A stretch of 62,750 nucleotides of DNA, filler included, from Reclinomonas americana ATCC 50394 (taxonomy: Eukaryota): NCBI GenBank assembly GCA_048213135.1. It is 4 parts of 2 records of this genome, joined end to end, with 100 filler letters (N's around TTAATTAATTAA, not from the genome) between each part and the next. Parts side by side here need not be neighbours in the genome. Positions count along the whole stretch, not along the records: positions 26,080 to 56,405 come from PS015387.1; 3 more parts are not named here. One strand, written 5' to 3'. Below are positions 1 to 62,750 of the stretch, one piece after another. Made by a program: the position numbers and the translations under genes. Under the pieces are notes generated by a model, which did not search any database, was not told the DNA's origin, and was given only the letters and a program-made list of their open reading frames with translations. The first letter of the stretch is position 1. Each line of letters opens with the position of its first letter.

Positions 1-46
1 CCTGCGTCGTATCGTCATGTTGGAGTGAGAGCGAGTAGCAACGCGA

Positions 47-1358
47 ATGGGTATGTCGTACCCCCGTCTCCCCACGGAGAAGGAGGCTGTCTCTGTGAAG
101 AATTTCGAAGATCTTCATCGAGAGATGACAGGTGATCGTGTTGTGAGACTCGATCTCAGCGAGGAAGCAGTTCCGTGTGTACACACGCACACACTCGCAC
201 ACACATACATACACACACACGCACATACCCACGCTCGAAATTGCGTACAGGCAGCAGAAGTCTCTCCTCAGGATGACGACACCTCTCCACAGAACAGACT
301 GTTGGATCGCTCTCCTCTGGTTAACGATGTCTTGTATCTCTTCCGTGGTGGATTTGAGCTCCGCGCACGTGTGCTCGTCGAGTCGTTCAGAGCCGTCTTG
401 GACCTGTACATGATTGGAGACCTAGAGTATTCTCGCCACCACGTTGTGTACGGAGGTCGTGGAGAGTTCAAACTTGGGGCGCAACAAGGTCAGGGGCCAT
501 TCTGCACGTTCACCTCCGGCAGTGGAAGCATCCATGTCGGATCGCGCGGCATCATCATTCGTCTTGGTGATGGATCATCTGCCGTGCGGTACATCGTGCA
601 ATATGCCGACCTCCAGCAGCTGCGTACGCACCGCATCTGCGGCACTGCATTCATCTGAGCGCCCAGCTCACTTCCCAGCTCACAGGTCTCCAGATCTCGA
701 TCTCGTTTCCAGGCCCAGGCCCAGCGGTGGTGCTGGCCATGGGTCAGTTGCTTCTCTTCCACTGCTGTGCTGCGTTTCGTATTCACAGCCACTCATTGTT
801 TGTGTGGATAGCGTGCATGGATCGCCGAGGGTTTCTGCAAACAAGGTTGGGCGACCAGAAGGCTGTTTACGTGAGTTTGCATGCAGTCTGTAAAGAATCT
901 CATGAACATCGCAGTGTTTTTCAATAACATGGAAGCAGTGGCCGGGGGTGGGCGACAAAACCAGGAAGCAATGTTACCGCGGGTTGTAGGGCTGCTGCTG
1001 GATTCTCGTTTGTGTGTCTGACCTCGAGCTCTGTTGCTGCGACTGCAGTGCAAGCTGCCTACGTGAACAACTGCGTGCAACATCTGAAACCAGAAGCCGT
1101 GCTTACAAACCCAGAAGACGTACAACCGGAGCATCTGAAAGGTTTCGTGTCCAAGTCCATCATGGCCACACACCACAGTCTTTCATTGCCGGTGTCATCG
1201 ATCAACCAGATTTGTTTGAAGAGGGCTGCAAGAACAACGTCGACGAATTTGCCGACCTTCTCCGACGGGAGAAAGTTAGATTCTGGAGCATGGTGGCCAA
1301 TCAAGTTTGGGCGTGGCAGATGCGTAAGCAAGTATCGAAGTTCGTAAAATCGTTGTGA
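47..1358 (+). CDS. Hypothetical spliced coding sequence(s), one or two genes, no recognisable domain
   Basis: Open exon-like segments (e.g. 251-658 AAEVSPQ...GTAFI; ~1050-1358 VQAAYVNN...GVIDQPDLFEEG...SKFVKSL*) separated by GT..AG segments such as the CA-rich intron at ~175-250. No family recognised. Confidence 0.35.
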
Positions 1359-1408
1359 ATGTGTGCGGAAGGCAATCGTCCTTGTCGCTGTCCCTGTCGT
1401 CGTCTGTC

Positions 1409-2581
1409 ATGCCATGGAGAGCAGAGGTCGCAGCAGCGGATGAAGTGCCTCTCATCGACCTCACGCTGGACGCAGAGGAGCGTGCGGCCGCCGAACGCAT
1501 ATCACATCTGCTGAAAGAAAGGCGACGACAGCAACTGAACAAAGAAAAAGACTTGCAGGGAGAGTGTGATGTGTTTGCGGGGCACGTGTGGACCGAGTTT
1601 GGTGCATGGGTGCGGCAGCAGCGTGCAGAGACTGATGGAAGTGCAGTGGAAGCGTCGTTGCGACGATCGTCAGTGGAACAACTGGCAGCGACGCTGTTGG
1701 CGCGCTTGCCACCGGCACAGTCGGTGTGGCAGGAGGTGGTGAGTGTGAGCAGGCGTGTGTTGGATGCAGCTGCAGCAGCAGCAGCAGTGGGGAAGTCGTC
1801 GGTGGATGGAGGTGTCGAGTGGAGGCAGCGTGTGCGCCACGGTGAGCGAGCAGTGTCGCACTTGCGGGAGGTGCTGGACGAGGTGGCTGTTGCGTACCAG
1901 CGTTGTTATTGTTGCTGCGGCATGCGGGCGTTCATTGAGCCACATGTGCAGTCGGCGGCCGCGCATATCAGTCTGGATGTGACGGAGCTGGGCGAGTGGC
2001 GTGATCTGGTGGTGCGCGCGCGCGGTGTCGCCCTTTTGTGCCAGCTGCGTGCTGATTGTCTCTTTCGGGGTACAGAAACGCACACTGTCGCAGCCTGTGC
2101 CGCCCGCCGCAGAGCATCGATCGTTGCGTTTCTTTCCCACATGAGAAGTTGTCAGCAACAGCAGCAGCAGGCAAGCTCATGCTGTGGTGGCACAGACGAC
2201 TGCTGGCGGCGGTGCGATCGACGCGGCGGACGATGCGCGCCACGCTGGTCGCCTTGACCGAGGCACTGCAGCGAGTTGCACCCGCCGTGGCCAAGCTGCA
2301 GACCGCCATGAAGCGTGTTCGCCGCAAGCCGCCTGCACCAAGTCGCTCGACGCAAGTTGTTACGCCGACGCAGCGGTGGTGGGACGCGCAGCTGGATCCC
2401 GTGCGACGGCTGCAGCAGTTTCGCATGTTGCGTTGCGTCGCGCGTCGTGTTTGTGCAGAGAAGTGTCGGGCCTCATTTGCTGTGCTGTAGGGTCGGCACG
2501 TGGCTGGCGTGGACAGAGCACACGCTTGCGGTCGTGTGGCGCGCATGGCAGCAGCTCATTGCGTCGGCATGGTGGAGGTGA
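1409..2581 (+). CDS. Hypothetical helical protein
   Basis: Long ORF MPWRAEVAAADEVPLIDLTL... continues in a second frame (LMLWWHRRLL...RLQQFRM) and a third (VGTWLAW...AWWR*) via plausible short introns. No domain recognised. Confidence 0.4.
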
Positions 2582-2710
2582 TGAATGCACACGGATTTGT
2601 TGTTCACCAAAAATCGTCTAAGTAAAATGTAACAAGAGCAAGAAAAAAGGGGGAAAAGCACCTAAACAAAAAGAAGCCGGCACCACCACCGACACCAGCA
2701 CCACGGCTGT

Positions 2711-4849
2711 TTACCAGCGCTTCTGGCTGCGCTTGCGGATGGACACCATCACTGGTCGCTGCGGACCGGCCACTGTTTGTCGCCCCAAGCGAGTGAGCAA
2801 AAAAATCTTGAAAAAAAGACAGCAAGCACGCACGCCACTCACCCATCGACTCGTAGCTGACTTTGGGGAAGTTGCTGACGAGCTCGACATCGTAGGAGCC
2901 GAACAGCACAGCCATGATGGTGCGGATTTGCAGGTACGCAAATGTCTCGCCGAGGCAGCGGTGCACGCCGCGGCCGAACGCGATGAACGGGAACTCGCAC
3001 TTCTTCTCCTCGTCGCGCGGCGGCAACCAGCGCTCGGGCTCGTAGTTGTCGGGGTTGACAAAGATATCGGGGGCGCGGTGCGAGGCGGACTGCAACGGGA
3101 GTCAGCAACAAAAGGGGAGATGGACGCTGGGAGAGAGCAGCGACACACTCACCGGCGACACGACGAGGGTGGAGCCGGCGGGCACGATGCGATCGCCAAT
3201 CGGAATGTCGACCTTGCAGTAGCGCATGAGCATGATCAGAGGTGGGTACAGACGCAGGGCCTCCTTGATGCACAGCTGGAGGTACGTCATGCTGGTGACC
3301 GAATCGTAGCTGAGCACACCGTCGTGCTCGCGCAAAACGCTGCCAATCTCGGTCTCGGCCTGCGCAAAGTCACAAGAAGTGTCAATTTTGAGTATTCTGA
3401 AGGGGGGAATGCATGGCATAGGCACGGGTGCACACGCACCTTGGCGAAGCACTCGGGGTGCGTGGCCAGCAGCGCAACCGCCCACGTGGAGGTGATGGAC
3501 GAGGTGTGCTGGCCGGCAAACAGCGTGCCGAGCAGCAGGCCGCAGATCTCGTCGTCGTGCAGGTACTCGTGATCGTGGTCCTTGTACTTGGAGTACATCA
3601 GCACGTTCAGCAGATCAATGTGCTGTCGTGGGGGGGATACAAAGGTGAGACGCGATGAACAGTGTGGCGCGCGCGAGAGCGGCGCCATGGCCACAACGCA
3701 ACTCCCTCCTCCTTGTTCTCGCGGCGCTTGCGCATGACCTCCTTGAAGACGCGGCAAATCTCGAGGCGAGCGGCATCGCGGGCGCGCGCCGACGGCGACG
3801 GGATCCACGGCAGGAAGAAAGTGAGCGGGTTCAGGCCCTCCTCCAGCGTGTGGTACAGCTCGGCGAACTTGTTCTCCTTCAGGTTGTCGCGCACCTCCTT
3901 GCCGAGCAGGCAGCGGCTGGCGGTGAGAATCGTCAACTCGGCCATGCACTCAAAGAGCTCGAACTCGCCGCCCTCGCCGAACCTGCGAAAAGGGAAAGGG
4001 GTGAGGAAGGGGAGGGGGGAAAGGAAAGGGAGGAGAGGGAGGAAGGGAGGGGGTAATGGGAGAGGAGGGAGCGAGNNNNNNNNNNNNNNNNNNNNNNNNN
4101 NNNNNNNNNNNNNNNNNNNNNNNNNNNNNNNNNNNNNNNNNNNNNNNNNNNNNNNNNNNNNNNNNNNNNNNNNNNNNNNNNNNNNNNNNNNNNNNNNNNN
4201 NNNNNNNNNNNNNNNNNNNNNNNNNNNNNNNNNNNNNNNNNNNNNNNNNNNNNNNNNNNNNNNNNNNNNNNNNNNNNNNNNNNNNNNNNNNNNNNNNNNN
4301 NNNNNNNNNNNNNNNNNNNNNNNNNNNNNNNNNNNNNNNNNNNNNNNNNNNNNNNNNNNNNNNNNNNNNNNNNNNNNNNNNNNNNNNNNNNNNNNNNNNN
4401 NNNNNNNNNNNNNNNNNNNNNNNNNNNNNNNNNNNNNNNNNNNNNNNNNNNNNNNNNNNNNNNNNNNNNNNNNNNNNNNNNNNNNNNNNNNNNNNNNNNN
4501 NNNNNNNNNNNNNNNNNNNNNNNNNNNNNNNNNNNNNNNNNNNNNNNNNNNNNNNNNNNNNNNNNNNNNNNNNNNNNNNNNNNNNNNNNNNNNNNNNNNN
4601 NNNNNNNNNNNNNNNNNNNNNNNNNNNNNNNNNNNNNNNNNNNNNNNNNNNNNNNNNNNNNNNNNNNNNNNNNNNNNNNNNNNNNNNNNNNNNNNNNNNN
4701 NNNNNNNAGAGAGAGAGAACAGAAGAAAATGGAGAGACAGAGATGGAGCACGCAAAGGAGAGAGAAGAAAGATAAGAGTGGCACAGTGTAACACATCGAG
4801 AATGAAAGGAAGAGAAAGATGGAGAGAGAGCACACGCAGATTCACAGAC

Positions 4850-4899
<50 letters not shown>

Positions 4900-6388
4900 G
4901 CAGAGGCAGAGCGCGCAACCGAGAGAGACGGAACAAGAAAGATGAGAGACAGCACCAGGAAGAGAAGAGGAACAGGCAGATGCACTGAAGAATGTGCAGA
5001 ATCACGGACAGAGAGGCAGAAGTGCACGCAAGCGAAAGAAACAAGACGAGAGATATGAGAGGGACAGTAGGGAACAGAACAGAGAGATGGAGCACACACA
5101 CACACAGGAGAGAGAAGCAACAGCATCGCAACTTCTGCGCGTAGTAGTTGGTGGCCTCCTGCTCGAAGATGGTCACAAAGGCCTTGTAGCGCTCGACAAT
5201 CAGGGCTGCGCCGACACAAGTGAGTTGCTTGCGGTGCATATCAAGGCGTGCATGACTGACTCACCAGTGTTAACAAACTGCAGCTGCTGGCGCATGACCT
5301 TCGGCTCCGCGTCGTACACAATGCCGCGGCCGAAAACCGGGATCACAAAGCGATACACCTGCACGAGGGAATGAGTTAGTGGTGTGCATGAGAATGTTCG
5401 ACTTGCGAAAAAACAATGCGTGAAGAATGAGCACCGAGCAATAGATAACACAACGAGAAAGCAAAGGAGGGGGTGCATGACAGAAGAAGGTTCGACTTGC
5501 GAAAATCACGAAAAATAAGCATTGCCATGACAACGTGCCCAGGAAGTGAATGCGCGAGAGAGAACAACACACAACAGAGGGAGAGAGAGAGAGAGGATGC
5601 ACTCGCACACAGATTCCACGCAGCAAGAGATGCCGTGCATCTCGGTTTCTGCGCACCTCACGCGGGCTCAGCTCGTCGTCCTTGCGGTTGAAGAAGATAT
5701 CGTGACGAGTCGGGTGCGTCAGGAACGTCATGCGCTTGCCGAGAATGCTCGCCGTAAACACATCGCCGTACTGAAAAGGAATCTTTTCAGCGAAAAAAAG
5801 TGCGAGAAGCCGCAAAAAAAGGGAGGAGGGAGGGACGCAACACGGCGACGGCCCTCAAGCAGGAATGCCACCGGATTCTTGCCAAACGGAATGAGCGTGC
5901 CCAACACGGGCATCCAGCTGATCCACTCCGGCGGCGCATTCGAGTAAATGCGCTGCGCGGAATGATGTGAGAACATTGAATGATCCGGTGCATCTTCTTC
6001 TTCTTCTTCGAAAATAAGAACACAGCACATGCGCGTCGACACGTGCACGCACGCACACAAAGAGAAGAGAGAGAGAATGGTGCGGAGGATCACCCACACT
6101 CGCAAAGTGTCATGATGATCTCGCGCGCGGATGATCACGCGCATGGAAGAGAACCCGCTCTTGCATGTGCAGAGAAGCAGTGATCACAAGCCGTGGAGAG
6201 CAAGATCACAGTGGCAAGGGTCGAAAAACAACAACAACGTAGAAAAGAGTGCGCGCACGTTTTTCGAAAATGTCGCACCATGTCACGCACACAAAAAAAC
6301 ACCCACTCACCACCTTGATCAGCGACCACAAGTACCGCACCACCAGCAGGCCCACAATCACCGCCGCAATGTCAAACGCCAAACCCAT
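2711..6388 (-). CDS. CYP51: Sterol 14-alpha-demethylase (cytochrome P450 family 51), multi-exon
   Basis: N-terminal anchor MGLAFDIAAVIVGLLVVRYLWSLIK; SRS1 SPREVYRFVIPVFGRGIVYDA; I-helix GTLFAGQHTSSITSTW; KEALRLYPP; PERW; heme motif FGRGVHRCLGE. GT-AG introns; the N gap 4076-4707 lies in an intron. Confidence 0.95.
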
Positions 6389-6482
6389 TGCTCCCACACA
6401 AACAAAAACAACAAGAAATGCAATTGTCCAGATTCTAAAGAGCGAGCAACAAAACATCTGTCCCCTTTCATAAACACACATT

Positions 6483-7238
6483 ATGCGCGCGCACAGTGCC
6501 GCCTTTGTGGTGGCCGTGGCGCTGAGTGTGATGACAGTGACGGTGATGATGATGGCAGAGTCGGCGCATGCCAAGACAAAAGTCGTCTTGGAGGCGCCCG
6601 GAGGATGATCTTTGGGTCGGGTGAGTGTGCACTCTCACTCACTTGCACACGCATACACAGCAAAGACACACAGAAGGCACGCGCAGTGCACAGAGTGAAG
6701 AGCCGCACTTGTGAACATCTCTCGTCATGTTCGAGAGCAGTTGGGCACTTTTTTCATACTTACTGATTCTCTTTGTGTTGTACGCGTGTTCTTATGCGCA
6801 GCGCTTTCCCAGTGTAAAGCAGGTGAGCTTATTCTTCATTCACGCGATGCCCATCTCCGCTGATGCTAACAACGACGACAACAACACAGTTCATCACTTC
6901 TCATGCTCGGGAATTGTTGCGCCTCCATCATTGTCTCACTGCGTAGTGTGGGCGCTTACTGATTCTCTGATGTGTGTGTCTGTCTCGTTAGCCCCGAGGT
7001 GGAGGTGTCGCACCGCAGCAGTGTGTCAGCGCGATTGATGTTGGTGGACGACAGCGATGCGTCGGGTGTGCCGTCGGATTCTGTGACGCTGCATGCCGAC
7101 ACGTCGATTGCCGACCTGTTGAGCATGGTCGGCGACTTTGTCGAGTCGGCTCGTGAGGCCAATGGGCTCGCCCTCACCGCCCAGCTGAAGGCGCAGGCCG
7201 AGCAGAATCCGTTCCGGCCGTCCACGTGTGGCGGGTAA
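6483..7238 (+). CDS. Sep15/SelM-family selenoprotein (143 aa, Sec at codon 42), signal peptide
   Basis: Exons 6483-6620, 6802-6822, 6890-6915 and 6992-7238 splice in phase to MRAHSAAFVVAVALSVMTVTVMMMAESAHAKTKVVLEAPGG-U-SLGRRFPSVKQFITSHAREFPEVEVSHRSSVSARLMLVDD...STCGG*. This aligns by eye to Sep15 ILEVCG-U-KLGRFPQVQAFV. TGA at 6606-6608; SECIS downstream. Confidence 0.88.
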
Positions 7239-7292
7239 AGCAACGAGCTTGTCTGCGAGGTGCTTTCTTGCTGCTCTTGTCCCTTTGCGTGT

Positions 7293-7372
7293 GAAGTCGT
7301 GTGAGGCCTCGTCTCCATCAAACCTCGGTGTCTTGTCGCACTGGAGGGGGAGCGTGAGCTGATTTGGATTTC
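7293..7372 (+). promoter_or_regulatory. SECIS element (type II, GUGA core) in the selenoprotein 3' UTR
   Basis: Helix I GAAGTC (7293-7298) / GATTTC (7367-7372); core GTGAG (7301) ... TGAT (7360); ~11-bp helix II with bulges; unpaired AAA at 7320-7322; apical mini-stem CCTC-GGTG / CACT-G-GAGG. Starts 55 nt after the TAA. Confidence 0.82.
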
Positions 7373-7480
7373 TTCTTCCACTTCTACCGCGGAGGGACTT
7401 GGGCGGCGAATGAAACGCACGTCGTTATTCTTCTAATGACATTGTTTCGGATTGTAATGGTGTGGGAGACGAGTGGTCAC

Positions 7481-10055
7481 TTAGGGTTCGGCCGCCGTGT
7501 GCTTTTGCGCTTTCCGGATGGTGAACGCGGAGCGGCGGGCGGAACGATCGACAGTGAAGCAGGTGTTCTTGATGTCGGGGTCGAACGGGGCGCAGTGAGC
7601 CAGTTCCCACACGCCGATTGACTTCCTCGGTCCCTCGGGCGTGTTGTGCACACACTGCTCCAGATCGATATCGTCGCGGTGCTCGAGTACCACTGGCGAC
7701 AAAAGAAAATCAGTGAGCGGGATCAACACCAACAGAAGACAGTTGTTGTTGTTGTTGTGCACGCACCATCCAGGAGATCCTTGATCATGCGACGATGGTG
7801 GCGCTCCGCATTCGCCGTGTTGAGGTGCAGGCCGGGGTTGGAGTTCACCTCGATCAGCATCGGTCGCCAGTCGGCGTCGATGAGAATGTCAAAGCCGAGC
7901 GGCTGGAACGCGTTGTCAATGTGACCTGTGGTTGGAGGGTGGTCAGTGGCACGGTGCACCGCAGAGGAAAGAGAGAGAGAGATAGAGAGGCAAACCGTCG
8001 CGTGGCCAGGCGGCGAGCGTGCGCTTGATGAGGTCCTTGATGCGCGGACGCAGGGTCTTGTCGTAGTAGCCGGCGCCCTTGACCTCGCTGGAAAGAGGGG
8101 AAGGCGGTGAGAGGCGGAAGAGGGAGGCGAGGGAAGGGAAAAGGAGAAGGAGGAAGACAATAGAATGGGAAGTAAACGAGAAACAAGAGAGCACGATGAC
8201 TGAGAGCAGCGAGTTGGGTGAGCACGAGATCAGCGAAACAAGTAAATATGCAGCAAGGCAGGTGAACATGAGTAGAGAAACAAAAGATCGCAACACTACT
8301 GCAGCAACACAAGCAAAACAAGAGAGCAGTGAGACAGTGATCACGTGGGCATAGACAGTCAGTACAGAATCGTGAAAGTATGAGCAGAGAGACAAGCAAG
8401 AAATGCGAGAACAGTGAGACAGTGATACGTGACGGGACAGGCGAACGAGGCAGCAGCGAGACAGTGTGTACGAGAGCAGCGAGACTATAAATATGAGAGC
8501 ACACACAGAGAGAGAGGCCAACGTGAGAGCCGAAAGACAGTGGGTACAAGAGCAGCAAGGAAGGAATGAACACGAAAAGTGTGGCAGGCGAGCGCGAGCT
8601 GGTGAGCACACGGGCATCGACAGGGGTGAGCAGTGGGCACGAGCAGTGGCCAGAAGAGCAGAGAGACGGGTGGGCACAAGATCAGGAAAGCAAGAGAGCC
8701 GTGAGATGAACAGGAGAACAGATCGTGCCTCGTCACGCAACTCCACATACTGGATGAACGTGGCAGAGTCCCACTGGTTCTCAGGCACGCCATCCACGGT
8801 GCCAAAGTCGTCGGACTGCAACTGCACCTGTGCGTTGGTGATGTGCCGGAAACTATGCATCGAGCACAGTGAGACATGAGAAGCGGTAAAGCATCTCGGC
8901 ATCCCACGCAACTTGTCCTTGATGGCGACTCCATCAGTGTCGTACTCGGACGACGAGAAGCGGCAGTAGTAGTCAGTCGAGATGTAGAACACCATGGGAT
9001 TCAGCGAGGTGACCTGTGCGCGTGCGGACGGTGAGTCGCGAGTGGCGTTTGCGGAGCGCTGAGCCGACGAACCAGCACCCACTGGCGAATGTCAAATTTG
9101 TAGCCGCGGATCAGCAGCGGCGGGTCAATGTACCGCTGCACCACAAACGTGCTTGGAATCGGCCTCGTGTCCACATGATCCACCGCCTCGGCGGCATTGT
9201 CGACGAGGAAAATGCCTGGCCCGCACCAACATAATCAGCGAGAAGTGAGCACACACACACGGACTGATGAAAGTTGACGCACCGACACCGCGACCCAGGT
9301 TGGCCTGCTTGACGATCCACGCCTCGCGCTTCACAGGCGTCAGACTCGCGTCGGCACCCACCTCCACCGCCTCGGTGGCACGCTGCACGAACGCTCTGCG
9401 CTCCTCATCGTCGACACCGGTGGTGAGAATGTAGGTCTCGGGTGAGAACTCGGCCACAGCCGCTTTGCCGTCTGTGCGTGGAGCGGGAGGGCGACCTCAC
9501 ATCAAAACTGGAGTGAGATCGCATGTGCCACGCAATGCGCACGCAACAAGCAGACTCGAGTGTGCGGACCATCTCGGCCTTGTTGTCGAGAGTGTGCGCA
9601 TTGCAGAAGTGATTGACCAGCTGTCGATGAGGCGTGATGGGCACCACACGGGCGTAGGTGTAGCTCCACTTTAGGTTGGCGGCTTGTCTGCAGTGGGGTG
9701 ATGAGCACGGGGGATGATGTGTTTGTGTGGGGAAAAGAGAGAGAGAGAGTAACAAACTTGGTGAGTTGGCGTGCTGGTTTCCATCCGCGCGCGTCCAGCT
9801 CATCGCGCAGCACCTTCATGCCACTGGTGCTGTCGATCCAGTACAAGTACTGCCAGCCTGTGCGAATGTCAGAGAGAGAGTGGGGAGAGAAAGGAGGCCA
9901 AGAAAGAAAGGACCTTTGCGATTGAATGCATACGGCGGCTCTGCTTCTTCGTCCTTCTCGCTCGCCGCCGACGACTTGCTGGCGCAGTCGGCGCATGCAA
10001 TGAGAGCGAAGAGGAGGATGGAGAGGGAGACGAGGGCGAGAGTGTGTCGGCGCAT
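7481..10055 (-). CDS. Tubulin-tyrosine-ligase-like (TTL/TTLL ATP-grasp) protein with N-terminal signal peptide
   Basis: Motifs LVNHF, [72 protein letters not shown]. N-terminus MRRHTLALVSLSILLFALIACADC. Confidence 0.9.
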
Positions 10056-10322
10056 GAGTGAGAGGCGGTCGGAAAAATAGGTTTTGGACATTCGGTGGAT
10101 CGAACGCAAGAATTTGAAAGCCCTTTGGCTGCGTGCAGGTCAGCGCCTTGAAGGGGATGATCGTATGGATGCATCCCAGACTGCGGAGGAGGAAGTAAAG
10201 GATAAAATTGCAGGGGGAAATAATGCGATCCAGAAACTGGCGCATGCAATAAATACCGATATCGATCGCGATTGCAACTAACAACAACAACTTTACTAAT
10301 CCAAACAGCAGCAGCTGTCTTG

Positions 10323-10627
10323 ATGACCAAGTTCAACCGTATCCAAAACATCAACACAGACACCAATCTTGAGGCAGCAGCAGGTTCCTTGTGTGTTTGT
10401 GTTCGCTCTCGGAGCTCCGAACAAGTCGAGAACTGCGATCTTCACCGCACAAGCGTGGTTGACCACGTGCTTCCCGAAGGCGATCACCCAGAGCAACAAC
10501 ATAATCAGGGTCGAATGGAAGGGAATTAAGGGGAATGGGTTCATGGAACGGCTTTCGAAGGCGGAACAGAAGTACGAGTCTGTGGACACGCCGTTGCCAA
10601 CGACGAGACTCAGCAAACATATTGTTG
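10323..10627 (+). CDS. 5' fragment of hypothetical gene truncated by scaffold end
   Basis: MTKFNRIQNINTDTNLEAAA, then a probable intron, then AWLTTCFPKAITQSNNIIRVEWKG...SKHIV running into the linker. Confidence 0.35.
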
Positions 10628-10727
10628 NNNNNNNNNNNNNNNNNNNNNNNNNNNNNNNNNNNNNNNNNNNNTTAATTAATTAANNNNNNNNNNNNNNNNN
10701 NNNNNNNNNNNNNNNNNNNNNNNNNNN
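10628..10727. other. Artificial scaffold linker (N44-TTAATTAATTAA-N44)
   Basis: Six-frame-stop 12-mer flanked by Ns; identical to 25980-26079 and 56406-56505. Confidence 0.97.
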
Positions 10728-11131
10728 AATTGTTGTTGTTGTTGTTGTTGTTGTGTAATTGTTTGGGTTAGTAAAGTTGTTGTTGTCGTTTGCATGCAGA
10801 CGCAGCCGGTGAACTTTTTCAAGGAGGATGTTCTCGCAAGTTCCTTTGTAAGACTATTGGGCGTGAGGATTACGACGGCCACGAAGCTGGCTCGATCGGT
10901 CTGTCATCAATTCTGTGCCGTATCCAAGTGGCGACACCTGCGTCGATAATTTGTTGCATCGAGTGCGCGTGCTGTCATATTTGGTGGACAACATGGTGGC
11001 AACGCCGGCGCGTTACAAGCCGTCGCAGCTGCTTGCGGCAGTCGAGGGCGCTGGACAAGCTAGGAATCGAGAGGCGTTGGTAAAGGTCACGCACAAAGGT
11101 ATCGAAAAATGTAGTCTATCTAATTGTTGGT

Positions 11132-13154
11132 TCATTTTGGTTGCTGACTCGCCAGTCGCACCAGTTCTCGCATTGCCTGCGATCACCCAACTCAGCCATC
11201 CAACCTGCTCACCCTTGCCCACACACCATGCACTCACCGCCTCTTCCGCACTCTCCAACGCATCAGCTCTACCCTCGGCCACCACCTGCTCGGCCGGTGG
11301 TCCAGCCGTGACGCGCACCACCACCGAACCGCGCTTCACCACTCCATTCTCCTGCTCCACGGCACACGCGACTGCCAGTGGCGGCTTCAACTGCGTCGCT
11401 GCCTCCAGCAGCTGCACCACCTCAAAATGCACCGGTGCCAGGCGACGCGACGGCAGCGGCTGCACAGGCATCCGTGGCAGCGGGACCGACAGAATGCGAT
11501 GCAGAACAAATCTGTGTGCCGCCTCCAGACCCTGTTCGCACGCTCAGACAACCTATTCTCTCACTCTTTCCCTCACCTCCGCAGCAGCAGCGCGCACCTG
11601 ATCCATGTATATCGCACCAGCAATTGCCTCCATGACGCCCGACAACACCGCATTCTCCTCCTTTTCTCTCAACCCACGTGGTCTCTCACCAGCAGTCTTG
11701 GTCTGCGCACATTACACCGCACACCGACAACTCATCAGTGACGCACACGACACACACACACACATAGGAGAAAGAGGGAGAGGTAGCATGCAGGGAAAGA
11801 GAGGCAGAGGCGAGAGAAAGAGCAGAGACAGCGAGAAAGGGACAGAGGGACAGCGAGAATGGGAAGAGAGACAGAGACGAGAGTGGGAGACAGAGAGGCA
11901 GGAGAAAAGGCAGAACGACAGAGACGAGAGACACAGAGACAGCGACAAGGGCAGAGACAGCGAGAGACAGCGAGATATGGCAGAGAGACAGCGAGAAAGA
12001 GCAGAGACAGCGAGAAAGGGAGAGAGGCAGCGAGGAAGAGCACAAAGACAGCGAGAAGTGGCAGAGAGTCAGCGATAAGGCGAGGTGGGCGCAGATTATG
12101 AGAAGAAGCAGAGAGGTAGCGACAAGGGCAGAGATATCGAAGAGGCAGAGAGACAGCAATAAGGGGCAGAGACAGCGAGAAGAGTCAGCGAGAAGTGGCG
12201 GAGAGACCGTGAGAAGGGGCAGAGAGACAGCGACACGGGCAGAGACATCGAGAAGTGGCAGAGAGACAGCGAGGAGGGACAGAAGAGGAAGCGACAAGGG
12301 CAGGGACTGTGAGAATGGGCAGAGAGGGACAGAAAGACAGCGAGAAGGGCCAGAGAGACAGCGAGAAGGGGGCAGAGAGACAGCGAGGAAGAGCAGAAAG
12401 ACAGCGAGAGGTGCAGAGAGACAGAGAGAAGGAACAGGAGACCATGAGAGGGGGCAGAGACACAGCGACAAGGGCAGAGACATCGAGAAATGGCAGAGAG
12501 ACAGCGAGAAGGCGAAGAGGGGCAGAGGAAGAACGTGTTCTCTGCCTCTCTGCCCTTCTCGCTCTCTCTCTCTCTCCTCCCCCCCTCTCTCTCTGTTCCT
12601 TCTTCTGCCCCCTCTCGCCACCTCCCACAGACACGCGACTTGCCTGAATCGGGCACCACCGCACATGCGGAAGCACTTGCAACGCGCGACCGACATGCGT
12701 CAGTGCGTGATTCGACGTGAGCTGTTCGCACACATTCTGCACCTCCTCCGCCCGCAAATGCACAAAGTGACTCGTCACAATGTTCGTCGTCACAAACGAG
12801 AGCACTCGGTCGCCTGTGTCTTGCATGAGAAGACAGACAGACAGACAGACAGAGGCAATGAGTGTATGCACCGAGATGCTCCAACTGTGCATTGTTCTTG
12901 CAGCGACCACTGGCAAAGGTCGGGTGCGTCACTGCCACGGCCAGCAGTGACTCATCGCGGAAGGAGCCGGGTGACACGCCCAGTGTCTTGCAGAGAGACA
13001 CATGCGCCTCTGTGTGGGTGAGTGAGTGAGAGTGACACGTGAGAGTGTCTGCAGTGCTGGCCTCCTCACCGCGTGTGAGTGGCTTGAGAAAGGTACTCGG
13101 TGCCACACCCCACGTGCTCAACCTGCAACGCGCTGCTCTCAACAGCGACAGCAT
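11132..13154 (-). CDS. Mitochondrion-targeted RNase III + dsRBD protein (mL44/mL57-like or organellar RNase III)
   Basis: Arg-rich presequence MLSLLRAARCRLSTW; AVTHPTF...NNAQLEHLGDRVL; LSGVMEAIAGAIYMDQGLEAAHRFV; dsRBD-like tail VVAEGRADALESAEEAAMRELVRL. Confidence 0.8.
11760..12600. repeat. Intronic degenerate minisatellite (GCAGAGAGACAGCGAGA-like units)
   Basis: Many imperfect copies of (GG)CAGAGA(GA)CAGCGA(GA) inside the RNase III-like gene intron. Confidence 0.75.
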
Positions 13155-13265
13155 GATGTGGGTGTGCTGCCTGCCAATTCGTTGTCAATTTTACTTCTGT
13201 TCAGATAGTGGTGAGGAAAAAAAGTTATCAAGTGGTGCTGCTGTCGTTGTCTGCGCCCCCGCTGC

Positions 13266-16200
13266 TCATGTCGTCTGCAGTGTCCTGGCGCCGGGTCCAC
13301 CTGGTCCGCGACCCCATACGCGGAATGAGCTGTCGGAGCTGCAGGAGACCAGGTACTTGCCCTTGCTGTCAAACACCACATCCTGCACGCAGTCCTCGTG
13401 GCCGGTGAGCTCCGTCGCCAATCTCATGTCGTCCGTGTCGAAGCTGGCGAGGAAGAGGATGAGGAGGAGCAAGTCAGCGTGGTGGAGGTCATTCAGCATA
13501 CAGTCGTCGGTTGGAGACGCAACATCTTCACAGTCTGGTCGTCACTGGCCACCGCCAAGTACCGGCCGGAGGGATCAAAGGCACCGCGGTTGGCTGGGTG
13601 CTGTCCGGCTTCGCCTCTCGTTCGCTCTGCCACCATGCGCACATCCCATAGCACCACCACGCCGTCGGCATCGGTCGACGCAATGGTGTCTCCGCGCAGG
13701 TTGAAAAAGGCCGAATTGCAGGCGTTGCCGTGGCCGTAGAAGGTCTGAATGCAGAGTGCCGTGCGTGCATCCCACAACGACACAGTCTTGTCGCCGGAGC
13801 AGGTGCACAGGTTGTTGGAGAAGGGCTGGAAGGTGACAAAATTGACGGAATCCACGTGACCGCGGAATGTCTGTCGGCACCGTTCGCTGCGCGACCACGT
13901 GTGGTGTGAGTCTCTTCCTACTACTCTCTTGAGAAGTCAACGTCGCCACAGTACCTGTTGAGATCCCACAGCTTGGCGGTGTGATCCAGCGAACACGATG
14001 CCAAAAAGTCACCGCTTTCGTGGAAGGCGCACGCCCACACGGCTTGAGCGTGGTCCGAGAAGGTCACCGAGCAGCAAGCATGCGCAAAGTCCCACAGCTT
14101 GATGGTCCCGTCGCCCGACGATGTCGCCAAGTGGGTGCCACTGGAGCGCATGAGGAGGTGAGCGAGGGGGGTCGGAGAGCAAGAGGGAGAGGGAGAGGGA
14201 GAGGGAGAGGGAGAGTGAGAGGGAGAGTGAGAGGGAGAGTGAGAGGGAGAGGGAGAAGGGAGGGAGAAGGAGGGAGAAGGCAGGAAGTAAGAAGAAGTGA
14301 GAAGAAAACGGAAGAGAGAAGGGAGATGCGAGAGGGAGAGATAGAGACAAGGAGGAGGAGGAGGAGGAGGCGAAGAAGAGAGAGAGAGAGAGGAAGAGGG
14401 AGAGGAAGAGGAAGAAGAAAACGCAGGCGTTGATGATGAAGATGAAGCAGAAGCATAGAAAGAGGCAGCAGGAGGAGAGGGAGGAGGAGAACAACAAACA
14501 ACAACACCAACAACGATCAAAAGAAGAAGCGGAAACTCAACAACAGAACGAGCAAAAGGGAGGAAGGATGAAGAGGACGGCGCTTCTCTTCTTTCGCTTC
14601 TGGTTTTCTCTCTCACATCGCCATCGCTCTGCATCCCATCAAGACACACACGCACCGTGGATGGAAATCGATGCAGGAGAGCCAGTCCTTGTGTCCGTCG
14701 CCACTCATGATCAGTGCGCCCTTCTCCAACGACCACATCTTCCACGTGGTGTCGTCCGAGGCCGTGGCCAAAATGTCCTTCTTCGGGTGCAACGCCAGCG
14801 AGCTGATGCTCATGGCGTGCGCCACATTGATTTGACCGGGCATGGAGAGCGAGTCCAGCGGTGCCGGATCAATGACCATGTGCAAGAAGGGATTCTCCTG
14901 ATCGTCCGGCGGCAACACACTGTCCTTGCCGCGCTTTCGTCTCTGCGCACGAAAAGAAATCGAATGAGTGAGCATCATCACGACTCTTGGTGGTAGTTGT
15001 GACGCAACTGTGCTTGACTCGGCCGGCTTGCTGGTGGGCGACTTGTCTTGACTCAACAACGCCACCTCCTGCTCCAGCGAGGTCACCTTGGCGGCCAGCT
15101 TGTCGCGCTCCAACCGTGCCATCATCTTCTCCTTCATGGCCGCATCGTACTTGCGCTTCAGCTCGTTCATGGCCGGCTCGAAGCGGTCAATGTGTGTCTT
15201 CAGTCGCTTAATGTCCTTGATCAACTTGTTCTTCTCCTGCACCACTCGTTGGTGGTGCATGCGATGCATGTCACGCTCGCGTCGTAGCTTGTCCCAGGTG
15301 TTCTTTGCTTTTCTGTGACGTTGGGAAGGCGCGTTAATGGACAAAATGGGAGAGAAATATTCAAGAAGTGCACGCAACGATGCAATCGACTGCGCCTGGC
15401 TCAGCTCTGTCTCCAACTCGGCCGCTCGCTCCTTCAGGCGGTCATTCTCCACGTACACATCGGGTACAACAGAGGCCAAGTCGGCAGCTGCGCCAGACTG
15501 CGACTTTTCGTACCATTCCGACTGCGCGCAACGCAAGTGGGTTAGCCGAAGGAGGGGAAGTCGAACTGCTTTGCTTGTCTGTCTCTTAATTGGTCTCACT
15601 CGCACACACTCACTCACTCACTCGCATACTCACCCGTGCACTCACTAACGCACTTTACCACACACTCCCTCGTTCAGTCACTAATACATCAAAACCACCC
15701 ACGCACTCGCTCACCAGTTCAGTCACTTACTCTCACAAACGTACTCACTTTGCTCTATAGACACTCACTTGCTCATCTGACACCTCACTCACTCAATCCC
15801 CTTTCCCATCTCTCTCTCCCTCTCTCGCTCACCTGAAACGCATCAAGCGTGCGCTGCATGCCCGCACGAATCAAGTAGTTGCGCATAAAGTCCTCAATCA
15901 CTTCCGGTCGTCGCACCACCTGTGGCCGCAAATCGCTCGCCGATCCCTTGCCGCGCGACAAACCACCAGCACCACCGGCCGCGCCACGTGACTGCTGCGC
16001 CAATCGCTTCTCCTCTGCAGCAATGAAACAGACAAAAGAGTCAATAAAATGAGGAGAGAAAGGCAGGGCGCAGTTGAGAGAGCGAGAGATAGTGTGGGAG
16101 AGACAGGCACGTCAAGAAACGATGTACAACGCGTGAAGAAGACTGGGCGCAAGCGATCGAGACAGAAAGCGAAGCCCACATACAAGACGTAGATACCGAT

Positions 16201-17244
16201 CAAGAGTTCGAGACAGAGACAACGAACGAGAAAGTGACAAAGAATGGGAGAAAGGGATGCCCGCAAACAAAGCGTGTGGAAGACACGGCGCAAGGGATCG
16301 AGAAAGAGACAGTGACAGAGAGAGAGAGAGAAAGGGACGGCCACATACAAGGCATGAGGAAGACAAGGAGCAAGAGATCGAGATAGAGACAGAGAAACAG
16401 AGAGAGAGGGAAAGCGATGCCAACATATAAGGAGAGATACACAGTGAGGATGACAGGGCGCATGGGATCGAAAAAGAGACAGAGACAGAAAGAGAGAGAA
16501 GAGACGGCCACATACAAGGCACGAGGAAGACAGAGTGCAAGCGATCGAGAAAGAAACAGAGAGAGAAAGCGATGCCCTTACGTACACACTCAGACTTCTT
16601 CTCCCCAACTCACCCTGCTTCTTGATCGTCGACAGCAACGCATCGAGGTCCTCGACCTCTGCGTCCCCGCCCACATCCTCATCAACCTCCTCCTCCAGTG
16701 ACGCGTCTTGCACAACCGCATGCTTCTTCTTTCCAGACGCAGCAGCAGCAGCGCCCTTTCTCACTGACGGACCCGCTCCGTCCTCGTCATCGTCGCTGTC
16801 CAGTGGAACCTCCTCGTACTCGTACTCGTCGTCGGATTCCTCCAACTCAAACTCTGCAAAGTGCAACAACGATGAGAGAAGAGGCAAGAGATAGAGAGAG
16901 AGAGAAGACAGCGAGAGAGAGAGAGTGTGTGTGCAGAGTGGGTGCAAGGGAGATAGAGAGACAGAAGTGAGAGAGACAGAGATAGAGACAGGAAAATAGA
17001 GAGCTAGAGGGACAGAGATGGAGTGAGAGACAGAGAGAGAGAGAGAAGTGTGAGAGAGATAGAGAGACAGAGGTGAGAGAGAGAGAGAGGCAGAGAGAGA
17101 AGTGTGTGACAGAAGTGAGAAGAGAAGTGAGATACAGAAGAGAAAGAGAAAACAGAGATGACAGAGAGACAGAGACGAGCAGTGAGAGAAGAGGCAGAGA
17201 TCAGCAACACAACTCTCAATCACAAAGTCTTCTTCCTCCGCCAT
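13266..17244 (-). CDS. SPAG16: Sperm-associated antigen 16 / PF20 central-pair WD40 protein
   Basis: RPEVIEDFMRNYLIRAGMQRTLDAFQSEWYE; WDKLRRERDMHRMHHQRVVQEKNKLIKDIKRLK; WD repeats (ATASDDTTWKMW, GHKDWLSCIDFHP, SGDGTIKLWD, SLDHTAKLWD, SGDKTVSLWD). Confidence 0.93.
16100..16580. repeat. Intronic degenerate tandem repeat (~165 bp period)
   Basis: CCACATACAAG(GCA) recurs at about 16176, 16341 and 16508, with GATCGAGA motifs, in a SPAG16 intron. Confidence 0.6.
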
Positions 17245-17329
17245 CTGTTATAACGCTTTCGATGACCGGTCGACTGGAGCGGACGGTGAATCCCACTTTT
17301 TTTTCACTTTTGTCTTTTCGGAGGAGGCA

Positions 17330-17479
17330 ATGTTGCACACAGTCGCTCGCTCTGTGGGCGCATCGCCGGTGCGCACACATACCCGTCATTGCATGCAACT
17401 TTTCATGTCACTCACATGCGCGTGTGATGCATATAGAGTGGCGCTCGGTTCTTCAGCAGTGCCAAGCTGGCGGTGAGAG

Positions 17480-17520
<41 letters not shown>

Positions 17521-18833
17521 TACATGCACACACAGAGCACACTTTCGCACACTTGCACACACTTTCACGCACTTTCACGCACTTTCACGCACCTGCACAC
17601 ACTTGCACACACCTGCACACACACTCATACACACTCTCCCTTCCACTCCCTCTTCTCTCTATCTCCCTCTCTCCTTCTCACACTCTCTCCTCTCTCTCTC
17701 TCGTGTTCTGCGCACAAGAGTGATGTCCATTTCCCTCTCTCACACTCTCCTTTCGTTTTTATGTTTGTGTTTTGCGCGCAGCCGATTGTTCCCTCGTTGA
17801 TCAACGGCAAGTGGCGCGAGTCGCAAACGACCAAGTTCTTTGATGTGATCAACCCGGTGAGAGAGAGAGACGACTCCGCGCGCAGATCACTCCGAGATTC
17901 GTGGATTCTCATGTGTGTGTGTGTGTGTGTGTTTGCGTGCATGCAACTAGGCCACGCAAGAGGTGGTGTCGCGGTGCCCGCAGACCACCTCGGCTGAGTT
18001 CCAGGAGGCAGTGGCTGCTGCAAAGGCTGCATTCCCTGCGTGGTGCGTCCTACTCTCACTCTCTTCTCTCTCTCTCCCCCTTCCGTCTCTTCTCGCTGCC
18101 TCACGCATGCATTGCTGATCTCCCTCTCTCTGTCTCTCTACAGGCGCGACACGCCAGTGTCGCAGCGTGCGCGTGTGATGTTCAAGCTGCAGCACTTGAT
18201 TCGTGAGCGCCAGGTGTGGCAGTCAGTTGACTGTATTCGGGGGTCTTTTTTGTTTCCTCCTTCCCCCCGCGTTCTGACGCTCGGGCGTTGCAGGAGGAGA
18301 TTGCAAAGATGATCACCAGGGAGCAGGGCAAGACGCTGGAGGATGCTCGTGGTGATGTGTTCCGTGGACTCGGTGCGTGGTGAGATTGCTGCGTCCACCA
18401 CACAGACGAGGGGAAAGCATGCTGATTGACGAATGCAGAGGTGGTGGAGCATGCGTGTGGAATTGCGTCGCTGTTGATGGGTGAGACCACGCAGACGGTG
18501 GCGCGCAACATGGATACCTACAGGTGAGTGCGGGAGGGAGCGAGTAGAGTGGCACGTTGCAGTTGTGCACTGATGCTTTGCACGGGATGACAGCTTCCGC
18601 GAGCCGCTCGGTGTCTGTGCTGGCAGTTGCGCATTGTCGTTTGGTTTACGTTTGTGGCGGCGGTCGTTAACTGACTTATGTGTGTGCAGTCTCGCCGTTC
18701 AACTTCCCGGCCATGATTCCTCTGTGGATGTTCCCCATTGCCACGGCCTGCGGCAACACCTACATCCTGAAGCCGAGCGAGAAGGTGTGGCCTTCTCCGC
18801 CCGCCCTGCCCGTTTCCTCCAGCACACTCACTC

Positions 18834-18876
<43 letters not shown>

Positions 18877-20456
18877 CCTTTGCCGTCTCCCTTCTCCTTC
18901 TCCCTTCTCTTCCCCCTTCTCTTCCCCCTTTTCCTTCTCCCTCCTTCTCCCTTTTCCTTCCCCCTTTTCCTTCCCCCCTGTTCCTTCCCCCTTTTCCTCC
19001 CCCTTTTCCTTCCCCCTTCTCTTCTCCCCTTTCCTTCTCCCTTCCCTCTTCCCCCCATCTCGCAGGACCCCGGAGCGTCGGTTTACATCTGCCAACTGGC
19101 CCAAGAGGCCGGTCTGCCTGACGGTGTGCTCAATGTTGTGCACGGAGGCAAGGTGTGTCACGCACTCACCGTCTCTCGGAGTCCGTTTCCTCTTCGCACT
19201 GAACCGCTTCGTTTGTCCATGCAGGATACGGTGGACTACATTCTCGATGCTCCCGAAATCAAGGCCATCTCGTTTGTCGGCAGCAACCACGTGGGCACGT
19301 ACATTCACCAGCGTGGCTCGCACAATGGAAAGCGCGTGCAGGTGGGTGCCGCGTTGCCTCCTTGATGTGAACTAAGGGTAATTGACAAGTCGCTTTCGGT
19401 GCAGTCGAACATGGCGGCGAAGAACCACGGCGTGGTGATGCCGGACGCTGATCGCGAGACTGTCGTCAGTGCCCTCACGGTGAGGATTGTGTGAAGCGTG
19501 CGCGTGCCAACATGAAAAAATGAGCTGATCGCCGCATTGTCGAAAAATTATAGGGTGCTGCGTTCGGTGCCGCTGGCCAGCGTTGCATGGCTCTGTCGAC
19601 GGCTGTGTTTGTCGGCGAGTCGAAGAACTGGATCCCCGACATTGTGGAGAAGGCCAGGAACCTGCGTGTGAATGCCGGTCACGAGCCCAACACCGATGTC
19701 GGCCCGCTTATCGACCGCGCCGCCAAGGAGCGTGTCAGCGCCATTATTGATTCGGCGACAAAGCAGGGCGCCACCATTGCGCTGGACGGCCGCAACACCA
19801 AGGTGTGCAGGCGACAACGCACTGACGATGCATGTCATTTTGGATTCCGCTAATTCTTCGTCATGCAGGTCGCTGGCTACCCGAACGGCAACTTTGTGGG
19901 CCCGACTGTCATCACCAACGTCAAGCCCGGCATGCGCTGCTACGACGAGGAGATCTTTGGCCCGGTGCTCGTTTGCGTCAAGTGAGTGCAAGAGCGGTAG
20001 CGGGAAAGAGAAAGAACGAAAGAGAGTCCTGAACATCTCTTCCGTTTTCGCGCAGTGTCGAGACTCTCGACGACGCCATCAAGCTCGTCAACTCGAACCA
20101 GTGGGGCAACGGCACCGCCATCTTCACCCAGTCGGGTGCCGCTGCACGCAAGTACCAGCACGAGACCGAGGTGACTCAGGTCGGCATCAACACACCCATT
20201 CCAGTGCCGCTGCCCTTCTTCAGCTTCACCGGTGGCAAGGCCTCGATCCGCGGTGACCTCAAGTTTCGTAACTGCTTTGGTCTTGCAACGGGGGGATGGG
20301 TTCACGTGCTCACTGTGCAACTCTTTGTGTGACAGCTTCTACGGCAAGGCTGGCGTCTACTTCTACTCGCAGCTGAAGACCATCACCTCGAACTGGCGCG
20401 AGCCGAGCGAGGCGACCCGCAAGCTGCAGACCGCCATGCCGGTCTACAAGAGCTGA
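17330..20456 (+). CDS. ALDH6A1: Methylmalonate-semialdehyde dehydrogenase (acylating), mitochondrial
   Basis: [99 protein letters not shown]. Confidence 0.96.
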
Positions 20457-20999
20457 AGAAAGCGCAGAGAGTGAGTTTTTGTGTTGGCCCCTGTCGTCAG
20501 AAATGAATACTATTCCACCCCCGGAAAATGCCGTTACGCCGTGCAGCTCAAAAATTCCGTTTTCCGTCGTCTTTATTAGCAAGTGAGTACGTAACTGACC
20601 GGGAGAGCGGGCGACCAACGACCGTAAACAATACAAGGTGAAACATCAACGCTCGCGTCACGCACTTTCGTTTCACACGCAACACACGCACACACACACA
20701 CTGTGATCGCGAGGTGGTGAGTCTGAGCACACAGTGGCCTGTGTGTGTGCGCGCACGTGTGTGTTGTCTGTTGTGTGTGGACGCGTGCCAACTCTACCAC
20801 AAAACTCACACTAGTGTCTCTGTCTGTGCCTTTCTCTCTCTTGCTCTCTCACTGTGTGTGTATGTGTGCCTGTCACTCAGTGAGCGCGCGTGCATTGGTC
20901 TCTTGCACGCTCAACTCTTCTCTCACGCGCTCTCTCTTTGTGTGTTTATGTTTGCAGTCACACAAGCAACAAGTGAGACACTGACTGAGCAAGCGAAGG

Positions 21000-22507
21000 A
21001 TGGCGTCATCGTCTGGCATTAAGCGATACGACGGAGCGCGTTTGAATGGAAAGAAGCACGGATTTGGTACTTATCACTTCGAGGTATGATCAACCACTCA
21101 ACTCTTTTGCATCTCTCTCTCTCTCTCTCATGATGTGCGTGCGCGCGTGCTGTTAAAAGGATGGTTCTGTGTACGAGGGCGAGTGGGTGGAGGGCATGAT
21201 GGAGGGCAAGGGTAAGTACACGTGGGCGGGCGAGGACCGCAAGGTGTACGAGGGCGAGCTGAAGGCCGGGCAGCGCGATGGGCGCGGAACGCTGACGTGG
21301 GGCGATGGGCGCAAGTATGAGGGCCAGTGGGTCAATGGCAAGAAGAGCGTGCATGGCGTGTTCACGTGGCCGGATGGACGGTGAGTGTTGACTGTGTGTC
21401 TGTGTGGAAGGAAGGCATGAGGAGACTGATTGGTGGTGAGCAGCAAGTACAATGGCGAGTGGCTCGATGACATGAAGCACGGCAGGGGCGTGTACGAGTG
21501 GAGCGATGGGTGAGTTGTACGCGTGTGTATCCGTATGCATGCCGTTTGGCTGACGCTCTCTTGTTGTTGCAGTTCCAAGTACGAGGGCGACTGGGTGTCT
21601 GACAAGAGAACTGGCCGTTGCGTACATGCTTGCTTGGTTTGCTGATCGGTGTGCTTGTGCTCACTGGCTGTCGTTGTCGCTTGGCTTTGACAGACGGACG
21701 CTACACATGGCCCGACGGACGAGTCTACGAGGGAAGCTGGAAGGATGGCAAGATGGACGGCAAGGGCGTGTTGGTGAGCACAGCTGCACTCGTGTCGGTG
21801 TGATGTTCATGCGTGGGTCACGATTTTGGTGGTTGCGCAGACATTCCCCGACGGATCCAAGTATGATGGCGACTGGGTTGCCGACAAGAAGCACGGCCAC
21901 GGCATTTACATCTGGAACGACTCGGGCAAGCGCTACGAGGGTCAGTTTGAGAACGATCAGCGCGCAGGCCAGGGCACGCTGAGGTGAGTGTGCACACGAG
22001 CACGCTATGCAATGACTTTTCGTCTCACACGCGCACAGCTGGAAGGACGGACGCAAGTACGTTGGCTCCTTTGTGGCCGGCCGCATGAGCGGAACCGGAG
22101 TCTTGACTGTTGCGTTGTCTGTCTATTAGCCTGTCCGCGGTCGTCCGTCTCGCTCACTTCTCCTTTCCAGTTCCCGTCTGGTCGCCGCTACGAGGGCGCG
22201 ATGCTGGACGACGCCATGCACGGCCGCGGCACGTACATTTACGAGAACGGCGCCACGTACGTCGGCGACTTTGTCGAGGGCAAGCGCGAAGGCAACGGCA
22301 CGCTTACCTTCCAGAACGGCAACACATTCGCGGGCACATGGAAGGCCGGCAAGAAGCACGGACAGGGTCGCCTAACAACACCCGACGGCCGCGTGCAAGA
22401 GGGTGAGTGTGTTTGTGTCTGTGTCTGTGTCTTTGTCTGTGGTCTGCTCACCGCATGTATGCATGTGTGTCGCAGGCTTGTGGGAGGACGACATGTTTGT
22501 CGGCTAA
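21000..22507 (+). CDS. All-MORN-repeat protein (~13-14 repeats)
   Basis: Consecutive YEGxWxxGxxxGxGxxTWxDG repeats across about 10 exons; no other domain; probable 5' UTR intron at ~20717-20957. Confidence 0.9.
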
Positions 22508-22875
22508 AGCAGCAGCGTATGCGGCTTGTATTTGTCGCGATTTGTGTGCTCAGGCAGAGTCTTGTTTCATTTGCTGTTTTTCATTATTGTTTGTACGAAG
22601 GAGGTGGTCGACCCACCTCCATTTTGTGTGTGTCGGTGCTCATGTTTGATGATGATGATGATGATACGAGTGTGTCTGCGTTTCACACTCATGTTTTTTC
22701 TCCCTCTCTTGTCTGTACACCGGAGGAAAAAGAAGAAGAGGATGGGAAAAAGGAGAGTGAACGGTGCGGAATCAGAAAAACTGTCGTGTGGAATTGATGG
22801 CTGTACATGCATGTAACTTTTGAACAACACAACCAAAAAACCAAAACAAAAAAAGCCAACACACTCGCATAAAAA

Positions 22876-25800
22876 CTACTGCGGGGGAGCGGCGGCAGTC
22901 AGCTGCGCCTCCAACTCCCGCACTCTGGCATTCAGCCGCTCGTTCTGCGCCGTCAACGCATCCACTCTGCTGTTCAGCTGTGAAATCGTCTCCTGCTGGT
23001 GCTGCAGCAGCTCGTCCTTGTGATCGCGCTGTCGCTCCTCCGCCTGCCGAGCCGCGGCATTCATGTCGCGCACACGCTGGTTCTGCGCGGCGACACTCTT
23101 GAGGAAACCCAGCAAGTCGTCGCGGTCAATCACGCTCGTCGGACTCGGTTCGAGATCCAACATGAAGCACATGCGCTTGCGACCACGTGAGGTGTCGTCG
23201 TCGGGTGGTGGCGCAGCACCGCCCTGGCGCGTGAGAATCGACATGAGCTTACGCTCCACCGACTCGTCCATGCCCAGCATGGTGTGGCGGGCCTGCTTGC
23301 CACGCGACGCAGGTGCGTTGACCAGCTCGAAACCCTCCAGTCGATCCAGTACGAACGAACCAAACGGTGCATCTCGCGCCTGCACACAATCACCATGCCC
23401 GTCAGGTTCTTTTTTTGTTGACAACCAGTACGTGCTCCCTTTCCATCTCCACACCTGCGCAAGCACATTGCAGAGACCACCAAACACATGGACGCCCCAG
23501 TTGCACGTGATGGTGTGGAAACACTTGAGCCAGGCGGGTGAGCCGAGGATGCTCTTGGTGTTGACCTGCAGATTCAGCGAGCCGGCCTCCATGGCGTTGC
23601 GTCCAAACACTTTGTTGATGGCGGTCTTGTAACTGCGGCGGCAATGGTGATGACACAATGTGAGCAAGGAGGCGCGAGAAGACATATGCCATGGCAGTCG
23701 TTCACCGAGGAATAATCACTTGCTCGAGCGCGTAGACGTACTTGGCGCGCAGGACCTCCGACGTGGCGAGGATCGTGTTCGCCAACTCCTCGCGTGTGGG
23801 ATACACAATCTGCGCGCAACAGATGAACACCCATACGGCACGCATGTTGTTGTTGACGACTGTAATACCTCGCCAGCAGAACGCGTGACAATAAACGCCA
23901 ACGACTTGATTTCGTCGTCCCACACCAGCAGGTCGGGTCGCTCAAAGAACTCTGTCACCACGTCCGGTCCGAATCTGCAACGACGCTCGCATGAGAAACG
24001 ATTGTGTGCATGCTGGTCGTGGAGGAGGGTGTGCGAGTTCGCACCGAATAACAACATCACGGATCGCCTCGTGGAGGAATTCCTGCGCGTGATCGCAGAC
24101 CTGACGCCAGTCAGCCGCCTGCTCGTCCGCCGTGGTCGGCGCAAACAGGCGCAGGTTCGACGGTGCGGCAACCTGACAGACGCAATGTCAGCGTCACTTA
24201 CTATCATCTCAACAGAAGAGTGCAGTGCGAAGAGAGACCCCACCGTCGAGTCAGAGATGGGCCTGAGCACGGCATCCAGCACGCTCTCCACACCACCCGT
24301 GATGGTGGCAATCACGTCGCCCGTCAGTGCCGCGTGCGTCAACATCTCAGCGCCGACCGGGTGCTCGAGGAAGCTGTCGCGGTCAAACTGCATCATAAGA
24401 ATTCCACACGTTTGAGTCACGACATTTCTTCTCTTTTTTCGCAAAACAGAGACGAACCGCGAGACGAATCGACGAGCCCTTGCGCTGACGAATATCGGTC
24501 ATGGCCTGCTCAATCAACAGCATGATCTCCGACACTCGCTTGTCGTAGTGCAGGGCGTCCAGTGAGAGCCAGCGCCGGAGCACAGCGGTAAGGTTGTCGC
24601 GCTGGTGGCGGTAACAGTCAGCCAACAGCCATCGATGGAAGGAGAGGTAAGAGTAGGAAGGCACACGCACATTCATGAATTCAATGGTATCGGCCTTCAC
24701 AGAGATGCAGTCGACCAGGTAGCCACTGGCGGTCACGGCAGACTCCTGGACATTCAAGTTCGGCTCGTTCCTGCAAAGGAGGGGGGGGGGGGGGGGGGAA
24801 TGGTGAGATTCAGAGAGAAAGAATATTAATGAAAGAAATCGACGCACTGGAACACCACTCGCTTAAGGCGAGTAGACAGCGCCTCCTGCGCCACTGGCTC
24901 CACACACATTTCACGAATGACCTACACAGGTTTCGGGGTCAGATGCACGGCGAAACACTCGGGCGGGAGAAACGCATACCTCGAATACACGCTCGAGACC
25001 GTCGGGACCCTGCAGGAACTCAAAGGCCTCCTTCGGTCGCGACGTGGCCATAATGCTGTTGTTGTCGACCTCAATGTCGATCTCGTTCTTCAGCAGCTCA
25101 CGCAGCTGACGCCGCAGCTTCGGAATCGCCGTGTTCTGCGTGTGCTCCCTCGCGAATGTTTGCAGGCACCACTGTGATGAGCGCGTCAGCTACTCGTATC
25201 ATTCGCCTCGCTCGTCTCTTGCGGAGGAGACGCACCGAAGCCATCAAGTCGGCCACCGCCTCGGCGGTTGGGAGGAATCCCGCTTCGCCAATGGCTGACG
25301 AAAAGTCGATGCGAATAATGTTCTCGTGCGACACGTCCATCTTGCACTCCTCACCGGTTTCGCGGTGTGTGATTCTGCACGAGGTGAGCGTGAGCACCAG
25401 CAACCGCACTTTCTGCAGACGCCGCGACCACGAAACTGAATGCCCTTCAGCCGATTCCTGGTGAGCGCCATCGCACCCGGCGGCACGGCTTGCCCTGCAC
25501 CACCCTCCACAAAGAGCTCAAATCCGGTGCACAGAATCGGCACCAGGGTGTGTGAGAGGACGGCAGCAGCACGCGTCGGCACCGCCGATTGCACAATCGA
25601 CGGCTGGTCGACAGTCACAGTGCGCTTGGGGCCTGCGAGGAACCAGCACGATGAGTACACACGAACGTGCACGTACACACACAAACGGAGAACTCACCCG
25701 ACAGGTCAGCATCGTTGCCGAGCAGCAGACGAGCCGCAGCGGCACCGGCCGACCGCGCACCGGCAACAGCTGCGAGGGAGTGAGAGAGACCAGTAAGTGA

Positions 25801-25910
25801 CTGTAATGCCTTCAAGAGAGAGTGTGAATGGGCGACGCAACATCCACAGGCTTGCGCCATCGAGTCGAGGGCTTCCGTCAGCACCTTGACCGCGTCGGAC
25901 GACACTCGCT
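22876..25910 (-). CDS. Hypothetical multi-exon protein with C-terminal coiled coil, probably 5'-truncated
   Basis: Series of open exons bounded by GT/AG; last exon ends QQETISQLNSRVDALTAQNERLNARVRELEAQLTAAAPPQ*. No family recognised. Confidence 0.6.
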
Positions 25911-25979
25911 GCAAGCGGAGAAGAAGGGTGAATCATCAAGTAGCCGCCTTCCGAAAACCTAGGCGACGCAACGTCAAGG

Positions 25980-26079
25980 NNNNNNNNNNNNNNNNNNNNN
26001 NNNNNNNNNNNNNNNNNNNNNNNTTAATTAATTAANNNNNNNNNNNNNNNNNNNNNNNNNNNNNNNNNNNNNNNNNNNN
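25980..26079. other. Artificial scaffold linker
   Basis: N44-TTAATTAATTAA-N44. Confidence 0.97.
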
Positions 26080-26840
26080 TGTCCTCGTCCTCTCACTCGC
26101 CTTTCGCCTCTCAAATGAGACGACCTCTGCTTGCGGCTCCTGTGCACCGCAAGTACTCTGACCGCCACGCCACTGCGCATTCGCTTGCGCGCAGGTCACA
26201 CTGTGCAAGTCGCTCCGGAGTGACTGCGGTGCTCGGAGTGCCTTGTGCACAGCCGCCGATGGGCAGAGCCCGCGGCCGGCGCCTCTTCAGTCGCTCACGT
26301 TACACATGCACGCGTGTGCACTGCCTGCAAGTTTGTTGCTGTCTCTCTCACTCTGCATTTGTGCCAGTGGCGACGAGGAGGTCGTGTTGAGTGGCGATGC
26401 CTTTGCTCCTGCTTGCACGCAGTGGGGCGATAACATGGACACTGGTGGTGGAGGGCGGTCGGTGCTGCGCGGTGGCGAGGACTGTTTGTACTTGAATGTG
26501 TGGATGCCTTCGTGGGTGGCGCAAAAGATTGCCTCGTCGTCGTCTGCCGAGGCGGTCGATGTGCAGTTGCCGGTGCCGGTGTGGATCTACGGCGGCGGTT
26601 TCACCAACGGCTATACCTTCAATCCGTACTACAGTTGAGGGAGGCAGCATGCAGCTGCTGCCTGGGGAAGACTGCCTTGCTGACATCTTTGCAGACGGAA
26701 CTAATTTCGTGGCCGAGCAGCAGGAGATCATCTTTGTCAGCGTGGCGTACTGGTATCTTTGGTCTCCTGGTGTGGCATTCATCTGGGGGGGAATGGTGTT
26801 GGGGTGTGACTGTCAATACAGTCATTCTCGGGTTTGCCGG
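26080..26840 (+). pseudogene. Decayed partial duplicate of the carboxylesterase gene at 39047
   Basis: Colinear with ~38998-39819. Exon 1 carries several small deletions (signal peptide eroded, frameshifts); exon 2 is near-identical; homology stops after CATTCTCGGGTTTGCC, before the catalytic GESAG. Confidence 0.88.
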
Positions 26841-27406
26841 GATTACATATACCGGTACGTCAATTCGTCGTCCGCTTTCTGTTTTTGTGTGTGTTTCCGT
26901 CCCCTCGTTCTTGAGATCGGGGAGTGTGTGTATGCAGTGAAGCTGTGCATGGATGCCGAAAGAGAAAGAGAACACTTCACTCAGCGTATTCAGAAGTAGA
27001 GTGTGCTGGCTGCCAGAAAATCGGACAAAGCGAGTATGACACAAACGTGCCGCGAAGTCAGAAGCCTGCAGGAACGGGAACTGTTCTCCAGCGTCGGTGA
27101 GTATGTAGCCGAGCGGCAACCTGGAAGAAAAGCTGTATTGGACGCATGGAGTGTCGACATGTCCAGATTCGCTTCTCATTTTTGGTAAGCTCCGTTTGTC
27201 ACTTTTGCTGTTTTCTTTGTTTCTCTTTTGTTGTGCGAGAGGAGAAGACTCACATCAAAACAGCAAAAAAAGCGAGAACAGAGTAGCACAGCGTGTTGTG
27301 TGTTTGCAAGTCTTCCAGACACGTCACAGTGAGTGCGAGTGTGTGTGCGAACGAGCTCGAGCTGAAAAACCTTTGATTACGAATACAACTGGTTCGCAGC
27401 GAGGCA

Positions 27407-30400
27407 ATGCTGGTGAAAGGCGGCGCCTCTGTTACGACAGGAGGGCCTGTGGACAGCAGACGCGCAGTGGACTTGTCTGACTTTGCGATTCTGTGGCGCT
27501 CCACCAGCGGTTGCGTTCCAAATTCACTACTTGCCCGTTTCACGCACTCACTGGTTTCTCTCTCTCCCTCCCTCTCTCTCTGTCTCCCTCTCTGTGTACG
27601 TGCTTGTTTTTCTTGCGCGCGCACACACACACGCGCAGAGGCCACGGAACGTGCGCCGTTGTTCTCTCATGTTGCGTCACCCCACACACCCTTTCATGAC
27701 GTTGACCATTGTTAGCTAACCCCGGTTTTTGCCGCCAACAGTCGCGTGTCATTGAGGCGCTGTGTCTGCTGGCCGCACACCTCTCACTGCTGTTGACGGT
27801 GGTCGATCCAAGTATATTCGACCGCGGTGCCACTGCAGAGGAAGTGGCACAATCGTTCGCGGCCACTCTCGCCCGCGATGTTGTTCGCTACGCGTTCAAC
27901 ATTACTGTGCAATTCAGTGCGTCGGTGCGTGTGCAGTGAGACCGCCCCCTCCCCACTCCCCCTTGCCACACACACGCGTGCGTGTACGCGGCCAGACAAC
28001 TGATGTACATATTTGGTGTTCTGTATCTGTTAGGATATTCTCTACGCTCGCATGATTACCATGTGGTTCTACGTCATGTGTGCGGCGGTTCTGGTGCTGC
28101 TGCAAGTGGCCTACGTGTGGTATCGATTGCGAGCGGACTCGATTGCCTCCAAGACTACGAGTACGGACTCATGTGCCAACTCGGGGCTGGCGCTCCTGCT
28201 GCGCGTGCAGGTGTTGCCGTCTGCTCTCTCTATCTCTCTGTTTCTCTCGCTCTCTCCTTATCATCGTGTGCACAGTTGGCGTTGCTGTGCGGACCTGCAT
28301 TGACGTTTTTGGCCGTTACGCTCTTGCGACCGTTGCACTGTGACTTTGCGACTCTCCAGCATCTGAGCTCGGTTTCGCAGCCAGAAGAATGGAGTTGCGT
28401 CAATGAGGCAGTAAGGAAAAGAGAGAGAGAGACAGAGGGAGAAAGAGAGAGAGAGAGAGAGTGAGGAATGGAAGAGGCATCGCCCGCGGCCGTGTACAAC
28501 AAAGTTCGAACTCAAACAGTAATTTCTGAGTGGCGCGCAGATGTCGTCACAGCGCAGCATTGTTGACTTTTGCCTGTTGTATGTTTCTTTCGCATTCATG
28601 GGTGTCTGCATGCTGGGCGTGGTGCTTTGTCGCGTGTAACGGTTGTCGACTCTCTTTTCTGTTTTTTCTGGTTACTCCTTGCGGGTTTACCTTTTTGGTC
28701 TCAATCGCATACTCCTCGACACAGCGTGCCGTGATGTTCCCAATGCCGCCATGGGTGCCGTTGGAGCCCTTCTGCTGGTGCCCGTGACTGCGCTAGCTGT
28801 CGTTGTGCCGATGCTGTTGCGTTTCCTGCTTGAGAAGCGAAAAAACTCGTTTTCAAGTGCACGACTCTCACCGTAACTGCTCGCAGTTCCTTGCCGTTCC
28901 AGCCCACCTCGCCAATGCTGAGTACCGGCTTTCTGTCGGGCCGCTATCTGGCCGCGATTAATGTGCTTCGGGTAGTACTGTGCTTCACCCACGTATTCGC
29001 CGCGCATGTTCAGCCACTGGTGCACGTCGGCGTGGCAGTTGTGGCAGGCGTGGCCATTTTCGCTTGGTGTATCTATTACGTGCCGTTTTTGCGCGGATGG
29101 GTTTCGTACGTCGCCAGTACGTGGATACTAGGTGTGGCGCTGGCTGGCGTCGCAGGCGCTGTGGCCGTGTACCTGCCGAACAGTCCCGTCGTCATCATGG
29201 CCACGGCAGGCAGTGCGTTGCTCGGCGGATTCGCAGTGTCGTCTCTCGTTGCTTGGCTCGCTGGACGACTGCGCATGCTGGTCATGCACCGAGTCATCAA
29301 CCGCTTCATCAACCAGGCGGACGACGTCGACTTCCCGGACACCACGAGGCGCAAGAGTTTGCAGTTCGGCGGATCCATGTCGAGTTTCGGTGACAAGGAG
29401 CCTGCCGCTGCCGTGGAAACACTGTTCCAGTCACCGTGGATGTACGAGCTAGCAGCACGACTCCCCACTGCAAACGTGGTGGAGCCGTGGGAACGCGCCA
29501 AGGATCTCTTCGAACTAGGTGCTGTCTCCCTGGTCGTGCTCTGTGCTCGTGCGTGCTCCAGCGTGCTAACTTGCTTGCACAGGCATGACCATGTTGCCGG
29601 ATCCGGCGGTGCTGTCGGCACTCTACGCAATCTACAACTGGTACTGCGGTATTGAGTTGAAGCAGGCCCAGGCTCAACTGGCAGCCGTGAGTGCAGCACA
29701 GGACCAGCTACCCATCGATGTGCGACGCATGGTGCAGTTTGCCACCGCATCGGCCACATTTTCCGACGATGGTACTTTCAAGAAGCAACTGTTCACTCGC
29801 CGCATGGCGCGCCTGCACGAGGTGATCGCTCACGATTTCGAAAGCCGAGCCTCGAGGCGAGAAACTCACCGCGTTTCGTCGTACATACAGGTCTGGTGTC
29901 AGTGCTACGTTCTGCTCCTGGCTGTGTGGCGCAACCTTGGCTCAGAGCGCTCTGATCGTTACATCTCATCTGTCATGATCGTGTGCAAGCGTGCTCCACT
30001 CTCTCTGCTTACCATTCCGATGAACACAGACGAAAAGGTGGTCTTCCTGATCCTCAACTTGCGCGAGTACGAAGAAAAATGCGACAAACTGTTCAATGAG
30101 ATGCTGCATGACTACCCGGAGAATGCCGAGTTGGCTGCTCTGTACTCTCAGGTGAGCAGCTGAGGCCCTAGAGAAGTTCCATCATCGGCTGTTGACCTGT
30201 CGGCGTGCAGTTTCTCCTCGAAGTCAAACAGGATACACTCGGAAGCCGCCGATATGACGAAGCAGCCGACCGATTGCTTGCCATGTCAGACTTTGGCGTG
30301 CATAAGGAGAAGGAGTTCACGCTCAACGAGATCTCCGCGGTAGGGTCTCGCTCTGCAGAGATGATTCTGTGTGCGTTGTTGCTCATTATAGTCATTACAC

Positions 30401-33400
30401 ACAGGCTCTCTACAGGCAGATGATGGGCTTGGGACCTGGGGATGCTCATGAACCTTCTCTGGCCTCACTTGGCGATGGTCAGTTGTTTACAGACTTTGGT
30501 GTTGAAGTTCCTCTCTCATGAGTTGTTGTTCTTGCTGTTGTATTTGCAGACGAAGTGCTGTCGAGCGAAGACAGGAGCAGTGTGAGCTCTGAGTCGGATT
30601 TCGAAGATAATCAGCCGTTGCCTGCTGCACCACATGAACAAGAGCAGCGTATCGGTTCTTCAAAACAAAAGGTCCATATGGCTTTAACTGTCGAAGGTAA
30701 GCGACTTGCAGCAGCCTTCTTCCGTCAACGCACACTCACATTATTATCTTGCGACAGAGACTACGGGCGCCGATTATATCCATCAGGCGGGCTCCAAGCG
30801 CACCGCAGCATCGGGAACGAACGCCAAACGCCACCAGCGCCGGGAATCTGAGTCAAGCAGCGCAGGTCATAAATCGCGGAGGAATTCAGGCGCTGTTTCG
30901 TACCTTGACATGATGACGAACGCTTCGAGAAACTCACTATATCGCGACTTCATATTTGCAGAGTATAGCATTGTCACGAAAGTCCACACGCAGACGAGGT
31001 CTGGTTGCGACACGACTACGCTGTCCACGTCACACACACACAAACACTCATTCCATAATTTTCTTGCGCAGTGGGTGCACACATCGCGGAAGACGGGTAC
31101 GTATACTGGTCACTGTGTCGACCGCCGGCCTGTTGCTCTGGGTCTCACCCTATTTCCCCCTCTGTTTGTGCAGAATGTCTTCGAACAGCTCTGATACACA
31201 GCAGTCCTCCAACGGGTCGTCACGCAATAGCCGCGATTCGCTTCGATCTGGAATGCTCCGCTCGTCCATTGTCCGCGACAGAGTTGCGTGGCTCATGTTG
31301 GCTCACCTCGTTCCGTGGGTTGTCGGCATACCCATAATGACCCTGTGCAGAATTCGACTGTGACGCAAGCTCATGTTGCTGTTATGATGTTGGCCGTCGG
31401 AAGCGTTGCCAGTCTCCTTTTCCTGGTAGTCCTGACTCGCGGCGAGGCGCGAGAGCTGAAGAGACTTCACGAAGAAGTCTTTGATTCCATTCAACGCGCT
31501 CGGTATGCTGTAATATGCCCTATTTGCACCCGATTCTGTCGATTGTTGACGTGCAATGTGTCCCAGCAATGCACGCTACCACATGGCCACTGATCTTGTT
31601 GAGTTGCTACTTGTACTGGAGTAGCGCGCGTGTTTCCGTTTTCCGTACTCATCAACTGTTGTCTTGAAGGTTGGAGTGTGGTCGGATCTCCGAATCAACA
31701 AAGGCGTTGACAATGAGAGCACCCTCGAACGGCGAATTGGTTTGCGAGAACACGTCAATCAACTACGCGTCATCCTCACTGCAGCCGGAATCCAAACGTT
31801 CGTGAAAGAAGCCGGTGACAAGATGAACGCTCAGTACGCGGTGTGGACTCCATTTGGACTCGCGCGCAAACTCGACGCGCCAATAGCCGGCTTGGACTAC
31901 GCCAGTTTATTGACGGACTGGGCAAACGTTTGTCGCCCCCCATTAGTTTTCTGTTCCTCAGGCACAAAAATTAACGTGCGCACGTGTTTTTGTCTCGTCA
32001 CAGGAAATATCCGCACTTACGGGCCCTGTTTACATGACTGCTGAGATGTGGGATACCAGATTTTACGCTATCGTGCGGAACTCTCTATTCGGTACCGCCA
32101 ACTCAATCGACAATATCGGAAAAGCGGCAGCGCTGTTGGCACGACAGCCTGGTGTCAACTACGATGTCTTCGCATGGATTCTTGCGGCAGCGTTTAGCGG
32201 GTGAGCTGCTTGCTTGTTGGCTGCGTGCGAGTGCTGATGATGACTTTACTTATACTCCTCGAAACAGCGGTGCCGTGGTCCTTGTCCTACTCTTCATGCC
32301 ACTGACACTGCATCTGCGCTACATGGCCACCAGAGCCGTCGACGCTTTCTTTGTGCTGCCGCGCTCTGTCACCGCTGGTGTTGCCTCGAATATCTCCGAT
32401 TTCTATCTGTCATTCATTGAGCAGTCGGAGACGCACCGGCAGGTTTGTCGAGGTGTGTACGTCTGTGGTTCTGAGAGGATCTGAAGAGTGTTGTGCCACT
32501 GTGTAGGGTGTCCATCCGTCGACTGTCACGCAGCCACGCTACTTGCCGACGCAGTGCACGCGAGCTGACTGGCAGTTCCTGCAGAACCTGATGCTGCGCG
32601 CCACTGCTCTTGGTCTCGTCATGCTTATTGCCATCGTGATGTGTGGGTGCGTATTACATGCATGCTTCCCGAGTCATGCTCCGAGGAGTATTGTTCGCTC
32701 ACTTCCATCTCCACGGAACAGTTACTCTGGTTCAGTTGCTGGTCGAGAGGCCGCTCGTGTAGTCGACGGCAACTGGCTGAATAAGGAACGCACGACGACT
32801 CTCAGCCGTCTCACGCACATTATCCGTGTGTTCTCGGTACCGGATCTGCTAATGTTTGGCGACGATGAGCTGATCGATGAATTCCGCACAACTTTGGCTG
32901 AGGTGAGAACACTGTCTGATGTGATACTACTGAGCCACACAACACACTAGTGCACTGACTCACACGGGCATTCTACACAGGCAAAGAGATTGCACATACA
33001 GGAGTTGGAGTATTTACCGACGATGCCGTGGGGTGAAGGTTTTGTGTCAGCGGCGTTGGTTGTCGTCGTCTGTAATCTAGTAGTACTCAAGCCGTGTCCA
33101 ACAGAAAACCGAGAGAAACTTTCACACGTGCACACGCGGATGCGCTGCTCGCCAGACCAGATCACTGACACCGTTAGTGACGAATATTTCCTCACGTGTT
33201 CTTCGTGGGGTGAAATGGTACGGCAAGCCACTGAGAGTCTAGCACACCGCAGAGCATGCTTCTCACGAGGGCGCAGATCTCGCGGATGTTTGCTCGTTAT
33301 GACGAATTTCTCGCGGTCATTGAAAGCGGCCACCGATGGACGCTGGATGAACTACACCCGATGCTTGAGTTCCTGATCGAGACCGGCGACTTGATTGACG

Positions 33401-36248
33401 AGGAACTGTCGGGCGAGATTGAAGAGGTTTGTTTCTCAAATGTGAACAAACCGCCTCTGCAAGTCCGTGTAACTAACCGTATGTTGCACGCTCTTTCAAG
33501 CTTCTGGACGGTGGTGTCAAAGACTTTACCGCACTCACCCTGGTGATTAGCGAGTCCATCAGCGGATGCGCGATCTGTTGCATCCTTTTCGGTGCCTACT
33601 GGTTTCTCACGCGACAAGTCAGGCTGATCGATCAGCAGATCAGTTGCGCACGCACATGGCGGTAAGTGTAATTCTCTGAAACTCACTCATGTGCCGCTTG
33701 GTGTTGCAGAGTTCTTCAAGCGACTTCTGCTGTTGGTGCCAATGGACACGGTACAGTCGACTGAAGAAGTCAAACTGCAACTGCTGCCCGGTTTGCTTTC
33801 GTGTCTCTGTTGCACCCGTTTTATATGTGTACCGTGTACGCTGACGTTGAGCATGATTGTAGAATCTGTGCTCAAGTCAATGGAGGTCTCGCAGCGGATG
33901 AACGAGAGTGAGCAAATGTTCAAGAAGCTCATCCAGCGTGCGTGTGATTCTCATTCGAGAAAGAGAGCAAGAGCAGCACTTTCGCTGACTTTACTTGTCG
34001 TGCACGACAATCACAGGCCATGCTGTAGTGCTCACGACTGATGCGGGCATCATTGAGTCCGTGAACCACACCTTCTGTCGCCTCCTTGGATACGCCAACG
34101 AAGATATCATTGGCTGGTTTGCTTGCAGCTTCATGTGAAAGCCTCTCCCCGTCGATGCTCTTACTGGTTTGTCTACATGTGTGTCTTCTCAGCAACATCA
34201 AGGTGAGCACCCTAACAATGTCGCTTGCAATAAACGGATTTCGAGATCTCATGCCCGTGTGCTCCATGCAGGTCGTCTGTTCGCCAAACGTGGCCGCTGT
34301 TCACGACAGCTACATTGCTCGTCTTCAGAGTGGTGCCGCTGTATCCACAAGCAAGCATTTTGGCCGCCACTTTATGACCACTGTTGCGTGACGCAGTATG
34401 TCGAATGAGAGCTTACCTGTGCTGAGATGTCGATTGCGCAGGCCTCACATCGCGATGGTCGACAAATTCCTGTCATGGTCACTGTGTCGGAGGGTGCAGT
34501 GGGCTCGAAAAAATTCTTCTCAGCCACACTTCTCGACATGAGCAAGAAGCTGCGCGACAAGGAGGTCCAACGGCTCAAATTAGAAAAGGTACCACCAGCG
34601 TGTGTGTTCGTGTACATTAGTCTCTAGTCATTGTTGGTGATTAATCATGGACAATGTGTCCTACGTGCAGTCAACGAGCCTGGCGCATACGTCGCCCGAC
34701 GCTATCGTTGTGTGCGACACCAAAGGAATCATTCTGGAGGCGAACGAAGCCATGCGTAGCCTGTTCGGCTACTCGTCGGCAACGGAGGTTGTGGGTAAGA
34801 ACTGTCGGATATTGATGGCTGCGTCATTTGGCGACCGCCACAATGAGTTTAGTGTTCTCCTGTTCCTTCACGCACTTGCTCGCCATACTCTCACACCGTC
34901 ATTGGCTCCAGGTACATCGCCAACTATGTCAACCGCAACCCCGGCTCGCATGATATCAGTCACGTTACTGGGATGGAGTTTCGTGCCCACGCAACGCACA
35001 TTCCATGGACTTCACCCACATCGTTTGACAAGAGTGGTTACTTGTGTCTGCACAGCGGTCGCGAAGCGCAGGCGCTGCACAAGAAGGGCACCATGTTCCC
35101 GGTCCGACTGCACCTAAGCGACGTGACGATTATGGGTCACCGATACTTGTGTATGCAGTTGCGGGAGATTGTTGACGAGGCCAAGCAGCGAGCGCGTGTA
35201 CAGGAGTCGATTGACCAAGTATCGAGCATTATGGGGACGTCTCCCGATGCAATCTTCTGGTGTGAGCCTGACGGCACCATTTGCGACTGCAACACCGCCG
35301 TCTCCGCAATGTTCGGCTACACGCTCGAGGAGTGCAAAGCACGCGACAGTTAAGTGGCAGAGAACGATTGGACCAACTACACTTCGTGGCTCTGACACAC
35401 GCTGCTCGTAGTGGTCAACATGGACACTGTGCTGCATCCGACCTCCTTCAGCAGTCTCTACGCGAGCCACCAAGATGACGAGAGCGGCGGCTCAGAAGTA
35501 ACTATAGCCCGCAAGGACGGTTCAACGTTGCGTCAGTCATTGCAGAAGAGTTGTACAGACTGAAGGTTGATGAGGATGAGCTGACGCGCGAGGTGCTGGT
35601 GCGGTTTGCAGTTTTGCGGCTTTTGTCACCTTCCGCACTTCCACCCTGTCGTATGAGTCGCGCGTGCTGTGTCGTGTGTCGGCCATCAACCAGCAACTAC
35701 AGCAAGCCCATAAACAGGAACAACGCAACGAGATCATCGTAAAGGTATGGGCCGTCATCATTTCCTCCACTGCAAGCGACTGTTGGTGATCATGTACAAC
35801 CTTCTTGTAGCTGCTTCGCGTCATGTTCCCAGACCCCGTGATGCAGCACCTGCTGCCGCGCAGTGCCAGCATTGCATATGCCGTGCTCAACCCAGTTGCG
35901 TGCGGCAAATTACATCGGTGGGGGGGAGTGCCACTGTCTGCTGATACGATACCTTGCGGCACAGGTGGTGGACCCAAGTGCCGGAGAGACGCTGGTCGAC
36001 TTCCACCCCTCAGTGACTGTCGTGTTTGTCAAATTCTACGGCTTCAAGCGGCCCAAGTCGGAGAGTGACCCGGAACTGGTCTCCGTGTCCCTGACAGAGA
36101 AGGTCATCAACTTGAGCACCATTTTCGGCATGCTTGATAGCCTCGTGCGCGGACATCGGATCGAGAGGGTCAAGACCATTGGTGTGTGAGGGAGGAGTGA
36201 GGAGAGGGAGCGGATGCACATATGGAAATGCCGACAGATAAACTGAGA

Positions 36249-36313
<65 letters not shown>

Positions 36314-38204
36314 AGAGAGAGTACGTTAGTTGTTGTTGTGTGGAGAGAGAGAGAGTAGTAGAAAGACGAGAGAGGAGGAGGAGAGAGAGAGAGGGTGAGA
36401 GCGTGTGTGTGAGAGGTGGTCGTACNNNNNNNNNNNNNNNNNNNNNNNNNNNNNNNNNNNNNNNNNNNNNNNNNNNNNNNNNNNNNNNNNNNNNNNNNNN
36501 NNNNNNNNNNNNNNNNNNNNNNNNNNNNNNNNNNNNNNNNNNNNNNNNNNNNNNNNNNNNNNNNNNNNNNNNNNNNNNNNNNNNNNNNNNNNNNNNNNNN
36601 NNNNNNNNNNNNNNNNNNNNNNNNNNNNNNNNNNNNNNNNNNNNNNNNNNNNNNNNNNNNNNNNNNNNNNNNNNNNNNNNNNNNNNNNNNNNNNNNNNNN
36701 NNNNNNNNNNNNNNNNNNNNNNNNNNNNNNNNNNNNNNNNNNNNNNNNNNNNNNNNNNNNNNNNNNNNNNNNNNNNNNNNNNNNNNNNNNNNNNNNNNNN
36801 NNNNNNNNNNNNNNNNNNNNNNNNNNNNNNNNNNNNNNNNNNNNNNNNNNNNNNNNNNNNNNNNNNNNNNNNNNNNNNNNNNNNNNNNNNNNNNNNNNNN
36901 NNNNNNNNNNNNNNNNNNNNNNNNNNNNNNNNNNNNNNNNNNNNNNNNNNNNNNNNNNNNNNNNNNNNNNNNNNNNNNNNNNNNNNNNNNNNNNNNNNNN
37001 NNNNNNNNNNNNNNNNNNNNNNNNNNNNNNNNNNNNNNNNNNNNNNNNNNGTACGTGTACGTAGTACGTAGTACGTACGTACGTAGTAGTAGTAGTAGTA
37101 GAGTATAGTAGTAGAGAGAGTAGAGAGAGAGAGAGAGAAGGACGGTTCGAGAGAGAGAGAGAGACAGAAAGAGAGAGAGAACGACTTGTTTTGTGGTTTG
37201 GTGACCGTGCGAGAAAAGAGGGAGTATTGACAATCAGACAGACGGAGGAGAAGGGGAGAGAAGGAAGGAGCGTGGGAGCGAAGCGGCTTGTTTGGAGGAC
37301 AGTGGGTGCTGCCCATTTAGTTAGGAGACAGTGCAGGAAGAGGGGCACGGATGTGCAGACGGAGAGAAAGGCGAAAGAAATGTACGAGAGAGCGAAGGGG
37401 AGAGAGGGAAACGCAGATTATTTGGAGGACGATCGTTGCTGACACCACGTCACTGCATGTAAAGGAGAAGGAAAAGACAGGGAGCTGGTAGATAGACAGA
37501 GAGAGACAGAGATAAGAAGAGATCAGGGCTGTTGACACTGTTTTTCCTTCCGCAGGCTCTGCATACATCGCAGTGTCTGGCATGTACTATCCGAGAACGG
37601 ACCACAGTTCTTCTGTGGTTGATTGGTGCTTGGCTGTGCGGCGCATGCTGACAGAATTTGAAGCCAAGGTCGGCAGGAGTGAGGAAAGCACGCCATCTGC
37701 CCCTGTCGTGCGCTCATCATCGCGTCTTTTTCGTTCTCTCAGACGGGACTGGAAGTGTTGTACAGAATCGGTGTCAACACGGGACCGCTCACGTCGGGTG
37801 CGTACACTCTGCATCGCTGTGCTGCGGTGCAGATCGAGTTCTCACGAGCTCCACAGGCATTGTTGCCGGCCTCATGCCCACGTTCGACGTGTACGGCGGT
37901 AAGTAGTTTCTCACTGTCAATGCTCCCTCCGTTTTCGCGCGAGCAGCGACTGATCCAAGATGTGCACGCGCACAGATGCCGTCAACATGGCATCAAGAAT
38001 GGAGAGCCTGAGTCCGCTCAACCAGATTCAGATTTCCGAGTCCACGCACGCTCTCGTGCGCAGTCACTACGACGTGGAGACGCGCATGGTTGAAGGTGAG
38101 ATGATACGTTTTTTCTGTGTCACGCGGCTCGGAAGCTCACAACACGTCGCTACGCAGTCAAGGGCATTGGTATGACTTCAGCGTTCGTCGTGCACGATCG
38201 ATAG
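27407..38204 (+). CDS. Large multi-TM receptor (TmcB-like N-terminus) with 3 PAS domains and one class III nucleotide cyclase domain
   Basis: Many hydrophobic exons; YPENAELAALYSQFLLEVKQD; PAS segments IESVNHTFCRLLGY, DAIVVCDTKGIILEANEAMRSLFGY, DAIFWCEPDGTICDCN; cyclase ERVKTIGSAY, RIGVNTGP, FDVYGDAVNMASRMES, VKGIG. Single-gene continuity is inferred. Confidence 0.85.
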
Positions 38205-38205
38205 A

Positions 38206-38930
38206 CTAGATAGAATCCGAGTGTATAGTACTGTATCTCTCCGGGAGGTCACATGCACCGTCTGCGATCACGTAACGCCACCAAGTGCAGGGACACGCCT
38301 CCACATTGCGCTCGGCGACCATGAACACCTCCACATCGCCCTCCAGCGCATCGCTCTGCGCTGCGGCTGACAGACCCGGTTAATCGCATTCTACACCTGC
38401 TTGTCAAATGTGCGTCTCGATCAGCGCCACACGTTGTATCCTCGGCATGCGAAGTAGCACGTTCTGTTGAACCCCACAAGAGAGATCAGCACACAGTTGA
38501 CCTCTCTCTTTCTCACGCAGACAGGCACAGAACTCCTCCTGTTATCATCGATCCCATGATCTCCATGGCGCCACCAATCGCAATCACACTGTGAGCGCCA
38601 CACACACATGAGCGCCTCTCTCCCTCTCTGTTCTGCTCGCTCCTCTTTGACACACACACACACACACGGAAGCACGCCTGTTGTTCCGTGTGAGCTCCAC
38701 CTGATCCGTCGCGCCTATCAAGTTGTCAACACATGCACACACGCACACGTACACACACTCTCTCTCACAAACCTTTGGTCGACAACAACGTGGCACAAAA
38801 CTCCAAGTTCTCTCGCGTGTGTCGCCACAACAGCGGAAACTCATCGCGCAACAACAAGAACAGCTCGCGCGTCTGCCTCACAGACACACTCTCAGAGACG
38901 CACACACACAGAGCGAGAGGTGCTCACCAT
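38206..38930 (-). CDS. Small hypothetical spliced gene
   Basis: ATG|gtgagc start-codon intron, then TRELFLLLRDEFPLLWRHTRENLEF..., VIAIGGAMEIMGSMITGG..., SDALEGDVEVFMVAERNVEAC...*. Phases not all resolved. Confidence 0.4.
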
Positions 38931-39046
38931 CACGTGATACTCTCTTCCTCCAGCAACGCAGCTGTCTCGGCGGCTGCCACTGTGCTCATTCTTTCAGTGT
39001 CCTCGTCCTCTCCGTGGCCCTCCGTCACTCGCCTTTCACCTCTCAA

Positions 39047-41903
<2,857 letters not shown>

Positions 41904-42160
41904 GAAGGCAGTCATAAAGGGGGAACGAGATTGTGGAGTGACAAGTTTTGGCTCATTCGACGGAGTGTGTTGTTCATTACGAAGACCTCGCATAGAGAGT
42001 GAACAAAGTAGCACCCCTTGTCTCTGAGGCATCCTCACTATCAACACCACCACCAGCAGCTCTCCTCCCACTGTGCGTGACACATCTGATTGGATTCGAG
42101 CTCTTCCTTCGCTTCGCTGTTGCTTTGGAATGGAGGCAAGCCGACGTGTGGGCAGTCGAC

Positions 42161-45100
42161 ATGAGCGACCTTCTGCGGAGCTGTGGCGAGAGGTGTGTAT
42201 GTGACTGCGTGGAGTGCTGTCTGTTGTGGCGGGAGATGATGGGATGATTGATCTGTCACACACACCTATGTTCGCCCAGTACGTCGACGCACGCAGAGTG
42301 GTGAGCGGCGGGTGCCAGAACGTTGTTGGAGAAGTCTCTTTGTCTCTCGCACACTCACTCTCTCCCGCTCTTGTTCTCACGTGCGCAGCGCGATGACATC
42401 AAGTTGGTGACAGAGGCCTGCCGCACACTCCAAGTGCTCACGGACAGCATGTCTGGTACGCCGTGATCTCTGTCTCTCTCCCTCCACTTCCACCCACAAG
42501 TTAGTCACCTCTACGTGTGCACACAGTGAGACCTCGCGATCGTTTTCTCGACGAGAGCGACATGCGATCGCCACTGGTGTGCATGAAGGGATCGGTGCCG
42601 TACTCAGTCGGCGGTGTGGTGAAGCAGTGCCCGTTGGCCATTTGGATCCCACGCTCGTATCCCGAATCGTGCCCGCTGTTTGTTGTGCGCCCGTCGTCGC
42701 GCTCGACCGAGCCCATGTGCCTCAACGCCAACAATCGGTGGATCAGTGCTGACGGTCTGCTGCCGTTGTTTGTTTCGCCTCTGTGTCTGCGTGTGCTGAC
42801 TGTGTGAACAGGTGTGGTACAGCACGAGTACCTGTCGGTGAGAGTAGTGTTGTTGTCAGATGATGCAAGGTCGTGTCTCACAGGTTCGTACAGACGTGGG
42901 AGTCGAATCACGGCCTGCTTCCGATGGTGGCCATCTTGCGTGATTTGTTCTCCACCGTGCCGCCACTGGTGCCAATCGCATCAGAAACTCTGCCAATGGC
43001 CACCGCCACAGCGCCGTCTGCGTCAGTAGCTGCCGCCACCGCTGCTGTGCCAGTGGAAACGGTCGTCGATGTTGTACCGCAACGCGTGGTGACTTCCGGG
43101 CGCACCCGCATCGCGACGACAACAGCCACAACAGCAGTGCAAGCAGCAGCGGTGCCACCTGTGTCGACCGCGGACGTTGTGGATATTACACGCACACGAA
43201 GTGCGCGAGTGGGTGCTGGTCGTTCTGCGATTGAGCCCTCGGCGCCACCACCACCACCACCACCGCTTCAACCGTCACGAATGCCATCTGCTCCCCCTCC
43301 GCCCCTCCCTCCTCATCCTCCGCCGCCGCCGCCGTCAGCTCCGATCCTTGCGTCGGCACCGACCGGTCTACCGGCACCTCGTCCTCGCATCGATCCCCCA
43401 GACGAGGTGCCGTTTTCAGTTTTGGGTTCGCCACCGACCGCTGCCACGTATAATCGTCACCCGCCGGCGCCAACAGCGCCGACTACGGTGACAGTAGCGC
43501 CAACTGTGCCGTCGCCTGGAGTCGTACGGAGACCCTCGCCGTCGGCGGCTGTGATTACGACGACGACAACGCCAGCACCTGTTGGAGTTGCGCGGAGACC
43601 CTCGCCGTCGGCAGCTGTGACTACGACGACGACAACGCCAGCACCAACGGCACTTGTTGGAGTTGCGCGGAGACCCTCGCCACCTGCATCTGTGACTACG
43701 ACGACGACGACGACGACGACCGCAACACCAATGGTGCCTGTTGGAGCTGTCCGGAGACCCTCGCCGCCGGTAGCAGCTACGACGACTACCACGGCGTCGA
43801 CGGCACCTTTTGGAGCTGTCCGGAGACCTTCGCCACCTGCTGCTGTGACTACGACGACGCCTATTGGAGTTGCACGGAGACTATCGCCGCCTGCTACTGT
43901 GACTACGACGGCGATTGCGACGGCACCAACACCTCTTGAAGGCACACGGAGACCCTCGCCGCCGGCATCAGTTACAACGACGACGACAACAACAACACCC
44001 TCGGCAACAGCTGCTGTTCCTGTTGCTGCATGCCGGGCTTCTCCACCGGCAGCATTTGGCGCAATTGCGCGAGCTGATCCGCCTGCAGCCAGCGCGGTCA
44101 CTTTGCCATCGCCACCACCACCGCCGGTGACTGCCGAAGCGCCTTCTCAGTCGTTGCTGTCGCTGCTTTCGAGTGGCGATCGCACCACCCCGGCCGCCAT
44201 CCATCTTCCCATGTCATTGTGGCAGGTAGAGCAACACAGAACGAGCCTCTTGTTTCCCTTGGTGTACGTGTGTCACAGCCAATTTCTCGCTGCAGGTTCC
44301 TGCCGACGACGACGACGATGACGATGATGATGATGACGAGGATGATGACGAAGCCGATGATGAGCGTGACCATGTCGCCCCGAAACCCCTCGGCGGGTCT
44401 CCGCCTGGAAAGGACGCTGGAAGGAGACCACGTCCCCTTCCTTCTGCATCTTCCTCATCGTCGTCTTCTTCAGCCTCCGCACCGCCACACGCACCACCCG
44501 ACGAAGTGGTGAGCACTCCTCGTGTGTACGGCAGTGCGGAGGAAACGGAGCTGGCCGAGCCGCTTGATCCCGCGCTAGTTGGCAAGGACACTTTTCAACT
44601 GGTGTCCGAGTTGCGTGCGCTGCAGCCGCTGGAAGAGACAGCAAACCGCAGGTTACATGATCTGCAGTACTTGAGCAAGACTATGTACCGGCGGTGAGCG
44701 GCGTTTCGTTGCCCACGATACACGCAAGCTTCTTCGGCCCCTGATCGATTCTCGCAGGTCTGCCGATCGAGCCGACCGCGACCGCAGCCTCACGCAAGTG
44801 CGCGGCGAAATGGACGAGCTGAAGGAACGCAAGAAGCAGATCTTGCGCGTGCTGGTGCAACGAGCCAAGTCCGGCGGTCTGCAAGTGCTGGAGGACAAGG
44901 ACATTTACCTGGCTCTGTTGGAAGAAGTGGATCTCATGTCGCACGACGTGTGGCTCACTCACCACGTGTACCAGAATGGCGACTATCGGTTCGCGGCTTC
45001 GTCCTATTGTTGCTCTACTACCCGCAACAGGCACACTGACAAGTTTCGCGCGTACGTGCAGCTCACGGATGGACATGTTGTGTGACATGGAGACTGCGGT

Positions 45101-47028
45101 TGCTGGTTTGTTGAGCGCACTTGCTGTTGGTGACGGCAAGTCTGTGTCTCACGCGATGGCGTACATGTACAGGGGTGGATTCTGGATTGTTCCTGGCCAG
45201 GCGCCAGCTCTCAGACTACCGAATAGTTGCATCCTCGATGATACTCTTCTTCTTCTTCACACTCACTCTCGTACTTAAGCACGGAGGGTATTCATGGCGC
45301 ATACAGATTCAGGAAGTTGTCACTGGGCGCATCTTCAAGGTGTCTTACGGCGGCAAGCAGTTTGTCTTGAAGGTGGGCGAGCAGCTCCTTCGTTCGTGAT
45401 GCGTGGTTGGACACTCACCGTCACTCGCAGGTGTATCCCTACACCGACAGGACATTGTTTGAGAAGTCGCTGCGTGTGCTCTCCCGTATCAGGCATCCAG
45501 GAGTCATTCAGATCCGAGGTCTATCTTGTCGTTCTTCAAAAGGTTGTACTCTAGCATGCACCGTCCTCACAACACTACTTGCGCAGGCTACTTTGTCGAT
45601 GAGACCTCGCATCAGTATTACTTGCAGATGCCATACTATTCGGGCGGCTCGCTACGGGATTGGCTGGCGACGCATACCTCGTCAACCGTTGAGAATTATT
45701 CAGCCAAGATCGAAGGTTTGTGTGTGTGCGCGAGACGTCGTCATATTCTACAAGTCCGCCAACGTCGAATTCGTGATCGCAGTGATGCGCAACTTGCTGA
45801 ATGCCGTGTCGTTTCTCCACTCGCACGGTATGTGACAGCGGTTTGCCTGCTTATTACTCCCCCGTTGTCACCAAGTGTATGCGACAGGCATTGTGCATCG
45901 CGACCTGAAACCATCAAACGTGGTGATGAGTGCACTGTCGCAGCCGGTGATCATCGATGTGGATCTTGCAAAGGACCTGTCCATGCAGGGAATGTTGTTT
46001 GGCGACGACCGCACTGTGACCGGCAGAAGCGTTGTTGTCGGCACTCACGGCTATCAGGTGCGTCTCAATGATGTTGACGTGGGGGAACAATGATTGTGTT
46101 GTTGACTGTGAAAATATCAGGCGCCCGAGTTGATGCGAGGAGGCAAGCACACAAAGGTAGCTTCATTTGTTGACAACATCCATGGGTACGGTGTTTTTCC
46201 TTACCTCGCTGTTTTCGTTATTGCCACAGGCCTCGGACATGTATGCTGTTGGAATCGTCTTTCTCAAGTGTTGCCTCGGGGAAGCATTCGACCCGACCCG
46301 GCTGCAGTACGTCCGTCAGACTGGCAGGTACATGCTGCCCGAGTTCCCACAGCAGCTCCGTGCAATGCGGCTCCTCATTGAGGACCTCACTGCTGAGGTG
46401 GGTGGTGGCGCACCCGCTGACACCTTGCCTGTCCGCCACACGTTCTCAACATCTCTGGCAGAACCCCGAGGAACGGCCGCAGGCGCACGAACTGCTCTCG
46501 AATGCTGCGTTTGTCGTGACGGACATGCTGAGTCGGCACGGGCACTTGCGGCCTGCGTTGGAGAAGGCACATCGTCTGCAAGATGCTCTGCGTTCACTGC
46601 AGGGCCGAGTCCCTCTTCGTTCTGCTGTAGCCGATCGGCCATCAGTGCAAGTGAACAGAGCGCGTGTCGTCGATGATCTGGTTGACAAGGTTTGGAGGGC
46701 GTGCGGGGCACAGCAATCACGCTAGTGTTCGCTCTCACTCTGCGCGGCGCAGATTCAGTGCATGCCCGAAGACGACATTTTCTTGGCATGGAGCGTTGCG
46801 TTGCCGTGCATTCACAGTCGTCTTTGTGCACACTAACCATTTGGATGCGCTGACAGTGCAAGTTTGAGGGCGAGGAGGGAGTTGACGCCGGCGGTGTGTC
46901 GAATGAGGTGCAAAGCGAGTTCTGGAGCCAGCTGGAGGAATCGACATATGTGCAGCGCAATGTGGATGGCGTGTGTTTGGTGGCTGCACCGGGAGGCATG
47001 CGTGCCGACAGGTGCAGTGTGTGTTGTG

Positions 47029-47114
<86 letters not shown>

Positions 47115-48416
47115 TATGAGTTTATCCACCTGGAGACTCATCTCGTGTATGGTGTCACAGGTACCGACAGCTGTGGGTTGGTGCGTTGTGTTTGTGTGTG
47201 CCGCAGTGACGAGGAAGATAATGTGCCTCACTCGCGCTTCAGGTGTGGGCAAGATGATGGCGCGATCTCTCGCCGTGTTCAAGACGCTGCCGATCGAGTT
47301 CCACGAGTGCGTCTACGAAGCGCTGCTGGGTCGCCTACCAAGAATAGGTGACGATCATCCGGGCGGTGGCGAGTCGTTCGAGCAGCTGCTGGTGCGGGCA
47401 CGACTTTTCTCCATTCTGTTCACACCCACAGTATGTTTTTGTTCTCATCCCATGCTACGTAGGAGGACACGTCTCGTACCGAGGGCTTGCTGAGCGAGCT
47501 GCTGGACTATACCGACAGTACGTCGTCCCTCTTTACGAGAACAAAATCGATCTCTCTCGCCTCATGTTGCCATTGCTGCAGGGTGGAATCCAGAGCAGGC
47601 TCGCAGTTGTCGGTCTACATTGCGCGACTGGCGGCAGGCAGTGGAACTGGTAACGCTGCCCGAGGTGTCGCTAGGCGGACACGTTCTCGAAGTCGACAGC
47701 GACACGGCGACGGAAGGTCAGTCGTCGTGGTGTTCCACGCGCAAATTGATGCACAACTCAATGCGCACGCGCAGCTCACGTGCGAACGCACATGATGCTG
47801 TACTTGTACACGGAACTGATTGGTGGCCGCTGGGCGGCGTTCGAAAGTCTGCACAGCGGATTCACCAGGCATGTGTGATCACAGCTTTACTTTTCGTTTG
47901 CGGGCGTGCTGACACCCTCTCGTACCAGTGTGTGCGGCTCCGAAATGGAGTCTGCACTGAACGACATGACTGGTGCCGAGGTGCAGCTGGCGTTCCAGTG
48001 TCGGCGACACATTGACGCTGCCATGCTGCTCAACAACACCTACTTTGTGTTTCGCGAGGGTGCTCGTCCCGAGGAGGAGCAGTGGTTCACAGCTGTGCGT
48101 CTGCGAGTTGTTTGTCGTTGCTTTCTTCCTTTGTTGACGATTTTGCGTGCGCGGACAGATTGTGCGCCGCCTCTCGCCGACACTACTGCGTCGTCTCTTG
48201 CGCTTCGCGACGGGTCTCTCGGCGATTCCTCCTTCTGGAAATCTGGCGCAGAGAATTTCTGTCACATTCCTCGGCCCTGGGCGCAGTTCTGGAACACTGC
48301 CCTCCTCGCATACTTGTTCCTCGGTGCTCGATATGCCGCAATACGATTCAGAGGCACAAATGGAGGAGCGGCTGCTGGAGTCGATCGGTCAAGAATTCGC
48401 GCTGCTCTTTGCATAA
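42161..48416 (+). CDS. UEV (TSG101-like) - Pro/Thr-rich - coiled coil - protein kinase - HECT E3 ligase fusion
   Basis: UEV: LVCMKGSVPY...PLAIWIPRSYPESCPLFVVRP...ISADGVVQHEYL..W...LFSTVPP. Kinase: HPGVIQI, YYSGGSL, HRDLKPSN, GTHGYQAPE, SDMYAVG, PEERP. HECT: FEGEEGVDAGGVSNE, LLRFATG, LPSSHTC, LDMPQY. Confidence 0.85.
43515..43990 (+). repeat. Coding tandem repeat: 7 x G(V/A/T)xRR(P/L)SP...poly-Thr
   Basis: GGAG(T/C)..CGGAGACCCTCGCC..GTGACTACGACG units seen directly in the DNA. Confidence 0.9.
47031..47109. repeat. (GT)n microsatellite, intronic
   Basis: Perfect dinucleotide run of about 39 units. Confidence 0.95.
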
Positions 48417-48499
48417 ACTAGTAATCATGTATCGCATCATCCGCCCGCGTTGCGAACAATCGCGTTCATATACCTCAACGAAAAAGCCAGGCACTACGA

Positions 48500-51400
48500 C
48501 TACACCGACGCAGACGGACCAGCAGCAGCGGCAGAAGCAGGAGCCGGCACGAGTTGGATGCGAGAAGTCTCCGCAGCGCGCACCTGCTCGTCGGTCCAGT
48601 GCATAGGCTTCAACCGGCCACCGAGCCAGTACTGGACTTGATCGTCGTAATGCGGGGTGCCGCGAACGCCACTCTGGCCCGTCGGCAGGATGTTCATCGA
48701 GCGGGACAAGTCGGCACAGTCGACAACCATGCGGTACGAGGGCAGGAAAATGTGTGCCAGGTAGTTGTTCACGGGATCGGCGGCCGTGTTGTTCAACGTG
48801 TCAGCATCCTGTGCGCGACGAGAAAATGAGACTGTGCGGTCCACTGCAGCATAACTGCTCTCAACGCACTCCGCCAAGCTCGAATGGGCCACGGTTGAAG
48901 GCGCCGACCGCCGCGCCAATCGGGTGCTCCATGGTGAACTGGTGCAGACGGCCCCATCGCCACTTGTTGCGGTTCGAACCTGCAGCAGCAGCACGAGTTA
49001 AGGTCGGCTACCAACAAGTACCAGACCAGAGGGCTGACACACACTCACCCAGCCTCCGCTTCAGCTCGTCATGTGCGTCCTGCAGCGCATGTGCCACCAG
49101 CTGCTGCTTGCCACCCACTTGGCGCAGCAGTTCCGAGTCCTGGTCCAGTTGCAACAGTCGAACCAGAGTGTTGATCTCCGAGCCATACAACGCACCTGGT
49201 GACCGTCAGCGTGAGCAACGAGTCGTGTGTCTGGCGCGCACACATACATCCTCGTTCAACGCAACTGTCCTCCTTGATCAGGGGGAACACCAGCTTGCCG
49301 GTCATCATGTCGGTGACCTCCGGGCCGATCGTGTCCTCCAGCACATTGCGCAGCAGACGAGCTCGGAACACCTGGAGTTGGAGTGCGATTCTCACGTGAA
49401 TGGCAGAGAATAATGCACGCAAGAGGACCACACAATGAACCTGGTAAATGGCAGCGGGGGCAGATTGTGCATCCATGACGCCGTCAAAGTTCAAGAACTC
49501 CTGGAACAAGTCTCGCAACTCCTGGCTGAGGCCACTGACATCGACTTCGCGAACACTGCGTGCCAGGCAAGACGATAAGTGAGACGAGCACGAACGTGGC
49601 TGACCACTCGTCATGCGACGCAACGCGGCCTGCAGATCCAGTGCCGCCAGCGACTTGATATCCATCTGGTGACGACGCGCGTCCTCCAGAGTGTACTTGC
49701 CACCATCTGCAGTGGTTTCCTGCAGACACAATCACGTCAGCCATACCGATTTCCACATGCAGAAAACACAAAGAGACGACGCACAATAATGAGATCCTTG
49801 ATGCGACGCGCACGGTTGCCGTTCAGCCACAGATTGCCGAGATCGTACGGGTACGTCTCCGGATCGATGACGCGATGATTGCAGCTGATAATGTATCCTA
49901 CATCAATGGGCACGGGCAGTGTGAGTCATTGCATTGCGTCCATCCGCAACCACATTAAAAGAAGCGGACCTTGCGCAGGATTCAGACAGTGCGGCATTTC
50001 GTGCTTCGGCACAAAGCCAGTCCATTCGGTGCGGCTCGTGTTGCCGGGCTGCGGGAAGCGCGGCGACACGGAGCGAATCGGCACTGCAGCCGCACGCGTG
50101 AGCGGATAGTCGCGCGATGTGCCAACAATGCGTTAACTCACCAGCACCGGACAAGCAGTAACCAATGTTGCCGTCGACATCGGCGTAGGTGAGGTTGAGG
50201 CACACGCAGTCGAAGCCCTGTACAAAGGCCTTGAAGCTGGCCCAGTCGTGCAGGTGCATTTGGTCGCGCAAGTAGTGCACAAAGTACGGCATTGTGCCGG
50301 CCCAGCACTGGCGCTCTGCCGGCAGCTCGCTGGCGGCCACTGCATGTGCATGAGTGAGTGCGACAGCTTGTTTTGTACCACACAAAAAATACAAACCTCG
50401 AGGGAGGGGTGGCGACAGGAACACTGCCTGCACTGCAATAGCGCGGTCAACGCTATGCGGCGCCGACAGCACCGAGCTGATCACTGGACCGTGATGCGAC
50501 ACGCGCACCGTCTGAAAATGAGAGGCGTGCACGTGAGTTTCTCTTGAACTGTGCACAGGGGGGGAGTGTGCGTCTCCACAAACCAGCGTTTCGTCGGGCT
50601 TGCTCTTGATCTTGATCACCTCGTGGATCACCTGGAAATCACGCCACTGCTCGTCGTACTTGTACTGCCCGTCATTCTCCGGGTTCACCTCCTCGATGAA
50701 GATGTCGGCAATGTCGGCGAATCCGAGTGTGATGCCGTACGTGATGCGGTCGGTGTGGCCAATGGTGACGCCTGGCATGGTGGGCATGGCCACGCCTGGG
50801 GGAAGGGGGCAAGGGGCAAGGGGGAATGGGGAAGGGGCAAGGAGAAGACAGAGGGACAAGGGAGAAGGGAGAGGAGGGGGGAGCAATGAGAGTATGAACT
50901 GTGACGAAAAGCACTTGTCTTCAACAAGCGTACGCACAGATACCATATGACACGCCCACACACTCACACACTCGCACAAGACATGTTTCTTTGTCTCTCT
51001 CTCTCTCTCTCTCCCTCCCTTCCCTCCCTACAAACCAGTGACATTGATGCCGGCACTCTCGCACTTCAGGTGGAACTCCATCCAGATCGACGGCAGACCG
51101 ACAGCCAAGTGCGGATCCGACGCCAAAATCGGCTTGCCAGTGTCGGTGAGAGCGCCACTGGGGTGGGGAGAGTTGGCGATGAGCCGCGTGCATCAAAATG
51201 TGCGACGTGCAAGTAACTGGTAGGCTCACCTGACCACCCACGAGTTGGAGCCCTGGCCCGTGGGAATGGCACGCAGCGGCTCCAGGTTCACCTCGTTGAC
51301 GCCGAGCGGCAGGATGGTGGGCACATACGACGGGTGCCAGAAATCGAGCTCCTTGGCCGCCTCTTCGCCGATGCGGTCCACAATGAGCTGGTTCACCAGC

Positions 51401-51818
51401 GGCTCGTACCTTTGTGTGCAAACATGCGTCAGTACAAGCGGGGACGCACATTGACAGGGAAAAACTCACCAGCCGTAGTTCATCTCGAACGAGATGAGCC
51501 TGCGCGTACGTGTGATGGAGAAGATGAGAGGCTGATCTGCATCATGCTCCAGACGCACACACACATACCGATGAATGGCTAGCAAGTCGGCGATGGTGAA
51601 CGGAGCCGTGGCGATGCCGGCAAGCGTAAACTCCACCGGTCGCTTGTACGCCGCGCCGGAAATGTACGCATTGATGCCGTCGACATACGACGAGAACCAG
51701 CGTCGCGTCTCCTCATCAATGTGCGCCGCATCCAGCAACCCATTGGCGGCAAACCGCAGCGTACGCGCCAGTCGATCGGTCGGCAGCGCCGCCTCACCAG
51801 CAAACTCGGACAAGCGAC
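48500..51818 (-). CDS. Penicillin acylase / AHL acylase family Ntn-hydrolase (peptidase S45), 5' end lost in gap
   Basis: GRLSEFAG; YVDGINAYI; GQGSNSWVV (nucleophile Ser at 51247-51249); TDTGKPILASDPHL; YADVDGNIGY; LPTGQSG...PHYDDQ. About a dozen GT-AG introns. Confidence 0.92.
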
Positions 51819-52090
51819 CTTTGTGTGGCACATAAGATGATCCATGCAAACTGACACACACCATGATTGTACGTAATGCNNNNNNNNNNNNNNNNNNNNN
51901 NNNNNNNNNNNNNNNNNNNNNNNNNNNNNNNNNNNNNNNNNNNNNNNNNNNNNNNNNNNNNNNNNNNNNNNNNNNNNNNNNNNNNNNNNNNNNNNNNNNN
52001 NNNNNNNNNNNNNNNNNNNNNNNNNNNNNNNNNNNNNNNNNNNNNNNNNNNNNNNNNNNNNNNNNNNNNNNNNNNNNNNNNNNNNNNNNN

Positions 52091-52558
52091 GGCAAGTGGT
52101 GAGTGATGGCCGCGGCGTGGGGGACGTAGATGTGTGACGTGACTCATTTTCCCCCACGATGATACAGGCCGCTGTGGTTGAGTCCGCGCCAGGTGCGCGT
52201 GGTGCCCGTGTCGGAGCGCTTCTGCGACTATGCCTTTGAGGTGCGCAACCGTGTCTTCGAGGCCGGTTTCGACGCCGAGGTGGACGACAGCGACAACACT
52301 GTCAGCAAGAAGGTGCGCACGGCCCAGGTCGAGCACTGGAACTACATTCTCGGTGAGTCTTTTGTGTGTGTGTGCGTGCGTGCACTTGACGAGTGCGCAG
52401 CGAGTTGCTGATTTTGTGTGGCGGTGGTAGTGGTCGGCCAGGATGAGCTGGATCACCAGACGGTGAATGTGCGCACCCGCGACAACGTCGTGCACGGCGA
52501 GTGCAAGGTGGAGGAGCTCATCGAGAGGCTCAACCACTCGCGCGACGCCTTTGAGTAA
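52091..52558 (+). CDS. TARS: Threonyl-tRNA synthetase, C-terminal anticodon-binding domain (partial)
   Basis: GKWPLWLSPRQV...KKVRTAQVEHWNYILVVGQDE...TVNVRTRDN. Confidence 0.92.
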
Positions 52559-52728
52559 GCGAGTTCACTCTCTCCCCACATCACAACATTCCGTCGCCAG
52601 TGCGCGACGCAAACAGGCAGAAGAGTTAGAAGAGAGAGAGAGAGAGTTTCATAAAAAACAACCGAGCGACAGAGGAAAAGAAGTTGCATCGAAGGAGATT
52701 TTTCATTGAGGCAACGGCGGCGACTGTA

Positions 52729-53420
52729 TCACTTCTTGGGCTGTGCACCGGCGCTGGCCTGCTTGATCTCGATGCGACATGCGTTCTGCGGAACAGCAGC
52801 GACTGAGGGAGGTGAAGCAAAAGAGAGAGAGGGTGATAGAGAAGCAAAACCTGCAATGCCTCCGTGTCCACATCTGATGGGTCAATGTGCACGTACCGAA
52901 TCACCGAGCCGCGGATAAAGCAGTTCTTGATCGACGCCTGTGCATAACAACACGATCATAAATGAGTGCGGAACGCAGACAAGGACAACTGGCATCGTCT
53001 CTCTCTCTCTCTCCCTCACACACATCTTCTCTCTCCCAAGAGAACTTGCCATGATGCATCTCTCTTCCCTCTCTTCTCCTCTCTCCCTCTATCACACACA
53101 CGCACATAACCACTGTCTCCAAGAACTTGCCACGATGCATCTCCCTCTCTACTCTCTTCTCTCTCCCCTCACACACAAACAACGCACCAAGTGGGGGAAC
53201 TTGTCGGGATCACTGACTCGAATGTCATCGAGCTTAAAGTTGAGGTACTCGTCGACAGAGTTGATAAAGCCGCGAATCGTCAGCTCATTCTTCAGCTCCA
53301 CTTCCACCACTTTGCCGCGCAGATTCTTGAACAAGCTGAAGAACAACTGTGTGCGAGGAGATCAACATTGAGTGTGCAGAGTGCAAGGGAGGGCGGCCAG
53401 GAAGCACGACAGCGCACCAT
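52729..53420 (-). CDS. LSM2: U6 snRNA-associated Sm-like protein LSm2
   Basis: M|LFFSLFKNLRGKVVEVELKNELTIRGFINSVDEYLNFKLDDI...PHL|ASIKNCFIRGSVIRYV...DTEALQ|NACR; 4 exons. Confidence 0.95.
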
Positions 53421-53731
53421 TGTGTGTGAGAATGGATGGGTGAATCCACGGCCCATCTCGACCGATTGACGTCCACTCCCAAACCTCGGCAAAAGGTGAG
53501 CGCAGGTCGCCGGTCTTGTACGCGTGTGTGTGCCTGTGGTGTGCACGACTGCTCGTATCTCTGTGCATGTCATAGTGTGCATCTTTGCATGCGCGTGCGT
53601 GTGTGGGGAGAGGGGAAGAGAGATGGCTTGCATGTCCTTCACGCTGCATGTGCATGCCGCACCTCACGCACTCCCTCACTCGGGCTTGTTGTTGTTTCCC
53701 CTTGTGGATTTGCAGGTTATACACACACGCT

Positions 53732-54497
53732 ATGTCGCACCGCAAGTTCTCGGCACCCCGCCACGGTGAGTGGGTCGCGCGTTTGCTGGGTGCCATGGCT
53801 CCCTCCCCCCATGTGACACTCACCGTTTTTTTGTTCCACTTGCCAGGCTCCCTGGGCTTCCTGCCCCGCAAGCGCTGCGTGCGCCACCAGGGCAAGGGTG
53901 AGCAATAATGTGTCCCCACGTTGATGATGGACTTGTCGTGCTCACCAGTCGTCATTTGTGTGTCACAGTCAAGTCGTTCCCCCGCGACGACGCCAAGAAG
54001 CCATGCCACTTCACCGCCTTCATGGGCTACAAGGCTGGCATGACCCACATTGTGCGCCAGGCCAACCGCGTCGGCTCCAGTTGCGTTGCTGGCTGGCTGG
54101 CCTTGAGCGCAATGCATGACACTGACGACGTGTTTGGTGGTGTGCAGAGATTCACGAGAAGGACGTTGTCGAGTCGGTCACCATCATTGAGTGCCCGCCG
54201 ATGATTGTGGTCGGCATGGTCGGCTACGTCGAGACCCCGCGCGGCCTGCGCACCCTGACCACGGTGTGGGCGGAGAACCTGTCCAACGAGGTCAAGCGCC
54301 GCTTCTACAAGAACTGGACGCACGCCAAGAAGAAGGCCTTCACCAAGTACGCCAAGAAGTGGGCCAGCGAGAAGAAGGAGATCGAGACCGAGATTGCTCG
54401 CATCAAGAAGTACTGCCAGGTCGTGCGCGCCCTCGCTCACACCCAGATCCACAAGATTGGCCTGCGCCAGAAGAAGGCCCACTTGCTCGAGATCCAG
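53732..54497 (+). CDS. RPL3: 60S ribosomal protein L3 (uL3), 5' part only; 5' UTR intron at ~53496-53715
   Basis: [63 protein letters not shown]. Ends in an intron at the N gap. Confidence 0.97.
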
Positions 54498-54573
54498 GTT
54501 TGTAATCACACACATATGCACGCGCGTGAAGATGGCCCCGACNNNNNNNNNNNNNNNNNNNNATCTCTCCACA

Positions 54574-56405
54574 TCATGATTCACTTGGGGCGCGCGCAAA
54601 GGAGCTGCGGATTTGGCGCCATCTCGGCTCCAGCGACGCACTCCACCCGTGCGCCAGCAGTTGTCGCGCCTGCGGCGATGCAAAGGGGGTGAGGAGGGGA
54701 GAGAGAGAGAGAGGAAGGCTGGGGAGACGTACCGCATCGGGGGATCGGGAGCACTCATCGATCTCGTCGCCCGTCAAGCGATACAGCAAGTGTGTGATCT
54801 GCACAACTGAGCATTAGCTCTCTTGTGGAGTGGAGGCAAGAAAATAAGATAAAACAGTGCACCTCGGTCGCCTGATGTAGGAACTTGCAGTCGAGCAAAT
54901 GCTGGTGCGCTCGTCGGAACCGGCGGCGTCGTTGTACGAGCCGCCAGGTGGCCGTCAGTACAGTGGCGGCGACAGGAGCCTTGAAGGCCAGCCATCGTGG
55001 CAGATGCAGTTCCTGTCGTTGCAGTGCTGCAGAGGAGCTCGTCAGGCATGGAAAAACAAAGAGGCGATCACGAGACAAGCACCATCAACATCGCCGACAA
55101 CCGAGAGCAGAAACGACACGGACAGCCACACCGAGTCGGTGGCGCTGGCCACCAGCGGCGACAAGAGGCGACGCCACGTGCTGGTGGAGAGAGAAAACGC
55201 AAACATCTCCTCGTACTTGTCGTCGTGCATGCGCTTATTGGCTCCGAGACGACTGCACAGAGGTGCACTGGTGGTGCGTCGGCAGTGAGTCCGCGTCACG
55301 CAATAGAGGCACAGAGATGCATTAAACACACACCGACTGGCGTGCGCGAGTTCATGCGCCAGGACTTCTGTTTGCGGCACACGACCACGGCCTGCACGAG
55401 GGAGTCAGTCGATGAAGCAAAAACGAAGTCGGGGGCGATCGTGCGAACCGATCTGAATGAGGCACTGGTTGACGGCCAGATCGTAACACACACCACCAGC
55501 GAACCACGGCAAGTGACTGCCTTACACAGACACGCCTTGTCAACAGACGCGACGACGATGTCGACAGGCAGCGCAGTCACGAAACCGCGATGATCGAATG
55601 ACCGGCACCCAGTCCACCATCACGCCAAACGTGTCGCGCACCAGCTGTCGCGCCGCCTGCACACTCTCCTCTGGCACTACCTCGACCGTCTGCTGCCACT
55701 CCTCCCACGACGACCAGAGCTTCTCCCTGTCGCCGACTCGAGATGAACAACAACAACAACAACGGCGACACAAGGATGATCGATGGATTACCGTTCGACA
55801 ACAATCCGCTCCCAGTTCGGCACAAACTCCTCGTACAGAGCGCGCACCTGCTCCACAAAGTCGCCATCGGAGGCGCCCGGTGCTTTTTGCGTGTCGCAGA
55901 TGAGCTGGCGAGAGGAAAAGACAATGACCACTTGCGCGGAATCACACCTGGGAAAATGCCGTGCGCGTCCAGCAATCGCAGCTGTGCATCGCTAAACCTC
56001 TTCTCGGTCACAGGATCGCCGCCAGAAGGCGCGGGAAGCGGATGCAGCTGTCGCAGCAGGCGCAGCGCGCGATCCATGCAATCATGAATGGACAGTTCGA
56101 CGACGCGAGCACCAACACGTGGCGCTTTCTGTCCCGACCTCACGCCACACGCAGACGCGCAAGCACACGTGTTCGTTCAAACCGCATCGACTTTGTGTCT
56201 TGTGTATTTGGCGTGTGTGTGGCACTCGAGTTACCCAATGGCAGCGTTGCGCTTCCTGGGCGGTCGTGCCAACAACGCGGCGTCCACGGCCATCTTACCC
56301 GTCGTGTCGGAGAGCACCGCCGCCGCACTTGCGGTCGCCGCTGCGGGTGTCGCTGGCGCAGTGCTGCCACCAGCAGTATCATCAGCACAACCGCCGCCAC
56401 CACCG
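54574..56405 (-). CDS. Hypothetical multi-exon protein, 5'-truncated by scaffold end
   Basis: Open exons (DRALRLLRQLHPLP...; FVEQVRALYEEFVPNWERIVV; EKLWSSWEEW...; ITHLLYRLTGDEIDEC) flanked by GT/AG. No family recognised. Confidence 0.5.
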
Positions 56406-56505
56406 NNNNNNNNNNNNNNNNNNNNNNNNNNNNNNNNNNNNNNNNNNNNTTAATTAATTAANNNNNNNNNNNNNNNNNNNNNNNNNNNNNNNNNNNNNNN
56501 NNNNN
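56406..56505. other. Artificial scaffold linker
   Basis: N44-TTAATTAATTAA-N44. Confidence 0.97.
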
Positions 56506-56941
56506 GGAGGGAGGGAGGGAGAGAGTGTGTGTGTGAGAGAGCGACTAAGTGAGTGAGTGAGAGAAAGAGAGAAGGAGTGAGTGAGAGAGAGTGAGTGAAT
56601 GAGCGAGTGAGTGAGTGAGTGAGTGAGTGAGTGAGGGAGGGAGAGCAGGGTTGCTTTCTCTCCTTCTCTCTCTGTGTGTGAGTGAGAGTGAGAGTGTGAT
56701 GGAAATGATCGACAGTGCGAGGGATAGAATGCGCGAGTTAGAAAGAATGGAGTACGTGAGTGAGTGGAAACTGTCGCCTGTTTACGTTTTTCTCTGCTGC
56801 ATTGGGAGACAAGCAGAGGTGCGGTGGTTGGTTCTGAAAGACTTGCCACTCATCAGTGGAGAATTGGAGAAATGCACTAGCGAGTGAGGGTTCCCTCTGT
56901 ACTCTCTCTCCCTTCACCGCCACCTCATCGCCCGCCCACAG

Positions 56942-57754
56942 GTTCGGCACCTGGCACGAGTCACTGTGGGATGCGCCGCGTCCCAACACCAACGAGACGA
57001 ACCAGCAGGCGCGTGACTTTGTGCGATCGCTGGAGGCCGACATGCAGGGCACGCATTTGGCGCCAGTGCTGCAAGAGTGCACGGCGCTGGCGGTTCCGCC
57101 GGGCATGTCGCACCAAATGTTTGTGCTGACCGACGGTCGTGTGAAGAACAAGCCGGATTGCTTCGACATTGGTGCGATGATGGACGTCGTCGCAGCGTGG
57201 TTCTCCAACTCGTTCTCATCCTTTTGGGTTTGGTACATGCAGCTCGCCGCAATGCTCAGAGCTGCCGCATCTTCACGATTGGCATTGGAGACGATGTCGA
57301 CACGCATTTGGTGGTCGAGTTGGTGCGTTTTGCGTCTGTCTAGTTGTCACGCTCGCAAGAATGCGTCGTTGCTGACCGACGTTGTGCGGCTATGGTAGGC
57401 CCGGTTGACCAATGGTCGACACAGTTTTGTGGAGCAGATCGACAACGAGTCGATCACGGATACGGTGCTGGCCATGCTTGCTGGTGTGTTAGGGGAGGGA
57501 AAGGGAAAGAGAGGGAATGAGGGAAGGGAGAGAGAGAGAGAGGAGAGAGAGAGGAGAGAGATAAAGTAACACGCAGTGGAGTGGAACGAAGACCGAAACG
57601 TGACGGAAAGGGAGAAGTAGGAAGAAGTAAATGCGAGGACGAGAACAGCGTAGGAGCGAGACGACAGCGAATGAGAAGAAGGAGAAGAAGGATGAGGATA
57701 NNNNNNNNNNNNNNNNNNNNAGACGTACGAGAGAGTGAGGTAGGAGGAGGAAGG

Positions 57755-57796
<42 letters not shown>

Positions 57797-58062
57797 GGAG
57801 AGAGATAAAGTTAACACGCATGGATGGACGAAGCCAAACGTGCGAAAGGGAGAATGGAAGAGTAAATGCAGGACGAGAACAGCTGGAGCGAGACGACAGC
57901 GAATGAGAAGAAGGAGAAGAAGGATGAGGATGTAGAGATCGAGCAAATGGGAGTGAAAGCGACTGGCACAGATAGGCAGAGAAACAATGGAGGCTGAGCG
58001 CGGGGATGGATTGATGGCATGAACAAAACCAGTGATGCGAGGGAAGTCGGAGGATTAGCTGG

Positions 58063-58103
<41 letters not shown>

Positions 58104-60964
58104 ACACGGAATGAATGGAAGCGAAGACAGAGGAGAGTGGTGGTACAGCAGTAAGCAGGTGAATTGAATGGGTTGAAAAAGAGAAAGGGAAGAATTGAGT
58201 GCCTCGGTGAAACGAGAGAAGAGAGAGATTGAGAGCGAGAAGAGATGGCTGACTCATTTCTTCGTTTGAAAATGCAGACGCGCAAGTGGCCTGCATCATC
58301 AAGGCGCAAGTGACATTCAGTTCGCCGCGCGTCACACCGCTCTTTGACTTTATTCCGCCTCTCTACGTCGGCAATCGCACCACGGTGTACGCGTTGTGCC
58401 CGGCTATTGCGGAGCCAATCGAGGTGCTGGTCAAGTACGAGAGCGAGGGTGAGCAACACTGCTGCTGCGGGTAAGTTACTGCATGTCGCCACTCAATTTC
58501 GCGGTCATCACCACAGAGGGTCAGACGCGCGAAGTGCGCTCGGTGATCAACTTGCGCACCGATGCTGTGGTTTCGGAGAGTGCCCACGTGCTGGCCGCCG
58601 CGCGTCGTATCAAGGATCTGGAGGGAGTTGAAGCGTGAGTTTGCTAATCGAGTGTTGTTTGTCGAGTGCGATTTTGCACTTGCTTGTTTGCTTTTTTCTG
58701 GCGATGCTGATGCGGCAAGCATGATGCTTGCCTGTGCATTGTGTCGCCTGTTATTGGTCGTCTGCTTGCGTTTACCTTGAGTCACAAATGATTCTTCGCG
58801 TAGATGTCAGCTATTCTTCTTCTTCTCCTCATTCTCTCTTCTCGTCCTCCTTCTCCTTCGTTCCCCACTTTGGTCCTCCTTCCCTGCATATTTGTTGCAC
58901 TGCTTGTACGCTTCAGGAGTCATCACTCTTTCTCAGTGTCTCCACATCTGAGCATGACTTGCACGGCTGTCATCTCATTGTCTGCTGCTTTACTCCATCC
59001 TCTCGACATTTTCTTCTTTCCCACTCTTTGTGCTTCAACCATTGCTGACACAGCCGTCACTCACAGGTCTCGTGACGCGATCCTCGCCTGGGCGCTGCCG
59101 TACAACCTTCCCTCCGCCCACAGCAATCTGGTCACTGCTGATCAGTCGCCGAATGCCGGCAGAGGTGCGTCTGACATAGCAACAAGCTGGTGACTGTGGA
59201 AATGGCGTCTGTCATTTTCTGTCGGTTGTTATTCTTCGTGGTGGTACTGGTGGTCTCCTGCCCTTTCAGATTGTTTTATGTTTCGTCGTGTCCACTCTGC
59301 CCTCCGTCTCTGTCGTTTTCATCATTTGCCTCGTCCTCTTCATCTTCTGCTTCACTCCTCTACCTCTTCGTCTTTTTTCTGCTTGTCTTCCTCGCTTTCT
59401 TCTTCTTCTTCTTCTCTCCCTCTTCGTGTTCTTCTCTGGTTCTCCTCTCACGCGAGTCTCCTCTTCCTCTCTCGCTAGTCTTCCCTCCATAATTCTTCGC
59501 TTCTTCTGCTTCTGTTTCCCATCTTCTCCTCTTCTCCTCCTCTCACTTCTCTCCTCTCCTCTGCGTTTCCAGGAGGACCGGCCACCATGCCCACCGTCAC
59601 GCTCAAGTCGCTCATCGAGTCGGACAAGAGGTTCGTCTCTTTGCCCTCTCCATTGCCAGCACACAGCATCCTGACATTCGTTTAAATCACAGGCGCAAGA
59701 AGAAGACCGTGTCGGTTGCGGAGAGCGGCTCACGACCAAGCAGCGGCCGTCCGTCACGAGTTGCGCATTCACTGTGCGAACCGCCTGTGTCCTCTCCGTC
59801 TCACTCTTCCCTTGCAGGCCTCGGGCGCCGGTTCTTCGTCGACTGCCGCCGCCACACCGTCCACTAATCTGGAACTGCCGGCCAGCGTGCGACCTTCGCG
59901 CTTGCTCAAGGTACTTGCGCCTCTCAATTTCCTCCTCTGCGTTCTTCCCTTCACTCATTTCCACGTTAGTCGCCGCGCGCCGCGTCGTCGTCGTCGTCGT
60001 CACTGCTGCCGCCGTCGGGCATTCCTCGCCCGGCATCGAGCTTGGTGACTGGCGCCGCTCGCTCCGCGGCTGCAGCCTCTGCAGCTGGTGCGCGCCCCGT
60101 GTCACCCCGCCCCGTGTCACCTCGACCAGTGTCACCACGTCTTGACGAAGGCGGCGCGTCGTCGTCGTCGTCGTCGCCGGCAGTCCATCGCATGGCCGCC
60201 ACTGGTCCGCTGGCCTCGATTCTCATGTCGCAGACGGTTGCGTGCGCTTGGCGTTGTTGTGGTGAGCTCCTGTATTGACCATTGCGTGCAGGTTGAGGGT
60301 TCGTGGTCCGACTGCAAGTGCGTCACTCCGGTCGTTGGCATCACGCAGGAGCAGGTGGGCTCATTGTTGATTCGTTACTTCAAGCGCCTTCGTGTACACT
60401 GAATTCTTCTCGATTCTCCACAGGTCGATGCCGAAGGCACTCGCCTTGGTATCGCACAACCTGCGGTGTGGTACACTGCCGTGCACCTGGCCGTGCTGGA
60501 GGTTTGTCTTGAGAGGGAGAGAATGTGTGAGAGAGAAGGGAGGGGGGGAGGGAGGAGAGAGAGAGGAGGGAGGGGAGGGAGAGGAGAGAGAGAGAGAGAG
60601 AGGAGACTGTGGTGTGAGAGAGAGAAGAGAGAGAGAAGAGGAGACAGAGAAAGAGAGAGCAGGAGAGATGTTGGAGGCTTCGTATCCGGTCACGTAAGGA
60701 AGGGTCAATCCACAGAAGCACTACTTTTATGATAGAGAAGAGAGCAGGGGGAGGGATGAATCGTCTCTCATAGTGAGTGTGTATTTGTGCTGTGCGAGCT
60801 TACTGATCGTCGCTGGGCAGATTTCCTTCTCCGGCGAGGTCTCCAAGTGGCGCCTCATTGCGCGCAAAGGTGCCAGCTACATGCAAAAGGCCCTCGGCTC
60901 GCGTCGCGAGCTGCTGGAGATGCTCGAACGCGCCCGCGCCTTTGTCGGCGCTGCTTCTCAGTGA
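56942..60964 (+). CDS. VWA5A-like (VIT-VWA family) protein, 5'-truncated
   Basis: FVRSLEADMQGTHLAPVL; MFVLTDG; RIFTIGIG; ARLTNG; C-terminal SQTVEGSW...WYTAVHLAVLE...WRLIARKG typical of VWA5A/BCSC-1 proteins. Confidence 0.85.
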
Positions 60965-61030
60965 TGCACTGTGCCTTCATCATATTTATGTCGGTAAACG
61001 ATATTCCTTATCCCACTTTCCCATTTTTCA

Positions 61031-62283
61031 TTATTGATCGTCGCTACTCTCTGGCACCGGCTCCTCGTCTGGCGCCGGCTCAAAGTCGCACGAGTCGAAC
61101 TTGTCCTCCGAGTAGAAGCGGCCGTCCACTCGCCGCCCACCAAAGTATCGTCCGTCGAGCTCCTGCAGTGCTTTTTGGGCGGCCTCTTGGGTGGCGAATT
61201 TGACAAAGATGCGCACGGCGGCGTTGGCGGGGGCGCTGCCGTCGGTGACCTGTTGGGAACGGAGGGAAAGGGGGAGGGTGAGGGAAAGGGAAGGGGGAAG
61301 GAAAGCACAATCGAGAATACGTAAAATATGAGAACTACCCAGACGGCCAGCTGCGGAAATGAAACGGGTCGACACTCATCCCTTCCCCCACCCCCCGCCC
61401 AACAAACCTCAAAGATCAACACTCCATCCACCTCGCCAAACTTCGCACACTCCTCCGCAATCTCCGGCTCCAGCGTCTCATCCACCGCCCCCGGAGCCAC
61501 CATATTGCGCAGCAGAATCACGCAACCGGGCGGACCACGCATGGGTTTCACACGCGGCAGCACAGGCGCCGACATGACAATGTTGCCCGACGTGCGCCCC
61601 GTCTTCTTGTGCGTGAGCGGTGTTGCGATGCCCTGCTCGTCTTTGCCGAGACCACCACGCCCGCTCCATCCCATCTTTTGCATCATGCGCATGGTCTTGT
61701 CGGGCATCTTTGATGCCGGCGGCGGAGGAGGAGGCATCAGAGCCTTCTCCGCTGCAGCAGAATCATCACCATTATCATCGTGCATCTCCACATCACTGCT
61801 CGCCTTGGCCTCGGCTGCCGCCTGCTGCCGCTCACGCTCGCGTTCACGCTCACGATTCCTCTCCATGCTGCGCTCGTCACACAACCGATCGTAGTCGTGC
61901 GGGTGTGCTGGATCGTAGCGCATCTCCCGCACAAAGCCACCAAACAGCTGGTCCTCGACGCCAGCAGAGAGGAACACGGAGGAGGGAGTCGACGGCGCAG
62001 CAGTGGTGGTAGTGGTGGATGGCGATTGTTGTTGTTGTTGCTGTTGTTGTTGAAGCTGTTGTTGTTGTTGTTGAGCGAGAAGGAGTGCGGCTTTTTGCGA
62101 GTCACGGGCCACAGGCTGCTAAAGGAGGAGAGTGAGAGAGGGAGGAGAAAGAGGAGGAGGAGGAGTGTGAGGGCAACAACAACACCTGCACGGCCACACG
62201 CTTGCGCTGCACGTTGGGGTTGAAGAGCTTGGCGCGCTGCTTGAGTTGCAGTTCGGAGGCCCAGGATTTGCTCTTTTTGCCGC
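61031..62283 (-). CDS. RBM17: Splicing factor 45 / RBM17 (G-patch + UHM), 5' end outside window
   Basis: YDPAHPHDYD; G-patch RMMQKMGWSGRGGLGKDEQGIATPL; UHM ILLRNMV..EIAEECAKFG..AVRIFVKF..LDGRYFGGR. Confidence 0.92.
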
Positions 62284-62639
62284 CTGTGGGTGAGAGAGAG
62301 GGAGAAGAGGGAGAAGGGAGGGGGAGAGGAGAAGGGGGAGAGAGACGAGTGAGAGGGGGGTGGGGAAGGGAGAAGAGTGAGTGAAGGAGGGAGAAGGGGG
62401 AGAGACACGGAAGAGAAGGGAGGGATGGAGAGTGAGAGAGGAGAGAGTGAAGGGAGAAAGAGGGAAGGGTGGAGGTGAGGAGAGTGAGTGAGTGAGTGAG
62501 TGAGTGAGTGAGTGAGTGAGTGAGTGAGTGAGAGAGAGAGAGAGAGTGAGAGAGTGTGTGAGAGAGGGAGTGAGTGAGAGAATGCATTGATCCTGCTGAC
62601 TCTCTGATCTCTCTCTCCACACACGTACACACTCCTCAT

Positions 62640-62642
<3 letters not shown>

Positions 62643-62720
<78 letters not shown>

Positions 62721-62750
62721 CTCTCTCTCTCTCTACTACTCTCTCTCTCT
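62643..62750. repeat. (CT)n microsatellite, intronic
   Basis: Long CT run. CT/GA tracts also fill many other introns (e.g. 4860-4890, 18838-18870, 36252-36320). Confidence 0.9.

What the first reader, a model, noticed from the sequence alone, without database searches (positions are those of the whole stretch)
6483..7372. Hidden Sep15/SelM-family selenoprotein: in-frame UGA plus SECIS
Seen: a signal-peptide ORF hits TGA at codon 42 (6606). Reading through keeps phase across three introns and gives VVLEAPGG-U-SLGRRFPSVKQFITSHAREFPEVEV...RLMLVDD, and a SECIS-like hairpin lies 55 nt after the stop. Known: this matches the thioredoxin-like Sep15 (SELENOF, CGU-KLGRFPQVQAFV) / SelM (CGGU) family. 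TGA is a normal stop in neighbouring genes (ALDH6A1, LSM2, SPAG16), so this is gene-specific recoding. Inference: the organism has Sec machinery. Standard gene callers would miss or truncate this gene.
Basis: partly seen in the sequence, partly recalled or inferred. Interest (0 to 1): 0.85.

Follow-up and report, generated by a model that had tools for sequence, protein, structure and literature searches.

The report
Hidden SelM/Sep15-like selenoprotein gene candidate
A small four-exon gene of a compact protist-like genome probably reads an internal UGA "stop" as selenocysteine to make a secreted thioredoxin-like protein, an ordinary kind of gene that annotation usually misses, and here it lacks the partner cysteine.

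Summary
The sequence-level observation holds. An ATG at 6483 opens a hydrophobic, signal-peptide-like ORF that meets TGA at codon 42 (6606-6608). Reading through it and splicing three introns gives 143 codons in frame, ending at TAA 7236-7238. The exon 3/4 junction is confirmed by an EST-derived ORF (P0003, 98% identical to exon 4). The 85 nt from 55 nt after the stop fold, taken alone, into a type-II SECIS-like hairpin with a UGAG/UGAU core.

By my own structural rules such a hairpin is rare: 2 sites in 125.5 kb, and 4 of 1500 shuffled UTRs. Those rules were set after I had seen the candidate. Rfam finds no SECIS, the published SECISearch patterns miss the hairpin by one nucleotide, and it is not the favoured fold within the whole UTR.

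The motif is P-G-G-U, so the cysteine of the family's CxxU/CxU motif is absent. Pfam finds nothing in exon 1 or exon 4 alone, and the spliced protein could not be submitted, so Sep15/SelM membership is untested. No genome is held, so the Sec machinery is untested too.

Verdict: probably (about 0.6) a real, unannotated, divergent SelM/Sep15-like selenoprotein gene. It is a new member of a known kind, of moderate interest.

The parts
6483..6620 (+). Exon 1 (coding part). It starts at ATG 6483, has a hydrophobic signal-peptide-like N-terminus (about codons 1-30, 6483-6572), then K-T-K-V-V-L-E-A-P-G-G, the TGA, and S-L-G-R.
   Evidence: Kyte-Doolittle 15-residue means reach 2.46. GC3 is 0.76 in this frame against 0.65 and 0.47 in the other two.
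6606..6608 (+). In-frame TGA, codon 42, the proposed selenocysteine codon (motif P-G-G-U).
6621..6801 (+). Intron 1, 181 nt, GTGAGT...CAG. Contains CTTACTGATTCTCT at 6759-6772.
   Evidence: No transcript evidence for this junction.
6802..6822 (+). Exon 2, 21 nt, 7 codons (R-F-P-S-V-K-Q).
   Evidence: Inferred from splice signals and phase only.
6823..6889 (+). Intron 2, 67 nt, GTGAGC...CAG, with GCTAAC upstream of the acceptor.
6890..6915 (+). Exon 3, 26 nt, ending in phase 2.
   Evidence: Its 3' end is present in the EST-derived ORF P0003.
6916..6991 (+). Intron 3, 76 nt, weak donor GTTGCG...TAG. Contains the same 14-mer at 6955-6968.
   Evidence: The junction is confirmed by P0003, which reads E-F|P-E-V-E-V.
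6992..7238 (+). Exon 4 coding part (81 full codons plus TAA 7236-7238). It ends ...S-T-C-G-G, which holds the only Cys of the mature protein.
   Evidence: P0003 is 98% identical over 81 aa. GC3 is 0.81.
7293..7372 (+). Type-II SECIS-like hairpin. Helix 1 is 7293-7298/7367-7372. The 5' core is UGAG 7302-7305, preceded by G. Helix 2 is 7305-7316/7349-7360 (11 pairs in the list, counting the G7305-U7360 core pair), with a bulged U7312, a bulged A7357 and a U7309xU7355 mismatch. AUCAAA 7317-7322 is unpaired. Helix 3 is 7323-7331/7338-7347 and its loop is 7332-7337. The 3' core is UGAU 7360-7363.
   Evidence: The core fits the UGAN/KGAW consensus (PMC3753652, passages). There is no Rfam match. The fold is 4.4 kcal/mol above the MFE in the full UTR.
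7239..7480 (+). The whole space available for the 3' UTR: 242 nt up to the TAA (7481-7483) of the convergent TTL-family gene on the minus strand.

Best explanation
A four-exon gene (6483-7238, + strand) encodes a protein of about 143 residues that enters the secretory pathway through an N-terminal signal peptide. It carries selenocysteine at residue 42, encoded by UGA 6606-6608.

Decoding would depend on a type-II SECIS-like kink-turn hairpin at 7293-7372 in a very short 3' UTR. SBP2, EFSec and tRNA-Sec would read it; this step is inferred, and the machinery was not seen.

The protein resembles the small thioredoxin-like ER selenoproteins SELENOM and SELENOF in four respects:
- a signal peptide;
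- G-G-U directly after a hydrophobic strand;
- a total length of about 145 residues;

It has Pro where the family has the CxxU cysteine. It would therefore act through a lone Sec, like a peroxidase or a thiol-selenol exchanger. A substrate thiol would resolve it, or speculatively the only Cys of the mature protein, which sits in the C-terminal T-C-G-G tail.

Shown: the ORF, the TGA, the phase, one splice junction, transcription, and a hairpin with a SECIS core. Inferred: Sec insertion, family membership, cellular location and chemistry.
For: 1. The spliced read-through is 143 codons with no other stop. Exon 4's frame is translated-looking (GC3 0.81) and exon 1 shows the same frame signature (0.76/0.65/0.47).

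2. P0003, an ORF called on an EST, is 98% identical to exon 4 and spans the exon 3/4 junction. So the locus is transcribed and intron 3 is removed as modelled.

3. The first 30 residues are signal-peptide-like. A signal peptide followed by a stop 11 codons later makes no sense without read-through.

4. G-G-U matches the documented SELENOM motif CGGU. The documented signal peptide (25 residues) and length (145 residues) are close to the values here (PMC10668967, passages). The stretch after the U agrees at 9 of 15 aligned positions with the SELENOF string quoted in the finding. That string is unverified by tools, though I recall it the same way.

5. The isolated 85 nt fold as helix 1, core, helix 2, A-rich loop and helix 3, with a UGAG/UGAU core that fits UGAN/KGAW.

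6. My structural scan finds 2 sites in 125.5 kb counting both strands, one of them this hairpin. Loosened criteria give 3 to 9 sites. Shuffled UTRs are hit 4 of 1500 times (strict) and 22 of 1500 times (loose).

7. The hairpin passes my re-implementation of the published Loose+ PatScan pattern once p2 is allowed to be 14 instead of 10-13.

8. TGA ends two neighbouring genes, so the code is not reassigned.

9. No full-length protein exists in the searched collections, as expected for a missed selenoprotein.
Against: 1. Rfam gives no SECIS match at E<=10 in 6300-7800 or 7225-7500, and nothing at gathering score in the whole window.

2. The candidate fails all four published SECISearch patterns as written, because AA starts 15 nt after the core N (p2=14, limit 13). 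With stem 2 ending at 7316/7349, the apical part is 32 nt against a filter limit of 30.

3. In my re-implementation, Loose+-type matches are frequent: 126 in the window, or 137 with p2 up to 14.

4. In the whole 242-nt UTR the SECIS fold is 4.4 kcal/mol above the MFE, and helix 2 pair probabilities are 0.03-0.04. The hairpin's stability z-score is about 0.

5. My scan criteria were written after I saw the candidate.

6. Pfam finds no family at E<=10 in exon 1 or exon 4 alone. PDB and representative searches with exon 4 find no relative.

7. The Cys of CxxU is absent.

8. The 20 codons between the TGA and exon 4 show no codon bias (GC3 0.50).

9. The initiator Met of P0003 requires one more G in the GGG run of exon 3 than the window has. 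So the EST and the window disagree on the frame upstream of exon 4. This is either an EST error or a window error.

10. Part of the 'signal peptide' is coded by a GTG/ATG-rich simple stretch.

11. No Sec machinery could be looked for.
Confidence: 0.6

Rival explanations
1. There is no selenocysteine. The TGA is a true stop, and the translated product is only the C-terminal part. That part would be an ORF starting at the Met the EST caller used in exon 3 if the window lacks one G there, or at Met 7036. On this reading the locus could also be a decaying ex-selenoprotein or ex-Cys gene in an organism without Sec machinery. The upstream hydrophobic ORF would be a leader or uORF, and the hairpin a chance structure.
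For: - The start of P0003 implies a frame that differs from the window upstream of exon 4.
- There is no Rfam SECIS.
- The hairpin lies outside the published pattern limits and is not the MFE in context.
- GC3 is 0.50 in the 20 post-TGA codons.
- The hallmark Cys is missing.
- The hydrophobic N-terminus is partly simple sequence.
Against: - A 41-codon leader ORF with coding-like frame composition and a signal-peptide shape is unexpected.
- Phase is kept through two micro-exons.
- G-G-U and the following residues match the SELENOM motif and the quoted SELENOF stretch exactly at the TGA (PMC10668967).
- A SECIS-core hairpin on the right strand occurs in 0.3-1.5% of shuffled UTRs.
- ESTs are single-pass reads, and P0003 already differs at 2 of 81 residues.
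Confidence: 0.2
2. The TGA never reaches the ribosome, or it is not real. Either an alternative donor upstream of 6606 (for example the in-phase GT at 6582 or 6585) removes it, or it is an assembly or sequencing error for a Cys or Trp codon.
For: - This organism uses at least one weak donor (GTTGCG, intron 3), so weak in-phase GTs in exon 1 cannot be excluded.
- No reads could be laid on the region.
Against: - A consensus GTGAGT donor lies 12 nt after the TGA.
- Skipping would delete exactly the strand and the G-G-U motif that give the family resemblance.
- A SECIS-like hairpin would then be unexplained.
Confidence: 0.08
3. It is a real selenoprotein but not a Sep15/SelM member. It would be a lineage-specific secreted selenoprotein family that shares only a short G-G-U-containing stretch with that family.
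For: - Pfam gives no family at E<=10 for exon 4, which should hold about two thirds of the domain.
- phmmer of exon 4 against 1.84 billion representatives finds only P0003 and a spurious repeat protein.
- The CxxU Cys is absent.
- The AF2 model of exon 4 matches no PDB fold.
Against: - The test on pieces is weak. Exons 2 and 3 and the U region could not be included.
- Length, signal peptide, position of the U and the G-G-U motif fit SELENOM as described in PMC10668967.
- The AF2 model was of low confidence (pLDDT 66), so its lack of a match says little.
Confidence: 0.15

Closest known systems
SELENOM (selenoprotein M)
   Same: Both have an N-terminal ER-type signal peptide and are small: 145 residues for SELENOM, 143 codons here. 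In both, Sec sits early in the mature chain within G-G-U, right after a hydrophobic strand. The SELENOM motif CGGU lies between strand b1 and helix a1 (PMC10668967, passages). Both have a single Sec and a 3'-UTR SECIS.
   Different: Here the motif is P-G-G-U, with no Cys. No Pfam hit could be obtained. The C-terminal tail ends T-C-G-G. The SECIS-like element has G before UGA, and its AA lies one nucleotide further from the core than the published patterns allow.
SELENOF (Sep15)
   Same: It is a thioredoxin-like ER selenoprotein with a CGU motif (PMC9304195 and PMC10668967, passages). I could not verify that string with tools.
   Different: SELENOF has an N-terminal Cys-rich UGGT-binding domain (recalled) for which there is no room here. 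Here there is one extra Arg at the exon 1/2 junction and no Cys before the U.
SELENOE (Fep15)
   Same: It is a distant SELENOF relative and ER-resident (PMC13134290, passages). From memory of the original abstract, which is not held here, its active site has Sec but no partner Cys. That would be the precedent for a lone-Sec member.
   Different: It has been reported only in gnathostomes: as a selenoprotein in fishes and as a Cys form in frogs. No sequence comparison was possible.
Eukaryotic type-II SECIS element
   Same: Both have the helix 1 - internal loop - UGAN/KGAW core - helix 2 - unpaired A's - helix 3 layout in the 3' UTR (PMC3753652, passages and supplement S1/S4).
   Different: There is no match to the Rfam SECIS models. 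The 5' core is GUGA, not AUGA. The core-to-AA distance is 14 nt rather than 11-13. Helix 2 has two bulges and a U.U mismatch.

Membership tests
Sep15/SelM family (Pfam Sep15_SelM; SELENOF, SELENOM) | Significant match of the protein to the family HMM | tested here: inconclusive
   Only contiguous pieces could be submitted. Exon 1 read through the TGA (46 aa) and exon 4 (81 aa) each gave 0 families at E<=10. The spliced 143-residue product, which holds the most conserved stretch across exons 1-3, could not be given to any tool.
Sep15/SelM family (Pfam Sep15_SelM; SELENOF, SELENOM) | Redox motif CxxU / CxU (CGGU in SELENOM, CGU in SELENOF) between b1 and a1 | tested here: not met
   The sequence reads A-P-G-G-U. 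G-G-U is present, but the Cys is replaced by Pro (codon CCC, two changes away from a Cys codon). The motif definition is from PMC10668967.
Sep15/SelM family (Pfam Sep15_SelM; SELENOF, SELENOM) | N-terminal signal peptide, small size, Sec near the mature N-terminus | tested here: met
   The hydrophobic core covers residues about 6-25 (Kyte-Doolittle up to 2.46), with Arg at position 2 and A-H-A before K31. The model has 143 codons and U at 42. SELENOM has a 25-residue signal peptide and 145 residues. No dedicated signal-peptide predictor was available.
Sep15/SelM family (Pfam Sep15_SelM; SELENOF, SELENOM) | Thioredoxin-like a/b fold | tested here: inconclusive
   The AF2 model of exon 4 alone has pLDDT 66.4 and the elements strand-strand-helix-strand. 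Foldseek against the PDB gave 0 matches at E<=0.001. The full protein could not be folded.
Eukaryotic SECIS-dependent selenoprotein gene | In-frame UGA with coding sequence continuing after it | tested here: met
   101 further codons run without a stop across three introns. Exon 4's frame is coding-like and is confirmed by P0003. However, the 20 codons directly after the UGA show no codon bias.
Eukaryotic SECIS-dependent selenoprotein gene | [quoted passage not shown] | tested here: inconclusive
   The core, the helices and an AAA run are present in the MFE of 7288-7372. Such a hairpin is rare by my scan. Against this, there is no Rfam match, it falls outside the published PatScan limits by 1 nt, and it is not the MFE in the full UTR.
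Eukaryotic SECIS-dependent selenoprotein gene | Organism has tRNA-Sec, EFSec, SBP2, SPS2, PSTK and SepSecS | not testable with these tools
   No whole genome is held. The window has 0 tRNA genes and 0 Rfam families at gathering score.
Eukaryotic SECIS-dependent selenoprotein gene | Sec or Cys homologues aligned at the UGA, with conservation on both sides | not testable with these tools
   The only relative found is P0003, which starts after the UGA. The metagenome scan found none.

The most novel reading that the evidence does not exclude
This is a distinct, Cys-less (P-G-G-U) branch of the SelM/Sep15 fold, or a new secreted selenoprotein family. In it a lone Sec would work with a resolving Cys on a flexible C-terminal T-C-G-G tail, an arrangement that recalls the C-terminal redox tail of thioredoxin reductase. 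It would be decoded by a lineage-specific SECIS form: GUGA core, AA 14 nt from the core, and invisible to the Rfam models.
Probability: 0.25. Interest if true: 0.55.

Novelty: new member of a known kind. Interest (0 to 1): 0.36.

Why it matters
If the gene is real, it shows that this little-sampled eukaryote uses selenocysteine. Its ribosomal protein uL3 (RPL3) is at most 78% identical to anything among the best 120 hits listed by the protein search.

It would add a SelM/Sep15-like member that lacks the partner cysteine. That bears on how these ER oxidoreductases work: whether they need an intramolecular selenenylsulfide at all.

It would also give a SECIS that standard models miss. Such a SECIS is useful for tuning selenoprotein finders on deep-branching lineages.

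It is not surprising in kind. SelM and Sep15 occur widely in protists and algae (PMC2375036, passages), and selenoprotein genes are routinely misannotated.

Tried and rejected
- Pfam on exon 1 (TGA read through) and on exon 4 gave nothing at E<=10.
- phmmer against the PDB with exon 4 gave one irrelevant match at E=1.1. With exon 1 it gave none.
- ESM Atlas with exon 4 scored 0.81 at best, below the level that counts as a lead.
- phmmer of exon 4 against 1.84 billion representatives returned only P0003 and P0004. P0004 is a 1681-aa repeat protein whose score comes from about 25 repeats of a short proline-rich unit, so I rejected it as spurious.
- In the metagenome scan with exon 4, 565 pattern matches were found, and none was confirmed.
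- A search with the antisense ORF 6959-7432, meant to recover other ORFs of the same EST and so learn its extent, scored none of 72 candidates.
- Sequencing runs: none was listed and no RNA holder was listed.
- Whole genome: none is held.
- AF2 on exon 4 alone (pLDDT 66) followed by Foldseek against the PDB gave no match at E<=0.001. The top hits are unrelated.
- My first ad hoc SECIS scan gave 18 hits in the window and paired the 5' core with UGAG 7355-7358, which needs a bulged G next to the core. I dropped that model in favour of the MFE-supported UGAU 7360-7363 core, which fits KGAW.
- An earlier ungapped scan found only a G.U-rich 7355/7408 pairing, which I rejected.
- The two ATGA sites in the UTR (7410, 7436) have no suitable 3' GA partner, by inspection.
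- The second hit of the strict scan (35823-35764, minus strand) is not supported by its MFE.
- Paper searches for the EST accession and for the SELENOF/SELENOM peptide strings found nothing usable.
- The Fep15 paper is not held.
- The earlier-findings look-ups returned nothing on this genome or sequence. One search listed only unrelated viral and prokaryotic cases.
- The supplements of PMC3753652 were read only through term search (files S1 and S4 of the zip). File 1 was not searched.
Full report
1. WHAT IS THERE

The window is eukaryotic and compact, with 54.6% G+C. Short introns break up genes for a P450, a TTL-family protein, a WD40 protein, an aldehyde dehydrogenase, MORN, carboxylesterases, PAS, a penicillin amidase, ribosomal protein uL3 (RPL3) and a G-patch protein.

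At 6483 an ATG opens an ORF that stops at TGA 6606-6608, which is codon 42. A divergent minus-strand gene starts only 93 nt upstream, at 6389. A convergent TTL-family gene ends with TAA at 7481-7483. The locus therefore has just 242 nt for its 3' UTR.

2. GENE MODEL

Exons 6483-6620, 6802-6822, 6890-6915 and 6992-7238 join to 432 nt, that is 143 codons plus TAA. The TGA is the only internal stop.

Introns 1 and 2 have GTGAGT and GTGAGC donors and CAG acceptors. Intron 3 has a weak GTTGCG donor.

An ORF called on an EST (P0003, 86 aa) is 98% identical to exon 4. Before exon 4 it reads M-L-G-E-F. This shows three things:
- The locus is transcribed.
- Intron 3 is removed exactly as modelled.
- An alternative, also in-frame, longer exon 3 is not used.

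P0003 carries a caveat. Its M-L-G needs one more G in the GGG run of exon 3 than the window has. So either the single-pass EST or the window has an indel there. P0003 also differs at 2 of 81 residues. The junctions of introns 1 and 2 have no transcript support.

3. CODING SIGNALS

GC at codon position 3, position 1 and position 2 is 0.76/0.65/0.47 for exon 1 before the TGA, and 0.81/0.65/0.49 for exon 4. An Aldedh exon gives 0.71/0.62/0.51. The N-terminus is strongly hydrophobic, with 15-residue Kyte-Doolittle means up to 2.46. It has Arg at position 2 and A-H-A before Lys31, the shape of a signal peptide.

Two points count against:
- Part of this stretch is coded by GTG/ATG-rich simple sequence.
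- The 20 codons between the TGA and exon 4 show no bias (0.50/0.53/0.47). I cannot explain this.

4. IS TGA A NORMAL STOP HERE?

The last ORF matching Aldedh (profile positions 379-446 of 461, at residues 9-76 of 99) ends at TGA. So does the last WD40-bearing ORF of the minus-strand WD40 gene. The TTL gene ends in TAA and the penicillin amidase ORF in TAG. A genome-wide reassignment of TGA is therefore unlikely. I did not check LSM2.

5. THE HAIRPIN

Folded alone, 7288-7372 gives as its MFE (-25.1 kcal/mol) the layout of a type-II SECIS:
- Helix 1 is 7293-7298/7367-7372.
- An internal loop holds G-UGA-G (7301-7305) opposite U-GA-U (7360-7363).
- Helix 2 has 11 pairs in the list (counting the G7305-U7360 core pair), two single-base bulges and one U.U mismatch.
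- AUCAAA is unpaired.
- A 9-pair helix 3 ends in a 6-nt loop.

The core fits the published consensus UGAN/KGAW (PMC3753652, passages). The element reads this way only on the + strand.

My controls were as follows:
- A scan asked for this core, at least 9 helix-2 pairs in a constrained fold, AA within 6 unpaired nucleotides, and a helix 1 of at least 5 bp. It finds 2 sites in both strands of the window (125.5 kb). One is this hairpin. The other (35823-35764, minus strand) is not backed by its own MFE.
- Loosened versions of the scan find 3, 6, 9 and 9 sites.
- Of 1500 dinucleotide shuffles of the 242-nt UTR, 4 give a strict hit and 22 a loose hit.
- I wrote these criteria after seeing the candidate, so the implied 0.3-2% is optimistic.

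The evidence against the hairpin is this:
- Rfam gives no SECIS match at E<=10 in 1.5 kb or in 276 nt, and nothing at gathering score in the whole window.
- The four published SECISearch PatScan patterns (supplement S1 of PMC3753652) require AA 11-13 (or 10-13) nt after the core. Here the distance is 14.
- In my re-implementation the candidate is hit only when p2=14 is allowed. Loose+ matches are common: 126 in the window, 15 for p2=14 alone, and a second one at 7292 in the same UTR. My counts per Mb exceed those published, so my version is probably more permissive.
- In the full UTR the SECIS fold is 4.4 kcal/mol above the MFE, and its helix 2 has pair probabilities of 0.03-0.04.
- A 16-nt inverted repeat (7301-7316/7465-7480, 81% complementary) offers a competing pairing.
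- The hairpin is no more stable than shuffles (z = -0.04).

My reading: this is a plausible, somewhat off-consensus SECIS. It is suggestive rather than proven.

6. FAMILY

The motif is A-P-G-G-U. SELENOM is documented with CGGU between b1 and a1, a 25-residue signal peptide and 145 residues. SELENOF is documented with CGU (PMC10668967 and PMC9304195, passages). Length, signal peptide, position of the U and the G-G-U motif fit. The Cys does not: Pro stands in its place.

I recall that string the same way, but no tool or held paper confirmed it.

Formal tests were limited, because only contiguous translations of the window may be submitted:
- Exon 1 and exon 4 alone give no Pfam family at E<=10.
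- They give no PDB relative.
- The Atlas gives no lead.
- Among 1.84 billion representatives, the only homologues found are P0003 and a spurious repeat protein.
- An AF2 model of exon 4 alone (pLDDT 66) matches nothing.

Membership in Sep15/SelM is therefore a well-motivated but untested assignment. One defining feature, the Cys of CxxU, was tested and not met. A lone-Sec relative, SELENOE (Fep15), exists in vertebrates. The lone-Sec property is recalled, since that paper is not held. Its distant relation to SELENOF is from PMC13134290.

7. MECHANISM PROPOSED

The signal peptide takes the nascent chain into the ER. UGA-42 is decoded as Sec through the 3'-UTR element. The mature protein of about 113 residues carries a surface Sec at the b1/a1 turn.

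Without a vicinal Cys, the Sec would cycle through a selenenic acid or a mixed selenenylsulfide. The partner would be a substrate thiol or, speculatively, Cys141 in the C-terminal T-C-G-G tail, which is the only Cys of the mature protein. All of this chemistry is inference.

8. WHAT COULD NOT BE DONE

No genome is held, so the Sec machinery is unknown. The window has no tRNA gene. No sequencing run was listed. The metagenome scan found no relative.

The organism is poorly represented in the databases. Its uL3 (RPL3) exon is at most 78% identical to the best 120 of 2559 hits.

9. VERDICT

- I put about 0.6 on a real Sec-decoded, divergent SelM/Sep15-like gene.
- I put about 0.2 on no Sec at all: a truncated or decaying gene, or a frame error in the window.
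- I put about 0.08 on the TGA being spliced out or being an error.
- Within the Sec reading, I put about 0.15 on a family of its own.

In kind this is a new member of a known class. SelM and Sep15 are widespread in algae and protists (PMC2375036, passages). Interest is moderate: a missed gene, a Cys-less motif, and a SECIS that standard models do not see.

Noticed in passing
window 6759-6772 and 6955-6968: The identical 14-mer CTTACTGATTCTCT lies in intron 1 and in intron 3 of the same gene, each 24-30 nt upstream of the acceptor. TACTGAT occurs only 4 times in both strands of the whole window. It may be a branch-site plus pyrimidine-tract module, or a small intronic duplication.
   Followed up: partly
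window 53732-54512 (+): Only residues 1-187 of ribosomal protein uL3 (RPL3) are encoded here, in three exons. The C-terminal half (about 200 residues) is not detectable anywhere in the window, even at tblastn E<=50. This could be a truncated copy or pseudogene, a misassembly, or very small exons.
   Followed up: partly
window 48503-52143 (-): A multi-exon gene matches Penicillin amidase (Pfam PF01804, best E=5.9e-30) across profile positions 46-675. In my experience (no call tested this) the family is mostly bacterial, so this may be an old horizontal acquisition. It now carries introns and ends in TAG.
   Followed up: no
window 7301-7316 / 7465-7480: A 16-nt inverted repeat (81% complementary) lets the 5' half of the SECIS-like helix 2 pair instead with the last bases before the stop of the convergent TTL gene. 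The whole 242-nt inter-stop spacer folds with z = -3.3 against shuffles. The two 3' UTRs probably overlap.
   Followed up: partly
window 6389-6483: Only 93 nt separate the start codons of the candidate gene and of a divergent minus-strand gene. That gene begins M-G-L-A-F-D-I-A-A-V-I-V-G-L-L-V-V, which looks like a transmembrane start. This is a very short bidirectional promoter region. A GC-rich palindrome (6479-6498) overlaps the ATG.
   Followed up: no
window 6117-6185 (+): A match to my re-implementation of the published strict, default and loose SECISearch patterns (ATGAT ... AA ... AGAG) lies upstream of the candidate gene, inside the neighbouring gene's region. It is on the wrong side of the ORF to serve it, and I take it as a chance match.
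   Followed up: partly
window about 36250-36450: An assembly gap (a run of N ending at about 36426-36450) lies beside a long (CT)n/(AG)n microsatellite.
   Followed up: no

Follow-up and report, generated by a model that had tools for sequence, protein, structure and literature searches.

The locus described here, in the jakobid Reclinomonas americana ATCC 50394, raises the question of whether a redox protein of the Sep15/SelM type can be encoded with selenocysteine (Sec) in its active-site turn and without the cysteine that normally accompanies it. It lies in a stretch of 62,750 nucleotides, filler included, from genome assembly GCA_048213135.1 (hereafter the window), a gapped sequence that contains 1772 N in 11 gaps. 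From inspection of the letters, a sequence-only reading had proposed an A-P-G-G-U motif in place of CxU/CxxU, a single Cys in the mature chain within a terminal S-T-C-G-G, neither a Cys-rich N-terminal domain nor an xDEL tail, and, from these features, an independent Fep15-like protein or a new subfamily.

With TGA read as U, a frame runs unbroken from the ATG at 6483 through the TGA at 6606 to the TAA at 7236 over three GT-AG introns. The resulting four-exon gene (6483-7238, + strand; 432 nt) encodes a 143-residue protein with Sec proposed at position 42 and an open stretch of 101 codons after the TGA. Exon 4 is 98% identical to P0001, an 86-residue protein predicted from the Reclinomonas americana EST EC786382.1 (EukProt), which also spans the exon 3/4 junction and reads G-E-F-P-E-V-E-V there. 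This identity shows that the gene is expressed and confirms the last splice junction. The features of the gene are as follows.

6483..6620, + strand: exon 1, with the start codon, a hydrophobic signal sequence, the first strand of the redox domain, A-P-G-G-U and four codons after the TGA (ORF listing with TGA as U; GTGAGT donor at 6621; HMM alignment continuing into exons 2-4)
6483..6572, + strand: predicted signal peptide of 30 residues, with a 20-residue hydrophobic core and A-H-A before the predicted cut (inspection of the translation)
6594..6608, + strand: A-P-G-G-U motif, GCG CCC GGA GGA TGA, in frame with the ATG at 6483; its TGA, 6606-6608, is the proposed Sec42 and aligns with Sec in the Sep15 HMM
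6621..6801, + strand: intron 1 (181 nt, GTGAGT...CAG, with CTGAT about 30 nt upstream of the acceptor; junction placed from the frame and the HMM alignment, not from a transcript)
6802..6822, + strand: exon 2, seven codons that contribute to helix 1 of the domain (frame, HMM alignment)
6823..6889, + strand: predicted intron 2 (67 nt, GTGAGC...CAG)
6890..6915, + strand: exon 3 (26 nt; donor after 6915 set by P0001 and by HMM score)
6916..6991, + strand: intron 3 (76 nt, GTTGCG...TAG, with a branch-like CTGAT motif; sequence and P0001)
6992..7238, + strand: exon 4, with the remaining domain, a helical C-terminal extension, the end S-T-C-G-G and the TAA stop at 7236-7238 (98% identity to P0001 over 81 residues)
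7221..7238, + strand: C-terminal end, TCC ACG TGT GGC GGG TAA (S-T-C-G-G-stop)
7227..7229, + strand: codon of Cys141, the sole Cys of the protein (present in P0001 too)

The Cys count depends on the choice of exon 3 donor. A longer exon 3 with its donor at 6942 would add nine residues including a Cys, and was rejected because it is contradicted by P0001 and scores 7.6 bits against the Sep15 HMM described below, as opposed to 15.0 bits for the short exon. With the donor at 6915, the predicted mature chain has exactly one Cys, Cys141, three residues from its end. P0001 itself begins M-L-G, a start for which the window sequence is one base too short, and it is in the G run near 6910 that the two disagree by this one base; just upstream of the exon 3/4 junction, the EST or else the assembly carries a 1-nt error.

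On inspection of the translation, the N-terminus reads as an ER-type signal sequence. The predicted cut between A-H-A and K (residues 30/31, also by inspection) would leave a chain of 113 residues, and the 20-residue hydrophobic core could also act as a signal anchor. Between the predicted cut and Sec there are only 11 residues, all Cys-free, so the protein has no Cys-rich domain, and because the C-terminus reads P-S-T-C-G-G it has no K/HDEL-like tail. The partner Cys found one or two residues before Sec in CxU and CxxU motifs is absent. The sequence-only description of the motif, the single Cys, and the missing domain and tail thus agrees with the gene model, the Cys count holding for the donor favored by P0001 and the HMM.

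Ten metatranscriptome contigs retrieved by a degenerate Sep15 motif served as controls, and all of them encode Sep15 with an in-frame TGA; the three that were scanned match the Sep15/SelM redox domain of Pfam (PF08806) with E values from 5.6e-30 to 5.9e-33. An HMM built from 15 intact Sep15 domains matched the spliced jakobid protein with 15.0 bits (i-E 1.9e-6 for a search of one sequence), and most of this score comes from the part after the TGA. The top score was 5.0 bits among 2000 shuffled sequences and 4.4 bits among 667 six-frame fragments of the whole window delimited by TAA/TAG (122,269 residues, TGA as Cys), which argues that the likeness to Sep15 is beyond chance; 15.0 bits is below Pfam's 26-bit cut-off for the Sep15/SelM family. 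hmmsearch and hhalign alike place the TGA at 6606-6608 on the family's Sec column. Solved mouse SelM (2a2p), used for calibration, scored 26 bits with a profile made from all 19 rows of the Sep15 alignment, with its C-G-G-C opposite the jakobid P-G-G-U. The partner Cys is kept throughout the comparison set, as C-x-[U/C] in 15/15 intact Sep15 rows and as C-G-G-C in 2a2p, which is a U-to-C construct, and it is missing from the jakobid protein, as had been claimed.

Likeness to SELENOF (Sep15; 2a4h) is strongest in helix 1 (G-U-x-L-G-R-F-P-x-V-x-x-F) and in the L-x-L-L-D-D strand, with Sec at the same column. The differences are more widely spread: the Cys-rich UGGT-binding N-terminal domain, present in all full-length control sequences and with a role described in passages of PMC9344019, is missing from the jakobid protein; CxU is replaced, and the HMM sets Gly on the Cys column; helix 1 has one additional Arg; the K-W-x-T-D..E-F block, formed by invariant columns in Sep15, is not kept; and there are 30 additional C-terminal residues ending Cys-Gly-Gly. 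In its layout, with a signal sequence directly before the redox domain and a C-terminal extension after it, the protein resembles SELENOM. SelM is retained in the ER by an HADL-type tail, whereas the jakobid tail, T-C-G-G, contains no retention-like sequence. SelM likewise has no Cys-rich N-terminal domain, according to passages of PMC9344019. The spacing of the active-site turn is the same in both proteins (x-G-G-U in the jakobid, C-G-G-C(U) in 2a2p), but the jakobid protein has Pro at the first Cys of CxxU. The two are also similarly remote from Sep15 (26 bits for SelM, 15 bits for the jakobid protein), a rough comparison since two Sep15 profiles of different length were used.

A third relative, Fep15 (SELENOE), was reportedly described by Novoselov et al. 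in 2006 as a family member with Sec but without the partner Cys, targeted to the ER by a signal peptide. On this description, the jakobid protein shares the unaccompanied Sec. According to passages of PMC13134290 and PMC3316567, SELENOE originated with the jawed vertebrates or with vertebrates as a whole, at their root, and was not found outside them. On that dating the jakobid gene cannot be a SELENOE orthologue and any likeness is one of analogy, not of common descent, so the proposed independence from the fish protein is supported. We regard the jakobid protein as probably a variant form within the known Sep15/SelM family that resembles Fep15 by analogy only.

Recoding of the TGA would call for a SECIS element, and the mRNA of Sep15 has a form-2 SECIS in its 3′UTR. 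Scans and folds of the jakobid 3′UTR gave a candidate about 55 nt downstream of the stop codon.

7293..7372, + strand: candidate form-2 SECIS hairpin (own scans and folds)
7293-7298/7367-7372, + strand: helix 1 of the candidate (fold)
7301-7304 opposite 7360-7363, + strand: candidate core, G-U-G-A opposite U-G-A-U (fold)
7305-7316/7349-7360, + strand: helix 2 of the candidate (fold)
7317-7322, + strand: internal loop AUCAAA of the candidate (fold)
7323-7331/7338-7347, + strand: helix 3 of the candidate (fold)
7332-7337, + strand: apical loop of the candidate (fold)

The minimum free energy fold of 7292-7373 is SECIS-shaped: helix 1 has 6 bp, the symmetric loop carries tandem G.A/A.G and a U.U, helix 2 comprises 10 pairs and one U.U, and the AUCAAA loop, helix 3 and the apical loop follow. 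In common with eukaryotic form-2 SECIS elements (RF00031) it has helix 1, a non-Watson-Crick core with UGA opposite GA, a helix 2 of about 11 layers and, in the upper part, an A-rich internal loop, helix 3 and an apical loop. It differs from the control elements in being GC-rich where they are AU-rich, in the distance of the AA motif from the core UGA (15 nt versus 11-13 nt), and in a helix 3 of 9 bp versus 3-5 bp (mostly 4). In stability the hairpin does not exceed shuffled sequences (z -0.57), 49 of 200 shuffles folding as well. A relaxed scan, which recovered the true SECIS in nine of the ten control Sep15 loci, gave 26 matches in the window's 121,956 nt (both strands), corresponding to about 0.05 expected per 242-nt 3′UTR. 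Among its 14 + strand matches the candidate alone has the UGAU 3′ core, and the GUGA core occurs also in one genuine control Sep15 SECIS (L010). Strict criteria were written after sight of the candidate and find only one of the ten control loci; the other two strict-scan matches in the window, 61520-61479 and 41007-40955 (minus strand), lie within long ORFs and were taken as chance. An alternative element in the 3′UTR (AUGA at 7410, GA at 7468) was rejected, as it has core-adjacent mismatches, an AA motif 22 nt away and a very asymmetric loop, and fails both scans.

On balance, we think that the locus is a real, transcribed nuclear jakobid gene for a small secretory-pathway protein of the Sep15/SelM type, with the UGA at codon 42 read as Sec by means of the form-2 SECIS-like hairpin. 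Sec insertion at codon 42, taken by itself, is likely, and a Cys-less selenoprotein of the Sep15/SelM fold is probably real. Such a protein would have its thioredoxin-like redox domain directly after the signal sequence, with Sec free of an adjacent Cys in the active-site turn P-G-G-U. Placed at the start of helix 1, Sec42 would be the sole redox center of the fold and would attack an oxidized substrate (a disulfide, sulfenic acid or peroxide), giving a selenenylsulfide or selenenic acid that would have to be resolved from outside the motif. Candidates for the resolving thiol are a small thiol, a partner protein, or Cys141 on its Pro-containing and probably flexible tail, whether in the same chain or across two chains. 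That Cys141 plays this part, as the sequence-only reading had suggested, is a guess that we hold to be possible but doubtful.

The same protein might instead use its tail in another way, with Cys141 as a handle for covalent dimerization or for thiol-mediated ER retention by a partner, and Sec recycled by external thiols. ER retention through an exposed C-terminal Cys has a precedent in ERp44 and IgM. A predicted helix of about 33 residues precedes a tail with Pro in it, the Cys being placed three residues from the C-terminus, and the protein has no other retention signal; vertebrate Sep15 is likewise kept in place via a partner and not by a tail signal, according to passages of PMC9344019. We consider this role for the tail rather unlikely. 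Secretion of the mature protein is a conjecture drawn from the absence of a known retention signal.

We also considered whether the TGA is simply a stop codon. The product would then be a pre-peptide of 41 residues, and the Sep15-like frame downstream a decaying relic of what was once a selenoprotein gene, in a lineage that has given up Sec insertion. Several results are consistent with this. Rfam searches at E<=10 over 6000-8200, 7230-7700 and 7275-7390 returned no SECIS. A covariance model built from seven genuine animal Sep15 SECIS elements gave no match at E<=10 anywhere in the window, with or without filters, and on the 3′UTR alone it gave fragments of at most 4.6 bits, none of them over the candidate. 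Within the window no tRNA was found, and hence no Sec-tRNA gene, and a Pfam scan of 99 long ORFs showed no family of the Sec machinery (which, besides tRNA-Sec, consists of SPS2, PSTK, SepSecS, eEFSec and SBP2). We found no literature report of jakobid selenoproteins, and the EST-derived ORF is one base out of register with the upstream exons. Yet Rfam also misses five of nine genuine Sep15 SECIS elements at E<=1, finding the other four, and none of the nine reaches the gathering score. Furthermore, 101 codons after the TGA have stayed open through three introns, it is the part beyond the TGA that supplies most of the HMM score, and a SECIS-shaped hairpin is present in a short 3′UTR in which about 0.05 such matches would be expected by chance. 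A relic or non-recoded gene is improbable in our judgment.

Scarcely different in its low probability is a genuine selenoprotein with no homology to Sep15/SelM, that is, a lineage-specific small secreted Sec protein in which G-U-x-L-G-R..F-P-x-V-x-x-F has converged on helix 1 of Sep15. The local HMM alignment is limited to positions 10-53, the strongly conserved K-W-x-T-D..E-F block of Sep15 is missing, and the hhalign probability is only 27%. Searches with parts of the protein were empty: Pfam had no match to exon 1 or exon 4, each alone; phmmer against PDB with P0001 and with exon 1 returned no Sep15/SelM, only a transhydrogenase subunit at E 0.77; the C-terminal 81-86 residues gave a best score of 0.79 in the ESM Atlas, in unnamed clusters with no named match; and Foldseek against PDB with an AF2 model of P0001 alone found nothing below E 1. 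However, the match continues past the motif and takes in two further strands, the next one and L-x-L-[LV]-D-D, and the global hhalign alignment covers 76 columns at 26% identity (P 1.3e-4) with the elements in the same order. The AF2 model, which covers this partial protein at pLDDT 61, has two strands and a long helix, the expected order of strand, strand, helix. SelM, an accepted member of the family, also does without the K-W-x-T-D block and reaches only 26 bits against the Sep15 profile. An assembly or gene-model artefact, to which the gaps in the window and the one-base difference from the EST might point, is very improbable, as a single sequencing error would need both to place a TGA precisely at the family's Sec position and to leave a window frame that fits the HMM on both sides.

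The Sep15/SelM-type selenoprotein that we favor is known in this form from one species so far. A new subfamily, as had been suggested, would require relatives, and none emerged from searches for homologues of exon 4. phmmer against 1.84 billion representatives found no homologue besides the organism's own EST protein, and word-index, phmmer and metagenome-locus searches together returned P0001 and P0002 alone. The latter is a 1681-residue repeat protein with many weak matches to the tail and no Cys at the corresponding place, and was set aside as spurious. In protein databases, the gene is present only as the truncated, frame-shifted fragment P0001. This case suggests that protein-level searches will probably miss small selenoproteins whose Sec is N-terminal, so that a lack of homologues at that level means little.

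A more far-reaching scenario, which we think unlikely as a whole, is that jakobids use Sec and that this gene founds a separate branch of the Sep15/SelM fold in which the Cys of CxxU was lost independently of SELENOE. The product would be an oxidoreductase with one Sec, either secreted or loosely retained, and its recycling would fall to the Cys on a flexible C-G-G tail in the manner of the ‘swinging tail’ of thioredoxin reductase, and its SECIS would have an unusually long helix 3.

If the selenoprotein itself is confirmed, it would be the first on record for the deeply branching eukaryotic group Jakobida, and would widen the map of lineages that have retained the Sec trait. As a protein of the Sep15/SelM fold that works with Sec alone, it would also be the second such case, arisen independently, and would bear on the role of these ER redox proteins and on whether their chemistry needs the Cys of CxxU.

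The candidate selenoprotein gene of Reclinomonas americana opens with an ATG at 6483 (plus strand) that is followed by a hydrophobic N-terminus. The letters GCG CCC GGA GGA TGA at 6594-6608, in frame with this ATG, encode A-P-G-G-stop, and four codons separate the TGA (6606-6608) from a GTGAGT donor at 6621. The gene model is as follows:

6483-6620, plus strand, exon 1
6621-6801, plus strand, intron 1 (GT-AG; CTGAT branch-like motif about 30 nt 5′ of the acceptor)
6802-6822, plus strand, exon 2
6823-6889, plus strand, intron 2 (GT-AG)
6890-6915, plus strand, exon 3
6916-6991, plus strand, intron 3 (GT-AG; CTGAT branch-like motif about 30 nt 5′ of the acceptor)
6992-7238, plus strand, exon 4

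Joined, the four exons form a single frame of 432 nt, whose last codons (7221-7238) read S-T-C-G-G-TAA. The predicted product is 143 residues long; the TGA is codon 42, and residue 141 is the sole Cys. Translation of this spliced frame agrees as written with the sequence-only reading, which had described an A-P-G-G-U motif lacking a partner Cys, a single Cys in the mature chain, and the absence of both a Cys-rich N-terminal domain and an xDEL tail. The motif is spelled out at 6594-6608, only 11 residues, none of them Cys, lie between the signal cut predicted by inspection (A-H-A/K) and the TGA, and the C-terminus (S-T-C-G-G) is not K/HDEL-like.

The count of one Cys depends on the exon 3 donor, which was fixed by an expressed sequence. 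A complete phmmer run with exon 4 against 1.84 billion representatives had one true match, P0001. This 86-residue protein is 98% identical, and EukProt labels it an ORF from Reclinomonas americana EST EC786382.1. P0001 reads G-E-F-P-E-V-E-V across the exon 3/4 junction, so that exon 3 ends at 6915 and exon 4 begins at 6992. The match shows that the gene is transcribed, that the single Cys holds, and that the window is nuclear DNA. An alternative donor at 6942, which would add nine residues and a second Cys, is ruled out by this junction; it scored 7.6 bits on the Sep15 HMM described below. Many weak matches of the jakobid tail to P0002, a 1681-residue protein of ∼64-residue repeats each ending in E-Y-N-P-Q-R-P-S-F-A-G, were judged spurious.

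The M-L-G start of P0001 requires one extra base, relative to the window, in a G run near 6910 (6903-6915), so that there is a 1-nt error in one of the two, the assembly or the single-pass EST. We attribute it to the EST, because in the window version exons 1-3 and exon 4 share one frame and the family profile is matched on either side. Protein databases thus contain this gene only as a frame-shifted fragment, in which the N-terminus with the Sec is not visible. Around the gene the assembly is of modest quality. The scaffold contains 1772 N, spread over 11 gaps, of which 4076-4707 and 36426-37050 are longer than the other nine; several are 44-N runs that occur in pairs, and around 5000-6070 there are long (GA)n tracts.

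Two genes flank the locus:

start near 6390, minus strand, divergent cytochrome P450 gene (Pfam PF00067 pieces at 2607-3949)
7481-8229, minus strand, convergent tubulin-tyrosine-ligase (TTL) family gene (PF03133; TAA stop at 7481-7483)

The P450, which we take to be CYP51-like, starts ∼90 bp from the jakobid gene (6390-6483), a spacing that suggests a shared bidirectional promoter. The position of the TTL-family stop limits the jakobid 3′UTR to at most ∼240 nt.

Searches with parts of the protein were uninformative. Pfam gave no match to exon 1 or exon 4 alone, a PDB sequence search with exon 1 or P0001 returned nothing relevant, and an ESM Atlas search with the C-terminal 81-86 residues returned nothing usable. 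An AF2 model of the P0001 fragment (pLDDT 61) consisted of two strands and a long helix, and Foldseek found no match to it in the PDB below E 1. Control Sep15 sequences were collected from metagenome contigs, in which a degenerate pattern of the Sep15 helix-1 motif was sought. All ten contig loci found encode Sep15, with an in-frame TGA, a Cys-rich N-domain and a redox domain; PF08806 matched the three that were scanned at E 5.6e-30 to 5.9e-33, and a search seeded with one locus yielded 25 further Sep15 proteins. Many arthropod-like members of this set (L003, L005, L007, L010; P0018, P0023-P0026) are extended at the C-terminus by an acidic stretch whose last residues are N-E-L or N-E-I and which looks like an ER-retrieval-type tail; the vertebrate-like L006 has no such extension.

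A domain HMM was built from the 19-sequence Sep15 alignment A1 after removal of four mispredicted rows (P0023-P0026). The spliced jakobid protein matched this 15-row HMM over positions 10-53 with 15.0 bits (i-E 1.9e-6, calculated for one sequence), and its TGA fell on the Sec column. When the mature chain was shuffled 2000 times, the highest score was 5.0 bits; among 667 fragments from the six frames of the window (122,269 residues, TGA read as Cys) it was 4.4 bits. In global mode hhalign gave a P of 1.3e-4 and a probability of 27%, with 26% identity over 76 aligned columns. For calibration, a profile of all 19 A1 rows gave 148 bits for fly Sep15 (2a4h) and 26 bits for mouse SelM (2a2p). Judged by these scores, the jakobid protein is a real but remote relative that lies more distant from Sep15 than SelM does, and it is quite likely a true Sep15/SelM-fold homologue.

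As in SelM, the signal sequence is followed immediately by the domain, and the domain by a C-terminal extension. The x-G-G-U spacing equals that of SelM C-G-G-C(U) (2a2p), and the K-W-x-T-D..E-F block, invariant in the Sep15 sequences of A1, is missing from both. Helix 1, in contrast, is closer to Sep15. The jakobid protein has Pro where SelM has the Cys of C-x-x-C(U), and Gly where Sep15 has its Cys; C-x-[U/C] occurs in all 15 intact Sep15 rows. Since the partner Cys that defines the family redox motif is absent, we file the protein as a variant sharing fold and Sec position rather than as a regular member.

SELENOE/Fep15 is presumably also without a partner Cys. In published accounts of these families, SELENOE is confined to jawed vertebrates (PMC13134290; PMC3316567), SELENOF carries CXU and is retained via its Cys-rich UGGT-binding domain, and SELENOM carries CXXU and has no such domain (PMC9344019). 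The portions of Lobanov et al. 2007 on protists place Sep15/SelM in green algae, a diatom and Dictyostelium, and describe no Cys-less protist form. We found no report of a jakobid selenoprotein in searches of the literature on Reclinomonas, jakobids, Andalucia godoyi and Discoba/Excavata/Euglenozoa (including PMC4342817 and PMC4561486). The proposal of an independent Fep15-like or new subfamily is partly supported, by the relationship to Sep15/SelM and the TGA on the Sec column. We conclude that this predicted Cys-less Sep15/SelM-type variant is new, from one organism so far.

Rfam searches (E≤10) of 6000-8200, 7230-7700 and 7275-7390 gave no SECIS match; as a control, SECIS_1 was found at E≤1 in four of nine genuine Sep15 mRNAs, and in none at the gathering score. 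Our own scan, which required UGA and GA flanking a single stem and unpaired AA at the right distance, picked one element, at 7293-7372 (plus strand), and the MFE fold of 7292-7373 is SECIS-shaped:

helix 1, plus strand, 6 bp (MFE fold)
core, plus strand, symmetric 6x6 loop (A7304.G7361, G7303.A7362, U7302.U7363)
helix 2, plus strand, 10 pairs and one U.U
internal loop, plus strand, AUCAAA
helix 3, plus strand, 9 bp
apical loop, plus strand, 6 nt

The TTL-family gene ends ∼110 nt past this hairpin, so that the 3′UTRs of the two genes must be very short or overlap. Strict criteria, set after the candidate had been seen, gave 3 matches in 121,956 nt of window and recovered only one of ten control loci. 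Relaxed criteria recovered the true element in nine of ten and gave 26 window matches, which corresponds to ∼0.05 expected in a 242-nt UTR. Among the 14 plus-strand relaxed matches the candidate alone has a UGAU 3′ core, as do 5/8 distinct control elements, and its GUGA core (not AUGA) also occurs in the genuine SECIS of L010. A covariance model of seven control elements (R1) found nothing in the window, including over the candidate, and the stability of the hairpin is not unusual (z -0.57). The AA lies 15 nt from the core, versus 11-13 nt in controls, and helix 3 has 9 bp, versus 3-5 bp (mostly 4). The candidate SECIS is plausible, not established. Five other relaxed matches have lower folding energies (-19 to -28 kcal/mol):

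15989-16077, plus strand, relaxed-scan match
56927-56853, minus strand, relaxed-scan match
31385-31462, plus strand, relaxed-scan match
46814-46739, minus strand, relaxed-scan match
44334-44409, plus strand, relaxed-scan match

The TGA at 6606-6608 is probably read as Sec, which would occur via the 3′UTR hairpin. The protein would enter the ER. Sec42 would be the sole redox-active residue of the fold, and the selenenylsulfide or selenenic acid that it forms would have to be resolved by a thiol located elsewhere than in the motif. This thiol might be Cys141 (intra- or inter-chain), a partner protein or a small thiol. Cys141, proposed earlier as the resolving residue, lies in a helical, Pro-terminated extension, close to its end, and we regard that role as rather unlikely; alternatively, Cys141 could be used for dimerisation or for retention by a partner. 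Although known from one organism only, the gene offers selenoprotein specialists an oddity that can be tested, and it is a first lead on Sec use in jakobids.

What the first reader, a model, noticed from the sequence alone, without database searches (positions are those of the whole stretch)
42161..48416. UEV-kinase-HECT fusion: ubiquitin reader, kinase and E3 ligase in one chain
Seen: TSG101/Vps23-type UEV, Pro/Thr-rich linker, acidic tract, coiled coil, kinase and a complete HECT with catalytic Cys (LPSSHTC), on one strand joined by short introns with no evident intergenic break. Known: TSG101 is UEV-PRR-CC-steadiness box; UEVs bind ubiquitin and P(S/T)AP; HECT ligases feed cargo to ESCRT. 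Inference: a TSG101 paralogue whose C-terminus was replaced by kinase+HECT, a self-contained sorting or defence module. I do not recall this architecture being described.
Basis: partly seen in the sequence, partly recalled or inferred. Interest (0 to 1): 0.8.

Follow-up and report, generated by a model that had tools for sequence, protein, structure and literature searches.

The report
UEV head on a kinase-HECT ligase
A protist gene most likely joins a TSG101-type ubiquitin-reading domain to a kinase-plus-HECT ubiquitin ligase of an already described family, so the new part is the reading head and not the kinase-ligase pair.

Summary
There is a TSG101-type UEV, a 421-residue Pro/Thr/Ala linker, an acidic run, a helical region, a protein kinase and a complete HECT with its catalytic Cys. 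About 24 GT-AG introns of 54-88 nt (one of about 200 nt) join them into one open frame of about 1,510-1,520 residues.

The kinase-HECT join is certain: one exon (46462-46689) carries the kinase end and the HECT start. It is not new. The block from 44.8 kb to the stop aligns with a Rhodelphis WD40-kinase-HECT protein (E 1.5e-88). The pairing was reported in 2013 and studied in Leishmania as TKUL/HECT12.

The UEV join is probable (about 0.8) but unproven. Intron 44694-44757 scores above 17 of 18 validated introns and in the top 0.4% of decoys. The exon before it has no usable ATG. No RNA run was listed, no genome is held and no orthologue was found.

No UEV was found in 37 long HECT relatives.

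Verdict: a new variant of a known kind, of moderate interest.

The parts
42161..42990 (+). UEV domain. Exons 42161-42196, 42280-42300, 42389-42455, 42527-42754 and 42812-42837, plus the start of exon 42894-44225.
   Evidence: Pfam UEV E 1.3e-11. TSG101 UEV is the best PDB match, E 0.006. Atlas nearest clusters are UEV, score 0.87, a lead only. Exons join in frame through five GT-AG introns of 56-88 nt. The ATG at 42161 is the first Met after the stop at 42098-42100.
42991..44225 (+). Pro/Thr/Ala-rich linker in the same long exon as the UEV end. It holds PSAP x3 and PTAP x1 (about 43236-43481) and seven RRxSP-poly-Thr repeats (about 43527-43961).
   Evidence: One 1332-nt open exon. Motif positions. 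P(S/T)AP: 4 seen against 0.90 expected in shuffles, P 0.013. RRxSP: 7 seen against 0.04 expected. Tandem DNA repeats of period 75-153 nt.
44226..44295 (+). Intron between the linker exon and exon 7. The exact sites are uncertain.
   Evidence: Three frame-keeping options score 5.0-7.0 with the splice-site model. The 70-nt option lies in the top 15% of decoys.
44296..44693 (+). Exon 7: a run of 16 Asp/Glu, a run of 8 Ser, then a helical stretch ending ...SKTMYR.
   Evidence: Coding-like codon scores of 0.65 and 0.44 per codon. The only in-frame ATG of its ORF is at 44683, four codons before the stop at 44695-44697, so if translated it must be spliced to the linker exon.
44694..44757 (+). The decisive 64-nt intron that joins the UEV half to the kinase-HECT half.
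   Evidence: The donor GTGAGCGG is the same 8-mer as in intron 2, and the acceptor is CGCAG. Splice-site score 14.4, above 17 of 18 validated introns scored leave-one-out and reached by 0.4% of 6480 decoy GT-AG pairs. A GTRAG donor with a YAG acceptor keeping the frame arose in 1.55% of 2000 shuffles.
44758..45081 (+). Exon 8: the pre-kinase helical region conserved in the kinase-HECT family. Its 3' end is uncertain.
   Evidence: Its residues 17-74 align with P0038 residues 846-903, E 1e-6, without gaps. The 16 codons before its first ATG (44810) score 9.1, above all 277 intron windows. No donor for the next intron scores well; the best is 1.5.
45141..45225 (+). Micro-exon ...GVDSGLFLARRQLSDYRI. 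Its 5' end is uncertain (45116 or 45141).
   Evidence: Aligns with P0038 residues 920-940, GVDQGLFLRERKFEDY. A stop lies upstream in its frame at 45112-45114, and the first in-frame ATG is only at 45238, so it is an internal exon.
45307..46512 (+). Protein kinase domain. Exons 45307 (or 45280)-45372, 45431-45518, 45587-45687, 45755-45827, 45888-46057, 46121-46156 and 46230-46397, plus the start of 46462-46689.
   Evidence: The in-frame model is. It is collinear with the P0038 kinase. Acceptor 45307 gives a gap-free match and the best score, 4.0. The PDB matches of the catalytic-loop exon are 9eed and 9gmp.
46462..46689 (+). Link exon: the kinase end (NPEERPQAHELLSNAAF) and the HECT start (VQVNRARVVDDLVDK) lie in one uninterrupted exon.
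   Evidence: The alignment with P0038 runs through it.
46753..48416 (+). HECT domain. Exons 46753-46794, 46857-47011, about 47214-47391, 47463-47517, 47582-47716, 47775-47874, 47929-48094 and 48159-48416. Catalytic Cys codon at 48315-48317; stop TAA at 48414-48416.
   Evidence: Pfam HECT E 6.7e-16. E6AP C-lobe E 2.6e-8. Exon models. The mini-exon IQCMPEDDIFLAWS matches the family motif IGDWPEDALLGEW. The sites of the intron holding a (GT)n run, 47012-47213, are ambiguous.

Best explanation
The locus is one gene for a protein of about 1,510-1,520 residues. It is a TKUL-like kinase-HECT ubiquitin ligase whose usual N-terminal targeting region is a TSG101-type UEV domain followed by a Pro-rich linker with P(S/T)AP motifs.

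Shown here:
- The domains are present.
- The kinase and HECT share an exon.
- The region from the pre-kinase helix to the C-terminus is homologous to kinase-HECT proteins of Rhodelphis, Polarella, Amoebophrya and one metagenome.

Inferred:
- The 64-nt intron at 44694-44757 is spliced, so the UEV half and the ligase half form one chain.

Proposed mechanism, by analogy only:
- The UEV reads ubiquitin or P(S/T)AP ligands and brings the enzyme to already ubiquitinated or ESCRT-linked targets.
- The kinase acts as an internal switch, its autophosphorylation licensing the HECT, as is reported for Leishmania TKUL.
- The HECT Cys then transfers ubiquitin.
- The linker's own PSAP/PTAP motifs and its seven RRxSP sites may form a fold-back latch on the UEV that phosphorylation controls.
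For: - Domains.
- One open frame after splicing.
- Kinase and HECT in one exon.
- Family homology: model residues 660-1511 against P0038 residues 798-1599, E 1.5e-88, 29% identity. P0116 gives E 8.7e-39, P0017 E 2.3e-22 and P0049 E 2.5e-12.
- Pkinase plus HECT was found in 3 of the 37 long relatives scanned at E 1e-5 or better.
- PDB 9gmp is the second-best solved match of the catalytic-loop exon and shares the motif PVIxDxxxAKD.
- The TKUL mechanism comes from passages of 10.64898/2026.05.08.723729 and PMC13196369.
- For the fusion: intron 44694-44757 scores 14.4, above 17 of 18 validated introns and in the top 0.4% of 6480 decoys.
- Exon 7 has no in-frame ATG except four codons before its stop but is coding-like.
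- The 16 codons before the first ATG of exon 8 score above all 277 intron windows.
- Only 112 nt separate the alternative stop from the alternative ATG, against 358 nt between the upstream esterase ORF stop and the UEV ATG.
- All four family members examined have 640 residues or more before the kinase.
Against: - There is no transcript evidence and no orthologue with the same head.
- Homology with P0038 cannot be carried upstream of the first Met of exon 8: shuffle P is 0.38 for the exon 7 tail and 0.07 for the tail plus the pre-Met part. Homology therefore says nothing about the decisive junction.
- Some frame-keeping GT-AG pair of typical length arises in 51% of shuffles.
- The other two frames of the pre-ATG stretch also score fairly high, 7.3 and 4.9, and the non-coding model was trained on introns only.
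- The exon 8 to micro-exon junction has no good splice sites; the best score is 1.5.
- The genome is compact: the convergent penicillin-amidase ORF stops 83 nt from the HECT stop, so very short spacers occur.
- No UEV was found in 0 of 37 long HECT relatives at E 1e-5 or better, nor in the 3 rescanned at E 0.1 or better.
- Several TSG101 residues that I recall as PTAP-pocket residues (Y63, Y68, M95) are not matched in the HMMER alignment, although a two-residue loop insertion makes that alignment uncertain.
Confidence: 0.75

Rival explanations
1. There are two adjacent genes. The first is a TSG101-like protein of about 705 residues (UEV, linker, acidic tract, short helix) that ends at TGA 44695-44697. 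The second is a separate TKUL-like kinase-HECT that starts at ATG 44810, perhaps with the AG at 44756-44757 used as a 5' (trans-)splice acceptor.
For: - A stop follows the putative donor directly, and an in-frame ATG lies 112 nt downstream.
- Significant homology to P0038 begins at that Met.
- Spacers in this window can be very short: 83 nt between convergent stops.
- Relatives of the ligase occur in dinoflagellates and syndinians, groups that I recall as using spliced-leader trans-splicing.
Against: - The intron is among the best-scoring in the gene.
- The pre-ATG stretch looks coding.
- 112 nt would have to hold a 3' end and a promoter or 5' UTR.
- The ligase would have only about 120 residues before its kinase, against 640 or more in the four relatives examined.
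- The UEV protein would lack the Vps23 core.
Confidence: 0.2
2. The locus is a decaying or mis-assembled copy, so the open frame is my construction and no single functional protein exists.
For: - The exon 8 to micro-exon junction has no convincing splice sites.
- The intron with the (GT)n run has ambiguous sites.
- The window holds several N runs elsewhere.
- The window's own protein was not met in two protein collections.
Against: - After splicing there is no in-frame stop or frameshift across about 1,520 codons.
- The catalytic motifs of the kinase and HECT are intact.
- Collinear homology runs over 850 residues.
- No N run lies inside 42161-48416.
Confidence: 0.05

Closest known systems
Leishmania mexicana TKUL / HECT12 (LmxM.34.4000). 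Fokkens et al. 2025, Mol Cell 85:3711, known to me only from the reference list and passages of PMC13196369 and 10.64898/2026.05.08.723729. The kinase-domain structure is said to be PDB 9gmp; that link comes from an earlier scan note, and the PDB title itself reads 'Map kinase kinase-like protein'.
   Same: A protein kinase sits directly N-terminal to a HECT in one chain. The catalytic-loop exon hits 9gmp as the second-best solved structure (E 5e-4) and shares IVHxDLKPSNV...PVIxDxxxAKD. The papers report that autophosphorylation is required for ligase activity.
   Different: This locus has HRD where 9gmp has HGD, and DVD in place of DFG. It has a UEV plus Pro-rich head, and I saw no statement about the TKUL N-terminus. 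I could not align the full TKUL sequence, so orthology was not tested.
Kinase-HECT proteins of the 'GL-Bikonta' group, HECT class IV (Grau-Bove et al. 2013, PMC3673628), and the relatives found here: P0038 (Rhodelphis marinus, EukProt), P0116 (Polarella glacialis, CAE8697355.1), P0049 (Amoebophrya sp. AT5.2) and P0017 (a JGI metagenome protein).
   Same: Collinear homology from the pre-kinase helix through the kinase and a divergent HECT to the C-terminus. The Pfam HECT scores are low, 70-88 bits, in these four relatives. An Atlas neighbour cluster is named G2E3-like.
   Different: The heads differ: WD40 in P0038 and no Pfam match in the other three. None has a UEV.
TSG101 / Vps23 (ESCRT-I)
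   Same: A PF05743 UEV at the N-terminus, then a Pro-rich region with P(S/T)AP motifs, then a helical stretch.
   Different: There is no Vps23 core or steadiness box on any of the 26 + strand ORF pieces. The linker is about 420 residues with seven RRxSP repeats. A kinase-HECT stands where the ESCRT-I assembly domain would be.

Membership tests
TSG101/Vps23 (ESCRT-I subunit) | N-terminal UEV domain (Pfam PF05743) | tested here: met
   E 1.3e-11, 44.8 bits against a cut-off of 27. TSG101 UEV is the top PDB match.
TSG101/Vps23 (ESCRT-I subunit) | Pro-rich region carrying a P(S/T)AP motif (a feature I recall for human TSG101) | tested here: met
   PSAP at residues 241, 257 and 273, and PTAP at residue 319. 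Four seen against 0.90 expected.
TSG101/Vps23 (ESCRT-I subunit) | C-terminal Vps23 core / steadiness box that builds ESCRT-I | tested here: not met
   No such Pfam family at E 0.1 or better on 26 of 26 + strand ORF pieces covering 42205-48603.
TSG101/Vps23 (ESCRT-I subunit) | Binding of ubiquitin and PTAP peptides by the UEV | not testable with these tools
   The alignment to TSG101 covers only 47 residues and has a probable loop insertion.
TKUL-like kinase-HECT ligases | Kinase domain and HECT domain in one polypeptide, kinase first | tested here: met
   One exon, 46462-46689, holds the kinase end and the HECT start.
TKUL-like kinase-HECT ligases | Collinear sequence homology to family members across the kinase and HECT | tested here: met
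   P0038 E 1.5e-88 over 874 columns, P0116 E 8.7e-39 and P0017 E 2.3e-22. 9gmp is among the two PDB hits at E 1e-3 or better.
TKUL-like kinase-HECT ligases | HECT catalytic Cys present | tested here: met
   LPSSHTC, Cys codon at 48315-48317, aligned with LPTAHTC of P0038.
TKUL-like kinase-HECT ligases | Ligase activity gated by kinase autophosphorylation | not testable with these tools
   Known for TKUL only from paper passages. In this locus the Lys, HRD Asp, Asn and the first Asp of DVD are present.

The most novel reading that the evidence does not exclude
A ubiquitin- and PTAP-reading UEV has been wired directly to a phosphorylation-gated HECT ligase. One protein would then read a ubiquitin or late-domain mark, check it through its own kinase switch, and write more ubiquitin. 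Its own PSAP/PTAP motifs and seven RRxSP sites would act as a phospho-controlled fold-back latch on the UEV. This would be an ESCRT-I-independent route from cargo recognition to ubiquitin amplification, and a natural case of TSG101 late-domain logic reused outside ESCRT.
Probability: 0.15. Interest if true: 0.65.

Novelty: new variant of a known kind. Interest (0 to 1): 0.45.

Why it matters
Kinase-HECT ligases have only recently been given a mechanism, an allosteric kinase switch in Leishmania TKUL. Their heads appear to be interchangeable targeting modules.

A UEV head would be the first in which the target class can be guessed from sequence: ubiquitin itself, or P(S/T)AP late-domain motifs. 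That gives a testable handle on what this protist family does. It would also show that the front half of TSG101 can be reused without ESCRT-I.

If the two halves turn out to be separate genes, the locus is an ordinary TKUL-like gene next to a truncated TSG101-like gene.

Tried and rejected
- **Whole genome:** none is held, so I could not look for a canonical Vps23.
- **RNA runs:** none was listed, so no reads could be laid on the locus.
- **Earlier notes on this genome:** none.
- **Word-index protein search, link exon:** 426 candidates, none at E 0.01 or better.
- **Word-index protein search, UEV exon:** my first query was in the wrong reading frame by my own error and is void. The correct one had 10 candidates and none significant.
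- **HMMER search of 1.84 billion representatives with the last HECT exon:** 268 hits at E 1e-3 or better, and no orthologue. The best real matches were 47-49% identical short fragments, and the top row, P0001, was a nine-stretch repetitive match. Of the 150 listed I scanned only the 37 of 685 residues or more with Pfam. The 113 shorter ones were dropped because they cannot hold the full architecture.
- **Metagenome scan:** one 1223-nt contig at 43% identity, which was of no use.
- **Carrying P0038 homology upstream into exon 7:** not significant.
- **Reading the in-frame TGA at 47876-47878 as a recoded stop:** rejected, because a 54-nt GT-AG intron removes it.
- **Exon 8 to micro-exon splice sites:** no good pair.
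- **First guess for the kinase's first exon, 45280:** replaced by 45307.
- **Coiled coil:** judged by eye only; no predictor was run.
- **Literature:** a search for HECT + UEV + protein kinase + domain architecture gave 8 papers. None reports this fusion in its title or the start of its abstract, and I read passages of only one of them. Supplements of the 2013 HECT survey, which may list architectures, were not opened.
Full report
**What the window is**

The window is eukaryotic. GC content is about 56%, and genes on both strands are packed about one per 4-5 kb. Introns are short. No whole genome is held, no RNA run was listed, and the scan had no earlier notes on this genome. Everything below therefore rests on the sequence and on homology.

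**Checking the observation**

I scanned 26 + strand ORF pieces with Pfam.
- UEV (PF05743): E 1.3e-11 at 42505-42804.
- Pkinase: E 1.5e-6 at 45836-46090.
- HECT: E 6.7e-16 at 48138-48413.
- No Vps23 core on any of the 26 pieces.

TSG101 UEV chains are the best solved-structure matches of UEV exon 4 (E 0.006). E6AP is the best match of the last HECT exon (E 2.6e-8).

I built the exon model by hand from the print-outs and checked it by script.
- It starts at ATG 42161, the first Met after a stop.
- It has 25 exons. The introns are GT-AG and 54-88 nt long, except for one of about 200 nt that holds a (GT)n run.
- It ends at TAA 48414-48416.
- The result is one open frame of about 1,510-1,520 residues.
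- An in-frame TGA at 47876-47878 lies inside a 54-nt intron.

The linker (residues 150-570) is 21% Pro, 18% Thr and 18% Ala. It is followed by a run of 16 Asp/Glu and a run of 8 Ser. HRDLKPSN, APE and LPSSHTC are all present, and DFG is replaced by DVD.

**The kinase-HECT part is a known family**

One exon, 46462-46689, encodes both the last kinase subdomain and the first HECT strand. That join does not depend on any splice choice.

A full HMMER search with the last HECT exon found 268 proteins at E 1e-3 or better, but no orthologue. I scanned the 37 of the 150 listed hits that have 685 residues or more with Pfam.
- All 37 have a HECT domain.
- 3 also have Pkinase: P0017, P0038 and P0116.
- None has a UEV.

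A looser rescan of P0017, P0116 and P0049 found no UEV either. According to their sources, P0038 is from Rhodelphis marinus, P0116 from Polarella glacialis and P0049 from Amoebophrya; P0017 is a metagenome protein.

My spliced model aligns with these relatives as follows.

| Relative | Model residues | Relative residues | E-value |
|---|---|---|---|
| P0038 | 660-1511 | 798-1599 | 1.5e-88 (29% identity) |
| P0116 | 848-1517 | 798-1536 | 8.7e-39 |
| P0017 | 941-1511 | 710-1316 | 2.3e-22 |

The relatives also corrected the model in three places.
- A 14-residue mini-exon (46753-46794) matches the family motif IGDWPEDALLGEW.
- A micro-exon (about 45141-45225...GVDSGLFLARRQLSDYRI) matches P0038 residues 920-940.
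- Starting the first kinase exon at 45307 gives a gap-free match.

Grau-Bove et al. 2013 (PMC3673628, passages) already noted 'unusual protein kinase domains' on divergent HECTs of Naegleria and Ectocarpus. Two earlier notes of this scan pointed me to Leishmania TKUL/HECT12 and to PDB 9gmp, and I checked both.
- 9gmp is one of the only two solved chains that match the catalytic-loop exon at E 1e-3 or better, and it shares the loop motif.
- Passages in 10.64898/2026.05.08.723729 and PMC13196369 call TKUL a dual HECT ligase and protein kinase. They say its autophosphorylation is required for ligase activity and that a kinase inhibitor blocks it allosterically.
- The primary paper (Fokkens et al. 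2025) I saw only as a reference entry.

**Is the UEV on the same chain?**

Working backwards from the ligase:
- The micro-exon has a stop upstream in its frame and no ATG, so it is an internal exon.
- Exon 8 (44758-45081) is homologous to P0038 residues 846-903 (E 1e-6), so it belongs to the ligase.
- The only plausible break is therefore between exon 7 and exon 8. There, a TGA at 44695-44697 follows the donor, and an ATG lies at 44810.

Evidence for splicing:
- Intron 44694-44757 is 64 nt long and has the same donor 8-mer as intron 2.
- With a splice-site model built from 18 homology-validated introns it scores 14.4. That is above 17 of those 18 scored leave-one-out, and only 0.4% of 6480 decoy GT-AG pairs reach it.
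- A GTRAG donor with a YAG acceptor keeping the frame arose in 1.55% of 2000 shuffles.
- The 16 codons before the ATG score above all 277 intron windows.
- Exon 7 is coding-like but has no usable ATG. It must therefore hang on the linker exon, which is one open frame with the UEV end.
- A two-gene reading leaves 112 nt for a 3' end and a 5' end. By comparison, 358 nt separate the upstream esterase ORF's stop from the UEV ATG.
- It would also leave the ligase with about 120 residues before its kinase, where four relatives have 640 or more.

Evidence against, or neutral:
- Homology to P0038 cannot be carried upstream of that Met (P 0.38 and 0.07).
- Half of all shuffles give some frame-keeping GT-AG pair.
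- The other frames of the pre-ATG stretch also score fairly high.
- The exon 8 to micro-exon junction has no good sites (best score 1.5).
- Spacers here can be tiny: 83 nt between the convergent stops of this gene and the penicillin-amidase ORF.

I put the fusion at about 0.8.

**How it probably works**

The domains are shown. The chain is inferred. The rest is analogy. The family looks modular: a variable head, a kinase switch and a HECT. Here the head is a TSG101-type UEV.

The linker carries PSAP three times and PTAP once, against 0.90 expected (P 0.013). It also carries seven RRxSP-poly-Thr repeats, against 0.04 expected, and these arose by tandem duplication.

The most economical model has three steps.
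- The UEV docks on ubiquitin or on P(S/T)AP ligands.
- Kinase autophosphorylation licenses the HECT.
- The linker motifs compete for the UEV under phospho-control.

The idea that TSG101's own PTAP folds back on its UEV is from my recall, not from any call.

**Novelty**

Kinase-HECT is already known. I did not find a UEV head on it in any of the following:
- the 37 long relatives;
- the Atlas neighbours of the UEV exon;
- the scan's earlier notes;
- the listing of the one literature search.

These searches are narrow: no architecture database could be queried, and supplements were not read. My verdict is a new variant of a known kind, of moderate interest, conditional on a transcript test.

Noticed in passing
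window 4076-4707, 10628-10727, 25980-26079, 36426-37050, 51880-52090, 54543-54562, 56406-56505, 57701-57720: Runs of N (gaps or withheld stretches). They cause the two apparent low-GC windows in the composition profile. None lies inside the finding.
   Followed up: partly
window 48500-51027, - strand: A penicillin-amidase-family gene (Pfam PF01804 on five ORF pieces) converges on the HECT gene. The two stop codons are only 83 nt apart, so the 3' ends must be very short or must overlap.
   Followed up: partly
window 26162-26635 and 38705-41802, + strand: Two carboxylesterase-family genes on the same strand. The second ends in a hydrophobic stretch that looks like a membrane anchor, 358 nt before the UEV ATG.
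   Followed up: no
window 34853-38172, + strand: ORF pieces with a PAS domain and an adenylate/guanylate cyclase catalytic domain, possibly one sensor-cyclase gene. An N run interrupts it.
   Followed up: no
window about 47030-47110: A (GT)n microsatellite of about 40 units inside an intron of the HECT region. It makes the donor of that intron ambiguous and gives long spurious ORFs on both strands.
   Followed up: partly
window 44694, 45082, 47875: At three donor sites the G|TGA of the donor itself forms the first in-frame stop of the exon's frame, so an unspliced transcript would stop at once.
   Followed up: no
window 13269-15617, - strand: A WD40-repeat gene. The WD40 head of the Rhodelphis kinase-HECT protein P0038 hits it in tblastn, but only as generic repeat similarity.
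   Followed up: no
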